Notes under the pieces: model-generated | The model's input: the letters and a program-made list of their open reading frames with translations, nothing else | Databases searched by the model: none | What the model was told of the DNA's origin: nothing | In this document: positions 1-64,000 of the stretch, piece after piece | Layout of the letters: each line of letters opens with the position of its first letter | Numbering within the stretch: position 1 is the first letter of the stretch | Source: Eledone cirrhosa | Lineage: Eukaryota | Reading direction: 5' to 3' | NCBI GenBank assembly: GCA_964016885.1 | Contig: OZ024750.1 | Coordinates: forward strand, 25,606,001 to 25,670,000 | DNA: 64,000 nt | Program-made: the position numbers and the translations under genes

Positions 1-823
1 GAAATATATACTAAACTCTATCGCTGGATTGGCAGTATTCGGTAGAGCCTTCGGACATGCTTTAAGCATAGAGTAATCTCCCTTTAAACTCTGATTTCAA
101 ATAACGTCGAGGTTAGCTTTACTTTTCATCATTACGGGGTCGATAAAATAAAGTACCAGTAATGCACTGGTGTCGACTTTCCCCAGCTCCCCCACCTTCA
201 AATTGCTGACCTTGTGCCTAAATCAGAAACCATTATTATTATTAGTATATTGCCGAACAAAACAACAACCGCATGTCTTTCTTTTCCCTCTTTTTTATCA
301 CTTTAAACCTATATATAACCGGTGTTTACATTTTGTCATCAAATGTATATATATATGTGTGTATAATATATATATACGTGTGTATACTATATATATATAT
401 ATATATATTTGTTGAGTGAGATGGTAGCCAGTCAGAGTTTAGCTTAAAGCTATCTCTGTTATTATATTAAATATATATATATATTCGTGTGTATACTATA
501 TATATATATATCATATAAACGAGAGAAAAATGCGAGGTAAAAATTCTGAATACATATATTTGTGTAGCAACATTTAATAGTAGGCTTTACACACACGCAC
601 ACATATATATTATATATATATATAAAATCACAATCATCATCATCATCATAGACATATGTCGTATATATATAAAAGAAATAAACAAAGAGGCGATGTCACC
701 ATGTGAGTGGATCTCAATTAATGAACTCTTAATAATTAATTAAAATTAATTTGATATCCATTTAAAATTTAAAATATAACACTGAATAAAATAAAAAAGA
801 TTGAAATATTTCCAAGATATTAC

Positions 824-894
824 CTGGGTTGTTCATCTGTAGAAAACCCAATTTTAGCAAAGCCGGCTCCGTTGTCTAAAACAACCACCGCCAT
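824..894 (-). CDS. ACTR6: Actin-related protein 6, first coding exon (gene continues off the left edge)
   Basis: Minus strand ATG GCG GTG... gives MAVVVLDNGAGFAKIGFSTDEQP(R), then a GTAATA donor (phase 2). The actin-fold N-terminal motif LDNGAxxAKIG(F/Y)S resembles Arp6 (human MTTLVLDNGAYNAKIGYS) rather than actin (DNGSGMCKAG). Confidence 0.8.
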
Positions 895-1744
895 TATACC
901 AGAAAGAGAACTTATCTGTCACTGTTGTAAATAAACAACATTTAATTTCGTCTATATCTATCATCTAAATTGGGGGAATTTTTAAATCATATTATTCATT
1001 TAAGAAAGTGTTAATATTTTTTATTTATATATTATTTTATTATTAATGAAGTTTAAAAAGAATTATCGTAAACAAAGTGCGTGTATATTGGGGGTAAAGT
1101 TGGGGAAAAGCGGCGTAATTAAAAATGGGTGAGTAAAAAAACTATCTTGGTTTTAGTGAATAACCGAAACGAATATGTTTCATTTTAGCGTGGATGTTTT
1201 TTTACCCTTTACCTTTTATATCTTTATATAAACGTGGATTTTTTTTTAAAAACCCGCCCGCTTCTTTTTTCTATAAACGTGGATTATCTATAAATTTGGA
1301 TTTAAAAAAAACAAACTGCCCGCTGTTTTTTTTTTTAGTATAAAGATAGATTTTTACATATACATGAAACGTTAAATATATTTAGTTTTATATGAAATTA
1401 TTGTTTTTTTTCATTTTCTTGAAAATTCTCTATCCTCTGACTTCAGTATTAATTTATTAAGGATGAAGTTTTCATCCACAAAAAGGGGATGGAAAATATA
1501 CTAAAAGAAAATGTACTCTGTTTTGGTAATTCAGAAAAGTCAAATTATTTTTTACATTCTCTAATATTGCTGGTTTTATTTTCAATAACAACACATTTCT
1601 TTATTTACCAATGTTGATTCAAGAATTCCCTGTAATTTCCACAGCTGATGCTAAACAGGGTTCAACATTTTCAGAAAAGTGGGACGACTTGGTTTCTGTT
1701 TTCACATTGTTTAAATATCTTGGAGAATGAAGGGTAGCACAGAT

Positions 1745-2197
1745 AGTAGTGTTAAATAGGGTGGATTAAGTCTACCACTGCCCAGTATGTCAGGATCATA
1801 TGGTAGTCTTAAACAGGGTGGATTAATTATACCACTGCCCAGTATGTCAGGATCAAATGGTAGTGTTAAACAGGGTGGATTAAGTCTGCCACCACCCACA
1901 TTGACAGGCTCAGCTAGTTGTGTTAAACAGGGTGGATTAAGTCTACTGCCACCCACATAGGTCTACCATCACCCAGTATGTCAGGATCAAATGGTAGTTA
2001 AACAGGGTGGATTAAATCTACCACCACCCACATTGACAGGCCCAGTTGGTTGTGTTAAACAAGGTAGATTAAGTCTACTGCCACCCACATTGTCAGGATC
2101 AAATGGTAGTATTAAGCAGGGTGGATTAGGTCAACCATCACCCAGTATGTCAGGATCAAATGGTAGTGTTAAACACCACCCACTATGTCAGGATCAG
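1745..2197. repeat. Minisatellite, about 55-bp unit
   Basis: GGTAGTGTTAAACAGGGTGGATTAAGTCTACCAC...TGTCAGGATCAAAT repeated about 8 times. Confidence 0.9.
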
Positions 2198-4219
2198 AAT
2201 GCTGATTTTATAGATTCTTGCATATATTGGCATATTTCAAGTGAGATACGATTTAATTTAAAATCTAGTATATATAAATATATATATGTATGTGTGTATG
2301 TGTGTGTACTTTACATTTGGGAATATTTTAGTGTTTCTAATTGATGAAGTTTCTTGACTTAAATGTGTAAAAGATGTATTTAAAAATCAATTATTTCTAA
2401 ATGTAATTATCATTTTTAATTTAGCATCTTTTAATATTCACTGAGAGTAACAGCAATCAGTAAGCTATACCATCGCTACACATATATGATCCCAGCCTGG
2501 GCAGTGTAGGGGGAACTCTTTCTCAGGTGTGTAGAATCACAGGTACAAGTTGTCTCAAGATCCCAACAGACAGAATGGAGAAAGTGTTACCCTGGAATAC
2601 AATGAGAAAGACACGTTGAAATATCCATTCCTATATACAGAGCTAACTCCAGTGTGGCTTGGAGGAGGGTGTGAACTCCACCCCACTTGATAGTAATGAG
2701 TAGAGAGGTGGCCTGGGGATCAAGAATACTAGAAGTCGCCAATGATACAAATTCAATGACAAATCTATTGGAAAATGACTGATATTTTGACACTTCAATA
2801 CTTCCATACTTCAACAAGATGCCATCTTCATCTTGTCAGGCAAGAAAACCAAGGTTACCTACTATCACTGGATAGAGTGTGGAATTTTGGATAGTTGAGT
2901 CACAATTATCTCACGTTAATGTTTGTGGTTAGAATAAAATGATGGGTGACCGATCGATGACCCAGGATTTTTTTTCAAGGACCAACGTTCTATCATTTAT
3001 GTAATCACATATTTTATTTTGTTACATATGATGTATCTCATTGATTGGGTTACATTCCATTTTAATAAACACAGGATATTGTTTGTGGCCTAGTGGTAAG
3101 GATGTTGGACTTATGATCATAATATTGTGGGTTTGATTCCTGTGCTGGATTGCGTGTTGTGTTCTTGAACAAAACACTTCATTTCACATTGCTCCAGTAT
3201 ACTCAGCTTGAATAACAACAGTAGCTGGGGGTTTAATCCTGAAATGGTCTGGCGTCCTGTCCAGGGGGAAGGTTTGTACTCTCAGTCACTTCACGCCATG
3301 GACACTGGGATAAGCACAGGCTTGATGAGCCTCCTGGCTTAAGACAGGCTTTAGTCTTAGATTGTTTTAATCATCAACCCAATCCTCCTTGTTCCTTTAC
3401 TTTCTTTAAATTGAAAGCAATATATCACTGTTAGACTGTCATCACAGATCACAGTGTTGACTTTTCAAATATCTGGGGTGAACAGTTGTCATTTATTGGG
3501 ACCTCACATTCAGGCACTCGCACACAGAGACACATACATTCACACATATATACTCACACACATACACAGACATTCACACACACACACACACTCACATACT
3601 TTCACACAAAAACATACTCACATATACACAAACACACACACATACAGACTCACAGACATACAGCGAGAGATAGAGATTGACCATTATTATAGTCATCAGA
3701 AGGATAGTGTATTGGCAGAATCGATAGAACATCGAACACCATGCTTTATTGCATAGTGTTACGTCCCTTTATGATCTGAGTTTAAAGTCTGCTGAAATTA
3801 TCTTTGTCTTTCATCCTTACAGGGTTGATAAAGTAAAGTACCAGTAATGTACTGGGGTTGATTTAATCGACTTTCCCCTCTCCTCCAAATTTGTTGGCCT
3901 TGTGCCTAAATCAGAAACCATTAATAGGCTGTCTCTTTCCTCAGGGCTAACTTGGTTGAAGAGTTGATACGAATATTAAACTATTATGACAGTCACACAA
4001 CAAACTAACCATTGTCAGCTCAAGTCATCTCTATAGGCTTAACCCTTTAGCATTTACATTACTCTATAAATACTAATGTATTTTCGTGGTAAAGGCTTTA
4101 TCTTGCATAATATCGAATCTATGAGATTTGGATATTATCTATTTTGAGAAAAATACCTTAACAACACTATGAGTGGCCTATTACAGCCGATTTGAACATA
4201 AAGAGGTAAGAGAATTCTG

Positions 4220-4470
4220 GACTGGGTGCTTTTTGTCATGACCTCTTTACAGTGTGGACTAGGTGCTTTTTGTAAAGGCACCTACATGACCTTTTTACAG
4301 TGTGGACTAGTAGGTGCTTTTTGTAAAGACACCTACATGACCTTTTTACAGTGTGAACTAGGTGCTTTTTGTAAAGGCACCTACATGACCTTTTTACAGT
4401 GTGGACTAGGTGCTTTTTGTAAAGACACCTACACGACCACTTTACAGTGTGGACTAGGTGTTTTTTGTCA
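4220..4470. repeat. Minisatellite, about 42-bp unit derived from the RTE 3' UTR subrepeat
   Basis: GGTGCTTTTTGTAAAGACACCTACATGACCTTTTTACAGTGTGGACTA-like unit about 5-6 times. Confidence 0.85.
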
Positions 4471-4919
4471 AGTGTGTGTGTGTGTTTATTTATATGCACA
4501 TACATATACAGTTCTTTTCTTGTGGTCAGGGATCATGTCAGTAGCAAGTGTGGGGAGAAGATGTGGCTCACACCAGGTGACACTGTCAGAGCAACCAAGA
4601 GAGAGAGAGTGACACCAAAATGACAATCTGTCTAAAATTTCTGAGGAAGTATTTTAACAGCAATCATCATCAGTTGTCATTGTTCAATGATAGTTAAAAA
4701 GAATAAAACGCAAAAACAAATATATAAGTATCAAAATATATGTAAGCATTATTTTATTCTCTTACTAGTATCTGTTATTAGACTACACCCATGCTGGGGC
4801 ACCACCTTGAAGACATTTAGTTGATCATGGTACCACCAGTGCTTATTTGTCTGGATCTCTGTGTTGAACATAAAGAAACAACTCTCCCTCCTATATATGT
4901 ATATATATTTATATGTAAA

Positions 4920-5430
4920 AGGTAAACAGAAATAACATCACAATCGGTACAGTATATGGAAGAGATATATTAGGTTAACATTTGATATAGCAGGAAGAGG
5001 GTCTTAACGTTTTGGACGCTAGTCCTTCATCAGAAGAAAGAATGAGAAATAAGATAGATTGAGGTAATGGGCGGGATGGGATTGGAAAAAATGTCTTTAG
5101 ATAAAAATAACAGATCCATTATTCATGTTGACATCTCTTGCAAAACTGTTGGTGCTGGCGTTTTGTGTATGATTTATTTGTTTAGAAAAGTGGATGATGG
5201 AGCACGCCTACCTGAAATGGAAAAAGAACCGTTTTAAATAATAATATAACAAATAATAAATAAGAGAGATGGTTTTATTCATCTTCACTTTGTTATACGT
5301 ATTTCAAAGATGCCAGAGAGGTTATGTAGCCCCTAGCATGTTTTTATGAGATGGAGTAAGATGTATTTTCCTATCCATTGATATGTTACTGGTTTTTTTG
5401 TAGTGTTTAAGTGATTGGCCAGTACCCATA
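4920..5430 (-). mobile_element. Degenerate Penelope-like 3' end / pseudo-LTR with mutated hammerhead
   Basis: Minus strand CTGATGAAGGACTAGCGTCC-AAAA-CGTT (GAAA mutated) near 5005-5035; traces ANHLN and FQVGVLH resemble a PLE endonuclease tail. Confidence 0.4.
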
Positions 5431-5559
5431 TATATCATCATCATCATCATCATAATCGTTTAACGTCCATCTTCCACGCTAGCATGGGTTAGACGGGTTT
5501 GTCCCATTTAGAGACAAGTTGGGTCGGGTGACTGTGTCTCGCTCATACAGTTTCTGTGA

Positions 5560-6177
5560 TAGGCACATTTTTCAAATGCAGGTAGGATCTATAGAGGTGG
5601 TTGATAGCTTCCGATACTTAGGTGATCAGATTATCAAGGGAGGATGATGCACCAAGGCCATTGTATCTAGAATAAGGACAGGAAAGAAGAAGTTTAGGGA
5701 GCTGCTTCCTCTGTTGACAATGAAGTGTTTCTCCCTATGAATGAAAGGTCAGTTGTATGATTCCTGTGTGAGATGCGCGATGCTGCAGGGTAGTGAGACA
5801 TGGGCAGCAACTGCGGAGGATATGTGACGGCTGAAGAGAAATGAAGCAAGCATGCTCCGATGGATGTGCAATGTCAATGTGCGTGAACGACCAAGCATAG
5901 ATGAGTTGAGAGTGAAACTGTCCATAAGAGGTATAAACTGTAGTGTGCGGGAGAGAAGACTGCATTGGTATGGACATGTGATGTGCATGGAAGATGACCG
6001 CTAGGTGAAGAAATGCCAAGAAATCCCGGTGGAAGCAAAACCATGTAAAACATGGGTGGAGGTGGTGAGAGCTGACCTCAGATCGCTGAAGCTCACAGAG
6101 GGGATGCCGAGGGACCGTGACGAATGGAGAGATGCTGAGTTGAAGAGGACCCGTCCCACCTTGCAAGCAGGGAAAAA
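5560..6177 (+). mobile_element. RTE-clade LINE 3' fragment, degenerate
   Basis: KFRELLPLL...LQGSETW...MLRWMC...LHWYGHVM...KTWVEVVRADL...DRDEWRDA with stops and frameshifts. Confidence 0.85.
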
Positions 6178-8010
6178 TGTGATTGTCATAACAAGGGAGG
6201 CAACTCTTGCTACATTATCCCCCGCCAGATTTTTAAAACATAAAAATCGAATGAAGCATGTATGAAGTAAGATGGCGCGCATGTTGTAACACCAAAGTCC
6301 AGACATGAAAATTACGAAAAAAATAATGTTTGCAATAAAAGCAAAACAGCAAAATATATGCATGCAAAAATCAATGATAGGTAGCCAACCGCTCTTGGCC
6401 AGAGAACGACTGGACATCTATCTATCCATCACCCAAAGATACAATGTAATCAAACTAAAAGAAGAGGTCAAAGTTCAAAATACAGTTCCGCGGTGTGCAA
6501 TCACATGGCAGCAAGAAAGAAAGTGTGTCCTCCAGAGAATGTATGCAGGTGGTCTCTAGACTGTGAAATTCGGTGGGATTTTCTCACAGGAAGAGTGCTG
6601 CAAAAATAAATTCTCTGGCTTGTTCTGCTGGTTTTGGTTGTTGATGAAGCTGTGTTGTTATAGTTGATGTTGTTGTCTCGCGGAGTGAGCGTATTCGATG
6701 TTCTTTAAATTCACAGTAAAAAGTTTCCCAGAAAAAAAATGAGTTGTGCAAAGTGCTAGAAATAACAGCCAAAGTTGATGGTCGATGTTGAGAATGCGTT
6801 GACCTGGAAGGGTCAAGAGGCCAGCGACCAAAGAAATAAATACGCAGTTTTCAACGGCAAATTTACGAGGTAAATTTTTTAAACCGGCAAATAGGAGAAT
6901 ATAGCTTAAGGCTGGAGAATCCTTGGCAAGAAACATTATCTATGGCGTGTGTTATCTCAGTGAGTCGAGATGTGTGGGTAGCCATTTTGAAAAATTTGTG
7001 TGTAAACGTGATAATATGATGAAAAAGAAAGAAAGGCTTCACTTGGTATAACAAATATGGCGAGTTCAACTTTTTTGTGAACGATGAAAAAAGCTTGGTG
7101 GAAAGAATAAGCAATAGTTGAGATTCAGCGAAAATAAATGTTCCTGTTGAAATGTGTAAAAAAAAAAAATCAAATTTCTTTCTTTTTTTTTTTAAAGTGT
7201 TCGTTGTAAGAAGAAACGAAAAACATATATATACATCCAGTGAAATGCGACACATAGTTGATGTACGACACGTGCGTGAAAGGCAACATTTTCTGTTTAT
7301 TTTGCTTGCTGAGAAAAAATTCCTTTTTTTTTTCTTTTTTGAATGTGTTCGTTATAAGACTGTATGCGAAGAGAAATCCATGTCTAAGGAGGTCGGAGGG
7401 ATTTCTTAGTCCGAAAAAAAATATCACGTTAGGTGAGAGAAGAAGAGTCTGTCTGAACTAGAATTTCACATGTGCGTGTGTTCGTTTCTGTGTCTGCGTA
7501 TTTTTCCTAGTTTGTTAAAGTTTGCTGCATATTCGAAATCTTAGTCCACACATTCCAACGAAAATGGGGTACTGCTAATTAATTTTCTTTTTTCCATACT
7601 CACACAACACCAGATTCTGTTATTTTTTTTTTTTTCGGGGTCACCACTTATAACACTACGCTGGGTATATGAATATAACAAGACACTAGGTTGTGTGTAT
7701 GAAGTTTAATTAACAAGTTGAAGTTATGTAGAACATAATGGTTGACAAGTCAAGAGTAGATGAAAGAATGAAGTAAAGTTATTTGTTACCGTTTTGAAGT
7801 GAGTAGAGACTCGGCGAAGGCGCCTGGCCGAAGGCCAGCAGCCGAAAGGGCAAATGAGAGTGAGATCGCCCTGAGCTATTCCTTTTATAGGGTCCCAGGA
7901 CGGAAGTGACAAAGAGGGTTCTGCCACCCCAACGGGAAGTAACTCCAGCTACTTCCTGTCTAGAGAGCGGTGATGTGATTGTCATAACAAGGGAGGCAAC
8001 TCTTGCTACA
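6177..8010 (-). mobile_element. Non-autonomous/degenerate LTR retrotransposon (Gypsy-like): 5' LTR 8010-7649, PBS 7646-7635, PPT 6228-6215, truncated 3' LTR 6214-6177
   Basis: 38-bp identical direct repeat beginning TGTAGCAAGAG on the minus strand at 8010 and 6214. LTR has TATAAAA and ATTAAA. PBS TGGTGACCCCGA is complementary to the tRNA-Trp 3' end. Purine-rich GGCGGGGGATAA precedes the second LTR. Confidence 0.8.
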
Positions 8011-10390
8011 AGGCCAAGAGACAAGCATGGAAAGAATGGAAGAACGGGTGGAGCAGGGTACATTACATAGAGACCAAGAGGGAAGCTAGGCGACAAGTAT
8101 ACTTAGTTAGGAGGGAAGCAGAGGATAGAAAATTCAAGCATATTTTGCAACGTGAGGACCAGAAACAGGAGGTGTTTAAGATTGCGAGGCAGTGTGTAAG
8201 AGAGAATTGTGATGTCATTGGAGAGAAGTGTATCCGGAATGATAAAGGTGAGCTTGCCCTCACAAGTGCTGAGAAGAAAGATGCATGGAGAAGCCATTAT
8301 GATAGATTACTAAATAAGGAGAATGCATGGGAAGAAGAGACCCTACCCCAAGTAGACCCTATAGAGGGGCTAGCAGTACAAGTCAGCAGCAGCGTAGTAA
8401 GTAAGGCAATCAAAGATATGAAGATGGGGAAGGTAACCGGTCCATCGGGTATAGCTGCCAAAATGCTGAAGGCATCTGGGTCTGTAGGTCACACTATAAC
8501 ACTATAACCACACGTATTGTTAACCAGGTAATACTAAAAGGTGCCATACCAAAAGATTGGTGCAGTAGCATCATTGTCAACTGCTACAAAGGTAAAGGTG
8601 ATGCACTAGATAGAGGAAACTATAGAGGTATAAAGCTGATGGACCAGGTCATGAAAGTAATAGAAAGAGTTATAGCACAGTTGATTAGGGACCGGGTGAA
8701 ACTAGATGAGATGCAATTTGGGTTTGTACCAGGAAGAGGCACCACTGATGCCCTCTTCCCTGTGAGGCAGTTACAGGAAAAGTACCTAGCTAAAAGTAAG
8801 CCACTCTACCTGGCATTCGTCGATCTCGAGAAAACGTTTGACAGAGTTCCACATGCTATAATCTGGTGGGCTTTTAGAAAACGTTTGACAGAGTTCCACA
8901 TGCTGTAATCTGGTAGGCTCTTAGAAAACTAGGAGTAGATGAATGGCTTGTGAAAGCTGTACAAGCCATGTACAGGGGAGCAGTCAGCAGTTAGGAATGA
9001 GTATAGCGAGGAATTTAGCGTACAGGTTGGTGTCCACCAGGGCTCTGTTCTTAGTCCTCTCCTGTTAATCATAGTCCTGCAGGCAATAATGGAGGAGTTT
9101 AAGACCGGATGCCCATGGGAACTCCTGTATGCTGATGACCTCGCACTTATAGCTGAATCTATGGTAGAACTAGAGAATAAATTCCAAACTTGGAAGCAGG
9201 GACTAGAAAGAAAGGGTCTCAAAGTAAACATGACAAAGACTAAGGTCCTTGTAAGTAGACGAGAAAACAGAACCCAGGTCCCCTCAGGGAAATGGCCTTG
9301 CTCAGTATGTAGGAAAGGTGTAGGTAGGAACTCCATTCTCTGCCCCAAATGCAAACAATGGGTACACAAGAGATGTAGCGGGATCTCAGGAAGCTTAATT
9401 AAGAATGTAGGCTTCACATATAGCAGCTGTGCTGGGGCAGCAAACAGCCACAGGAAACAAGTACCACCAATCTCTGGGAGGGCTCTGTAGAAACAGTAGA
9501 CAGCTTCTGCTACCTAGGTGACCGAATTAGCAGCGGAGGTGGGTGTTCAGAAAGTACAATAACTAGGGTAAGAACGGGATGGAAGAAGTTCAGGGAACTA
9601 CTGCCACTGCTAGCTGCAAAAGGCTTCTCCCTCAAAATGAAAGGCAGACTGTATGATGCGTGTATCCGAACAGCAATGTTACATGGTAGTGAGACCTGGG
9701 CGCTGAAGGTGGAAGACTTACGTAGATTAGAAAGAAACGAAGCCTGCATGCTCCGATGGATGTGTAATAGTAATATACGCGAACGACAAAGCATAAATGA
9801 ATTGAGAGAGAGACTGAGTATAAGAGGAATCAAATGCTGTGTGCAGGAGAGGCGGTTGCGTTGGTATGGACATGTGATGCGTATGAAGGATGACAGCTGC
9901 ATAAAAAGGTGCAGAGCACTAGAAGTCAATGGAAACCGCGGAGTGGGGAGACCCAAGAAGACCTGGGATGAGGTGATAAAAGCCGACCTTACCCAATTAC
10001 ACCTCTCAAAGGCGATGACACACGACCGTGACCTCTGGCGTCACGCAGTAATACAGAGTATCCGACCTCCCATGGGTACAAGCTGAAGCATATAGACAAT
10101 ATGCCCCCCCCCCCACTGCAAGGTGGTCGTGGAGGTGGAACGGCAAAAAAGCACCCAGCCCACACTGTAAAGTGGACGTGTAGGCGCCACGGAAAAAGCA
10201 CCCAGCACTCACTGTAAATGAGGTTGGTGTTAGGAAGGGCATCCAGCTGTAGAAATCAAGCCCAAATCAGTTCCTGTATGAGCAAGGCATGGTCAGCCGA
10301 CCAGACACTGCCCACAACAGGGCAACCCGTCTAACCCATGTTAGCATGGAAGAACGGACGTAAAACGGTGGTGATGATGATGATGATTAT
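8011..10390 (+). mobile_element. RTE-clade LINE, 5'-truncated, frameshifted RT
   Basis: [48 protein letters not shown]-like CSVC...CPKC..WVH..C insert, [18 protein letters not shown], 3' UTR and (GAT)n tail. Confidence 0.95.
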
Positions 10391-10714
10391 TATATGCATT
10401 TATATATATTGTTATACTTTGACATATATATATATAATGAATATAATGTCATCGACCTGCATAATGGAATGAAATCATTATTTGTTAAATTTTGTAAATA
10501 AAGTACCAGTAATGCACTGGGTAATTGCTGGCCTTGTGCCTAAAGTAGAAACAATTATTTGTTAAATTTTGAAAAGAGCCCCCCCCCCCCCTCCACAAAA
10601 GGCACCTGTAAGTATGAAAATATATTTGGTAATAAAGCAACACAAAAACACTTGTTCTGTGGAAAATTCCATGACTCTTTAGCAGGTAGATGACAGTCAC
10701 AGAATAGTACTTAT

Positions 10715-11537
10715 GGAAATTTACCTCCAGGTTTTAATTGTTCCAGAAAGCACTCACGAAGGAACCTCTACATAGTGATTAAATCTGCTAGAAATAACAG
10801 CCAAATTTACCTCTAGATTCTAATAATTCTAGAAAGCGCCTACTGAACCTGCTAGAAATAGCAGCCAAATTTACCTCCACAGGGGAACCTCTAACACTCT
10901 ACATGATAACTGAACTTGCTAGGAATAGCAGCCAAATTTATCTCCAGATCTTAATTGTTCTAGAAAGTGGCCCCGAGGAAACTCTACATGGTAACTGAAC
11001 CTGTTAGAAATAGCAGCCAAATTACCTCTAGGTTTTAATTATTCTAGAAAGTGCTCTCGAATGACCATCTACATGGTGACTGAACCTGCTAGAAATAGCA
11101 GCCAAATTTATCTCCAGATCTTAATTCTACGAAAAGCGTCCACGGAGGAACCACTAGATGGTGTTTGATCTTGCTAGAAAACAGCCAAATTTACCTCCAG
11201 ATCTTAATTGTTCTAGAAAGCGCTCACGGGGAACCTGTACATAGTAACTAAACCTGCTAGTGGCAGCCAAATTTACCTCCAGATCATAATTGTTCTAGAA
11301 AGCATCCACGGGGGAACCTCTACACTCTACATGGTAACTGAACCTACTAGAAATAGCAGCCAAATTTACCTCTAGGTTTTAATTATTCTAGAAAGTGCTC
11401 ACGATGAACCTGTACATGGTAACTAAACCTGCTAGAAATAGCAGCCAAATTTACTTCTAGCTCTTAATTGTTCGAGAAAGCGACCACGTGGGAACCTCTA
11501 CATGGTGACTGAACTTGCTAGAAATAACAGCCAAATT
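10715..11537. repeat. Minisatellite, about 80-bp unit, upstream of the SLC5A start
   Basis: AACCTGCTAGAAATAGCAGCCAAATTTACCTC...TTCTAGAAAG about 10 times. Confidence 0.9.
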
Positions 11538-12144
11538 GTTACTTGAGAAAATATATTATAGACGCATGACATAATATACTCCTGAAATAGACTCCTCCGC
11601 ATTAAAAATACAAGATATTTGAGGGACTATAAATGAGTTACTTAAAGATTAATAGCCACGATATCAACCAAAAAAAGAGTTGAAGAAAAATGTTTACACT
11701 AAGAAAACGCGAAACGAAATATTGCATCTTCTGCTAGAGACATTTTCTTGGGAATGATAAAAAAGATAGAGTAAAAAAGAAAGAAAGAGAGAGAGACAGA
11801 GGGAGAGAGAGAGACAGAGACAGAGAGAGAGAGAGAGAAAGAAGAAAGAAAAGAGCGATTAATAATTGAACATTTGAAACGTCCTAACAACAAAAATAAC
11901 AACAACAAAACAACACAGCAGCTGCACCATATATTAAGTGCAGCTCTGCGCACTGGGACCGGATTTTTCTATCACATTTCTTTTCATTTTCTAATATTTT
12001 TATACGAAACCAGTTATTATTATTTTTTTTTTACTTAGTATTTTTCTTCACTAAACTCAGGTGAAATTTTATCAACAAGAAAAAGACTTTTCAACAAGAT
12101 TCTCACAAATATTTTACCATCATTTAATTTGTTGATGCTGCAAT

Positions 12145-12237
12145 ATGGTAGAGGTGTTTGGAAACACGTTGCTTAGTATTACAGATGTTGTTATTGTAGC
12201 TGTTTATTTTGCAATCGTTTTGTTCGTCGGATTATGG
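12145..12237 (+). CDS. SLC5A transporter coding exon 1
   Basis: [31 protein letters not shown] then GTAAGT; D.....YF..V..VG.W is the first SGLT TM helix. Start codon inferred. Confidence 0.88.
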
Positions 12238-12546
12238 GTAAGTAAAAGAGGAAATCATCACATAACCATTGTTTCTTTTTAGCGTTAGATATAATTTCCT
12301 ATCTTCCAGAACTTTCTATGACTCTATCTATCTATGTATCTATGTATATATATAATTGTTTCTACTTTTGGCACAAGGCCAGCAATTGTCCCAGTCCTTT
12401 ACTGGTTCTTTATTTTATCGACTCCGTATGGATGAAAGGCAAAGTTAACCTCGGCGGGATTTGAACTCAGAATGGCAAGGACCGTAACTCTATACGTCAA
12501 AATAAGGAGTTGACGGGCCCAGCATGTTTATCAATGCCAGGACCGG

Positions 12547-12579
<33 letters not shown>

Positions 12580-12848
12580 ATATATATATATATATATATA
12601 GTAAAAAATAGAACGGGAACAAAACAGAGAGGCAGTACGAACAAAGGTTTATTAGTTTCACGCTCTTGAGAGTGGGGTGGTGATAGTAATAATAATAAAT
12701 TTGAAGACTAAAATCCAAAGAGGGCTCGATAAGGATAAATATATATCAAATATATAAGAACCGTAGAGCAAATATTTAGTTTCAGAAGATCCCGTCAAGG
12801 GTGAAAGCAGCGATTCTTTGCTTAGACTTTAATCTGTTATTTTAATAA

Positions 12849-12894
<46 letters not shown>

Positions 12895-15260
12895 CTACTG
12901 GTAACATGTAACCCGGTACAAGTTATCGCATGGTCGGATCGTCGGCGACTAAACCGGCAACCCCACCAAGTTTACAAAGGACCCCTAGCCTTTGTCAGGG
13001 CATTCTTCTAGGAGAAGGCAACTCAATAAACTGGGATAAACTCCGATATAAAACCTGCGGCTCAGTAGTTACCGATGATGTTGATCTTTTCAGTGCACAG
13101 TCTTTCTTCACTTTAAAAAATATCTTCACGCACAGGCATTGCACGATAGAATTAATTAATAATTATTAATAATGGTATATCGTGCAATGGCCATACTCGA
13201 TGACGAGGAGACACCCATCGTGTGTATATATATATATATATATATAATAATTTCTTTAAAACTGTTCCAGTAGCTTGTTTCTCGTGTGTATATATATATA
13301 TATATATACACACGAGAAACAAGCTACTGGAACAGTTTTAAAGAAATTATTACATTCTACTTGGATATTGAGAACATTAACAAAAACAACAATGCTGAAG
13401 TTAATGTGGAAAATGCGGCGTAATTAAAACATGAAACTAACGATAATGTAGGAGAAACAAATAACTTGTTTCTTGAATTACCGAAACGATGAATTTTATT
13501 TTAACATGGATGTTTTTATACAACCCTTCATTCTAAATATCTAAGGTTTTTTTTAAAATATATAAATAAATATATTTCAATTTATAATAACATTTTCACC
13601 CTTGTATAGGTATGTATTACGGATGAAAAAAAAAAAGGCATTTACTAAATGAAGTATCCACGCTATAACGAAATTTATTTGTTTCGGTAATTTCAGAAAG
13701 TAATTTATTTACATTTCTCATTGCGTTAATTTTTTAAATACGCCGCAAATCTCCATATTTGCCTTACATCTCCGCCTATTTACCTATAATATATATATAT
13801 ATATATATATCAAAATAAAGATCCGAAGGTATGGTATAAATAATACACCTTACTATATAACGGCATAGGTTAAGTTTAACGTCCTCGAAAATGAAACTAG
13901 GTTTTCTGACAAGTGAATGTGTTTGTTTTGTTTTTTTTACAATGAAATTTACGATACACTCTTTGTTTATTTACAACAGGTCTCTATAGTGATATGGTGT
14001 TAATTAGTATTGCGTGTGTGATTATTTTCTCTTATATATATATGTGCGGGTGTGTATATGTGTGTCTGTATGTATATATATATGTGTGTTTGTATATATA
14101 TATGTGTTTGTGTCATCATCATCGTTTACATGTTTTTACCCAAATCCCTTATCATTCTCTGTCCTTCTTATGACCCGGCCTTAATTTGTTTATAGTTGGT
14201 GCCAACTTTGGCAAGATATTACAAAAACATCTAAACGATGATGATGACACAAACACACATATATATATACATACAGACACACATATACACACCCACACAT
14301 ATATATATAAGAGAAAATAATCACACACGCAATACTAATTAACACCATATCACTATAGAGACCTGTTGTAAATAAACAAAGAGTGTATCGTAAATTTCAT
14401 TGTAAAAAAAACAAACAAACACATTCACTTGTCAGAAAACCTAGTTTCATTTTCGAGGACGTTAAACTTAACCTATGCCCTATATAACTATAATATATAT
14501 ATATATATTGAATAATGAAAATAAATAAAACATGATGTTCAACAAAACAACAACAAAAAAAAAAGATCGATAATTACTAGAATCAATAAAGGTCGATTAA
14601 ATTAAGGCAGTGCCCCCCAACCGAAGTTTATTGACTGAATCGAAGGTTTACGCGCATACACCGATTCTATGTTTTCCCTACCCTGATGATAAACTCTAGC
14701 ATTATTTTTATGTAGCTGTCCAATATAACCCCTAGTCCCTATTTTTACTAGAAAAAATAATATAAATTGTAGATTTTCAGAATCTTGCTGATTACTAATA
14801 TAATATATATTTTTAATGATATTGTTTTTAACTCTATATATCTTTTATTTTTGACATCAGTATAATGATATTTTTATCAAAACTCTTGGGCTGTTATTTT
14901 TTTTCCCGGAGGGAACAATAATATAAGACCTGTCTTATAATATTGGGAAAAACGGTGTGTGTGTGTATGTGTGTGTGTGATCACTTGTTTTACGAAAAAA
15001 AAAACATGTTTTACTCATGAAAAATCATCACGCACATTTAAAAAAACAAATGGATCAAAAAATTGGATTGTGGAGTTTTAAAACATCCAGCTAGCATTTG
15101 AAATCTAATTTTCATCTTTAATAAATACTTAACTTTTCACTTATATATAAAAGTAATTTTATTTTAAAAGCACGTGTATTACGAAAAAAGAGAAGTTAAT
15201 ATCTCTGTTTAAACAAAATTTATTCGTTTCACGGACACATGTGCCCGCGTACACACACAC

Positions 15261-15300
<40 letters not shown>

Positions 15301-18300
15301 TAAGCAGAGATATTAACTTCTCTTTTTCGCAATACACGTGCTTTTAAAATAAAATTACTTTTCCCAACCATATTTACAGTGTAGGCTGGGTGCTTTTTGT
15401 CGTGACACCTACACAACCACTTTATAGTGTGTACTCGGTGCTTTTTGTCAGGTTGCCACCATGACCACTTTACAGTGTGGGCTGTGGGTTTTTGTGGGAA
15501 GGGTGTGTGGGGCTGAGTATTAGGACGTGGGAGGGATGGGGAATGAAGTTGGTGCATATCAAATGTATGCTTCAGCCTGTGCCCTATATGTGATATCTAG
15601 ATCAGTATGTCAGTGTGTTTGTAAGTCTCATATTTTATAAGGTAAAGAAAGAAAGAAAAAAAAAAGAAACTAAATAACTGTTTCTACTTTAGGCACAAGG
15701 CCAGCAAGTACCCAGTGCATTACTGGTACTTTATTTTATCCACCCCGTAAGGATGAAAGGCAAAGTCAACCTCGGCGGGATTTGAACTCAGATCGTAAAG
15801 GGACATAACTATGCTGGAAAGCATGGCGTCTGACCCTCTACCGATACTGCCAATCCACCGCCCAAAAAGAAACTAAATAACGTGGTAATATTACTTGCTT
15901 CATGTGAAAAACATTCTGTCATGAAAATACTAAAAGTATGTATGATAACTGTTTGCAATGCTGGTTACCATAGTAACTACACACTGCTCTAGTTGTCATC
16001 TGTCCTCCCCCGAGGTTGACTTTGCCTTTCATCCTTACGGGGTTGATGAAATGAAGTACCAGTAATGCACTGAGTAATTGCTGGCCTTGTGCCTAAAGTA
16101 GAAACAATTATTCCCCAATAGGGGGGAGATTTCTGAGGGTCGCTCGTGGAGAAAGCCCATAAAAAAGCCACGGTTACCCTGACCGCTAGGGCAAGTGCCC
16201 TCTTCTAGTTTTCCTCCTACGATGCTACAGGCATACGCTCAGGAAGGCAGCACTTCCCTCTTCACGCTGATTTTCCTTTTCAGGTAAAACCTGAAAAAGT
16301 TAATGAGGGCGTCGCTGAAGAAGAAAGTACCCGTCTTCAACCCTTTCAGACGGGTCCACCATACGATCTATTTTACCATGGCCACCAGACAGATAAAAAC
16401 TGCCTGCCCTTCCTGGCTAAAGGAAGGCGGCGGGGCAATCCTCATGATGGACTCAGCTGATAGCCGGATCCGTCCTGCACACAACAGCAGGTGTTCGACA
16501 TAAACCACAAGTCAGCAATTCTCGGACACTGGACGAGTGCATGCAGGATGGTTTCATCGCCCTGCACGCATCTCGGACAGGCCCAGCAGACGGCACTTCC
16601 ATGCCTGTAGAGTTTATCCCGAACTGGTAAAGCTCCTCGGTAGCACTGCCAGGCCAGGGATTTCTGGAAGTTGTCCATGAGTAATTGCTGGCCTTGTGCC
16701 TAAAGTAGAAACAATTATTATTATTATTATAATTAGAATTACGCATAGTTACGTCCCTTTATGGTCTAAGTTCAAATCCCGTCGAGGTTAACTTTGCCTT
16801 TCATCCTTACGGGGTCGATAAAATAATGTACCAGTAATGCACTGGGATAATTGCTGGCCTTATGCCAAAAGTAGAAACAATTATTTGGGCCGGGGCCCAT
16901 GGACAACTTCCAGAAATCCCTGGCCTGGCAGTGCTACCGAGGAGCTTTACCAGTTCGGGATAAACTCTACAGGCATGGAAGTGCCGTCAGCTGGGCCTGT
17001 CCGAGATGCGTGCAGGGCGATGAAACCATCCTGCATGCACTCGTCCAGTGTCCGAGAATTGCTGACTTGTGGTTTATGTCGAACACCTGCTGTTGTGTGC
17101 AGGACGGATCCAGCTGAGTCCATCATGAGGATTGCCCCGCCGCCTTCCTTTAGCCAGGAAGGGCAGGCAGTTTTTATCTGTCTGGTGGCCATGGTAAAAT
17201 AGATCGTATGGTGGACCCGTCTGAAAGGGTTGAAGACGGGTACTTTCTTCTTCGGCGACGCCCTCATTAAGTTTTTCAGGTTTTACCTGAAAAGGAAAAT
17301 CAGCATGAAGAGGGAAGTGCTGCCTTCCTGAGCGTATGCCTGTAGCATCGTAGGAGGAAAACTAGAAGAGGGCACTTGCCCTAGCGGTCAGGGTAACCGT
17401 GGCTTTTTTATGGGCTTTCTCCACGAGCGACCCTCAGAAATCTCCTCCCTATTGGGGAATTTTTCATTGTTTCTTTTTTGTTACATCCTCTGTTTTTTTT
17501 TTTTACATGCAGAAATGCCCATTTGTACCATCCTGTATTGTCCTTAATGTTATACTTTGTGTCAACCCTCGTGGTTAATTAAGAAAGCATTATTACTAAT
17601 GCACTGGGATAATTGCTGGTCTTGTGCCAAAAGTAGAAACAATTATTACTATTATTATGAGTTAAAATCCCGCCGAGGTTAACTTTGCCTTTCATCCTTA
17701 CGGGGTCGATAAAATAAAGTACCAGTAATACACTGGGATAATTGCTGGCCTTGTGCCAAAAGTAGAAATAATAATTATTATTATGTTCTTGTTCTTCTAT
17801 TATTTGTGTTTCTTATATTTTTCTTTTGATTTTATGGGAGATATAAGCTGATATAAAGATTTAAGAGTGTATGTACATAGATAGATATGTTAGAGAGAGA
17901 GAGAGAGATATAGGGGGTGGAGAAGAATTAAGAGGTGTAGAGATGAATATATGTTTATAGTTATGTAGTTAAAGAATCTCACTACTAAGAGTTTTCAGAG
18001 TCATGTACACATGTACCTAATCTTTTGGACAGTTGTATTAAAATAGTTGAATACAGTGTATTCCTGGCATTCGTGGTCCTGATGTTTGCTGAATTTTCCT
18101 TAGAACCTAACTAATAATTGTTTGAGGAAACCACCGCTTATTCATGGAATCGTAAATATCATCCGCAATTTTTTTAATGGATTCTTTCGTAGCAATATAT
18201 ATTTTTTTAATGCTAAATTATTAATAACAATATATCGTATTTGCTGGCCTAATGGACGCCGCTTCGTATAAGACACTCCCTTTATTTAATTATACTTTGA

Positions 18301-18755
18301 CGTTTATAGGCATTTTTATGGACCACGTCCAATATTCGTGGTTTTACACTCTTCTCGAGTGCTCTAGGAACTAAAACCCCCACAAGTACCGGGGGACAAC
18401 TGTATATATATATATATATATAGAGAGAGAGGGAGAGAGAGGGAGTCTGCGTTGCTGAGACCGAGAAAACCACTAATCATAGAAGTACTTAATGCATGAG
18501 GAGATGCAGACTGGGTATAGAGATATGTAAAACCCTGACCACCGTGTCAAGTGGTTTTTGGCTTGTATGACACACAAGCTGAAACCACTTGGCACTGCAG
18601 GCAGGATATTACCTACCGTTCTGTCTCTCTCTCTAAATATATATATGTATATATATATAAAATACATATTGTATTTTGAAGAGCTCAGGATTCTTTTTCC
18701 TTTGAGCACATAATTTACAGGGAATAAAGCAAGTCTATGACACCGTTAATATTTG

Positions 18756-18798
<43 letters not shown>

Positions 18799-20331
18799 TA
18801 TATATATTTAAAAGAATATATATATATATATATAGGAAAATGTATGACCCCGACGGCAGAGCTCAAGCAGTTTTGACATTCTAACTACATGCCCATAGTA
18901 TCGGAGCTATGATCTTTCAATTCGGAGGAGCATCCCCCACAACAGAGTGCCTTCTAAAAGACAACACTCTGATGCAAGAATTTGTTTACTTGTTTCATTA
19001 AAGGAATGAGTACAACAGTAATTAATCCACTTGTGCTGTCGTTAGACAACACTAAAAACAAAAAGTCTGAAGTCTATCTTGAGCCTGGAAACGCAATAGG
19101 CTGGGGTTTATCCTGGTTTCCATGGTGTGAAGTGACTGAGAGTTCAAGACTCCCTGCTGGACAGACACCAATCTATTGCAGGGTTCAAGTTTGTCTCGAG
19201 CCTAAAGACTCATCAAGCTGATGCTTATCCTGGTTTCCATGGTGTGAAGTGACTGAGAGTTCAAGACTCCCTGCTGGACAGACACCAATCTATTGCAGGG
19301 TTCAAGTTTGTCTCGAGCCTAAAGACTCATCAAGATGATGCTTATCCTGGTTTCCATGGTGTGAAGTGACTGAGATTACAAGACTCACTCCTCGAAAGAA
19401 CACCAGTCCATTGCAAGGTTAAAGTCTGTCTCGAGCCCAGAGGCTCATCAACCAGGTGCTTATCCTAGTTTCCATAGCCTGAAGCGACTGAGAGTACAAG
19501 ACTTCCCTGGACGGGATGCCAGTCCATCACAGAGTTAAACCCCAGCTACTGCTGGTACTTTTCATGAAATGTTTTGCTCAAGAACACAACATGCAGCTCA
19601 GTCCAGGAATTGAACCCATGACCTTATGATCGTAAGTCCAACACACACTAGACCAGGGGTTCTCAACCTTTTTTTCGCTGTGGACCACCAAAATAAGTAA
19701 TTTTTTCCTGTGGGACCACCTAAACTTTTAAATCTTTTGTAATAGAACTGCTAGATACATTCTAACCACATGCCCATAGTATCAGAGCTGTGAACTCGAA
19801 ATTTCCAAATATAATGGACATGTGTGTAATTAAACAAAATATTATATTAGTTACATTTTTGTGAAATGGTTACAATTTTTTTATGGCTATGAATTCTCTG
19901 TGGACCACTAGAAATGCTATGTGGACCACCGGTGGTCCACCTGGACCACGTTGAGAATCACTGCACTAGACAACACAATAATTAATTCCATAGATATGAA
20001 CAGTACAAAGTAGATTAAAGTTGAATTTATTTTTGTTTTTAAAATTTTAACAGAATTTATTATTTGACGAGATTTTATCAGCCCAACACAAACTTTCATC
20101 ATCATCATCATCATCATCATCACCATCATCAAACCTTCTCCCCCACCACCACCACCATCATCATCACCATTTAAGTAAGTAGTAATAAAACGAGACACTC
20201 TGTGTTACAACACACATATGCAATTGGACATCTTATCAAACTTCCACTAGTTCACATTTGTGCATAAAATTTAGATACGTCATATCCCTCATGAATATTT
20301 TTGTTCATACCTTAGTTTTCCTTCATAGAAT

Positions 20332-20362
<31 letters not shown>

Positions 20363-23300
20363 TATATGGAGGCACATGGCTTAGTGGTTAGAGCATTGGC
20401 CTTGCAATCGAAAGGTTGTGAGTTCAATTCTCAGACCGGGTGATGTGTTGTTTCCTTGAGCAAGATACTTTATTTCACATTGCTCCAGTTTACTCAGCTG
20501 TAGAAATGAGCTGTAGAAATGATAGGGACTGAGGTCCCTATCATTCCACTGCAAAGTGGTCGTGTAGGTGCCACGGCAAAAAAGCACCCAGCACTCACTG
20601 TAAATGAGGTTGGGCTTCCAGCTGTAGAAATCAAGCCAGAATCAGTTCCCGTCCCACCCTTGCAAGCAGGGAAAAAGCAGACATAAAATGAAATGATGAT
20701 GATGATTTATATATATATATATATGTACACACACACATGTATATATCTTATATATATATATATATATATGCACACACACACATGTATATATATATATATA
20801 CACTAATGTTGTACTTGTTTTGCAAGTTATTTTTTATTCAACATTAATTAAGTCTTGTGACTAAAATAATTCTGTAATGGTAAAAGTATTGCAGCCATAA
20901 CACTGCTGAATTCTTCACTTTCATTTATTAACATTTCACTAATAATCAAATGATGATGATGATGAGGATACTTACATCTTCAATGTCTATTATGACTCTA
21001 CCATAATGTAAAGTATTGTAGTTGCAGCACATGATCTCATGCTAAAATATTTGCTGGTTACAAGTACGACACAAAAAAATATACTTATTATGTATAACAT
21101 ATGTGTTTGTTGCTGTGTGTGTGTGTGTGTATATGTGTGTTGTCATCATCATCATCAGCATCGTCATCACCATTTTACGTCCATTATTCCACGCTAGCAT
21201 GGGTTAGATGGGTTGTCCTGTTGTGGGCGATGTTAGGTTGGCTGACCTTGTCTTGCTCATACGGGAACTGATTCTGGCTTGATTTTTACAGCTGGATGCC
21301 CTTCCTAACACCAACCTTATTTACAGTGAGTGCTGGGTGCTTTTTTTCCGTGGCGTCTACACGTCCACTTTACAGTGTGGGCTGGGTGCTTTTTTGTCGT
21401 GGCACCTCCACGACCACTTTGCAGTGGGAGGGGATCTGGGCATACTGTCTATATGCTTCAGCTTCGGCTTGTTCCCGTGGCAAGTTGGGTCTTCTGTATT
21501 ACTGCGTGACGTCAGAGGTCACGGTCGTGTGCCATCGCCCTTGAGAGGTGCAATTGAGCAAGGTCCGCTTTTATCACCTCATCCCATGTCTTCTTGGATC
21601 TCCCCACTCCATGGTTTCCATCAACTTTTAGTGCTCTGCACCTTTTTATGCAGCTGTTATTCTTCATACGCATCACATGTCCATACGAACGCATCCTCCT
21701 CTCCTGCACACAGCTTTTGAGTCCTCTTATGCTCAGTCCCTCTCTCAGCTCGTTTATGCTTTGCTGTTCACATATATTACTATTACACATTCATCAGAGC
21801 ATGCAGGCTTCGTTTCTTTCTAATCTACACAATTCTTCTACACACAGCGCCCAGGTCTCACTACCATGTAGCATTACTGTTCGTATATACGCATCATACC
21901 GTCTGCCTTTCATTTTGAGGGAAAAGCCTTTTGCAGCTAGCAGTGGTAGTAGCTCCCTGAACTTCTTCCATTCCGTTCTTACCCTGGTTACTGTACTTTC
22001 AGAACACCCACCTCAGCTGCTAATTTGGTCATCTAGGTAGCAGAAGCTGTCTACTGTTTCTACAGAGCCCTCCCAGAGTTTGGTAGTGCTTGTTTCCTGT
22101 GGCTGTTTACTGCTTACTGTCCCGGTGCGCCTGCTACATGTAAAGCCTACATTCCTAACTAAGCTTCCTGAGATCCCACTACATCTCTTATGTACCCATA
22201 GTTTGCATTTGGGGCAGAGGATGGAATTTCTACCTACACCTTTCCTACATACTGAGCAAGGCCATTTCTCTGAGGGGATCTGCATTCTGTTTTCTTGTCT
22301 ATTTACGAGGAACTTAGTCTTTGTCAGGTTGACTTTGAGACCCCTTCTTTCTAGTCCCTGCTTCCATGTTTGGAATTTCTTCTTAAGTTTTGCTATAGAT
22401 TCAACTATAAGTGTAAGAACATCCGCATACAGCAGTTCCCATTGGGCATCCGGTCTTAAACTCTTCTGTTATAGCCTGCAACAAACAGGAGAGGGATAAG
22501 AACAGAGCCCTGGTGGACACCAACCTCTATGCTATAATAATAAGCGAGCTATAGTCATTGTTACAGACCGTAAAGTAAATATAAATAGAAAAGGATAAAG
22601 ATCCCATAACTCCTTGTGGAGTCATTGAGGCACAGTTATACGGTGTGTCTAGGGCACATTTAAACTCAGCAGAACCCAACCCTCTCCAGGTCTGAACACA
22701 GCCGATTTTTTTCTATGGAGGAAGCATCGACCCCAGTACTGAACTGATACTTTTTTTATCAATCTCGAAAGGATGAAAGGCAAAGTTGACCACAGCAGGA
22801 TTTGAACTCAGAGCACGCAAAGAGATGGGATGATACCGTAAAGCATTCTACCTGACGTCTTAAAGATTCTGTCAATTTGCCGCCTTTATAGTAAATATAG
22901 AATAATGTAAATGCTAAAGGATTAATCCACTTTTACCCTGTTTCCATTCTATTCTTATTTTAGTTATTATTCAATAAAATAAAGTAGCAGTCAATTACTG
23001 GGGCTGATTTAATCAAAATTCAGCCCCTTTTCCCTTAAATTGCTGGCCTTGTGCTTAAATTATAAATCTCTATAATTAAAATACTTTTTATTTCTATTCA
23101 GAGTTCAAGGAAAAATCGTGGCAGTACCAGTGGATATTTTATGGCTGGCAGGAACATGAACTGGATGCCTGTAAGTATAAATATAGATTTGATTTTATGT
23201 GGGTCCCAAACTATGGTTCTGCCATGAGAAGGGTTCAGCGCAGCCAACTGGCCTGTTTCTCCTCATAAAGGTGCCATCCAGTTTCACACTGCAAAGGTGG

Positions 23301-23452
23301 TTGGTGTTAGGAAGGGCATCCTGCTGTAAAAGCCCTGGCCAAATTTACAGTCCTGTAGGAGCAAGGTACGGCATGGCCAATTCTGGTCATACTTGACTCT
23401 CGACGGGGATGACCCACCTATCCCATGCAAGCATGGAAAATGGACATTAAAC

Positions 23453-23490
<38 letters not shown>

Positions 23491-26400
23491 GTGAAGAATA
23501 ATTTCATTGATTACAGGTTTTCAATTAATCAATAAGTAGTTCACTGCATTTCTCATGGTGAGTGTATCAAGGGTGTGTCTGTCACTCACTGTAAACAAAT
23601 ATCACAAAGGACTTAGTCAGGAAGACAACAGTTTCTTTTGTTTTCTTGCTCATGTTTACATCTTTTGTTACTATACATCAACAACATATGGACTCACACT
23701 AACATACGTACACACATATGCACTTGCATACACACACACACTCACATACACATACACATAAACTTACACACACATGCAGATACATACACATACATACACT
23801 CACATACACATCCACATAAAATACCACAAACTCACTCAAACACATACTCTCACACACAAATGCACATACATGCACACACACACATACTCACAAATACACA
23901 CACAGATGGTTTTCTTTCAGTGTTCAGTCTATTAAATTCACTGGTGATGATGGTGATGCTGGTGATGATGATGGGGATCATGGTGATGCTGATGATGATG
24001 GTGGTGGTGATGATGATGATGGTGATGGTGATGGTGATGGTGGTGGTGGTGATGATGGTGGTGGTGGTGATGATGGTGGTGATGATGATGGTGGTGGTGG
24101 TGGTGGTGATGATGATGATGATGATGATGATGTTGATGATTCATATGTTTATCACACACAGCTACAGCTTGTAATAATTTGTAATCATCATCATCATCAT
24201 CATCATCATCATTTTACGTCTGTTATTCCACACATGCATGGGTCAGACAGGTCCTTCTCAGAACGGCATCTCTCCACTCAACATGTTCCTTTGTCATCTC
24301 CTCCGTGGGCTTCAATGATCTGAGATCAGCTCCTCTCACCACTTCCATCCAGGTCTTCCTTGGTCTTCCTCTACTGGATCAAATTAATCAACAAGATTGG
24401 TATGGACATGTGATGCGTATGAAGGATGACAGCTGCATAAAATGGTGCAGAGCACTAGAAGTCGATGGAAACCGCGGAGTGGGGAGACCCAAGAAGACCT
24501 GGGACGGGGTGATAAATGCCGACCTTACCCAATTACACCTCTCAAAAGCGATGACACACGACCGTGACCTCTGGCGTCATGCAGTAATACAGAAGACCTG
24601 ACCCCCCCCCCCCATGGGTACAAGCCAAAGCTGAAGCATATAGACAATATGCCCCCACACCCTCCCACTGCAAAGTGGTCGTGAAGGTGCCACGGCAAAA
24701 AAGCACCCAGCCCACACTGTAAAGTGGACGTGTAGGCGCCACGGAAAAAAAACAGCACCCAGCACTCACTGTAAATGAGGTTGGTGTTAGGAAGGGCATC
24801 CAGCTGTAGAAATCAAGCCAGAATCAGTTCCCATATGTGCAAGACAAGGTCAGCTGACCGGACACTGCCCACAACAGGACAACCCGTCTAACCCATGCTA
24901 GCGTGGAAGATCGGTGATGATGATGATGATGCCACACCTCATTAGCTTACCCGTGTTAGGGTGGAACTTGGGTAGAAATCCAACCAAGGAAGCAATGTTT
25001 CCATTGGCTTTTCCATTGCTGATACTACCAGAAATTGGGTGAATATTTCAACAATTTGGGTTAGGCTCTTTCATGTTCTATATATATTTTCCTTTATAGC
25101 TCTCTCTCTCTATTAACCCATTTCTCTCCCTTTCCCTCTCCCTCACTCTCAGTCAATCAACCTCTCTTTCTCCCTATCATGCATTTTCCCCTCTCTCTCT
25201 GCCCCACTCCCTCACTCGTCTCTCTCTCTCTTCCATTATAACTCTCTCTCTCTTTCACCCTCTCTCCCCCACTCTCTCGCTGTCACTCTCTAATCTCTCT
25301 TTCACTCTCTCACTTTCTTGCCCCTCCCCCTCTCTCCACCACGCACCCCCCCCTCTCTCTCTATTAAAATGTACAAACTGGCATTGCCTCCCACCCCGCC
25401 ATTATCAAAGCTCATGTCTCTCTCTCTCTCTCTTTATGTCAAGAAGACAATGTTATCAAAACAATCAACTGTCATTCTAGAAATATTTGTTATCTCTCCT
25501 TGGAGGTGGGAGGGGGCATATAAATTTATATCCCACTTATATACACATATAAAGCGGTGGGGGTGGGGGGGGGGCATACATTTAGGCAACCCCCATCTGG
25601 TCATATAAACATACAGGGGTGGGGAAGGGGGGATATAGATTTAGTCACCCCACCCACCCTCTGGTATTCACGTACAGAGGTGGGGGAGGGGCGATGTAGA
25701 TTTAGCTGCCCCACCCCCATATTCACATACAGAGGTGGGGGGAGGGGTGATATAGATTTAGTCACCCATCCACCCCTCATATTCACATACAGGGGTGGAT
25801 GGTTCTGTTCAAACTGGCCATAACCAGCTACTCATACTGACATTAAGGTATTGTTCTCAAAATAAATAATATCAAAATCTCATAGATTCAATATTATGTG
25901 AGATAATTATGTGAAGTAAAGCCTTTATTGTGAAAATCATCATCATCATCATCATCATTGTTTAATGTCTATCTTCCATGCTAGCATGGGTTAGATGGGA
26001 ATTGTCCCACTTGAGGCAAGATTGATCGGGTGCCCGTGTCTTGCTCATATAGGACTGTATCTGGCAGGTTTTCTACGGCTGGATGCCCTTCCTAACACCA
26101 ACCACATTTACAGTGTGGACTGGGAGCCTTTTTTCCGTGTTTCCTACACGACCACTTTACAGCGGGGACTGTGTGTTTTTTTTTTTTGTGACACCTACGC
26201 GACTTCTTTAGTTTGGACTGGATGTTGTGGTACCAACATAACTTTACAGAGAAAGGGTGGTGTTGGTGGGAGTGGGAGGATGGAGTAGGGGTAGTGTGTT
26301 GGGGTATATATTTGGTTAAGAGGGGCCTACTTACTGTAGGTTAACTTTGCATGCAGGGAAGGCGCCAAATATCTCGATCCAGTGATTAATGTAAATGTTA

Positions 26401-29400
26401 AAGGGTTAAAGACTGAAATATTTTATGTCATCCTGTAAAGTAATTTCAATAACATAACCTTAATTATCATTTCACCCCCCCCCCCCCCCCCCCACACACA
26501 CACCTATCATCATCATCTTCATCATCATCATACATCCATTGTTTCAAACTTGCAGGAGTTGATTGGCCGAATATTGATATTTCTGTACAGTTGTGGGATG
26601 TGAAGGACTGAAATATTTTGTACCATCCTGTAAAATAATTGTTTTTACTTTAGGCACAAGGCCAGCAAATTTTGTGAGAGGGGAAAGTCAATTAAATCAA
26701 CCCCAGTGCATGACTGCTACTTTATGTTATTATCGATCTTGTAAGGATGAAAGGCAAAGCTAACCTCGGCGGGATTTGAACTCAGAAAGTAAAGTGCCGT
26801 AACTCTATGCTACAAAGCAGGGTGTCCAACGCTCTACAATGCAACCTTAATTATCATTTTCCCATCATCATCATCACCATCATCCTCTGCCCCATCACCA
26901 TCATCACCCCCACCCCATTCCTATCATCATCATCTTCATCATTTTACGTCCGTTGTTCCACTCTTGCATGAGTTTGATTGGAAAAATATTAATATTTCTG
27001 TACAGTTGTGGTATTTCATTTCATTTCATTTGAGTTTGAGTCCATGTTCAGGCCAAATCGAAGACTCCACCCTCAGAGTCTGGTGTGGTTGCCAGGTTGG
27101 ATTCTCTGTTTAATTTTGACATGTGTAGGAGCGAGTTTGAGTCAGTTTGTGCTCGTTGTGTATATCCTGGGAGATGGGGTTCATCTCTAATGGTGCTTAA
27201 GTATCTATCCAGCTGCAATTTGAATGATTCCACACTGCATCCTGATAGATTTCTGACATGTACCGGAATGGAGTTGAATGGTATGTCAAAGACTGAAATA
27301 TTTTGTGTCCCCCTGTAAAGATTGAGCCTCAATAAAAGAATTATTCTCAAGAAATGTTTGAAAGAAATCTCATTATTCTTCAATTCAGGTTGGTGCTTCT
27401 CTGTTTGCCAGTAACATTGGTAGCATTCACTTTATTGGTTTGGCTGGTTCCGGAGCTGCAGCAGGTATAGCTGTTGGAGTTTTTGAAATAAATGTAAGCC
27501 TCTTCTTTTTCTTTTCCTTTTTTTGTGTTTATTATTTTTTTTTAAATATAAATTTCTGACTGTGTTGTTGTTACTATAAACTTTTAGCAGCATGGTGCAT
27601 AAATGTTATTGAGACACGAGTAACATAATAATGATGTCGACAGCAGAAATTAGAGATGAAATGTATGTTTATTTTGGTGTAGCATAAATAATTGTTTCTA
27701 CTTTAGGCACAAGGCCAGCAATTACCCAGTGCATCACTGGTACTTTATTTTATCGACCCCGTAAGGATGAAAGGCAAAGTCAACCTCGGCGGGATTTGAA
27801 CTCAGATCATAAAGGGACGTAACTATGCTGGAAAGCATGGTGTCCGACCCTCTGCTGATACTGCCAATCCACCGCCCTAGTGTAGCATAAATAATGTTTG
27901 TTAACTTATATGGTTGAAGTTACACATAAAATGAGGTTACAAAAGGGAATGTGCCATTGCGCCGGAAAGCCGGCAGGCTAAGGTGCAAAATCTCACCGCC
28001 ACATGTACGTGTTGCTGGTTCGAAGTTCCTGGTGCGAGAGAGAGATTCTTGAAATCTTCGCGGGTAATTTCTCCCTCAGGACGCGTAAGGATACATCCTC
28101 TTCTACTGGCGCTGATTGGCTGAGCTGAGCCAAATCACACACAGAGAATGTATGTGAGCCCGCGGAATGTAGGTCACTACAAACTATTGAAGTTTTTGTT
28201 GTTTTCTGTAAAGACTTCTTTTAATTCCAATTTAGAGTCATTATGTTTCAGTTAGGCTTAGGTAGGCTTCATACAGGTGAGATTAGCTGTAGTTTAGTGT
28301 AGATTAGCTGTAAAAAGTGTCACCTTATTCAGGTAAGTTTAGCTCCTGGTTGGTGTAGATTAGTTATATAAAATGTCATCTTATGCAGGCATGTTTAGCT
28401 GTAGTTTATTGGTGTAGATTAGCTGAATATATGGTCACCTTATACAGGTGAGATTAGCTGTATTTAGGTGAGATTAGCTGTAGTTTAGAGTAGATTAGCT
28501 TTATAAAGTGTCATCTTATACAGGTGAAATTAGCTGTAGTTTGGTGTAGATTAGCTTTATAAAGTGTCATCTTTTACAGGTGAGTTTAGCTGTAGTTTGG
28601 TGGTGTAGATTATCTATATGAAGTGTCATATTATACAGGTGAGATTAGCTGTAGTTGAGAGTAAATTAGCTTTTAAAGTGTCGTCTTTTACAGGTGAGTT
28701 TAGCTGTAGTTTGGTGGTGTAGATTAGCTATATAAAGTGTCATATTATACAGGTGAGACTAGCTGTAGTTGAGAGTAGATTAGCTTTAAAAGTCATCTTT
28801 TACAGGTGAGTTTAGCTGTAGTTTGGTGGTGTAGATTAGCTATATAAAGTGTCATATTATACAGGTGAGACTAGCTGTAGTTGAGAGTAGATTAGCTTTA
28901 AAAGTCATCTTTTACAGGTGAGTTTAGCTGTAGTTTGGTGGTGTAGATTAGCTATATAAAGTGTCATATTATACAGGTGAGTTTAGCTGTTGTTTGGTAG
29001 TGTAGATTAGCTATATGAAATGTCACTTCACAACCATTCAATTTATCAAACTCTTCTTGTATGTGACATAATATTTTTGGTGACTTTTAAAGAAGACAGA
29101 TGACCTTATGTAAAGACACAAGGTCGTAATCTTAACAAAGTTTAATCATTGCATGATTATATTTCTAATGAATAATAAATTGTCTCAGTATTTTACATAA
29201 TTAGTATTTTTCAATGGTTTAGTATGTTGGTATATTATGCTTGTGTTCATCAACTGAAATAACTTATCATTTATATTGTAATGAGATGCTGGTTTAAATA
29301 TGAATTGAAATATGAGCTCATTAGTGTGAGTAGTCACAAACTAACTGGTATTAACCCTTTAGCATTTACATTACCCTATATTTACTATTATATTTTCATG

Positions 29401-32400
29401 GTAAAGACTTTACCTCACATAATTATCTAACATAGTATTGAATCTATGAGATTTTGATATTATTTATTTTGAGAACAATATCTTAAGTATAAACAGCCAG
29501 TTTGAACAGAGAGAAGTGAGACAATTCTGGCTGGATATGGTTGGTTTAAATGCTAAAGGGTTAAATATGGTTGAGGGAAAACACCCCTGAGAGTATTTTA
29601 CATAGTAAATACAAATACAGTAGTGTCTCGTATGTATAATATAATGAGTTTAAAGAAATGTTGATCAGCTGAGAATATCAAAATTAGTAGACAAAACCTC
29701 CCTATAAGGACTGTTTAAAATCTAAAAACAAGACAGAGAAATAACTCTAATAAGATTTTAAGATCTAAAGTCTATCTTAAGCCAGAAGGCTCATTTGGTC
29801 GGTGCTTATCCCAGTTTCATGGCATGAAGCGACTGTGAGTACAAGACTTCCCCTTGGACAGGACGCCAGTCCAACATAGGGTTAAATCTCCAGCTATTGC
29901 TGGTACTCATTTTCAGTTGAGTATACTGGAGCAACGTGAAATGAAGTGTTTTGCTCAAGAACACAATAGGCAACCCAGAAATCTAACCCACAACATTATG
30001 ATCGTAAGTCCAACACCCTTACCACTAGGCCATGTGCCTCCACTCCTAATAAGATTAGTTGATTGAAATTTTTTGAGAAAAATATTTGTTTCTACTTTGG
30101 GCACAAGACCAGCAATTACCCCAGTGCATTACTGGTACTTTATTTTATCGACCCCGTAAGGATGAAAGGCACGTTAACCTCGGCGAAATTTGAACACAGA
30201 ACGTAAAAGGCCATAACTCTATGCTGCAAAGCATGGTGTCTGACACTCTACCAATACTGCCAATCCATATTAAAATGTTATTATATGTATTGATAGACCT
30301 GTAGCTCCTTGTGGAGCCATAGGGGTGCCATTGTGACATACAATATTTTTTGGGTATTTTAAACCTGGCAGAGTCCATCTCTCTCTTGGTATGAACACAG
30401 ATGATTTCTTTCTTCTAGAGAAAGGAAGAGGGAGAGGGAGCATGGGAGAGAAGAAGTGAAAAAGAGATGTAGAGGAAGAATTAATCCCAGTACTGGTCTG
30501 GTACTTTTTTTTTTATTGACCTCAAAAGGATGAAAGGCAAAGTTGACATTCAGGGGATTTAACCCTTTAGCAGCCATATCTGATCAGAATTCTTTCACCT
30601 CTTTCTGTTCAAACTGGCCGCTCATGCTTATACTGATGTTAAGGTATTGTTCTCAAAATAAGTAACATCAAAATCTCGTAGATTCGATATCATGTGAGAT
30701 AATTATGCCGGCCTCCCACGCATATCTGTCGTACATAAAAGGAGAGTAAGATTTGCTGGCCATCATGTCACCTATGAGGATGTGTCCCCATTAGTGCTTT
30801 GGAAACCACAAGCAGTCACTAATAACGGGGGCCGTGAGCTCTCCTATCCCGATGTCATCTCCAGAGATTCTGGTATTGAAATCCAGGATTTGACAACAGC
30901 AATGAACGACAGACCCACACGGAGATCAATTGTTGAGTCGATTTCGGCTGGGACCACTGGATAGATGATGATGATGATGATGATGTAATATAAAGCCTTT
31001 ACCACAAAAATACAATAATATATATTGAATAATGTAAATGCTAAAGGGTTAAACTCAGCACAGAGAACTGTAACAAATACCATGAAGAATTAATGACAAT
31101 TTACTTCAAGTGATATTTAAAAAAATTAAATTCACGAATCTTGGATTAATGACCCATTGAACATTATATCCAGAATTAGTAATATTATATTTTATATAAA
31201 TTTAGGGAAGTAGGTTATCCTAGGGACTTTATGGTTATATGATACCCACAATTACTACTATTATATTTTATATAAATGGGCGGTGGATTGGCAGTATCGG
31301 TGGAGGGTCGGACGCCATGCTTTCCAGCATAGTTACGTCCCTTTACGATCTGAGTTCAACTCCCGCCGAGGTTGACTTTGCCTTTCATCCTTACAGGGTC
31401 GATAAAATAAAGTACCAGTAATGCACTGGGTAATTGCTGGCCTTGTGCCTAAAGTAGAAACAATTATATTTTATATAAATGTATAGAAGTACTTTGTCCT
31501 AGGGACTTTATAGTTGTACTATATTCAGAATTAGTAATATATATAACTAACTAATAGTTTATCGCTCTACATGGCTGAATACATTAAATGTAATCTGAAT
31601 TTTTCAAATATTAATAATTGTTTCTACTTTTGGCACAAGGCCAGCAATTACCCAGTACATTACTGGTACTTTTCAAATATTAATAATAATATTAGATTTG
31701 TTTGCAATTATGCAAACAACCTCTTTAAGCTATGTCAGTAGAATGACCTCCGTCATTCTTGCTCTTGTGTTAGCATGTATACAAGAGCAAGAATGAGAGG
31801 GGGTCATTCTATTAACATGGCTTAAAGAAGCTGTTGGCATAATTGCAAACAAATTGAATATTATTATTAATATAAAAAAAACTCAGATTACATTTATAGT
31901 AATATTATATTTTATATAAATGTATAGAAGTAGGTTGTCCTAGGGATTTTATAGTTGTACTATATCCACAATTAGTAATATTATATTTTATATAAATTTA
32001 GGGAAATAGGTTGTCCTAGAGATTTTTTTAATATCTAGAATTAGTAATATTATCTATATATTACTAAAACTCTGCGATTGCTTCCTTGCTTGTCTGTAAT
32101 GTAATACAGCGAAAAGGGCGCATAATTGGAAAATGCTTTGAAAGGAAGTTGACCCTGAAATGCGAACACAAATGGAATAAAAGAAGTTTCATGTAAATTG
32201 GTGCATGGGTTCCCGAGATACGGGGTTTTTATGGGTACCTTCATAAATAGAGAGAGAGAGAAGGATAGAGAGAAAGAGATAGTGGTTGTGAGAGAGTAGA
32301 TTGAAATATATATATATATAGAGAGAGAGGAGAGAGCTGGTGGTGTTGTTGAATGAAATTATAACCAGTGACTTGAATGAAATGAATACAGCATTACTGT

Positions 32401-32476
32401 ATCCTGCTAAATAGAAAGGGTTTCTAAGTGTATGTGTGTATATGTGTGTGTGTGTGAATATACATATATATATAAA

Positions 32477-32538
<62 letters not shown>

Positions 32539-35500
32539 TGTTAAACAACGTTCATTGAATAAATCAATGAATAAAGTTTCACAATAGATTAGAAGCACTA
32601 CACAGTAATGGTTTTCTGGAGTTATTAATATTAATTCAAAATATTAACAAATATAGACATTCATGTGATCAAGTATATTTTATTATACATATTTCAGAGG
32701 TACTGAGCTATTTTCAACAGTACGTCCTCATCAGATAAAATAAGTTGATGCTTGAAATACCTTGACTATGTTGATGGTTAAAATTCAGTCCCAGTCCCTA
32801 TCATCTCATTTCTACAGCTGAGTGAGCTGGAGCAATGTGAAATAGGGTGTCTTGCTCAAGGAAGCAGCGCATCGCCCGGTCCGGGAATTGAACTCACAAC
32901 CTTTCGATTGCAAGCATATATATAGTGGTTAGAGCATTGGCCTTGCAATCGAAAGGTTGTGAGTTCAATTCTCGGACCGGGTGATGTGTTGTTTCCTTGA
33001 GCAAGACACTTTGTTTCACATTGCTCCAGTTTGCTCAGCTGTGGAAATGAGATGATAGGGACTGGGGTCCATATCATTCCACTGCAAAGTGGTCGTGGAG
33101 GTGCCACGGCAAAAAAGCACCCAGCACTCACTGTAAATGAGGTTGGTGTTAGGAAGGGCATCCAGCTGTAGAAATCAAGCCAAAATCAGTTCCCATCCCA
33201 CCCTTGCAAGCAGGGAAAAAGCGGACGTAAAATGAAATGAAATGAAATGTGTGAGTGTGTCTGTGACCAATGTATATATGTCACAGACCCCCGCATATAT
33301 ATATATATATATGGGCCTTCTAATTTTATTTTACATTATATACATGTTTGTATATTTTGATTATTTAAAAATTATTTTTAAGTGAACGTGACTCAATGGG
33401 TCAGGGGTGGACTAGTATTTTATATAAATGTACAGAAGTAGGTTATCCTAGGGACTTTCTAATTAGGCATTCGAGAATTATCTTATACAGCAAAAAGTTG
33501 TCATGACCTGAGATAAACAAAACAACAACAAAATCCCTTACACATGCATCAAACATAAACTTCTTCAATTAATCATGAGTTTTTGTTGAATTTTAATTGT
33601 ATAGCATTTAGACATCGTGATTGTATAAAATTCTGACGTGACATTGTGGTGGGGAAATATTCTGATGTGACATTGTGGTTGGGAAATATTCTGATGTGAC
33701 ATTGTGGTTATGTAATGTTTAGACATGTAGCATTGTGGTTATATAACATTTAGACATGTGGCGTTGTGGTTTAGCCATGCAGTGTTGTGGTTATGTATTA
33801 TTTAGACATGTGGTGACTTAGCAGTATCGGTAGAGGGTCGGACGCCATGCTTTCCAGCATAGTTACGTCCCTTTACGGTCTGAGTTCAAATCCTGCCGAG
33901 GTTAACTTTGCCTTTCATCCTTACGGGGTCGATAAAATAAAGTACCAGTAATGTACTGGGTCATTTGATGGCCTTGTGCCAATAGTAGAAACAATTATGA
34001 CATGTAACTCTTGTGTAAAATTACAATTATGAAATATTTTGATTATGTAATTGTGTTTTAATATTTATATGTATCCATTTCTAAATATATTTTATATTAT
34101 TCTATATTCAGGCCATGTTTGTCCTCCTTCTGATGGGATATATATTTCTACCCGTTTATATGTCAGCTGGGGTGAGTTCTTGATAAACTTTTCACTGATG
34201 CCCTATTCAAATGTATCCTGAACAAATATTGCATTTATAAATAACCAAATTATTATTTTTTTTTTTATTAACCCTTTAGCATTTACATTACTCTATATTT
34301 ACTATTGTATTTTCTCACATAATATCGTGTAGGTGTCATGACAAAAAGTACCCAGCACACACTGTAAATGTGGTTGGCATACAGAAGGGCATCCAACTGT
34401 AGAAAACTAGCCCCAAAACACCCAGCCCACACTTTAAAGTGGACGTGTAAAAGACGGCAAAAAGTACCCAGCACACATTGTCAATGTGGTTGGCGTTAAG
34501 AAGGGCATCCAGCTGTAGAAAACCAGCCAGAAACTCTCCTATATGAGCGAGACTCGGTCACCTGACCCAACTTACCTCTAATTGGGACAAACCCGTCTAA
34601 CCCATGCTGGCGTAGAAGATAGACGTTAATCAACGATGATGATGAATATAGAATCTATGAGATTTTGATGTTATTTATTTTGAGAACAATACCTTAACAT
34701 CAGTATGAGTGGCCAGTACGGCCAGTTTGAACAGAAAGAGGTGAGAAAATTCTGGCCGGATACTTCTGGTTTAAATGCTAATGGGTTAAGTTTGTTTACT
34801 AGCTAGTGTTAAAAATTTTAGTAAAGAAAATAAAAATCAACAATTTCCTATTTATTCTATTTGAATGAGAAAATTGTCTTGAGGAATTTCTTATCTAAAG
34901 AAATTTCTATCTTGGGAAATTTCAAATTTCTTAAGATAGAAATTATATATTTCTTATCTTGAAAAAAATGTCAAATTTCTATCCTAATGAATAACTAACA
35001 TAAAAAATTTATTCTAAATTGGTATGTAGATTGGCCAAGTTGGTAGGGTGTTGAATTAAATTCCTTCATATTTGTTTTGGCTCTCTGTGTTCTGAGTTCA
35101 AATCCTGGCGAGGATTATTAAAGTACCGCTCCAGAGGAGGGTGGTGGACATGTGGAATTATTAAAATACTGTTCCAGAGGGTGGGGAGTGGAGGTGTGGA
35201 ATTATTAAAGTACCACTCCAGAGGTGGAGGTGTGGAATTATTAAAGTACCACTCCAGAGGTGGAGGTGTGGAATTATTAAAATACCACTCCAGAGGTGGA
35301 GGTGGAAGTGTGGAATTATATCTACTAAAGTCTTGAGCTAACCAAAGTGGAATGTTTGTATTTTCTAAATATTAGAGGTTTTTAATTCAGGTTTGTTTTC
35401 TATAATATTCTACTCCAGATCTGTTTTCTATAATACTCTACTTCCACATCTGTTTTCTATAATATCCCACTTCCAGATCTGTTTTCTCTAATACTCTACT

Positions 35501-38500
35501 TCCACATCTGTTTTCTCTAATACTCTACTTCCATATCTGTTTTCTCTAATATTCTACTTCCATATCTGTTTTCTCTAATATTCTACTTCCATATCTGTTT
35601 TCTCTAATATTCTACTTCCAGATCTGTTTTCTCTAATATTCTACTCCCAGATCTGTTTTCTATGATATTCTACTTCCAGATCTGTTTTCTATAATATCCC
35701 ACTTCCAGATCTGTTTTCTCTAATATTCTACTCCCAGATCTGTTTTCTATAATATTCTACTTCCAGATCTGTTTTCTATAATATCCCACTTCCAGATCTG
35801 TTTTCCCTAATACTCTACTTCCATATCTGTTTTCTATAATATCCCACTTCCAATCTGTTTTCTATAATATTCTACTCCCAGATCTGTTTTCTATAATATT
35901 CTACTTCCAGATCTGTTTTCTATAATATTCTACTCCCAGATCTGTTTTCTATAATATTCTACTTCCAGATCTATACAATGCCTGAATACCTGAAATTACG
36001 TTTTGGTGGTCGTAGGATTCAACTGTGTATGGCCATTCTCTCTATTCTCGTCTACGTGTTTACAAAAATATCTGTAAGTATTTTATTTTCAATACCAAAT
36101 ATTTATTTTTGTATTTAATAATTTCCTAAAAAAAATAAGTTAAACTCTCATAGATTCTATAACTGAATTTTAAACAGAAAATATGCATATATATCATTTC
36201 ATCATCATCATTTCATTTTACGTCCACTTTTCCCTGCTTGCAAGGGTGGGACGGGAACTGATTCTGGCTTGAATTCTACAGCTGGATGCCCTTCCTAACA
36301 CCAACCTCATTTACAGTGAGTGCTGGGTGCTTTTTTACCATGGCGCCTACACGTCCACTTTGCAGTGGAATGATAGGGACCCCAGTCCCTATCATCTCAT
36401 TTCTACAGCTGAGTAAACTGGAGCAATGTGAAATAAAGTGTCTTGCTCAAGGAAACAACACATCACCCGGTCTGAGAATTGAACTCACAACCTTTCGATT
36501 GCAAGGCCAATGCTCTAACCACTAAGCCATGTGCCTCCATATATATATATATATAAAATTTAGAATAAGTTATTTTCAAATACAAAAACAGATAAAGATA
36601 GGTGAAGAAGTTATTGCAGCTTAGAATATGAGATTTATTACAGTAAACTACTCAGAAAGCTACATACAAGATTTACTTGTATGAACTCTATATATATATT
36701 TGCTTTTAAGAAGTTGCCACATATATTTTCTTGGATCCAGTGAAGATATCACTAGAAGTATGGAAAAATTGTCTTAAAGACTGTGGTAATATACTTGTTA
36801 CTAAAGTGGGATAGAACTGGGTTCTGAAGAAATATCTATTTATGTTGAAGAGGTTTATAGGAAATATCAATATTATTGGTTCATTATAATCAATTTCTAC
36901 AAAGAAATATATCAGATATCGAAGTTTGAAAGCCACAACAATGTGAAAGGGACGAATGAATAAATAAACAAGTTGGATGAAACAAGAAGTGTTTTTATCT
37001 TAATTTATTTATATGTCCTGATATTTCGAGATTAAAATCTCTTCTTCCAAGGAAAATAAACAGACTAATCTAGTGTCTGGCGCGGTGCGCTAATTAATTT
37101 GTCTGTTCCGGAGGCTCATGGCTTAGTGGTTAGAGCATTGGCCTTGCAATCGAAAGGTTGTGAGTTCAATTCTCAGACCGGGTGATGTGTTGTTTCCTTG
37201 AGCAAGACACTTTATTTCACATTGCTCCAGTTTACTCAGCTGTAGAAATGAGATGATAGGGACGGGGCTTCCTATCATTCCACTGCAAAGTGGTCGTGCA
37301 GGTGCCACAGCAAAAAAGCACCCAGCACTCACTGTAAATGAGGTTGGTGTTAGGAAGGGCATCCAGCTGTAGAAATCAAGCCAGAATCAGTTCCCGTCCC
37401 ACCCTTGCAAGCAGGGAAAAAGCGGACGTAAAATGAAATGAATGATGATAATGATGATGATGAATGTTCCGCATTGTCATAGCTTTCAAACTTCGAATTC
37501 TTTATACCATATACAATGCTTCAAGTAAACTACAAATTCCTATATCAGAAATGTTTATCTTAATTTAATGAAATAGAGGAGTTTATAAAAATTAAATATT
37601 TGAATATGATATGTTTGTTTTTTTGCCAAAATATATTTAAACGTATAAAATTAAATCAATGTTAATGTTTTTAATTGATGCCACTTATTCTGTTGCTGAG
37701 AATGTTGCCATTCATTTAAATGTATTTTTTTGCAGTAATTATTATTTTTTTTTTTTCATTCTGAAACTGAAATTAAATCTTAGGTTAATTTATGAAGCAT
37801 TGGAGAAGTTTGAAATTTGAGAAGTGATAGCCACAATTCAGACAACTATAAGTAATATTTAATAACTGCAAATACTATTTAAGTATGGTAAAATAACTCT
37901 GGAGATGTTTGTGGACACAGTTTCAAATTTCAAAATTTCTCAATGTTTTATACATTAACCTAATATTTATATTTCTAGCTTGATGCTTAAAACTTTGGTA
38001 CTTGGCAGTCAGATGTGTTTTAGGGAAATGGTTCAATGTGCTTGGCTGGTATATGAAAGATGCATGGTTCAATTCCTATAAGTGTCTCTGTCCACTTTTT
38101 TCCATCTCCAGGGATATTTTGCCTGACCTATTCAACTATTATTTATAGTTATCTGCATGGTGGCTGACATATTTCCAAATTTGAAATACAAATAGTTAAT
38201 GAAAACCTAATATACAGTGTAATTAATTAAGTAAAGAAAAATGTTAAGTATTTCAGTTTTCGATTTATGTTGGTGTCTCATATAATGATTTGTATAGATA
38301 GGCTTGGATATATTTATATATATAGGGGTTAATATATTTGTATAGATAGAGTGGTATATATTTATATAGAGTTGGGTATATATTTATATAGATAGAAGTT
38401 TATATATTTATATAGATAGAGTTGGGTATATTTGTATATAGATAGGGGTATATATATTTGTACAGATAGGGTTGTATATATTTGTATAGATAGGGGTGGT

Positions 38501-41500
38501 GTATATATATCTATATAGACAGGGATATATATAATTGTATAGATAGGGTTGTATATATTTGTATAGACAGGGTTGTATATAATCATATAGAGTTGCATAT
38601 ATTTGTATAGATAGAGGTGGTTTATATATTTTTATAGATAGAGGTGTATATATCTCTATAGATAAAGTTGGAGTTATTCACCTCATCTTGTACCACAACT
38701 GATTCTATAGAAATGGGAATAGAACTAAGAAAATAGCTGTAAATTATTTTCTTGGATTTTCAGTGTAACTAAGATCCTAATCATTGTATATAACACTATA
38801 ATGTATCTATCAATATTTTGTATTATGACAGAAAGGGTTTTAGTGTAATATTATGTTGAAAAGTATTGATATTTTCTGACATAGACATAAAACATGGAAG
38901 ATATAGGAGAGGAGAGGCTTTGGAAAGCTTTTTATGTTATAAAGTCTTTATAGACCATTAGTTATTTAACCCTTTAGCATTTAAACCGGCCGCATCCTGC
39001 CAGAATTCTCTCACCTTTTTTCTGTTCAAACTGATACTGATGTTAAGGTATTAATAATATCAAAATTAATAATATCAAAATTCCATAGACTTGATATTAT
39101 GTGAGATAATTATGTGAGGTAAAGCTTTTACCACAAAAATACAATAGTAAATATAGAGTAATGTAAATGCTAAAGGGTTAAGTAATATGAAACAGTTCTA
39201 AGTAAGAATGAAAATCAGGTTTTGAATTCAGTTTGCCAGGAACTTACAGCAGTGTCCATCACCAAAAAAAAAAAAAAAATTTTTTTGTGGGTTTTTCGGT
39301 CTTAACTTTTTGAACCCTGACCATTATTATATAAAAGCATAGGGCAGTAGAGCATCAGACACCATGCTTTGCAGCATAGAGTTATGGCCCTTTATGTTCA
39401 AATCCCACTGAGGTTAGCTTTGCCTTTCGTCCTTACGGAGTCGATAAAATAAATCACCAGTAATGCATTTAATTGACTTTCCTCTCTCCCCAAATTACTA
39501 GCCTTGTGCCTATAGTAGAAATCATTATTGAAGGGTTCAAATTCTTTGAAAATTGGGGATATTGAAGAAAATTATCACAGTAATAGAAGTGTCGCTAGCC
39601 AGCTGGTCATTTCTCTGTCTTGTAGCCACAGGTGAGGGAAGTGGGGTGGAGTGGAACGCTAGCTAGCTGGTTATTTTTCTGTCTTGTAGCCACAGGTGAG
39701 GGAAGTGGGGTGGAGTGGAACGCTAGCTAGCTGGTTATTTCTCTGTCTTGTAGCCACAGGTGAGGGAAGTGGAGTGGAACGCTAGCTAGCTGGTTATTTC
39801 TCTGTCTTGTAGCCACAGGTGAGGGAAGTGGGGTGGAGTGGAATCAACATTGAAAGAGTTGCTATGAGGATTATAAATAAACTTGTTGTTACTTCTCGGT
39901 TTATTTTTCACTATCAAAAAGTTTCTGATCACTTGAGTCTGCTTTGCTTCCATAATCAGCTTAACATCACTGACTTTCAACATCTTCTTCAGACTTTCAA
40001 ATCTCCTTGATCCAATAGGTTCAGCACTTTCTCTACTCTGGATTTTCTGGTCAGGATTTTGGCAAAAATTCACAGAAAAAAACCCAACAAAACAAAACCT
40101 CAAATGCGAAACTTTTCAATCACATGGCTTCCGGCTATCGTCTGCCTTCACATTATGAAAGAACTAATCTGATTGGCTGTCTGGTTGCTTGGAAATAAAT
40201 GTTTGTTTGTAAACAAATCTGTATGAAATATGAAATCCTGGCTCATCTGTGTCAATGATGATGAGCTCAGTTCAAATTGAAACACTGTCACATTGGGTTC
40301 AAAGGGCTAATAATGTCTTATTCATATTTAAACTATTAAGATATTTTCTTATAACAATACTACTGGGTATAAAACCTGAACTTATTCTTCTCTGGTCTAT
40401 ATAATATAATAATTGTTTCTACTTTTGGCACATGGCCATCAATTACCCGTACATTACTGGTACTTTATTTTATCAACCCCGTAAGGATGAAAGGCAAAGT
40501 TAAATAATAATAATATTGCAAATGTCTTTAGAACTCTGTGTACAAATTTGAAGCTTAAAGTATTTTATTTACTTAATTATTTACTTATTTACCTTTTTAT
40601 TTTATTATATTTTATATTTCTAACTTGTTGCCTACAAGAGAGTGAGTAAATCAGTTAAATTCTGTGAGGCCTTTTTTTAAAAATCTTCTTCAGAGTGTTT
40701 TTATATCAAAATTTAAAAAGGTATGCCACCAAATTGTTCTCCTATTCCAGTTAGTCCTTCTTCTTGACAGGTGTCGATAGGAATTGATCAAACCACATCT
40801 AATTAAGTGATTAAAAGTCCAATTACTTTTAACTGTAATATTAGATAAGATTTTTCAATCAGTCTCTCTCTCTTCACATGCTAATAAAGATGTTCAAGAT
40901 TTAAAATCTAAGCAGTTTATCAATTTTGGTATATGTTTCTGTAAGGTAGATCTTTAACTCTTTAGTTACCAATCCGGCCAAAACCAGCTCTAGTTCTATG
41001 AAATAACGTCACCTATTTTAAAGGTCCCCAATTGAAATTAAAATCTATAAGAACCTTACATTAAGTTACTATCTTAGTTATGAAATAATTAATAATTTTT
41101 TTATAAATTCCTCAAAATTCTTCATTAATTAAGTAAAATAGAATGTATTTCGTTAGAAATGCAGTCCTGAAAGAGTTAAATTACTGTCTTAGTTATGAAA
41201 TAATTGATAATTTTAGTAAATTCCTCATAATTCTTCATTAATTAATTCTATTTTAATTAATTCTTCATTAATTAATTAAAATAGAATGTATTTCGTCAGA
41301 AGGGTTAAAGTGTTGAACAAGAGGTGACTTAAGTAGAGTTCATGACATTTGACCTCCATTATCAGTTAGAAATGATCAAAGAGTAACAATTCTTATCACA
41401 GTGTTAACAATCCATAATAAAGTGCTCTTATTTCTTAAAGTTAGAATTATTACATTATTTTTTTTTATTCCTTGACTTCAAACTGTTGTTCCCCAATAAA

Positions 41501-44500
41501 TGTATAACCTCTCTACACCATGTATTGAGTACTCTTTGTTTAAGTACAAGATACAATTTCACTGACAATTTCTTTAAATTGGTTGTTTCCTTCACTTTTA
41601 TTTTTGAGGATGAAATATTTTAACTTTCTCTAATATCTTTATTTGTTCATTGTTTTACTCCATTAAAACCTTTCTAATTATCAATAGAAATGTGTATTAT
41701 CAATAGAAATCACAGTAACGATATAGATGTTATTGATATCAATAGATATAGTAATGATAGAGTTGTTATTGATAGTAATAACCATAGTAATGACAGTTGC
41801 TATTGATATCATTAGAGATCATAGTAATGATATAGTTGATATTGATAGTAATGACCATAGTAATGATATAGTTGTTATTGATAGTAATGACCATAGTAAT
41901 GATATAGTTGTTATTGATAGTAATGACCATAGTAATGATATAGTTGTTATTGATAGTAATGACCATAGTAATGATATAGTTGATATTGATAGTAATGACC
42001 ATAGTAATGATATAGTTGATATTGATAGTAATGACCATAGTAATGATATAGTTGTTATTGATAGTAATGACCATAGTAATGATATAGTTGATATTGATAG
42101 TAATGACCATAGTAATGATATAGTTGTTATTGATAGTAATGACCATAGTAATGATATAGTTGTTATTGATAGTAATGACCATAGTAATGATATAGTTGTT
42201 ATTGATAGTAATGACCATAGTAATGATATAGTTGTTATTGATAGTAATGACCATAGTAATGATATAGTTGTTATTGATAGTAATGACCATAGTAATGATA
42301 TAGTTGATATTGATAGTAATGACCATAGTAATGATATAGTTGTTATTGATAGTAATGACCATAGTAATGATATAGTTGTTATTGATAGTAATGACCATAG
42401 TAATGATATAGTTGTTATTTATAGTAATGACCATAGTAATGATATAGTTGTTATTTATAGTAATAATCAAGACAAAAGGTTAAAGTAGCATGGAGAGAAA
42501 CTAGGTGTAAGCTTCACATGACATATAGAGAAGCTAGATATCAGTTTCACATAGCATGGAGAGAAGCTAGATATCAACTTTACATAGCATGGAGAGAAGC
42601 TAGATATCAGCTTCACATAACATCAAGAGAAGCTAGATATCAGCTTCACATAACTTGGGGAGAAGCTAGATATCATATACACATAACATAGAGAGAAGCT
42701 AGATATCAGCTTCACATAACTTGGGGAGAAGCTAGATATCAGCTTCACATAACATGGGAAGAAGCTATTTATCAGCTTCACATAACATAGAGAGAAGCTA
42801 GATATCAGCTTCATATAACATGGGAAGAAGCTATATATATCAGCTTCACATAACATCGAGAGAAACTATATATCAGCTTCACATAACATGGAGAGAAGTT
42901 AGATATCATATACACATGACATAGAGAGAAGCTATATATCAACTTCACATAACATGGAGAGAAGCTAGATATCAACTTCACATAACATAGAGAGAAGCTA
43001 TATATCAACTTCACATAACATAGAGAGAAGCTTGATATCAGCTTCACATAACATGGGAAGAAGCTATATATCAGCTTCACATAACATAAAGAGAAGTTAG
43101 ATATCATATGACATAGAGAGAAGCTATATATCAACTTCACATAACATCAAGAGAAGCTATGTATCAACTTCACATAACATCAAAAGAAGCTAGATATCAA
43201 CTTCACATAACATAGAGAGAAGCTATATAGCAACTTCACATAACATAGAGAGAAGCTATATAGCAACTTCACATAACATAGAGAGAAGCTATATATCAAC
43301 TTCACATAACATAGAGAGAAGCTGAAAGCAAGAGTTGTATGAATATTTTGTGACAAGAGACTGAGACGCATGAGGCGTTCCAGATTGCAAAGTAGTGCAC
43401 CTTGGGTGGGATGACAAAGGTGCATTTAGAATCACTGATGTTGAGATGAAAGAAGCTTGAAAATGTTAATACAAGTGTTTGCGGAATGTAGACATTGCAA
43501 AGGGACCCTTCCAACAGATTCTACAAAGTGACCCCTTCCAGTAGACTCTACATAGAGACCACTTCCAGCAGACTCTACAGAGAGACTGCCTCTAGTAGAC
43601 ATTAGAATGACCCCTTCCAGTAGACCCTACATAGGGACTGCCTCTAGTAGACCCTACAAAGGGATCCCTTCCAGTAGACCCTACAGAGGGACCACTTCTA
43701 GCAGACTCTACAGAGGGACCACTTCCAGCAGACTCTTCATAGGGACTTCCTCTAATAAACCAAACAAAGGGACCAGCTATTGAAGTTGACTGTTATATTG
43801 TTGAGACCATTAAAGGATATATAGGCAGGGAAAAGCTAATATAGCATCAGGGATAGTTGCTGAAATGCTTAAAATATTTGGCAAAGCAGGACTCAAGCTA
43901 ACAAAGTGAGACTCAAGCCAACAAAATGAGACTCAAGCTAACAAAGTTAGACTCAAATTAGTTTCTCATATAGTTAACTAGTTAAGTACCAGGAGGTATC
44001 ATATTCAATGACTGGCATAGCATTATCGCCATAAACTATTGCAAGATCAAAGGAGATACTCTGGAAAGAAGTAACAGGTTTCAAATTGCTGTAGTGGGTA
44101 GAAATTCCATCTGATGTACCTAGTGTAAACTGTGGGTGTAGTGGGATTCCATCTAATGTACAACAAGTGTAGTGGGATTCTATTCCTTCTGATATACAAC
44201 AAGTGTAGTGGGATTTCATCTGATGTACAACAAGTGTAGTGGGATTTTATCTGATATACAAATGTAGTGGACTTCTATCTGATGTATAACAAGTGTAGTG
44301 GGATTTCATCTGATGTACACCAAGTGTAGTGGGATCACAAAATAAGTTTGTATGTGGCAGATTCACCGGGCTAATTAGTAATAAGAGAACCAGTGAAATA
44401 AACCTTTTCCAATTTAAGGAAGGTTCCATAGAAGTAGTTGATAGTTCCTGCTACCTAGGTGACCTAGTTAGTTGGGGCAGAGGGTGCTCTGAAAGCATAG

Positions 44501-45099
44501 TAACTAGAATAAGAACAAAGAGGTAAAAGTTCAGGGAACTACTACCACTAATCATAATAATATGATTCTTTCTTTAAACAAAAGGTAGATTGTATGATGC
44601 TTGTTTATGAAATACAATATTGCATTGAAGTATGACATGATTGTTATATATATATACACACGTGTTCTTTGAAGGCTGGAATGAAATGAAGCAAGCATGC
44701 TCCATTTGGATGTGTAATATTAGTGTGTATGAACAGCAAGGCACAGTTGAGTTAAGAGAAGAAAGAAAACTGTGTATAAGAGGAATAGAAAAATCTGATG
44801 TGGTGTGCAAGAAAGAAGAATGCTCTGGTATGGACATGTAATGCATATGGCTGAAGACAGGTAATGAAGTACAGGGAGCTCCAAGTGGAAGGAAAGAGAA
44901 GAAAAGGAAGACCAAGGAAGATATGGATAGAAATGGTGAAAGCTGATCTGAGGAATACAAGATGTGAAGAGATGTTGTGTTGAAGTGGAATCATTCAATC
45001 CGTGCAAACATGGAAGAAGATATAGAAAAAGGAGGATAATTTGTGGTTCAGTCAATAAAGTTCTTGGATACATTTAAAAAAAAGATTTTTAACATTGTT

Positions 45100-45157
<58 letters not shown>

Positions 45158-45185
45158 GCCACCACCACTACTACTACTACTGCTG

Positions 45186-45239
<54 letters not shown>

Positions 45240-47820
45240 GGAATGAACTTTTACTAAATATTGTAAACTTGGTAAATTCATGACTATTGTTGTAAATTCA
45301 TGACTATTTGTTGCAATCAACATTGTGGATTGGCAGTATCGGTAGAGGGTCGGACGCCATGCTTTCCAGCATAGTTACGGCCCTCTATGGTCTGAGTTCA
45401 AATCCCGCCGAGGTTAACTTTGCCTTTCATCCTTACGGGGTCGATGAAATAAAGTACCAGTAATACACTGTGATAATTGCTGGCCTTGTGCCAAAAGTAG
45501 AAACAATTATTATAAGAAAGTTAGTTAACCTAAATAATTACTGGTTGTAAGCAATGGTAATATAATACTGTTAGTTAACCCAAATAATTACTGGTTGTAA
45601 GCAATAATACTGTTAGTAATTATTGGTTGTTAAGCGGTAGTAATATAAAATAATAAGAGTAATATAATGTTAGTTAAACCAAGTAATTACTAGTGGTTAA
45701 GAGATAGTAATATATAATAATAATAGTTAACCTAAATAATTACTGGTTGTAAGCAATGGTAATATAATACTGTTAGTTAACCCAAGTAATTACTGGTGGT
45801 GAAGAGGTAGTAATATATAATACTGTTAGTTAACCCAAGTAATTACTGGTTGTAAGCAATGGTAATATAATACTGTTAGTAATTATTGGTTATTAAGAGA
45901 TAGTAATATAAAATAATAATAGTAATATAATGTTGTTAGTTAACCCAAGTAATTACTAGTGGTTAAGAGGTAGTAGTATATAATACTGTTAGTTAACCAA
46001 GTAATTACTGGTTAAGAGGTAGTAATATTAATACTGTTAGTTAACCCAAGTAATTACTGGTTGTTAAGAGGTAGTAATATTAATACTGTTAGTTAACCCA
46101 AGTAATTACTAGTTGTTAAGAAGTAGTAATATATAATACTGTTAGTTAACCCAAGTAATTACTAGTTGTTAAGAGATAATAATATAATAAAGTTAGTTAC
46201 TGGTTGTAAAGAGGTCTTCAGACACAGGTCAGACATCATTAAGTAGAACTATGACCAAAGATAGTGTTGTTGGTCTTCAGACACAGGTCAGCCATCATTA
46301 AGAAGAACTATGACTGCATCCCTAGGGAAAGATGCTTGTGAAGTGTTCTTTTTAGATTACTTTATTTAGATTTACCCCTCAGTGATTTTATATAAGAGGT
46401 TCTATATATATATATATATATATATCATCATCATCGTTTAACGTCCATCTTCCACGCTTGCATGGGTTTGGACGGGAGTTTTCCCACTTGAGGCAAGAGT
46501 GGTTGTCTTGCTCGCATAGGACTGTCTGGCGGGTTTTCTACAGCTGGATGCCCTTCCTAACAGCAACCACGTTTACAGTGTGGACTGGGAGGTTTTTACC
46601 GTGTTACCTACATGGCCACATTACAGCGTGGACTGTGTTTTTTTTTTGTCATGACACCTACACGACCTCATTTGTTTCGGACTGGATGTTGTGGTACCAA
46701 CATAACTTTACATTGAAAGGGATGGTGTGGATGGGGTGGGGGTAGTGGGACGGGGGTGTATTTTTGTTAGAGGTGCCTACTGACTGTAGTAGGTTTCACT
46801 TTGTACTTAGGCAAGGCGGGTCTTCTGTATTACTGTGTAGCGCCGAAGATCTCGGTCCAGTGACATTGTCTTGGAGAGGTGTAAGTGTGTGAGGTCGGAA
46901 TTTATCAGGTCGTCCCAGGTTTTTCTGGGTCTGCCTACTCCGTGGCTACCATCTATTTTTATTGCCCTGCACTTTTTTATACAGCTGTCGTCTTTCATGC
47001 GCATCACGTGACCGTACCAATGTAGTCTTCTCTAGAGTAAACAACATCTGATCCCTCTTATTTTTAATTTTTCCCTTAGTTCGTTTATGCTTTGCTGTTC
47101 ATGTATATTACTATTACACATCCAGCGTAGCATGCAAGCCTCGTTCCTCTCCAGTCTGCGTATATCCTCTGCACACAATGCGCAGGTCTCACTGCCATGT
47201 AACATTTCTGTTCGTATGCAGGCATCATACAGCCTGCCTTTCATTTTTAGAGAGAATCCTTTAGCGGCTAATAGTGGTATAAGCTCTCGGAACTTTTTCC
47301 ATCCAGTTCTGACTCTAGGTACTGTACTTTCAGAGCACCCTCCACCACTGCTGATTTTGTCACCCAAGTAACGGAAGGTGTCCACTATTTCTATAGAACC
47401 ATCTGTGCAATGGAATGAGCTAGTATTCAGTGGGCACTTGCTGCTACTTATTGCACCAGAGCACCGGCCACATATAAAATCTATATTCTTAGTTAGCTTA
47501 CCTGTGATCCCACTTCATCTTTTATGCACCCATAGTTTGCATTTGGGACATAAAATGGAGTTTCTGCCTACTCCTTTCCTACACGCTGAGCATGGCCATT
47601 TCCCGGATGGGACCGGTACCCTATTTTCCTTCCTACAAACTAGAACTTTAGTCTTAGACAGGTTAATTTTAAGGCCTTTTGATTCTAGGCCATGCTTCCA
47701 TGTTTGGAATTTATTCTCTAGTTCAGTCATTGATTCAGCTATGAGCGTTAGATCATCTGCGTATAGGAGTTCCCATGGGCAGCCGGTCTTGAACTCCTGT
47801 TATATATATATATCTATATA

Positions 47821-47877
<57 letters not shown>

Positions 47878-50800
47878 CTTTGCTTCTCTGGATGAGGTTT
47901 TTTTAGTGATCTGTTTTCATTGAGATGTTATGTTTATTGGTGGCTGAGTGGTTAGAGAATTGGATTCGCAATCATGAGGTTGTGAGTTCAATTCCCGGAC
48001 CGGATGATGCGTTATGTCATTGAGCAGACACTTTATTTCACGTTGCTCCTTCTACCTGGAGTTGCGACCAATATTAGCAATTGGAAAGACCAATGGAAAC
48101 ATTGTTTCCTTAGTCCGATTTGATGAAAGTCGATCGACTGTCTATATATATATATAGACACTTTATTTCACATTGCTCCAGTTTACTTAGCTGTAGAAAT
48201 GAGATGATAGGGACTGGGGTCCATATCATTCCACTGCAAAGTGGTCGTGGAGGTGCCACTGCAAAAAAGCACCCACCACTCACTGCAAATGAGGTTGGTG
48301 TTAGGAAGGGCATCCAGCTGTAGAAATCAAGTTCCCTTGCAAGCAGGGAAAAAGCGGACATAAAATGATGATGATATATATTAATATATATATATATATA
48401 TATATTAATATATATATATATATATTAATATATATATATATCATCATTTTATGTCTGCTTTTTCCCTGCTTGCAAGGGAACTTGATTTCTACAGCTGGAT
48501 GCCCTTCCTAACACCAACCTCATTTACAGTGAGTGCTGGGTGCTTTTTTGCAGTGGCACCTCCACGACCACTTTGCAGTGGAATGATATGGACCCCAGTC
48601 CCTATCATCTCATTTCTACAGCTAAGTAAACTGGAGCAATGTGAAATAAAGTGTCTTGCTCAAGGAAACAACACATCATCACCCAGTCTGAGAATTGAAC
48701 TCACAACCTTTCGATTGCAAGGCCAATGCTCTAACCACTAATCCATGTGACTCGATATATATATATATCAGATAACTTTAAAAATAAAAATCAAGTTACA
48801 TTTCCTTATGAAAATTTATATTTTCCAAATTGAAAAGGAAATACAATATAGGAGTTTATTTTTATCTTTCAAAATTTCTTTTATTGTTGGACATTTTAGA
48901 GTTTTTCAGATATAGTAGTAAAACCATAGATTTGGTTAGGAACTACAGAAATATTAAGAAAATAATATATTTCTTGACTTACTTTACCTGAATAAGGTGA
49001 AAATAAAATTGTATAAATTCTATAATTTATTTTACAAACATTTTTTTTTTTTTTTTTTAACTGAAAAATAAATTAAGAATTTCTGTCTTTTGCTAATAAT
49101 TTAATTTCTCCCCTAAAATACTTCAATACAAGGTAGGATGGTTTTGACTAACATGCCTTGTAACATTCCAGATTTTGGTATTTCAACTTTGGATGGGTCA
49201 ACCAACGGAGGATGTTGAAATAACAAGACAGCAACAAGAAAAAAATATATCTTCTTCAATGCTGTCTTCTTATACAGCTTGATATCTGAGATGGGTGAAT
49301 GTTTTGTCTACTTTTACTTCAAGTGTTTCATTATATCAATAGATTTGTCGATTTTTTGTTAAAAGCAGTTGAAGCAGCCATGTAAAACATTTTTATTTAA
49401 GAAGTGAAACACTGAAAGCAGAAACTGCTTATACAGGAGTCATTGTGGTAGAAACTGTTTGTGCATAAGAGTCATTGTGGTAGAAACTATTTGTGTATAA
49501 GAGTAATTGTGGTAATAGACCAATATGTTTGTGTCTTTGTTTGTGTATATGTATATGTGTGTATGTATATATAATATATATATATATAATAAGAGGTAGA
49601 CCCCCCACCATAACCTCAATGGCAAAAAAGACTCCCATGGGAAGGTGGATTGGATTGACCAAAGCTATACGGACCCCCCAAAACACTGATCAGGTAAGAA
49701 AAATGGTTGCACATGCAATAGGGGCTAGTATCAAAACTACCCTAAAGGGCCACATATTTAAGTTCAATGAGAAAATCTACACCCAAAATGAGGGAGCAGC
49801 CATCGGCGTCAGCATAGCTGGTGATGTTGCCAACCTTTTCATGGTATGGTGGGAAAGGAGACTTAAAGATCTCCTTAATGAAAGCTCCATAGACCTCATC
49901 ATGTACTCTCGTTATGTAGACGATATCAATACAGTTATAAGAACACCCCCACTAGAGAGCACTAACAAGTTTGATTTAGAACGTAGCACGATGGAAAGCA
50001 TCCAGCAGATAGCTAATTCCATACACCAGAGTATAACTGTAACTATCGACTTCCCTTCCAAACACCCTAACAATAGACTACCTGTATTAGACACAGAACT
50101 CTGGATTAACACTATAGGCGAGAGAGCCCAAATTCTCCACTCACACTACGCTAAACCCATAGCCTCCAAATACCTGATACTCAAAAACTCAGCAATGTCC
50201 AGTAGTGCTAAGTTTAATATTCTGATCGCAGATTTGGTACGAGTGATGAAGAATGTGTCCCGCATGTGCGACCCAACAGAAATGGAAAGACACATCCAAC
50301 ACTTCATCAACCGCATGCAGTTCTCTGGCTACAACCAAAGAGACAGAGTCAGAGTATACGAAGGAGCCATGGAAAAGTATAAGACCCTCATAGAACTGGA
50401 CATGAAAGGAATTTGCCCATTATACAGGAGCAAATCATGGAATAGCTTAGATAGGGCTAGACATAAGATAGGGAAAGCCACCTCATGGTACGACAACCAG
50501 AGATACCAGAGTGTCATGTTTGTGGACGCCACCCCTGGAGGAAAATTAGCTAACCAGTGTAGAAAGGCCCTGAGAAAGACCCACTTAAAAATAAAGGTGG
50601 TAGAAAAGCCAAGAACCACCATAAAATCCCTAATCAGCAAAACCTACCCTTTTAAGAAAACCCACTGTACCAATAGGAAATGTATCATATGTAAGGTGAA
50701 CCCCCGGATAAACTGTAAAACTAGAAACGTAGTCTATAGCATAAGATGTACAGAGGGTACTTGCAGAAACATGACAACAACATACATAGGTGAGACAGCT

Positions 50801-53800
50801 CGTAGCATAGGTGAAAGGATAGACCAACACTGGGGGGAACTAAAAGGACGAAAAAACGGGTCAGTACTATACGAACATGCTAGACAACAACATGACGGTA
50901 ACATAGACAACATAGAAATTAGAATAATATCTATATATATAAATAAATGTAAAAGTTCTATTTAAATTGTTGGGATACAACAAGCAAATATTTTTATAAC
51001 TGATATAAAGCACTCAACAAATTATTGGAGTAAAAATACGATATATTAACAAATGGAAACTATATTTATAAAACCATATTTATTTCATTATACATATTTC
51101 AAGGACACCAAGTTAAATTATGGTGTACTTTCATCAGATAAAATATAATATAGATCAGTTTTATAAATAAATATTGACATACCCTATCCGGGAGCTTCCA
51201 ACAGAAATGGTCGCATTCTTTAAGGGTATGTCAATATTTATTTATAAAACTGATATATATATTAATATATATTTTTTTAAATTTCTATATAAATTTCTAT
51301 ATAAATATATATTTTTTTAAATTTCTATATAAATTTATATATAAATATATATTTTTTTAAATTTCTCTCTGTGAGACAGTGTTTCTCAGTTTTAAAGGCT
51401 ATCTCTCTCTCTCACTCATTTCTCCTCCTTTCTCACCCTTCCTTCTTATACTCCTCCCACGTCATCCTTTATTTTCTTTCTTCCTCTTCCTTACCCCCCC
51501 CCCCCTCCCGTCCTTTTTTTTCCCAATCTCATATATCCATCTTATTTTATTTTTCATATGTAGATTTAACACTTCACTGCTCACAAGTGTTTTTTAAGCT
51601 TCATATCATGTCTCCCTATTTTATCTGATGAGAACGCAAATATCATATCATCCCATGATGATATTTGTTTTTGAAATGCGCATAATAAAATACATGGAAC
51701 TCTTTTAACCATCTTTTGATCTTATATATAAATATATATATATAACACACACATGTATATATATATATTTATATATATATAACACACATATATCTATATA
51801 TATATATATATTCTCTCTTCTGATGAAAGATTAACATTCATTAACTCTTTTTATACTATATCAAGCATAACACTAATAATATATTTCTTCATTGTACTGT
51901 GACGTTTGCCTTTGGCATATATATATATATATATATATAACATACAAGCTGAAACCATTTGGCGCAGTGGTCAAAATTTTACATATCTCTCTCTGTTTCT
52001 GTGTATGTAAAGGCACATGGCTTAGTGGTTAGAGTGTTTGGCTTGCAATTGTGAGGTTGTGCATTGTATCCTTGAGCAAGGCACTTTATTTCATGTTGCT
52101 TCAGCTTATTCAGCTGTAGAAATAAGTTGCAGCCTCACTGGTACTGAGTTATATTGGTCATTGCTTTTCCCTTGGACAACATCGGTAGTATGGAGAGGGG
52201 TGACTGACATGTTTGGGCGACTGCTGTTTTTCCATAAACAACCTTGCCTAGACTTGTGCCTTGGAGGAGGAACTTTCTAGGCACAAATCCCATGGTCATT
52301 CATGATCGAAGGGGGTCTCTTTAGCCTTATATATATATATATAAACACACACGTATATATATATATATATTGCTCCAGTTTACTCAGCTGTAGAAATGAA
52401 ATGATAGGACTGGGGTCCCTATCATTCCACTGCAAAGTGGTCGTGGAGGTGCCACGGCAAAAAAGCACCCAGCCCACACTGTAAAGTGGACGTGTATGCA
52501 CCACGGAAAAAAAGCACCCAGCACTCACTGTAAATGAGGTTGGTGTTAGGAAGGACATCCAGCTGTAGAAATCAAGCCAGAATCAGTTCCCGTCCCACCC
52601 TTGCAAGCAGGGAAAAGCAGACATAAAATGATGATGATGATGATGATATATATAGTACACATACATCTATCTCTATATATGTTAGTATGGATTTCAGCTC
52701 AACTAAGATATTCATATTTCACTGTAATTTAGAGATCATTTGGAGTTAATATTTGTAAGTTAATTGTTAACAGTTCATAACCTCACTTCAAATGTTTAGC
52801 AAGGGCTGTGCCATACATGGGTAACAGGAAGTTTATCCCTTATTGTCTTCTGCAAAAGCTCATTCTGTATGCTGACTAAATATACATGACCTACTTTAAC
52901 TATAAACCAGTGTTGAACCTGAACATGATCTGATCACCATGGTGGGCTATAGAGACTAACCTATGAGATACCTTGAATTTCAACATCTGGAATCTTAATA
53001 ATAACCTTACTTTAAGATACCTGAATCTAACATAGCAGTTATGGCTCATCTTTTAAATGCTATTGTTACAACAATAATTGACACATTCCAGTAGTCACTC
53101 AATGATAACCTTACATTATATGACCTCATATTATGTAACCTAACATTATATGACCTACATTATGTGACCTACATTATATAAACTTAGTGGTAAAAATCTC
53201 TCAGGAGAGTTGGACAGCAGAAGGTCTTCAGAGAAGAAGCCCCTGTCTCAAGCAAGTGTTTTGGTCCTTAACTTCTGTGACCTTGATCCAATATCTCAGT
53301 TAGGACTCAGACATTTGTTTTTCAATTGATAATCAATTCAATATTAGTTTAAATTGAACTCATTATAAATACTAGCAGAAAAAGCAGCCTGATATAATGA
53401 TGCAAATATATGAATGTATATATAAGCTATATGATATAGCATCCATTATATCATAACTGGAAGTATTGACATTTGAAAATTTAAAAGAAGTGAATCTTAA
53501 AATAAGCAATCATTATATATAAGGATATAGTCCAACATAGTTACGTCCCTTTACAGTCTGAGTTCAAATCCCACCGAGGTTCACTTTGCCTTTCATCCTT
53601 ACGGGGGTCGATAAAATAAAGTACCAGTAATGTACCGGGTAATTGCTGACCTTGTGCCAAAAAAGTAGAAACAATTATCATCAACATCATCTTCGTTTAA
53701 CATCCATTTTCCACGCTAGCATGGGTTAGACGGGAGTTGTCCCACTTGAGGCAAGGCTGGTCGGGTGACCGTGTCTCGCTCATATAGTACTATCTGGCAG

Positions 53801-56800
53801 GTTTTCTACGGCTGCATGCCCTTCCTAACACCAACCACATTTACAGTGTGGAACTGGGAACTTTTTACTGTGTTACCTATACGGCCACATTACAGCGTGG
53901 ACTGTGTGTGTTTTTTGTCGTGACACCTACACGATCTCGATCTCATTTTCTCGTGCTGTTGGTGGGAGTGGGAGGATAGGGTAGGGGTAGTGGATTGGGG
54001 TGTATATTTGGTTAAGAGGTGCCTACTGACTGTAGGTTTCACTTTGTACATATTATATATAAGGATATTTATCAAGAGCTACGAAATTTAGTACATAAAT
54101 TACGTAATATTCATTCCTTATTTATTCAAAGTAATCTAACTTATTTTACTAACAGGATTAACAAATATACAACAGATGCTGTCCTGCACTCCTCCCTTTA
54201 TATCTAGGAATGAGCTTTTGCTGAAGACAATAAGGGATAACCTTCCTGTTACCCATGTATGGCACAACCGTTGCTAAACATCTGAAGTGAGATTATGAAC
54301 TGCTAACCATTAACTTACAATAGATTTATTGATTTATTGACATCTGTTGTTTTTTTTTTTTTATATTTATTTGGGTTATTTCATGTCTTTATATTTATTG
54401 TTTTTAGGTCATTCATAATTTTATGTTTAATAAATTTTCTATAAAAGAGTTGCATGCATGCACACATCAGCCCTCACCCTCTCGCCTCATAGCCATCCAC
54501 CACATGTGCTGGTACAGACATGTCCTCCGCCTCATGCCAGATCATCCTACCAGGGCCTAACTCTCATTTGACTCAGCGGCTACAGGCTGCAAGGGGCACC
54601 ATAGCAGGGCCCACACCAAATAGCTGGATGTGTGATTAAGGAAAATATCCAGAGGTTCGACATCACCTTGGAGTATGCAAAGGGGATGGCATGGGACCGC
54701 CAACGATGGAGGGCACTGGTGGACCTGGTCAGCTCTACACACAATGATGCCTCTGGGATCACTGACCTAGGATGGCCCCAGTCCCATTGAGCAAGAGCAA
54801 GAAGAAGAATTTTATAATCTTTATAATTTGTAGAATTTTGGTCTTTTAACTCCATCCCCCAAACCTTTGTTTCCATCATCGTTTAAGCATTTCCTTATTA
54901 CATACTACTCTATTACTCTATTACGTAATCCAGCTGACAGGCTGAGGCCATGCTGGGGCACCACCATTGTTTATTTTAATTTTACTTTTAATTATTTATC
55001 CAGGTCATAATGAGTTTAGTGTTGGATTTACTCCTAATAAGTACAACTCCCTTGATTAGTTATACTCATGAAAAGATAATCAGTGTATTATTTATTAATC
55101 AATATTAATAAATAAATGGGGTCGATTTAATTGACTTTCTCCGTGCCCCCAAATTGTTAGCCATGTGCATTATTATTGCACATGGCCATCAGAAACTATT
55201 ATTATTATTATTGTTACTGAGATTAGTAGTATTATTATTAACTTATCCTAACATTCTGCTCATGAATCCAATGGATATGTTATCTAATATGTTATCTAAT
55301 AGATGTGTTATCTAATAGATGTGTTATCTAATGGATGTGTTATCTAATAGATGTGTTTTCTAATGGATATGTTATCTAATAGATGTGTTATCTAATGGAT
55401 GTGTTATCTAATGGATATGTTATCTAATAGATGTGTTATCTAATGGATAGTTATCTAATAGATATATTAACTAATAGATATGTTATCTCATGAATGTGTT
55501 ATCTAATGGATATGTTATCTAATAGATAGTTATCTAATAGATATATTAACTAATAGATATGTTATCTCATGAATGTGTTATCTAATGGATATGTTATCTA
55601 ATAGATAGTTATCTAATAGATATATTAACTAATAGATATGTTATCTCATGAATGTGTTATGTAATAAAAAATATATATTTCTTTTCCTTTTATTTAATTT
55701 CTTCTCTTCACTTTCATAATTATACTCGTTAGGTGATAATTATTGTTTGTAATTTCACTAAATGATATTCATTCGCATTGCTGATTGAAAGTAATTGTTG
55801 TTTGAAATTCTTCCAATTTGAATACAAAGCCAATGTTTTGTGTTTCTTTTAATTTAATTAATTAATTGATTGATTAATTATTGGTAAATGAACCTAAAGT
55901 TTGATTATTTATTAATGTATATTTTGTACATTGGAGTAACATTACTCAATAAAGTGCGTAACTCGGAGATCAGAGAGTCTCTCCAGGTAGAACTGTTACT
56001 TTTCTGAATTGAGAGATCACAGCTCCGATACTATGGGCATGTGGTTAGAATGTCTCAGGAAAGAATTTCTGGACAGATTTTATGGGGAAAACTAACCGGC
56101 AAGAGATCCAAGCGTAGACCCTGAGCAAGATGGTTGGATAACATCCATGAGCTTGGCTCGTCACACATGTGGGGATCCAGCCGGATCAGTTGGAGACTGT
56201 TGCTTCTGAAAGGATCGACTTTCTCTTCCCAACAAAACCGTTGGCCTTGTGCCTAAATCAGAAACCAATATTATTTCAAATCCTACCAAGGTTAGCTTTG
56301 CCATTCATCCTTACGGGGGTCGATAAATTAAAGTATCAGTAATGCACTGGGGTTGATTTAATCGATTTTCCTCTCCCCACAAAACTGTTGGCCTAGTGCC
56401 TAAATCAGAAACCATTATTATTGTAATAGAGATGTGAGCAAAATGAAATGTTTGAATTCCTTAAATTTTTCTCATTACTAAAATTGTAGCTAACAGAGCT
56501 GTTATGTATTTAACCTCTTCAGTGCAGTAGATGAGATAACTCATCATAACATGTATGCATTCCAGTGCCATGGATGAGATAACTCGTTCTAACATGTATA
56601 ACAAGTTCATAACTTCAAAGTTATGAACTTGTTTCCAACAGTTCATAGCTTCAAAGTTATGAACTCGTGTCCAACAGTTCATAGCTTCAAAGTTATGAAC
56701 TTGTTTCCAACAGTTCACAGCTTCAAAGTTATGAATTCGTGTCCAACAGTTCATAACTTCAAAGCTAGATGAAGTTACTAGTTTATTGATGTGACGTTTG

Positions 56801-59800
56801 TCAATCATTCAGATATGTGTTGTTAATAAATGTTTGTTTACAAAAAATAGTCATTTTACTGAAAAAAACCCCAGCACAGGTAGCTGTGTAAAATATACAC
56901 GGCAGTCAACAGGTTAAAAAAATTCTTAACAGAGAACAAAAAATGTTTATTCCGTATTGTTTTCTCGTTATTTTATTATTAAACTTAATATGCATGAAAA
57001 ATTTGTCATTTTCTTGTGATATCTTCTGCCTATAACTATGCACTTGTTTCACGCCAAGACAATTCTAAAGTTCCTCCAAATTTCATATATTAAAAAGAAC
57101 TTATATTTTGTGTGTGCTAATTCTAAAATTTGTGCTATGCATTGCTTTTTTTAAAACAGTTTTGGAAGTCAGAATATAAATGTCTTTATATTTTATTTAC
57201 ACTGTGAATATTATGAGTAGAATAGCCAGAACTATAGGGAGTATTGAAAACCCCTACCTCTTCATTTTGGGGTTTATGAATTCATCATGCCCTTCTTTAT
57301 ATATTGCCTTTTTGTGTCCCAGAGCAAACTATTTAAAAACTCTACTTGTCTTAAGTTTCATGACTAACTGCCAAACAGTAATAATAATATCAATAATATT
57401 AATTATTGCTATTGTTGTTGTTGTTATTGTTGTTATTATTATCAGTAGCAACATATGACAGCAGTTGATTTAGATACTGTTTTAGTTAATAATCAATATC
57501 AATGAATGAAAGGTCAAATCATCTTTCTCTAATTAATGAAGCAAATATTGAACTCAGTGGAAAATATTTAGTTTAATTGAAATCTTGTTTAAATTAAGTA
57601 AACTTTTACAAAATATTTTTAGTTTGATTGAAATCTTGTTTAAATTAAGTAAACTTTTACAAAATACTCAACACTTTTTTTATTCTAACTGTTTTATATT
57701 TAAAAAAAATATATATATATTTGTAAAAAAAATAAGTGGATTAATTAAAATTTTTTTTTGTTTAAAAATTGCTATAAATGTTTTGAACTGCTAAGTTGAT
57801 TGTTATAGGCCGATCTTTATGCCGGAGCACTGTTTATTAAACAAGCTTTGAAATGGGACTTGTACCTGTCATTGCTTCTCATCTTGGCCATTGCATCAAT
57901 ATTTACCATCAGTGGTAAGTTAAATATCTACTTAGTCTTTCATTATCATCGTTGCCATTATCATTATCATTTCACTCAACATCAACACCACTGACGATAA
58001 CAATATTGTTGATTTTGTTGTTGTTGTTGTTGTTGTATAGCAGGTCACTCTTTATTGAGCAGATCTTTGATCATAAGGTATTTCAGCCATGACAATTCTG
58101 TCTTTTTGTAATATAAAGGACTACATTGTCCAATGTGTCCTCACAATTTTATACAAGACAGTAGTGTGTGATTGGAGGGAATTTGGCAACTATTTGTAGC
58201 CAGTTGATTGACTTCGTAGGAGCTGTCTTGTCAGCAGTGATATTATTGTTTAGTTCCAGGTCAGCTTTCATTGATCTGACCTCAGATTAAAGGCATTCTA
58301 GCTATGACTGGGGCTACATTGGGCTTTCTTATATAAAAGATTATAAGAGTTATTTGAGGGAGATATTGCTGCTATTTCTAGCTAGTTCCCTTGTCAACAG
58401 TGATATTGTTATAATCATTGTTATTACCAATAATATCATCATTGACATCATCATCATCATCATCATCACCATGAGAGATTTATTAGAAAGTCCAGCCAAG
58501 TCAAGTATATTGTCCTTTAGTCTAGTGCCTACACCTATACATCTTACTTCCTTCCACATTTTGTGTGGCATTTATTTTATAAAATGGAAATCTGGTAGAA
58601 CTACTCCTCTCCCCATAGACACAAGGATTGGTGTTTAATTCTGGACATTTTTTATGTATCCCTATTTTTAGACTAGGTTCACCGTAACCCTGTTTTCAGA
58701 ATAGGTACACTGTATCCGTTTTGACTAGGTACACTGTATCGCTGTTTTTAGACTATGTACACTATTTCTGTTTTTAGACTAGGTACACCATATCCCTGTT
58801 TTTAAACTAGGTACACTGTATTTCTGTTTTTAGACTAAGTACACCATATCCCTGTTTTTAGACTAGGTACACTGTATTTCTGTTTTTAGACTAGGTACAC
58901 CATATCCCTGTTTTTAGACTAGGTACACTGTATTTCTGTTTTTAGACTAGGTACACCATATCCCTGTTTTTAGACTAGGGTCCCTGTATCCCAGTTTTTA
59001 GAATAGGTACACTGTATCCCTGTTTTTAGACTAGGTACACTGTATCCCTGTTTTTAGAATAGGTACACTGTATCTCTTCACTGTATCCCAGTTTTTAGAA
59101 TAGGTACACTGTATCCCTGTTTTTAGACTAGGTACACTGTATCCCTGTTTTTAGACTAGGTACACTGTATCCTTGTTTTGTGAGAGGAATCTGGAAGGGA
59201 CTTAAAATATTGCCTAAAATTTTGACCAACCCATGCTAACATGAAAAAGTGGATGTAAAAATGTTGATGATAATGATGATGATATCTTAAAATATCTGAA
59301 CCAGCCTTCTCCTGTACCAATATAAAAAAATATTTGTTTCTATATTTCCTTAAGGTGGACTAACTGCTGTAATATGGACAGACTTTATGCAGTGTTTCAT
59401 AATGCTGGGTGGTGCTATAGCCCTTATGATTCTCAGTAAGTATTACCTTATATATATATATCATCATCATCGTTTAACATCTATCTTCCATGCTAGCATA
59501 TATATATATATATATATAGCTTGTACTACCAACTTATAGTATGTACAACCAATATATATATATATATAGCTTATACTACCAATATACATATAGTATGTAC
59601 TACCACTATATAGTATATGCTATCACTCTATATAGTATATACTTCCACTATATATAGTATGTACTATCACTATATAGTATATACTATCACTATATAGTAT
59701 ATACTATCACTATATAGTATATACTATCACTATATAGTATATACTATCACTATATAGTATATACTATCACTATATAGTATGTACTACCTATATATATTAT

Positions 59801-62613
59801 GTACTATCACTATAGATAGTATGTACTGTCACTATATAGTATATACCACTATATAGTATATACTATCACTATATAGTATATACTACCACTATATAGTATG
59901 TACTACCTATATATATTATGTACTATCACTATAGATAGTATGTACTGTCACTATATAGTATATACTATCACTATATAGTAAGCACAACCAATATATAGTA
60001 TGTACTACCACTATATATATTATTTACTATCACTATAGATAGTATGTACTATCACTATATAGTAAGTACAACCAATATATAGTATATACTACCACTATAT
60101 AGTATGTACTACCTATATATATTATGTACTATCACTATAGATAGTATGTACTGTCACTATATAGTATATACTATCACTATATAGTAAGCACAACCAATAT
60201 ATAGTATGTACTACCACTATATATATTATTTACTATCACTATAGATAGTATGTACTATCACTATATAGTAAGTACAACCACTATATAGTATGTACTATCA
60301 CTATGTAGTAAGGAACAGGCTTTGGATAAGGATTGTGACCCTGGTTACTGGTTGGGGTCTCTTGAGGCCCCAAAGTTCTACAGAGGAGAGAAAGAGGAAG
60401 AAACTCTTACTATTATTTGCAGCTTTGCTTTTCATCTTTACAGGGTCAATAAAATAAAGCACCAGTAATGGACTGGGGTCGATTTAATCGACCTTCCCCT
60501 TCCCTCAAATTGCTGGCCTTGTGTCTATTGTAGAAATCATTATTTGCAGCTTTGCATAAAATTCTTTCCTTTTTGTAAAATTTTAGGTTTCATCAAAGTT
60601 GGTGGTTATACTGAAATGGTAGAGAAGTACCCACATGCTATTCCTAATACCACTCTAATGGACAATACAACAACATGTGGTTACCCACGAAAAGATTATA
60701 TGAATCTTTTCCATTCTTATGATGCCGATGATATTCCTGGGCCTGGAATTATAGGATTAACTATTAATTCTATTTGGTACTGGTGTTCTGACCAGGTAAT
60801 CTTTTATTTCTTTCATCTTCTGACCAGGTGATATTTTGTTTTCTCTGGTGTTCTGACCAGGTAATTGTTTTTTTCTCTGGCACCATTGAGTAAAATTATG
60901 ACTTTTTTTTTTACTATTAATCTTCATGTCATAAGAAGCATCCAAATAAGATATTGTCAGGAAGGGCAATCCTCTCTCTTTTGTTTTTTTTATTCATTTA
61001 TCTTCTAAATTCATCTCCTTTCTTTCCTTACATTTCTCACTTATTTCTCCTCACATTTCTGCTTATCTTCATTACTCAACACTTTATGATGTATATGCTT
61101 TGATCTACATTTTAATTTCTCTTTCTTTCTCTTTTAAACACTTCCCTTTTATAGGTCCTTGTTCAGAGAGCTCTTGCTGCTAAGAGCTATGACCACAGCA
61201 AAGCAGCAACAGTATTTTGTGGATATCTGAAAATTTTACCTTTATTTCTTCTCATCTTTCCTGGCATGATTTCTCGAATTCTATACAAAGGTATTATTAC
61301 ATTCTTGTTAGAAACTGTGATTATAAGAAAGAACAACACAAAACACAATGAAAACAAAGTATCATAGTTAATACAAAGCATTGTGAGATACTGAGATATG
61401 TAATAAATGATTTACAGTGGCCCTGCTTCAGTATTTACATGATCTATGTAGACCTGTCCAACTCTTGCTAGCAGGGAAAGTGGACGTTAAATAATGATAG
61501 GTAAGTTTAAAAAAGTCGGTACAATGTGGTAGAAATATATTAAGAGCAAAAGATGACAAATAAAACAAAACAAAGTAATGTTTTACCCAATATATTTTAA
61601 CTATAATATTTCAGTGCTATTACCCTCTTTTCAAATGTAAAATGAAAACAGTTTCTTTTTGTTTTGAACTGTTTTTCGTTTTACATTTGAAAAGAAAGTA
61701 TTAACCCTGAAATATCATGTTGAAATATACTGGATAAAACATTACTAGGTCTACCACATTGTACCAGCATTCTGAAACTTATCAGATAATCAAAACAGTA
61801 ACCTTGTCTTTTCTGTTTTACATCTACTCTCTATTCATTTTAAGTGAGCCTTGTTTTGGTGGGTAGGTGTGGGATAGGTTGAAGGGGATGGTGGGTGGGT
61901 ATAATTTTATAGGTAACTTACAATTAAACTGTTTGTGCTTTGTTTTTTGTTTCTTGATAGATACTGTTGGCTGTGCTGACCCAGAGGTTTGTATGAGTGT
62001 ATGTGGTAGTGAAACTGGTTGTAGCAATATTGCATACACCTCTCTCATATTGGACCTCCTACCAACAGGTAATTAGACAATATTTATTTAAAAATACACA
62101 CAACACTATTATTTATTGAAATGTTGACACAGTACCACTGTTTATGTTGACACAGTACCACTGTTTATGTTTACACAGTACCACTCTTTATTCAGATCTT
62201 TACACAGTACCACTGTTTACTAAAATCTTTACAGTACTACTGTTTACTAAAATGTTGTGAGATATAAAACACACTTCACAGTAAAATCTTAACTAAATAT
62301 TATCCCAACGCACCTCAACATTTGCAGTAACACCTGGAAATGTTATAATACACTGATTGAAAACCTTTGATTTAGATAAAAGTTGCCTTTTTATTTAATG
62401 AGACATAAATTCTATAAATATTTCAATATTATTTCTGAGAGAATTATCTATCTATATTTCAGGTTTACGAGGTTTGATGCTGGCTAGTATGGTCTCTGCC
62501 CTTATCACATCACTTACATCTATTTTCAACAGTTCAAGTACAATATTTGCCATGGATATATGGTCATACTTCCGCAGAAAAATTTCAGATATAGAAATGA
62601 TTATTGTTGGACG
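12145..62613 (+). CDS. SLC5A sodium/glucose cotransporter (SGLT subfamily, SLC5A1/9/10/11-like); spliced CDS exons 1-11, 3' end beyond window
   Basis: 11 GT-AG exons join in frame (93,69,105,60,105,106,81,209,136,108,151 nt) into an SSS-family protein: [69 protein letters not shown]...[10 protein letters not shown]. Exon sizes match the vertebrate SGLT pattern as recalled. Exact ortholog not determinable. Confidence 0.95.
12891..13222 (+). mobile_element. Short non-autonomous RTE-related element inserted in (TA)n
   Basis: GC-richer 330-bp block between TA runs; GGGCATTCTTCTAGGAGAAGGCAACTC resembles a conserved RTE 5' UTR motif. Confidence 0.45.
13403..13760. mobile_element. Old MITE with diverged TIRs of about 100 bp; related copy at about 1100-1600
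   Basis: GCGGCGTAATTAAAA...TTACCGAAAC...TGGAT on the left arm is mirrored on the right arm; the same motifs occur at 1110-1195. Confidence 0.6.
16111..16679 (-). mobile_element. Inverted second copy of the Tx1/L1 fragment
   Basis: Near-identical reverse complement of 16898-17459. Confidence 0.85.
16898..17590 (+). mobile_element. Tx1/L1-clade LINE 3' end (zf-RVT-like domain and 3' UTR)
   Basis: [23 protein letters not shown]...CPRC...[18 protein letters not shown]: L1/Tx1 C-terminal CCHC finger; pyrimidine-rich UTR. Confidence 0.8.
19065..19520. repeat. Tandem amplification (about 116-bp unit, 4 copies) of the SINE C 3' end
   Basis: TTATCCTGGTTTCCATGGTGTGAAGTGACTGAGAG recurs at about 19108, 19225, 19342, 19460. 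Confidence 0.85.
19654..19963. mobile_element. hAT (Charlie-like) MITE
   Basis: TIR CAGGGGTTCTCAAC / GTTGAGAATCACTG, perfect 8-bp TSD CACTAGAC, subterminal GTGGACCAC repeats; inserted in the head of a family C SINE. Confidence 0.9.
21144..22530 (-). mobile_element. RTE-clade LINE 3' part (same family as 8011-10390)
   Basis: Reverse-strand YADD-region, [25 protein letters not shown], 3' UTR and (CAT)n. Confidence 0.93.
23102..23170 (+). CDS. SLC5A transporter coding exon 2
   Basis: ttctattcag | [23 protein letters not shown] | gtaagt. Confidence 0.95.
23940..24140. repeat. (GAT/GGT)n microsatellite, preceded by (CA)-rich 23695-23905
   Basis: Direct inspection. Confidence 0.95.
24185..24930. 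mobile_element. Two RTE 3' ends: minus 24185-24375, plus 24397-24930
   Basis: [15 protein letters not shown]...GRPKKTW plus UTR on the plus strand; [16 protein letters not shown] plus tail on the minus strand. Confidence 0.85.
25600..25797. repeat. Minisatellite, about 58-bp unit, 3.5 copies
   Basis: CATACAGAGGTGGGGG...TAGATTTAG.C.CCC repeated. Confidence 0.8.
27014..27285 (-). mobile_element. CR1-group LINE 3' end
   Basis: [34 protein letters not shown]...SNSL C-terminus with (AAATG)n tail; TGGTAT on both sides may be a TSD. Confidence 0.75.
27389..27493 (+). CDS. SLC5A transporter coding exon 3
   Basis: caattcag | [35 protein letters not shown] | gtaagc. Confidence 0.97.
28270..29028. 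repeat. Minisatellite, about 52-56-bp unit with alternating dimer structure
   Basis: TACAGGTGAG(A/T)TTAGCTGTAGTT...GTAGATTAGCT...AAAGTGTCAT about 14 times. Confidence 0.9.
30707..30985 (+). mobile_element. Non-LTR (RTE-like) C-terminal fragment nested in a TTAA MITE
   Basis: RRVRFAGH...LVLWKP...[15 protein letters not shown]...LTTAMNDR and (GAT)n tail. Confidence 0.7.
31278..31466 (+). mobile_element. tRNA-derived SINE family A (about 190 bp), representative copy; more than 20 copies or fragments, e.g. 25-240+, 3705-3925+, 12353-12495-, 15677-15863-, 16680-16885+, 17597-17780+, 22735-22870-, 26636-26840-, 27688-27877-, 30085-30267-, 33810-33997+, 39340-39530+, 40410-40503-, 45325-45512+, 53536-53678+, 56270-56420+, 60420-60543+
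   Basis: Pol III A box TGGCAGTATCGG, B box GAGTTCAAATCC, shared body TTGCCTTTCATCCTTACGGGGTCGATAAAATAAAGTACCAG, (ATT)n tail. Confidence 0.9.
32676..32742 (-). ncRNA. Type I hammerhead ribozyme motif
   Basis: Reverse complement TATTTTAT CTGATGA GGACGTACTG ttgaaaatagct CAGTACCTCT GAAA TATGTA TA ATAAAATA. Confidence 0.72.
34112..34171 (+). CDS. SLC5A transporter coding exon 4
   Basis: tatattcag | [20 protein letters not shown] | gtgagt. Confidence 0.95.
35113..35320. repeat. Minisatellite, about 35-45-bp unit
   Basis: GTGGAATTATTAAAGTACCACTCCAGAGGTGGAGG about 5 times. Confidence 0.85.
35392..35972 (+). repeat. 29-bp minisatellite made of the exon 5 splice acceptor, about 20 copies
   Basis: CTGTTTTCTATAATATTCTACTTCCAGAT; the last unit supplies the real acceptor. 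Confidence 0.95.
35969..36073 (+). CDS. SLC5A transporter coding exon 5
   Basis: acttccag | [35 protein letters not shown] | gtaagt. Confidence 0.96.
37110..37462 (+). mobile_element. tRNA/CORE-like SINE family B with RTE-type tail, representative copy; others at 20368-20705+, 32780-32915-, 32923-33248+, 36196-36539-, 48157-48374+, 48442-48750-, 52370-52646+
   Basis: A box TGGCTTAGTGG, B box GAGTTCAATTC, CORE-like CCTTGAGCAAGACACTTTATTTCACATTGCTCCAG, then sequence shared with the RTE 3' UTR; copies nearly identical. Confidence 0.9.
38285..38668. repeat. Degenerate AT-rich minisatellite, about 26-28 bp
   Basis: ATATTTGTATAGATAGRG recurring. Confidence 0.8.
38966..39181. mobile_element. piggyBac-like MITE (about 210 bp), intact copy; others at 29351-29564, 4039-4225 (truncated) and interrupted copies 25803-26409, 30559-31052, 34268-34789, 62810-63412
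   Basis: TTAA|CCCTTTAGCATTT ... AAATGCTAAAGGG|TTAA terminal inverted repeats with TTAA flanks. Confidence 0.85.
39593..39843. repeat. Minisatellite, about 63-bp unit, 4 copies
   Basis: CGCTAGCTAGCTGGTTATTTCTCTGTCTTGTAGCCACAGGTGAGGGAAGTGGGGTGGAGTGGAA. Confidence 0.92.
41818..42465. repeat. 36-bp minisatellite, about 18 copies
   Basis: CATAGTAATGATATAGTTGTTATTGATAGTAATGAC, highly homogeneous. Confidence 0.95.
42487..43323. repeat. 33-bp minisatellite, about 25 copies
   Basis: CATAACATAGAGAGAAGCTATATATCAGCTTCA. Confidence 0.95.
43500..44336. repeat. Cluster of small minisatellites: 43500-43775 (about 27 bp), 43890-43960 (about 19 bp), 44090-44336 (about 31 bp)
   Basis: GGGACCACTTCCAGCAGACTCTACAGA; GACTCAAGCTAACAAAGTGA; ACAAGTGTAGTGGGATTTCATCTGATGTACA. 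Confidence 0.85.
44335..45030 (+). mobile_element. Old RTE LINE fragment
   Basis: [14 protein letters not shown]...SESIVTRIR...KFRELLP...WMCNISV...WYGH, many disablements. Confidence 0.85.
45100..45238. repeat. (TAC)n microsatellite
   Basis: Direct inspection. Confidence 0.97.
45519..46212. repeat. Minisatellite, about 50-bp unit
   Basis: GTTAGTTAACCCAAGTAATTACTGGTT...GGTAGTAATATATAATACT. Confidence 0.9.
46425..47798 (-). mobile_element. RTE LINE 3' part (related subfamily)
   Basis: [16 protein letters not shown] through GRPRKTWDD, 3' UTR and (GAT)n tail; flanked by (TA)n. Confidence 0.93.
49590..50935 (+). mobile_element. Penelope-like retroelement fragment (RT C-terminal half + GIY-YIG endonuclease), truncated at both ends, in (TA)n
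   Basis: Uninterrupted ORF of about 450 aa with [20 protein letters not shown]-x4-C-x2-C linker and [12 protein letters not shown]...[16 protein letters not shown]. Confidence 0.92.
51081..51145 (-). ncRNA. Type I hammerhead ribozyme motif
   Basis: Reverse complement TATTTTAT CTGATGA AAGTACACCA taatttaact TGGTGTCCTT GAAA TATGTA TA ATGAAATA. Confidence 0.72.
51617..51692 (+). ncRNA. Type I hammerhead ribozyme motif
   Basis: TATTTTAT CTGATGA [GAACG CAAATATC AT ATCAT CCC ATGAT GATATTTG TTTTT] GAAA TGCGCA TA ATAAAATA: intact core, 8-bp stem I, long stem II, palindromic stem III ATGCGCAT, AUA triplet. Confidence 0.72.
53678..54048 (-). mobile_element. RTE 3' UTR fragment (similar pieces at 15365-15590, 23295-23488, 25938-26350, 34327-34645)
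   Basis: Matches the 3' UTR of the 46425-46800 copy. Confidence 0.8.
54480..54745 (+). mobile_element. Degenerate non-LTR (RTE-like) C-terminal fragment
   Basis: GRAHT...[28 protein letters not shown]. Confidence 0.55.
55270..55663. repeat. 16-bp minisatellite with higher-order repeat
   Basis: GTTATCTAATRGATRT. Confidence 0.92.
55960..56215 (+). mobile_element. RTE (Expander-like) fragment
   Basis: [45 protein letters not shown]. Confidence 0.7.
56600..56765. repeat. 33-bp minisatellite with internal hairpin
   Basis: AGTTCATAGCTTCAAAGTTATGAACT...CCAAC about 5 times. Confidence 0.85.
57809..57914 (+). CDS. SLC5A transporter coding exon 6
   Basis: tgttatag | [35 protein letters not shown](G) | gtaagt. 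Confidence 0.96.
58655..59180. repeat. 28-bp minisatellite
   Basis: ACTAGGTACACTGTATCCCTGTTTTTAG. Confidence 0.92.
59355..59435 (+). CDS. SLC5A transporter coding exon 7
   Basis: tccttaag | (G)[26 protein letters not shown](S) | gtaagt. Confidence 0.96.
59520..60308. repeat. 20-bp AT-rich quasi-palindromic minisatellite
   Basis: TATATAGTATATACTATCAC. Confidence 0.92.
60587..60795 (+). CDS. SLC5A transporter coding exon 8
   Basis: attttag | [69 protein letters not shown] | gtaatc. Confidence 0.96.
61155..61290 (+). CDS. SLC5A transporter coding exon 9
   Basis: ttttatag | [45 protein letters not shown](D) | gtatta. Confidence 0.96.
61961..62068 (+). CDS. SLC5A transporter coding exon 10
   Basis: cttgatag | [35 protein letters not shown](G) | gtaatt; four-Cys extracellular loop typical of SGLTs. 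Confidence 0.96.
62463..62613 (+). CDS. SLC5A transporter coding exon 11
   Basis: atttcag | [49 protein letters not shown](R) | gtaagc. Confidence 0.96.
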
Positions 62614-63016
62614 GTAAGCTATTTCAGTGAATTCTTGTAGAGGGTCAGTTTGTTATTTATAAAACATTGACACATAAAGTTTAGATGATCCCCTTAAACA
62701 TAATAGTGTCATAAAAGTGTTGATATATCAGTTAGTTATTACAGAGAGGCCACTTTATTATATGTTTGTTATAGATAATACATAGGAACATTAAGGTTTG
62801 ATAATCCCCTTAACCCTTTAGCATTTAAACTGGCTGTATTGGGTCAGAATTCACTCACGTCTTTCTGGTCAAACTAGCTGTAACCGGCCACGCTGCTCAT
62901 ACTGATGTTAAGATATTGTTCTTAAAATAAATAATATCAAAATCTCATAGATTCGATATTATATGAGATAATTATGTGAGGTAAAGCCTTTACCGTGAAA
63001 ATATAATAGTATATAT

Positions 63017-63300
63017 CTAAAGTCTAAAGTCTGTCTTAAGCCAGAAGGCTCATTTGGCTGGTGCTTATCCCGGTTTCATGGCGTGAAGCAACTGAGAGTA
63101 CAAGACTCTCCCCTGGACAGGATACTAGTCCATCGCAGGATTAAACTCCCAACTATTGCTGGTACTCATTTTCAGCTGAGTATACTGGAGCAATGTGAAA
63201 TGAAGTGTTTTGCTCAAGAACACAACATGCAACCCAGGAATCGAATCCACAACATTATGATCGTAAGTCCAACACCCTTACCACTAGGCTACATGCCTCC
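63017..63300 (-). mobile_element. tRNA/CORE-like SINE family C, representative copy; others at 3085-3360+, 19420-19653-, 29760-30041-
   Basis: A box TAGCCTAGTGG, B box GGATTCGATTCC, CORE-like segment, CCTGCGATGGACTAG module, stem-loop 3' end with (TTTAGA)n tail. Confidence 0.85.
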
Positions 63301-63679
63301 AATAGTAAATATAGAGTAATGTAAATGTTATGTGAGATAATTATGTTAGGTAAAGCCTTTACCATGAAAATATAATAGTAAATATAGAGTAATGTAAATG
63401 CTAAAGGGTTAAACATAATGTAATAAAGGTGTTTGATATTTAACATTTTACTGACAAATGGATATACTGTAACTAATTAGTTTAATATTGAAACGCTATT
63501 TTATATAAAGTGTTTAGTTTATATACCAGGAGAAGAGTAAGAGGTGACTAAAAGAGTTGATCCCTGGAAGGACACTTGGGTGTAAAACCTTTGCTTTTGT
63601 AGGGTAAATGACCTTAAAACACTTGCTGTTGTCTGCATATGAAATAGTGTTGTTGTCTGTCTATAGAAAAAGTTTATCA

Positions 63680-64000
63680 CACATGACACAATCTATTCTA
63701 TGGTGTATTGTACATGGCACAATCTATTCTATGGTGTATTGTACATGACACAATCTATTCTATGGTGTATTGTACATGACACAATCTATTCTATGGTGTA
63801 TTGTACATGGCACAATCTATTCTATGGTGTATTGTACATGGCACAATCTATTCTATGGTATATTGTACATGACACAATCTATTCTATGGTGTATTGTACA
63901 TGACACAATCTATTCTATGGTGTATTGTACATGACACAATCTATTCTATGGTGTATTGTACATGACACAATCTATTCTATAGTGTATTGTACATGACACA
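63680..64000. repeat. 31-bp minisatellite running off the window
   Basis: ACAATCTATTCTATGGTGTATTGTACATGAC about 10 times. Confidence 0.95.

What the first reader, a model, noticed from the sequence alone, without database searches (positions are those of the whole stretch)
51081..51692. Pair of oppositely oriented hammerhead ribozymes just downstream of an open Penelope ORF
Seen: two complete CUGAUGA...GAAA...UH cores at 51081-51145 (-) and 51617-51692 (+), about 150 and 700 bp after the Penelope fragment. Both have stem I UAUUUUAU/AURAAAUA, an AUA cleavage triplet and a very short, self-complementary stem III (AUAUGUAU, AUGCGCAU). Established: Penelope-like elements and non-LTR retrozymes carry minimal type I hammerheads whose palindromic stem III lets them cleave as dimers. 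Inference: these belong to an AT-rich PLE-associated or retrozyme-like family with unusually long stem II (10 bp or more) and AUA rather than GUC. The plus copy lies in the sense strand of SLC5A intron 5, so cleavage could cut the nascent pre-mRNA. Proximity to the ORF may simply reflect shared (TA)n targeting.
Basis: partly seen in the sequence, partly recalled or inferred. Interest (0 to 1): 0.75.

Follow-up and report, generated by a model that had tools for sequence, protein, structure and literature searches.

The report
Hydra-clade Penelope hammerhead ends
The two self-cutting-RNA motifs are real, but they are the tail ends of two separate families of a known kind of jumping gene (Hydra-clade Penelope-like elements) that left about 80,000 such motifs in this genome; they are unrelated to the neighbouring gene fragment and predicted not to cut the host transcript, although their ends point to twin RNA hairpins that likely tell the element's enzyme where to start copying.

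Summary
Both hammerheads are as described, and a third lies at 32676-32742 (-). They are not a functional pair and do not belong to the adjacent ORF: its 24 other copies continue into a different 3' UTR, 23 with their own minimal hammerhead. Each motif sits in the pseudo-LTR of a different Hydra-clade Penelope-like family, sense to the ORF and 1.0-1.8 kb after it; a sister subfamily of HHR2 has intact 800-aa ORFs in 3.9-kb tandems. One tight pattern matches 80,184 times genome-wide (control 1). Stem II covaries across families while flanks diverge to chance level. The fold needs a dimer; in the SLC5 intron the sense copy has no partner and is predicted to be masked by antisense HHR1. Copies end at two fixed sites about 90 nt apart, each a few bases before a bulged hairpin; 31 of 32 classifiable mirror pairs have one end of each kind. 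I did not find this in the papers read, but earlier notes of this scan report it on other DNA. Cleavage and expression are untested.

The parts
51081..51145 (-). HHR1: type I hammerhead of Hydra-clade family A; predicted cut after 51089
50945..51185 (-). Family A arm: 5'-truncated pseudo-LTR end with the long (about 90 nt) tail; outer end blurred by (TA)n
   Evidence: 95-97% to natural copies L157 and L231; ends
51009..51031 (-). Hairpin H1 (ACUC-C...G-UU-GAGU-GCU) at the start of the tail
51186..51260 (+). Family A opposite arm, broken off just before its hammerhead; forms the inverted repeat 51148-51258
51352..51727 (+). Family B 3' end: 5'-truncated pseudo-LTR fragment stopping at the short end, followed by (TA)n
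   Evidence: 86-90% over about 380 nt to L183, L185, L188
51617..51692 (+). HHR2: type I hammerhead of family B with a private 5-nt duplication in stem/loop II; predicted cut after 51684
32676..32742 (-). HHR3: same design, third Hydra-clade family (C), long-tailed arm
49589..50935 (+). Unrelated Penelope-like fragment (RT, CX4CxxC linker, GIY-YIG), truncated at both ends; Nematis-like linker spacing
36074..57808 (+). Host intron of an SSF/SLC5-type gene that holds HHR1, HHR2 and the ORF fragment

Best explanation
The two motifs are the pseudo-LTR hammerheads of two different Hydra-clade Penelope-like retrotransposon families, left in an intron as short 5'-truncated 3' ends beside (TA)n, where they are likely inert. 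Shown: parent layout (hammerhead, about 190-210 nt, ORF, 1.0-1.8 kb UTR, hammerhead), two fixed 3' ends about 90 nt apart, one of each in mirror pairs, and a bulged hairpin 4-9 nt beyond each end. Inferred: in a tandem transcript two copies would pair their palindromic stem III and cut slowly after AUA, perhaps with help from the element's protein. The RT-endonuclease dimer would bind the two hairpins, cut both strands of (TA)n and prime one cDNA at each hairpin. That would give one tailed and one untailed arm, each carrying an uncut hammerhead because it lies only 45-145 nt from the start points.
For: Same-strand hammerhead downstream of a Hydra-type ORF in 11 of 17 extended family A loci and 14 of 20 family B loci; 7 more have only an upstream or inverted copy, 5 none. 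Intact 800-aa ORFs flanked by hammerheads at 3.9-kb period; about 35 of 150 scored matches have an 821-codon open frame (my count). Hydra motifs in families A, B and C (definitions); P0022 resembles Hydra-1_Obim by eye. Covariation on 14 hand-picked variants: 98.8% of cells paired against 93.4+/-0.9 shuffled, 26 double changes against 9.6+/-3.5, 0 of 500 shuffles each. Between families the core and stem I are 75-100% identical, the upstream 150 nt 41-45%, equal to shuffles. Ends: 31 long+short, 1 short+short, 0 long+long among 32 classifiable of 39 distinct pairs. Hairpin motif in 2 of 2900 shuffled tails. Dimer fold -34.9 against -24.6 kcal/mol for two HHR2 monomers; active monomer 4.5-5 kcal/mol above the MFE. 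PMC11167929 shows internal initiation at two sites, extension of both strands, uncut RNA as template and protein-assisted cleavage for another clade.
Against: No cleavage or expression was measured. No tree with published Hydra proteins could be built; membership rests on motifs and comparison by eye. The unit (3.9 kb) exceeds the '<3 kb' described for Hydra. H2 has only 1-2 bp above the bulge, and strict motif matches were 8 and 9 of 12 (family A, H1 and H2) and 9 and 7 of 10 (family B) read-through copies. The pair sample is small, drawn from loci picked by similarity, and family C loci were picked with a tailed query. Related sequences can beat the covariation shuffle; stem I shows no double-sided change and pairs with double changes were reached by 18 of 500 shuffles. 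The HHR1 dimer gains only 2.6 kcal/mol. AUA is described as a slow triplet (PMC3138052). Why the family A plus arm lacks its hammerhead is not explained.
Confidence: 0.85

Rival explanations
1. The motifs belong to a non-coding retrozyme-like or SINE-like family copied from small (circular) RNAs.
For: Most copies are tiny: 24 of 30 family A loci extend under 100 nt upstream of the core, many 62-97 nt. Retrozymes are proposed to derive from pseudo-LTRs (preprint 10.64898/2026.07.22.740005, abstract and part 1).
Against: 5' ends vary from 23 to over 360 nt and run on into the 3' UTR and ORF of coding parents. No 150-450-bp head-to-tail unit at these loci, the defining layout in PMC7229834.
Confidence: 0.06
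2. The hammerheads are the pseudo-LTR ribozymes of the adjacent Penelope ORF.
For: Distance of only 150-700 bp; HHR2 is on the ORF's strand.
Against: 24 of 24 other copies of this ORF continue past 50931 into another 3' UTR; 23 carry their own minimal hammerhead and 0 carry this type within 900 nt. The ORF aligns with the real parent protein over only 46 aa at 26%.
Confidence: 0.01
3. HHR2 cuts the nascent SLC5 pre-mRNA and affects host expression or splicing.
For: Intact core, sense to the gene; its 8-bp perfect palindrome makes a strong dimer in the model; transcripts of other copies could supply a partner in trans.
Against: It is the only sense hammerhead found in the window. In 51040-51760 (+) stem I has pairing probability 0.0 because both conserved arms pair with the antisense copy of HHR1 (about 1.0); without that context stem I is 0.4 and stem III 0.0. 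It is one of about 80,000 copies, with no sign of special conservation.
Confidence: 0.04
4. Same elements, other mechanism: one cDNA folds back on itself and the endonuclease trims one arm, so the hairpins are endonuclease or packaging signals, not RT start signals.
For: PMC8557442 attributes the tail to endonuclease resolution; the short end is TA-rich; arms often meet at near-palindromic joints.
Against: In several pairs each arm holds sequence the other lacks (kilobases of ORF on one, the tail on the other; L102, L161, L166, L169, L170), so neither is a copy of the other. Both ends keep the same short distance to a hairpin in three families.
Confidence: 0.15

Closest known systems
Hydra clade of C-terminal EN+ Penelope-like elements, incl. 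Hydra-1_Obim (Craig et al. 2021, PMC8557442; section 11, passages, supplement parts 2, 3, 53 of 59 read)
   Same: RW(K/R/T), DKT, CxCX5C linker, CxxC-E and N-CxH motifs, sense-strand hammerhead near the 3' end, palindromic stem III, (TA)n targets, inverted 5'-truncated copies.
   Different: All 24 Hydra families in File S2 have C15.2-G16.2 (GUH triplets); here U15.2-A16.2 (AUA). Longer stem II with a fixed pyrimidine mismatch at pair 4; 8-bp stem I; 3.9-kb unit; about 90-nt tail against 30-40 bp in the text; hammerhead unlike that of Hydra-1_Obim.
PAc (Poseidon of Anolis; Frangieh et al. 2024, PMC11167929; parts 1-2 of 4 read)
   Same: Two reverse-transcription start sites delimiting the tail, AT-rich targets, uncut hammerhead in the template.
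   Different: Other clade; starts lie inside the ORF in one AC-rich stem-loop, 30-40 nt apart; here they lie in the 5' UTR, about 90 nt apart, each before its own hairpin.
Metazoan PLE minimal hammerheads (Cervera and de la Pena 2014, PMC4209133; parts 1-2 of 4 read)
   Same: Dispersed solo motifs from truncated elements, opposite-strand pairs 100-700 bp apart, long stem II, dimer-type stem III.
   Different: No extra base after position 9 and no conserved G10.1-C11.1 pair (A-U, G-U); stem I 8 bp, not 4-5.
Metazoan non-LTR retrozymes (PMC7229834; passages and section 13 read)
   Same: Type I hammerhead, AT-rich, very high number (126,247 motifs in axolotl).
   Different: No short tandem unit; parents are coding; circular RNA not shown.

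Membership tests
Type I hammerhead ribozyme | CUGANGA / GAAA / UH core with three helices, open at stem I | tested here: met
Type I hammerhead ribozyme | Stem covariation across relatives | tested here: met
   5 of 6 proximal stem II pairs change on both sides; stem I one-sided only
Type I hammerhead ribozyme | Match to an Rfam hammerhead model | tested here: not met
   no hammerhead family among 13 matches at E<=1
Type I hammerhead ribozyme | Self-cleavage at the predicted site | not testable with these tools
   no assay possible
Hydra-clade PLE | Single ORF, RT then C-terminal GIY-YIG endonuclease | tested here: met
   800-aa ORF P0022
Hydra-clade PLE | RWK motif and DKT in place of DKG | tested here: met
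   RLRWT (B), RIRWR (A), RLRWR (C): RW kept, K replaced; SDKT in all three
Hydra-clade PLE | CxCX5C linker; CxxC before E and CxH after N; no CCHH | tested here: met
   families A and B; family C endonuclease seen only as tblastn hits
Hydra-clade PLE | Sense hammerhead in the pseudo-LTR and insertion into (TA)n | tested here: met
Hydra-clade PLE | Generally shorter than 3 kb | tested here: not met
   tandem period 3.9 kb because of a 1.2-kb 3' UTR; a stated tendency, not a diagnostic motif
Hydra-clade PLE | Groups with Hydra in an RT tree | not testable with these tools
   reference proteins could only be read, cut, in the supplement
Non-LTR retrozyme | 150-450-bp tandem units each with a hammerhead | tested here: not met
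Non-LTR retrozyme | Non-coding unit | tested here: not met
   copies run on into coding parents
Non-LTR retrozyme | Monomer or circular RNA in cells | not testable with these tools
   no RNA run was available
Nematis/Neptune PLE (adjacent ORF only) | CX2-5CxxC linker before a C-terminal GIY-YIG with CCHH | tested here: met
   CTNRKCIIC with short spacing as in the Nematis rows of Fig. S2; clade not settled by a tree

The most novel reading that the evidence does not exclude
Hydra-clade Penelope elements place their two reverse-transcription starts with twin bulged hairpins (RCUC-C..G-UN-GAGY-GCU) in the 5' UTR, one per protein subunit and target strand, which fixes a 90-nt tail and the one-long, one-short rule; the motif is shared from octopus-type genomes to coral and sea cucumber, and an active family with an AUA-cutting, dimer-only hammerhead gives a ready in vitro system.
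Probability: 0.55. Interest if true: 0.65.

Novelty: new member of a known kind. Interest (0 to 1): 0.4.

Why it matters
As a locus it is ordinary: debris of abundant retrotransposons. Its value lies in the families. How Penelope-like elements, the closest retroelement relatives of telomerase, choose their start sites and build 'inverted copy plus tail' insertions is open (PMC8557442, PMC11167929). The twin hairpins give a concrete, mutable RNA signal, and identical intact ORFs give a protein to test. About one motif per 37 kb also makes a strand-bias test of ribozyme activity in introns possible.

Tried and rejected
Rfam: no hammerhead hit. Pfam: no family for the adjacent ORF. One search was aimed at a (CA)n stretch by mistake and is not used. 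Sequencing runs: no RNA holder listed. Contigs of 4 coded runs laid on 50700-51270 show the family and its variants but no piece spanning the locus, so insertion polymorphism stays open. Homologue search gave 21 unnamed proteins at 28-38% identity, of no help for naming. A protein alignment failed on a wrong frame and was not repeated. One search counted overlapping loci twice; one search replaces it. Its 'A' group includes related subfamilies with the same ends; 7 of 39 pairs had an off-mode or read-through arm and were left out of the 31 of 32. Exon 4 of the host gene was not found. A single hybrid insertion from A and B RNAs (long A end, short B end) was considered; the intervening A plus arm and AT-rich filler fit separate events as well; unresolved. 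Literature searches for an AUA triplet in PLE hammerheads, octopus hammerheads, tail or hairpin signals and twin priming; only Hydra-1_Obim, with another hammerhead, turned up.

Full report
Observation. The two hammerheads are present at the stated places with the stated stems, and a third of the same design lies at 32676-32742 (-). A single 76-nt fold is not remarkable (z -0.9 to -2.0) and Rfam does not detect them. The genome settles chance: a pattern covering stem I, core, stem III and triplet matches 40,238 + 39,946 times in 3.0 Gb against 1 for the reversed control, about one per 37 kb.

Not the neighbour's ribozymes. The ORF at 49589-50935 is an RT plus GIY-YIG fragment with a CX4CxxC linker of Nematis-like spacing. 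All 24 other copies examined run on past 50931, finish the endonuclease and have another 3' UTR; 23 hold a different minimal hammerhead and none holds the type seen here within 900 nt. The window copy is cut off at a TA run where the HHR1 element begins.

The real parents. HHR1 is identical over 75 nt at 32 of 40 scored places, the window included; HHR2 relatives are 90-96% alike. Walking upstream reached GIY-YIG ORF ends for both. Extended loci show ORF, 1.0-1.8 kb of UTR and then the hammerhead on the same strand (11 of 17 for family A, 14 of 20 for family B). A sister subfamily of HHR2 has identical intact 800-aa ORFs in 3.9-kb tandems with a hammerhead 212 nt before the ATG. The proteins carry the Hydra-clade marks of PMC8557442 and resemble Hydra-1_Obim by eye. 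HHR3 reads through into a third Hydra ORF, 54% identical. The parent protein and the adjacent ORF share only a 46-aa GIY-YIG patch.

Selection on the fold. Across 14 hand-picked variants 98.8% of cells pair, and 5 of 6 proximal stem II pairs change on both sides. Core and stem I stay 75-100% identical between families whose upstream flanks are at shuffle level. Stem III stays self-complementary in 205 of 215 redundant hits. Differences from published Hydra hammerheads: U-A instead of C-G at 15.2-16.2, hence AUA, and a longer stem II with a fixed mismatch.

How it likely works. The active monomer fold lies 4.5-5 kcal/mol above the MFE, while the double-hammerhead is favoured over two monomers by 10 (HHR2), 2.6 (HHR1) and 1.4 (HHR3) kcal/mol. 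This fits slow, dimer- or protein-assisted cleavage of tandem transcripts, as reported for other PLE hammerheads; it is inferred, not shown. Inserted copies keep whole hammerheads, so uncut RNA is the usual template, as in PAc. In the SLC5 intron HHR2 is the only sense motif found, and its conserved arms are predicted to pair with the antisense copy of HHR1 480 nt upstream, which abolishes stem I in the model. Host regulation is therefore unlikely.

Locus history. From left to right: truncated Nematis-like fragment; family A minus arm with long tail (50945-51185); family A plus arm broken before its hammerhead (51186-51260); AT-rich filler; family B end (51352-51727) stopping at the short end. 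The opposite orientation of HHR1 and HHR2 thus joins two families and is not the usual mirror pair of one insertion.

The ends. Copies stop at two sites after the cut position: about +51/+144 (A), +46/+135 (B), +56/+150-160 (C), a tail of about 90 nt. Of 39 distinct mirror pairs, 32 could be classed and 31 are one long plus one short. 28,163 places have the hammerhead 3' half followed by the tail's first hairpin bases, against 5 controls. A bulged hairpin begins 4-9 nt beyond the short end and a second copy just beyond the long end in read-through copies of all three families. By eye the motif is in published Hydra-2_Amil, Hydra-2_Ajap and twice in Hydra-1_Ajap, in variant form in Hydra-1_Crog, and not evident in the part of Hydra-1_Obim seen. 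Published consensus ends also split: 10 of 24 lie 26-43 nt and 11 lie 81-149 nt after stem I. An earlier scan note led me to the first hairpin; I found the second and the pairing rule before seeing notes that report the same. I did not see this in the papers read (searches). I did not see the supplements of PMC11167929 or the older Penelope papers, which may bear on it.

Verdict. New Hydra-clade families with a distinct AUA hammerhead; the locus is ordinary; the twin-hairpin start model is the testable part. Interest 0.4.

Noticed in passing
window 32676-32742 (-), arm about 32535-32790: Third hammerhead, family C, long-tailed arm in an earlier intron of the same gene, antisense to it; its H1 hairpin is degenerate in this copy.
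   Followed up: yes
L222:5091, L230:1369 and 6667: The adjacent ORF's own family has a minimal hammerhead-like motif with a 5-bp stem II and only about 2 bp of stem I; L230 holds a 932-codon open frame.
   Followed up: partly
L013, L027, L160, L161, L164: Another abundant hammerhead family (stem I UUUCAUU, stem III ACCACUGGU, GUA triplet), also in mirror pairs; parent not traced.
   Followed up: no
L168:5101, L189:5299: A compact hammerhead family with palindromic ACUAGU stem III and GUA triplet.
   Followed up: no
G000:C2:47113702-47122987 (L112, L113, L120, L124, L125, L129): Six tandem partial copies of the family B RT region at about 1.7-kb period.
   Followed up: no
window 48312-48500: Near-perfect inverted repeat of a SINE-like end around a (TA)n core; gives spurious miRNA matches in Rfam.
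   Followed up: no
window 47032-47799 (-): Broken non-LTR (RTE-like, from recall) reverse transcriptase fragment in the same intron.
   Followed up: no
window 51127: The window's HHR1 has U at the stem II mismatch, while nearly all laid contig depth has C; it belongs to a minor subfamily.
   Followed up: partly
family A loci L001-L030: 5' truncation points cluster 62-97 nt upstream of the core, which suggests a strong RT pause or joining site.
   Followed up: partly
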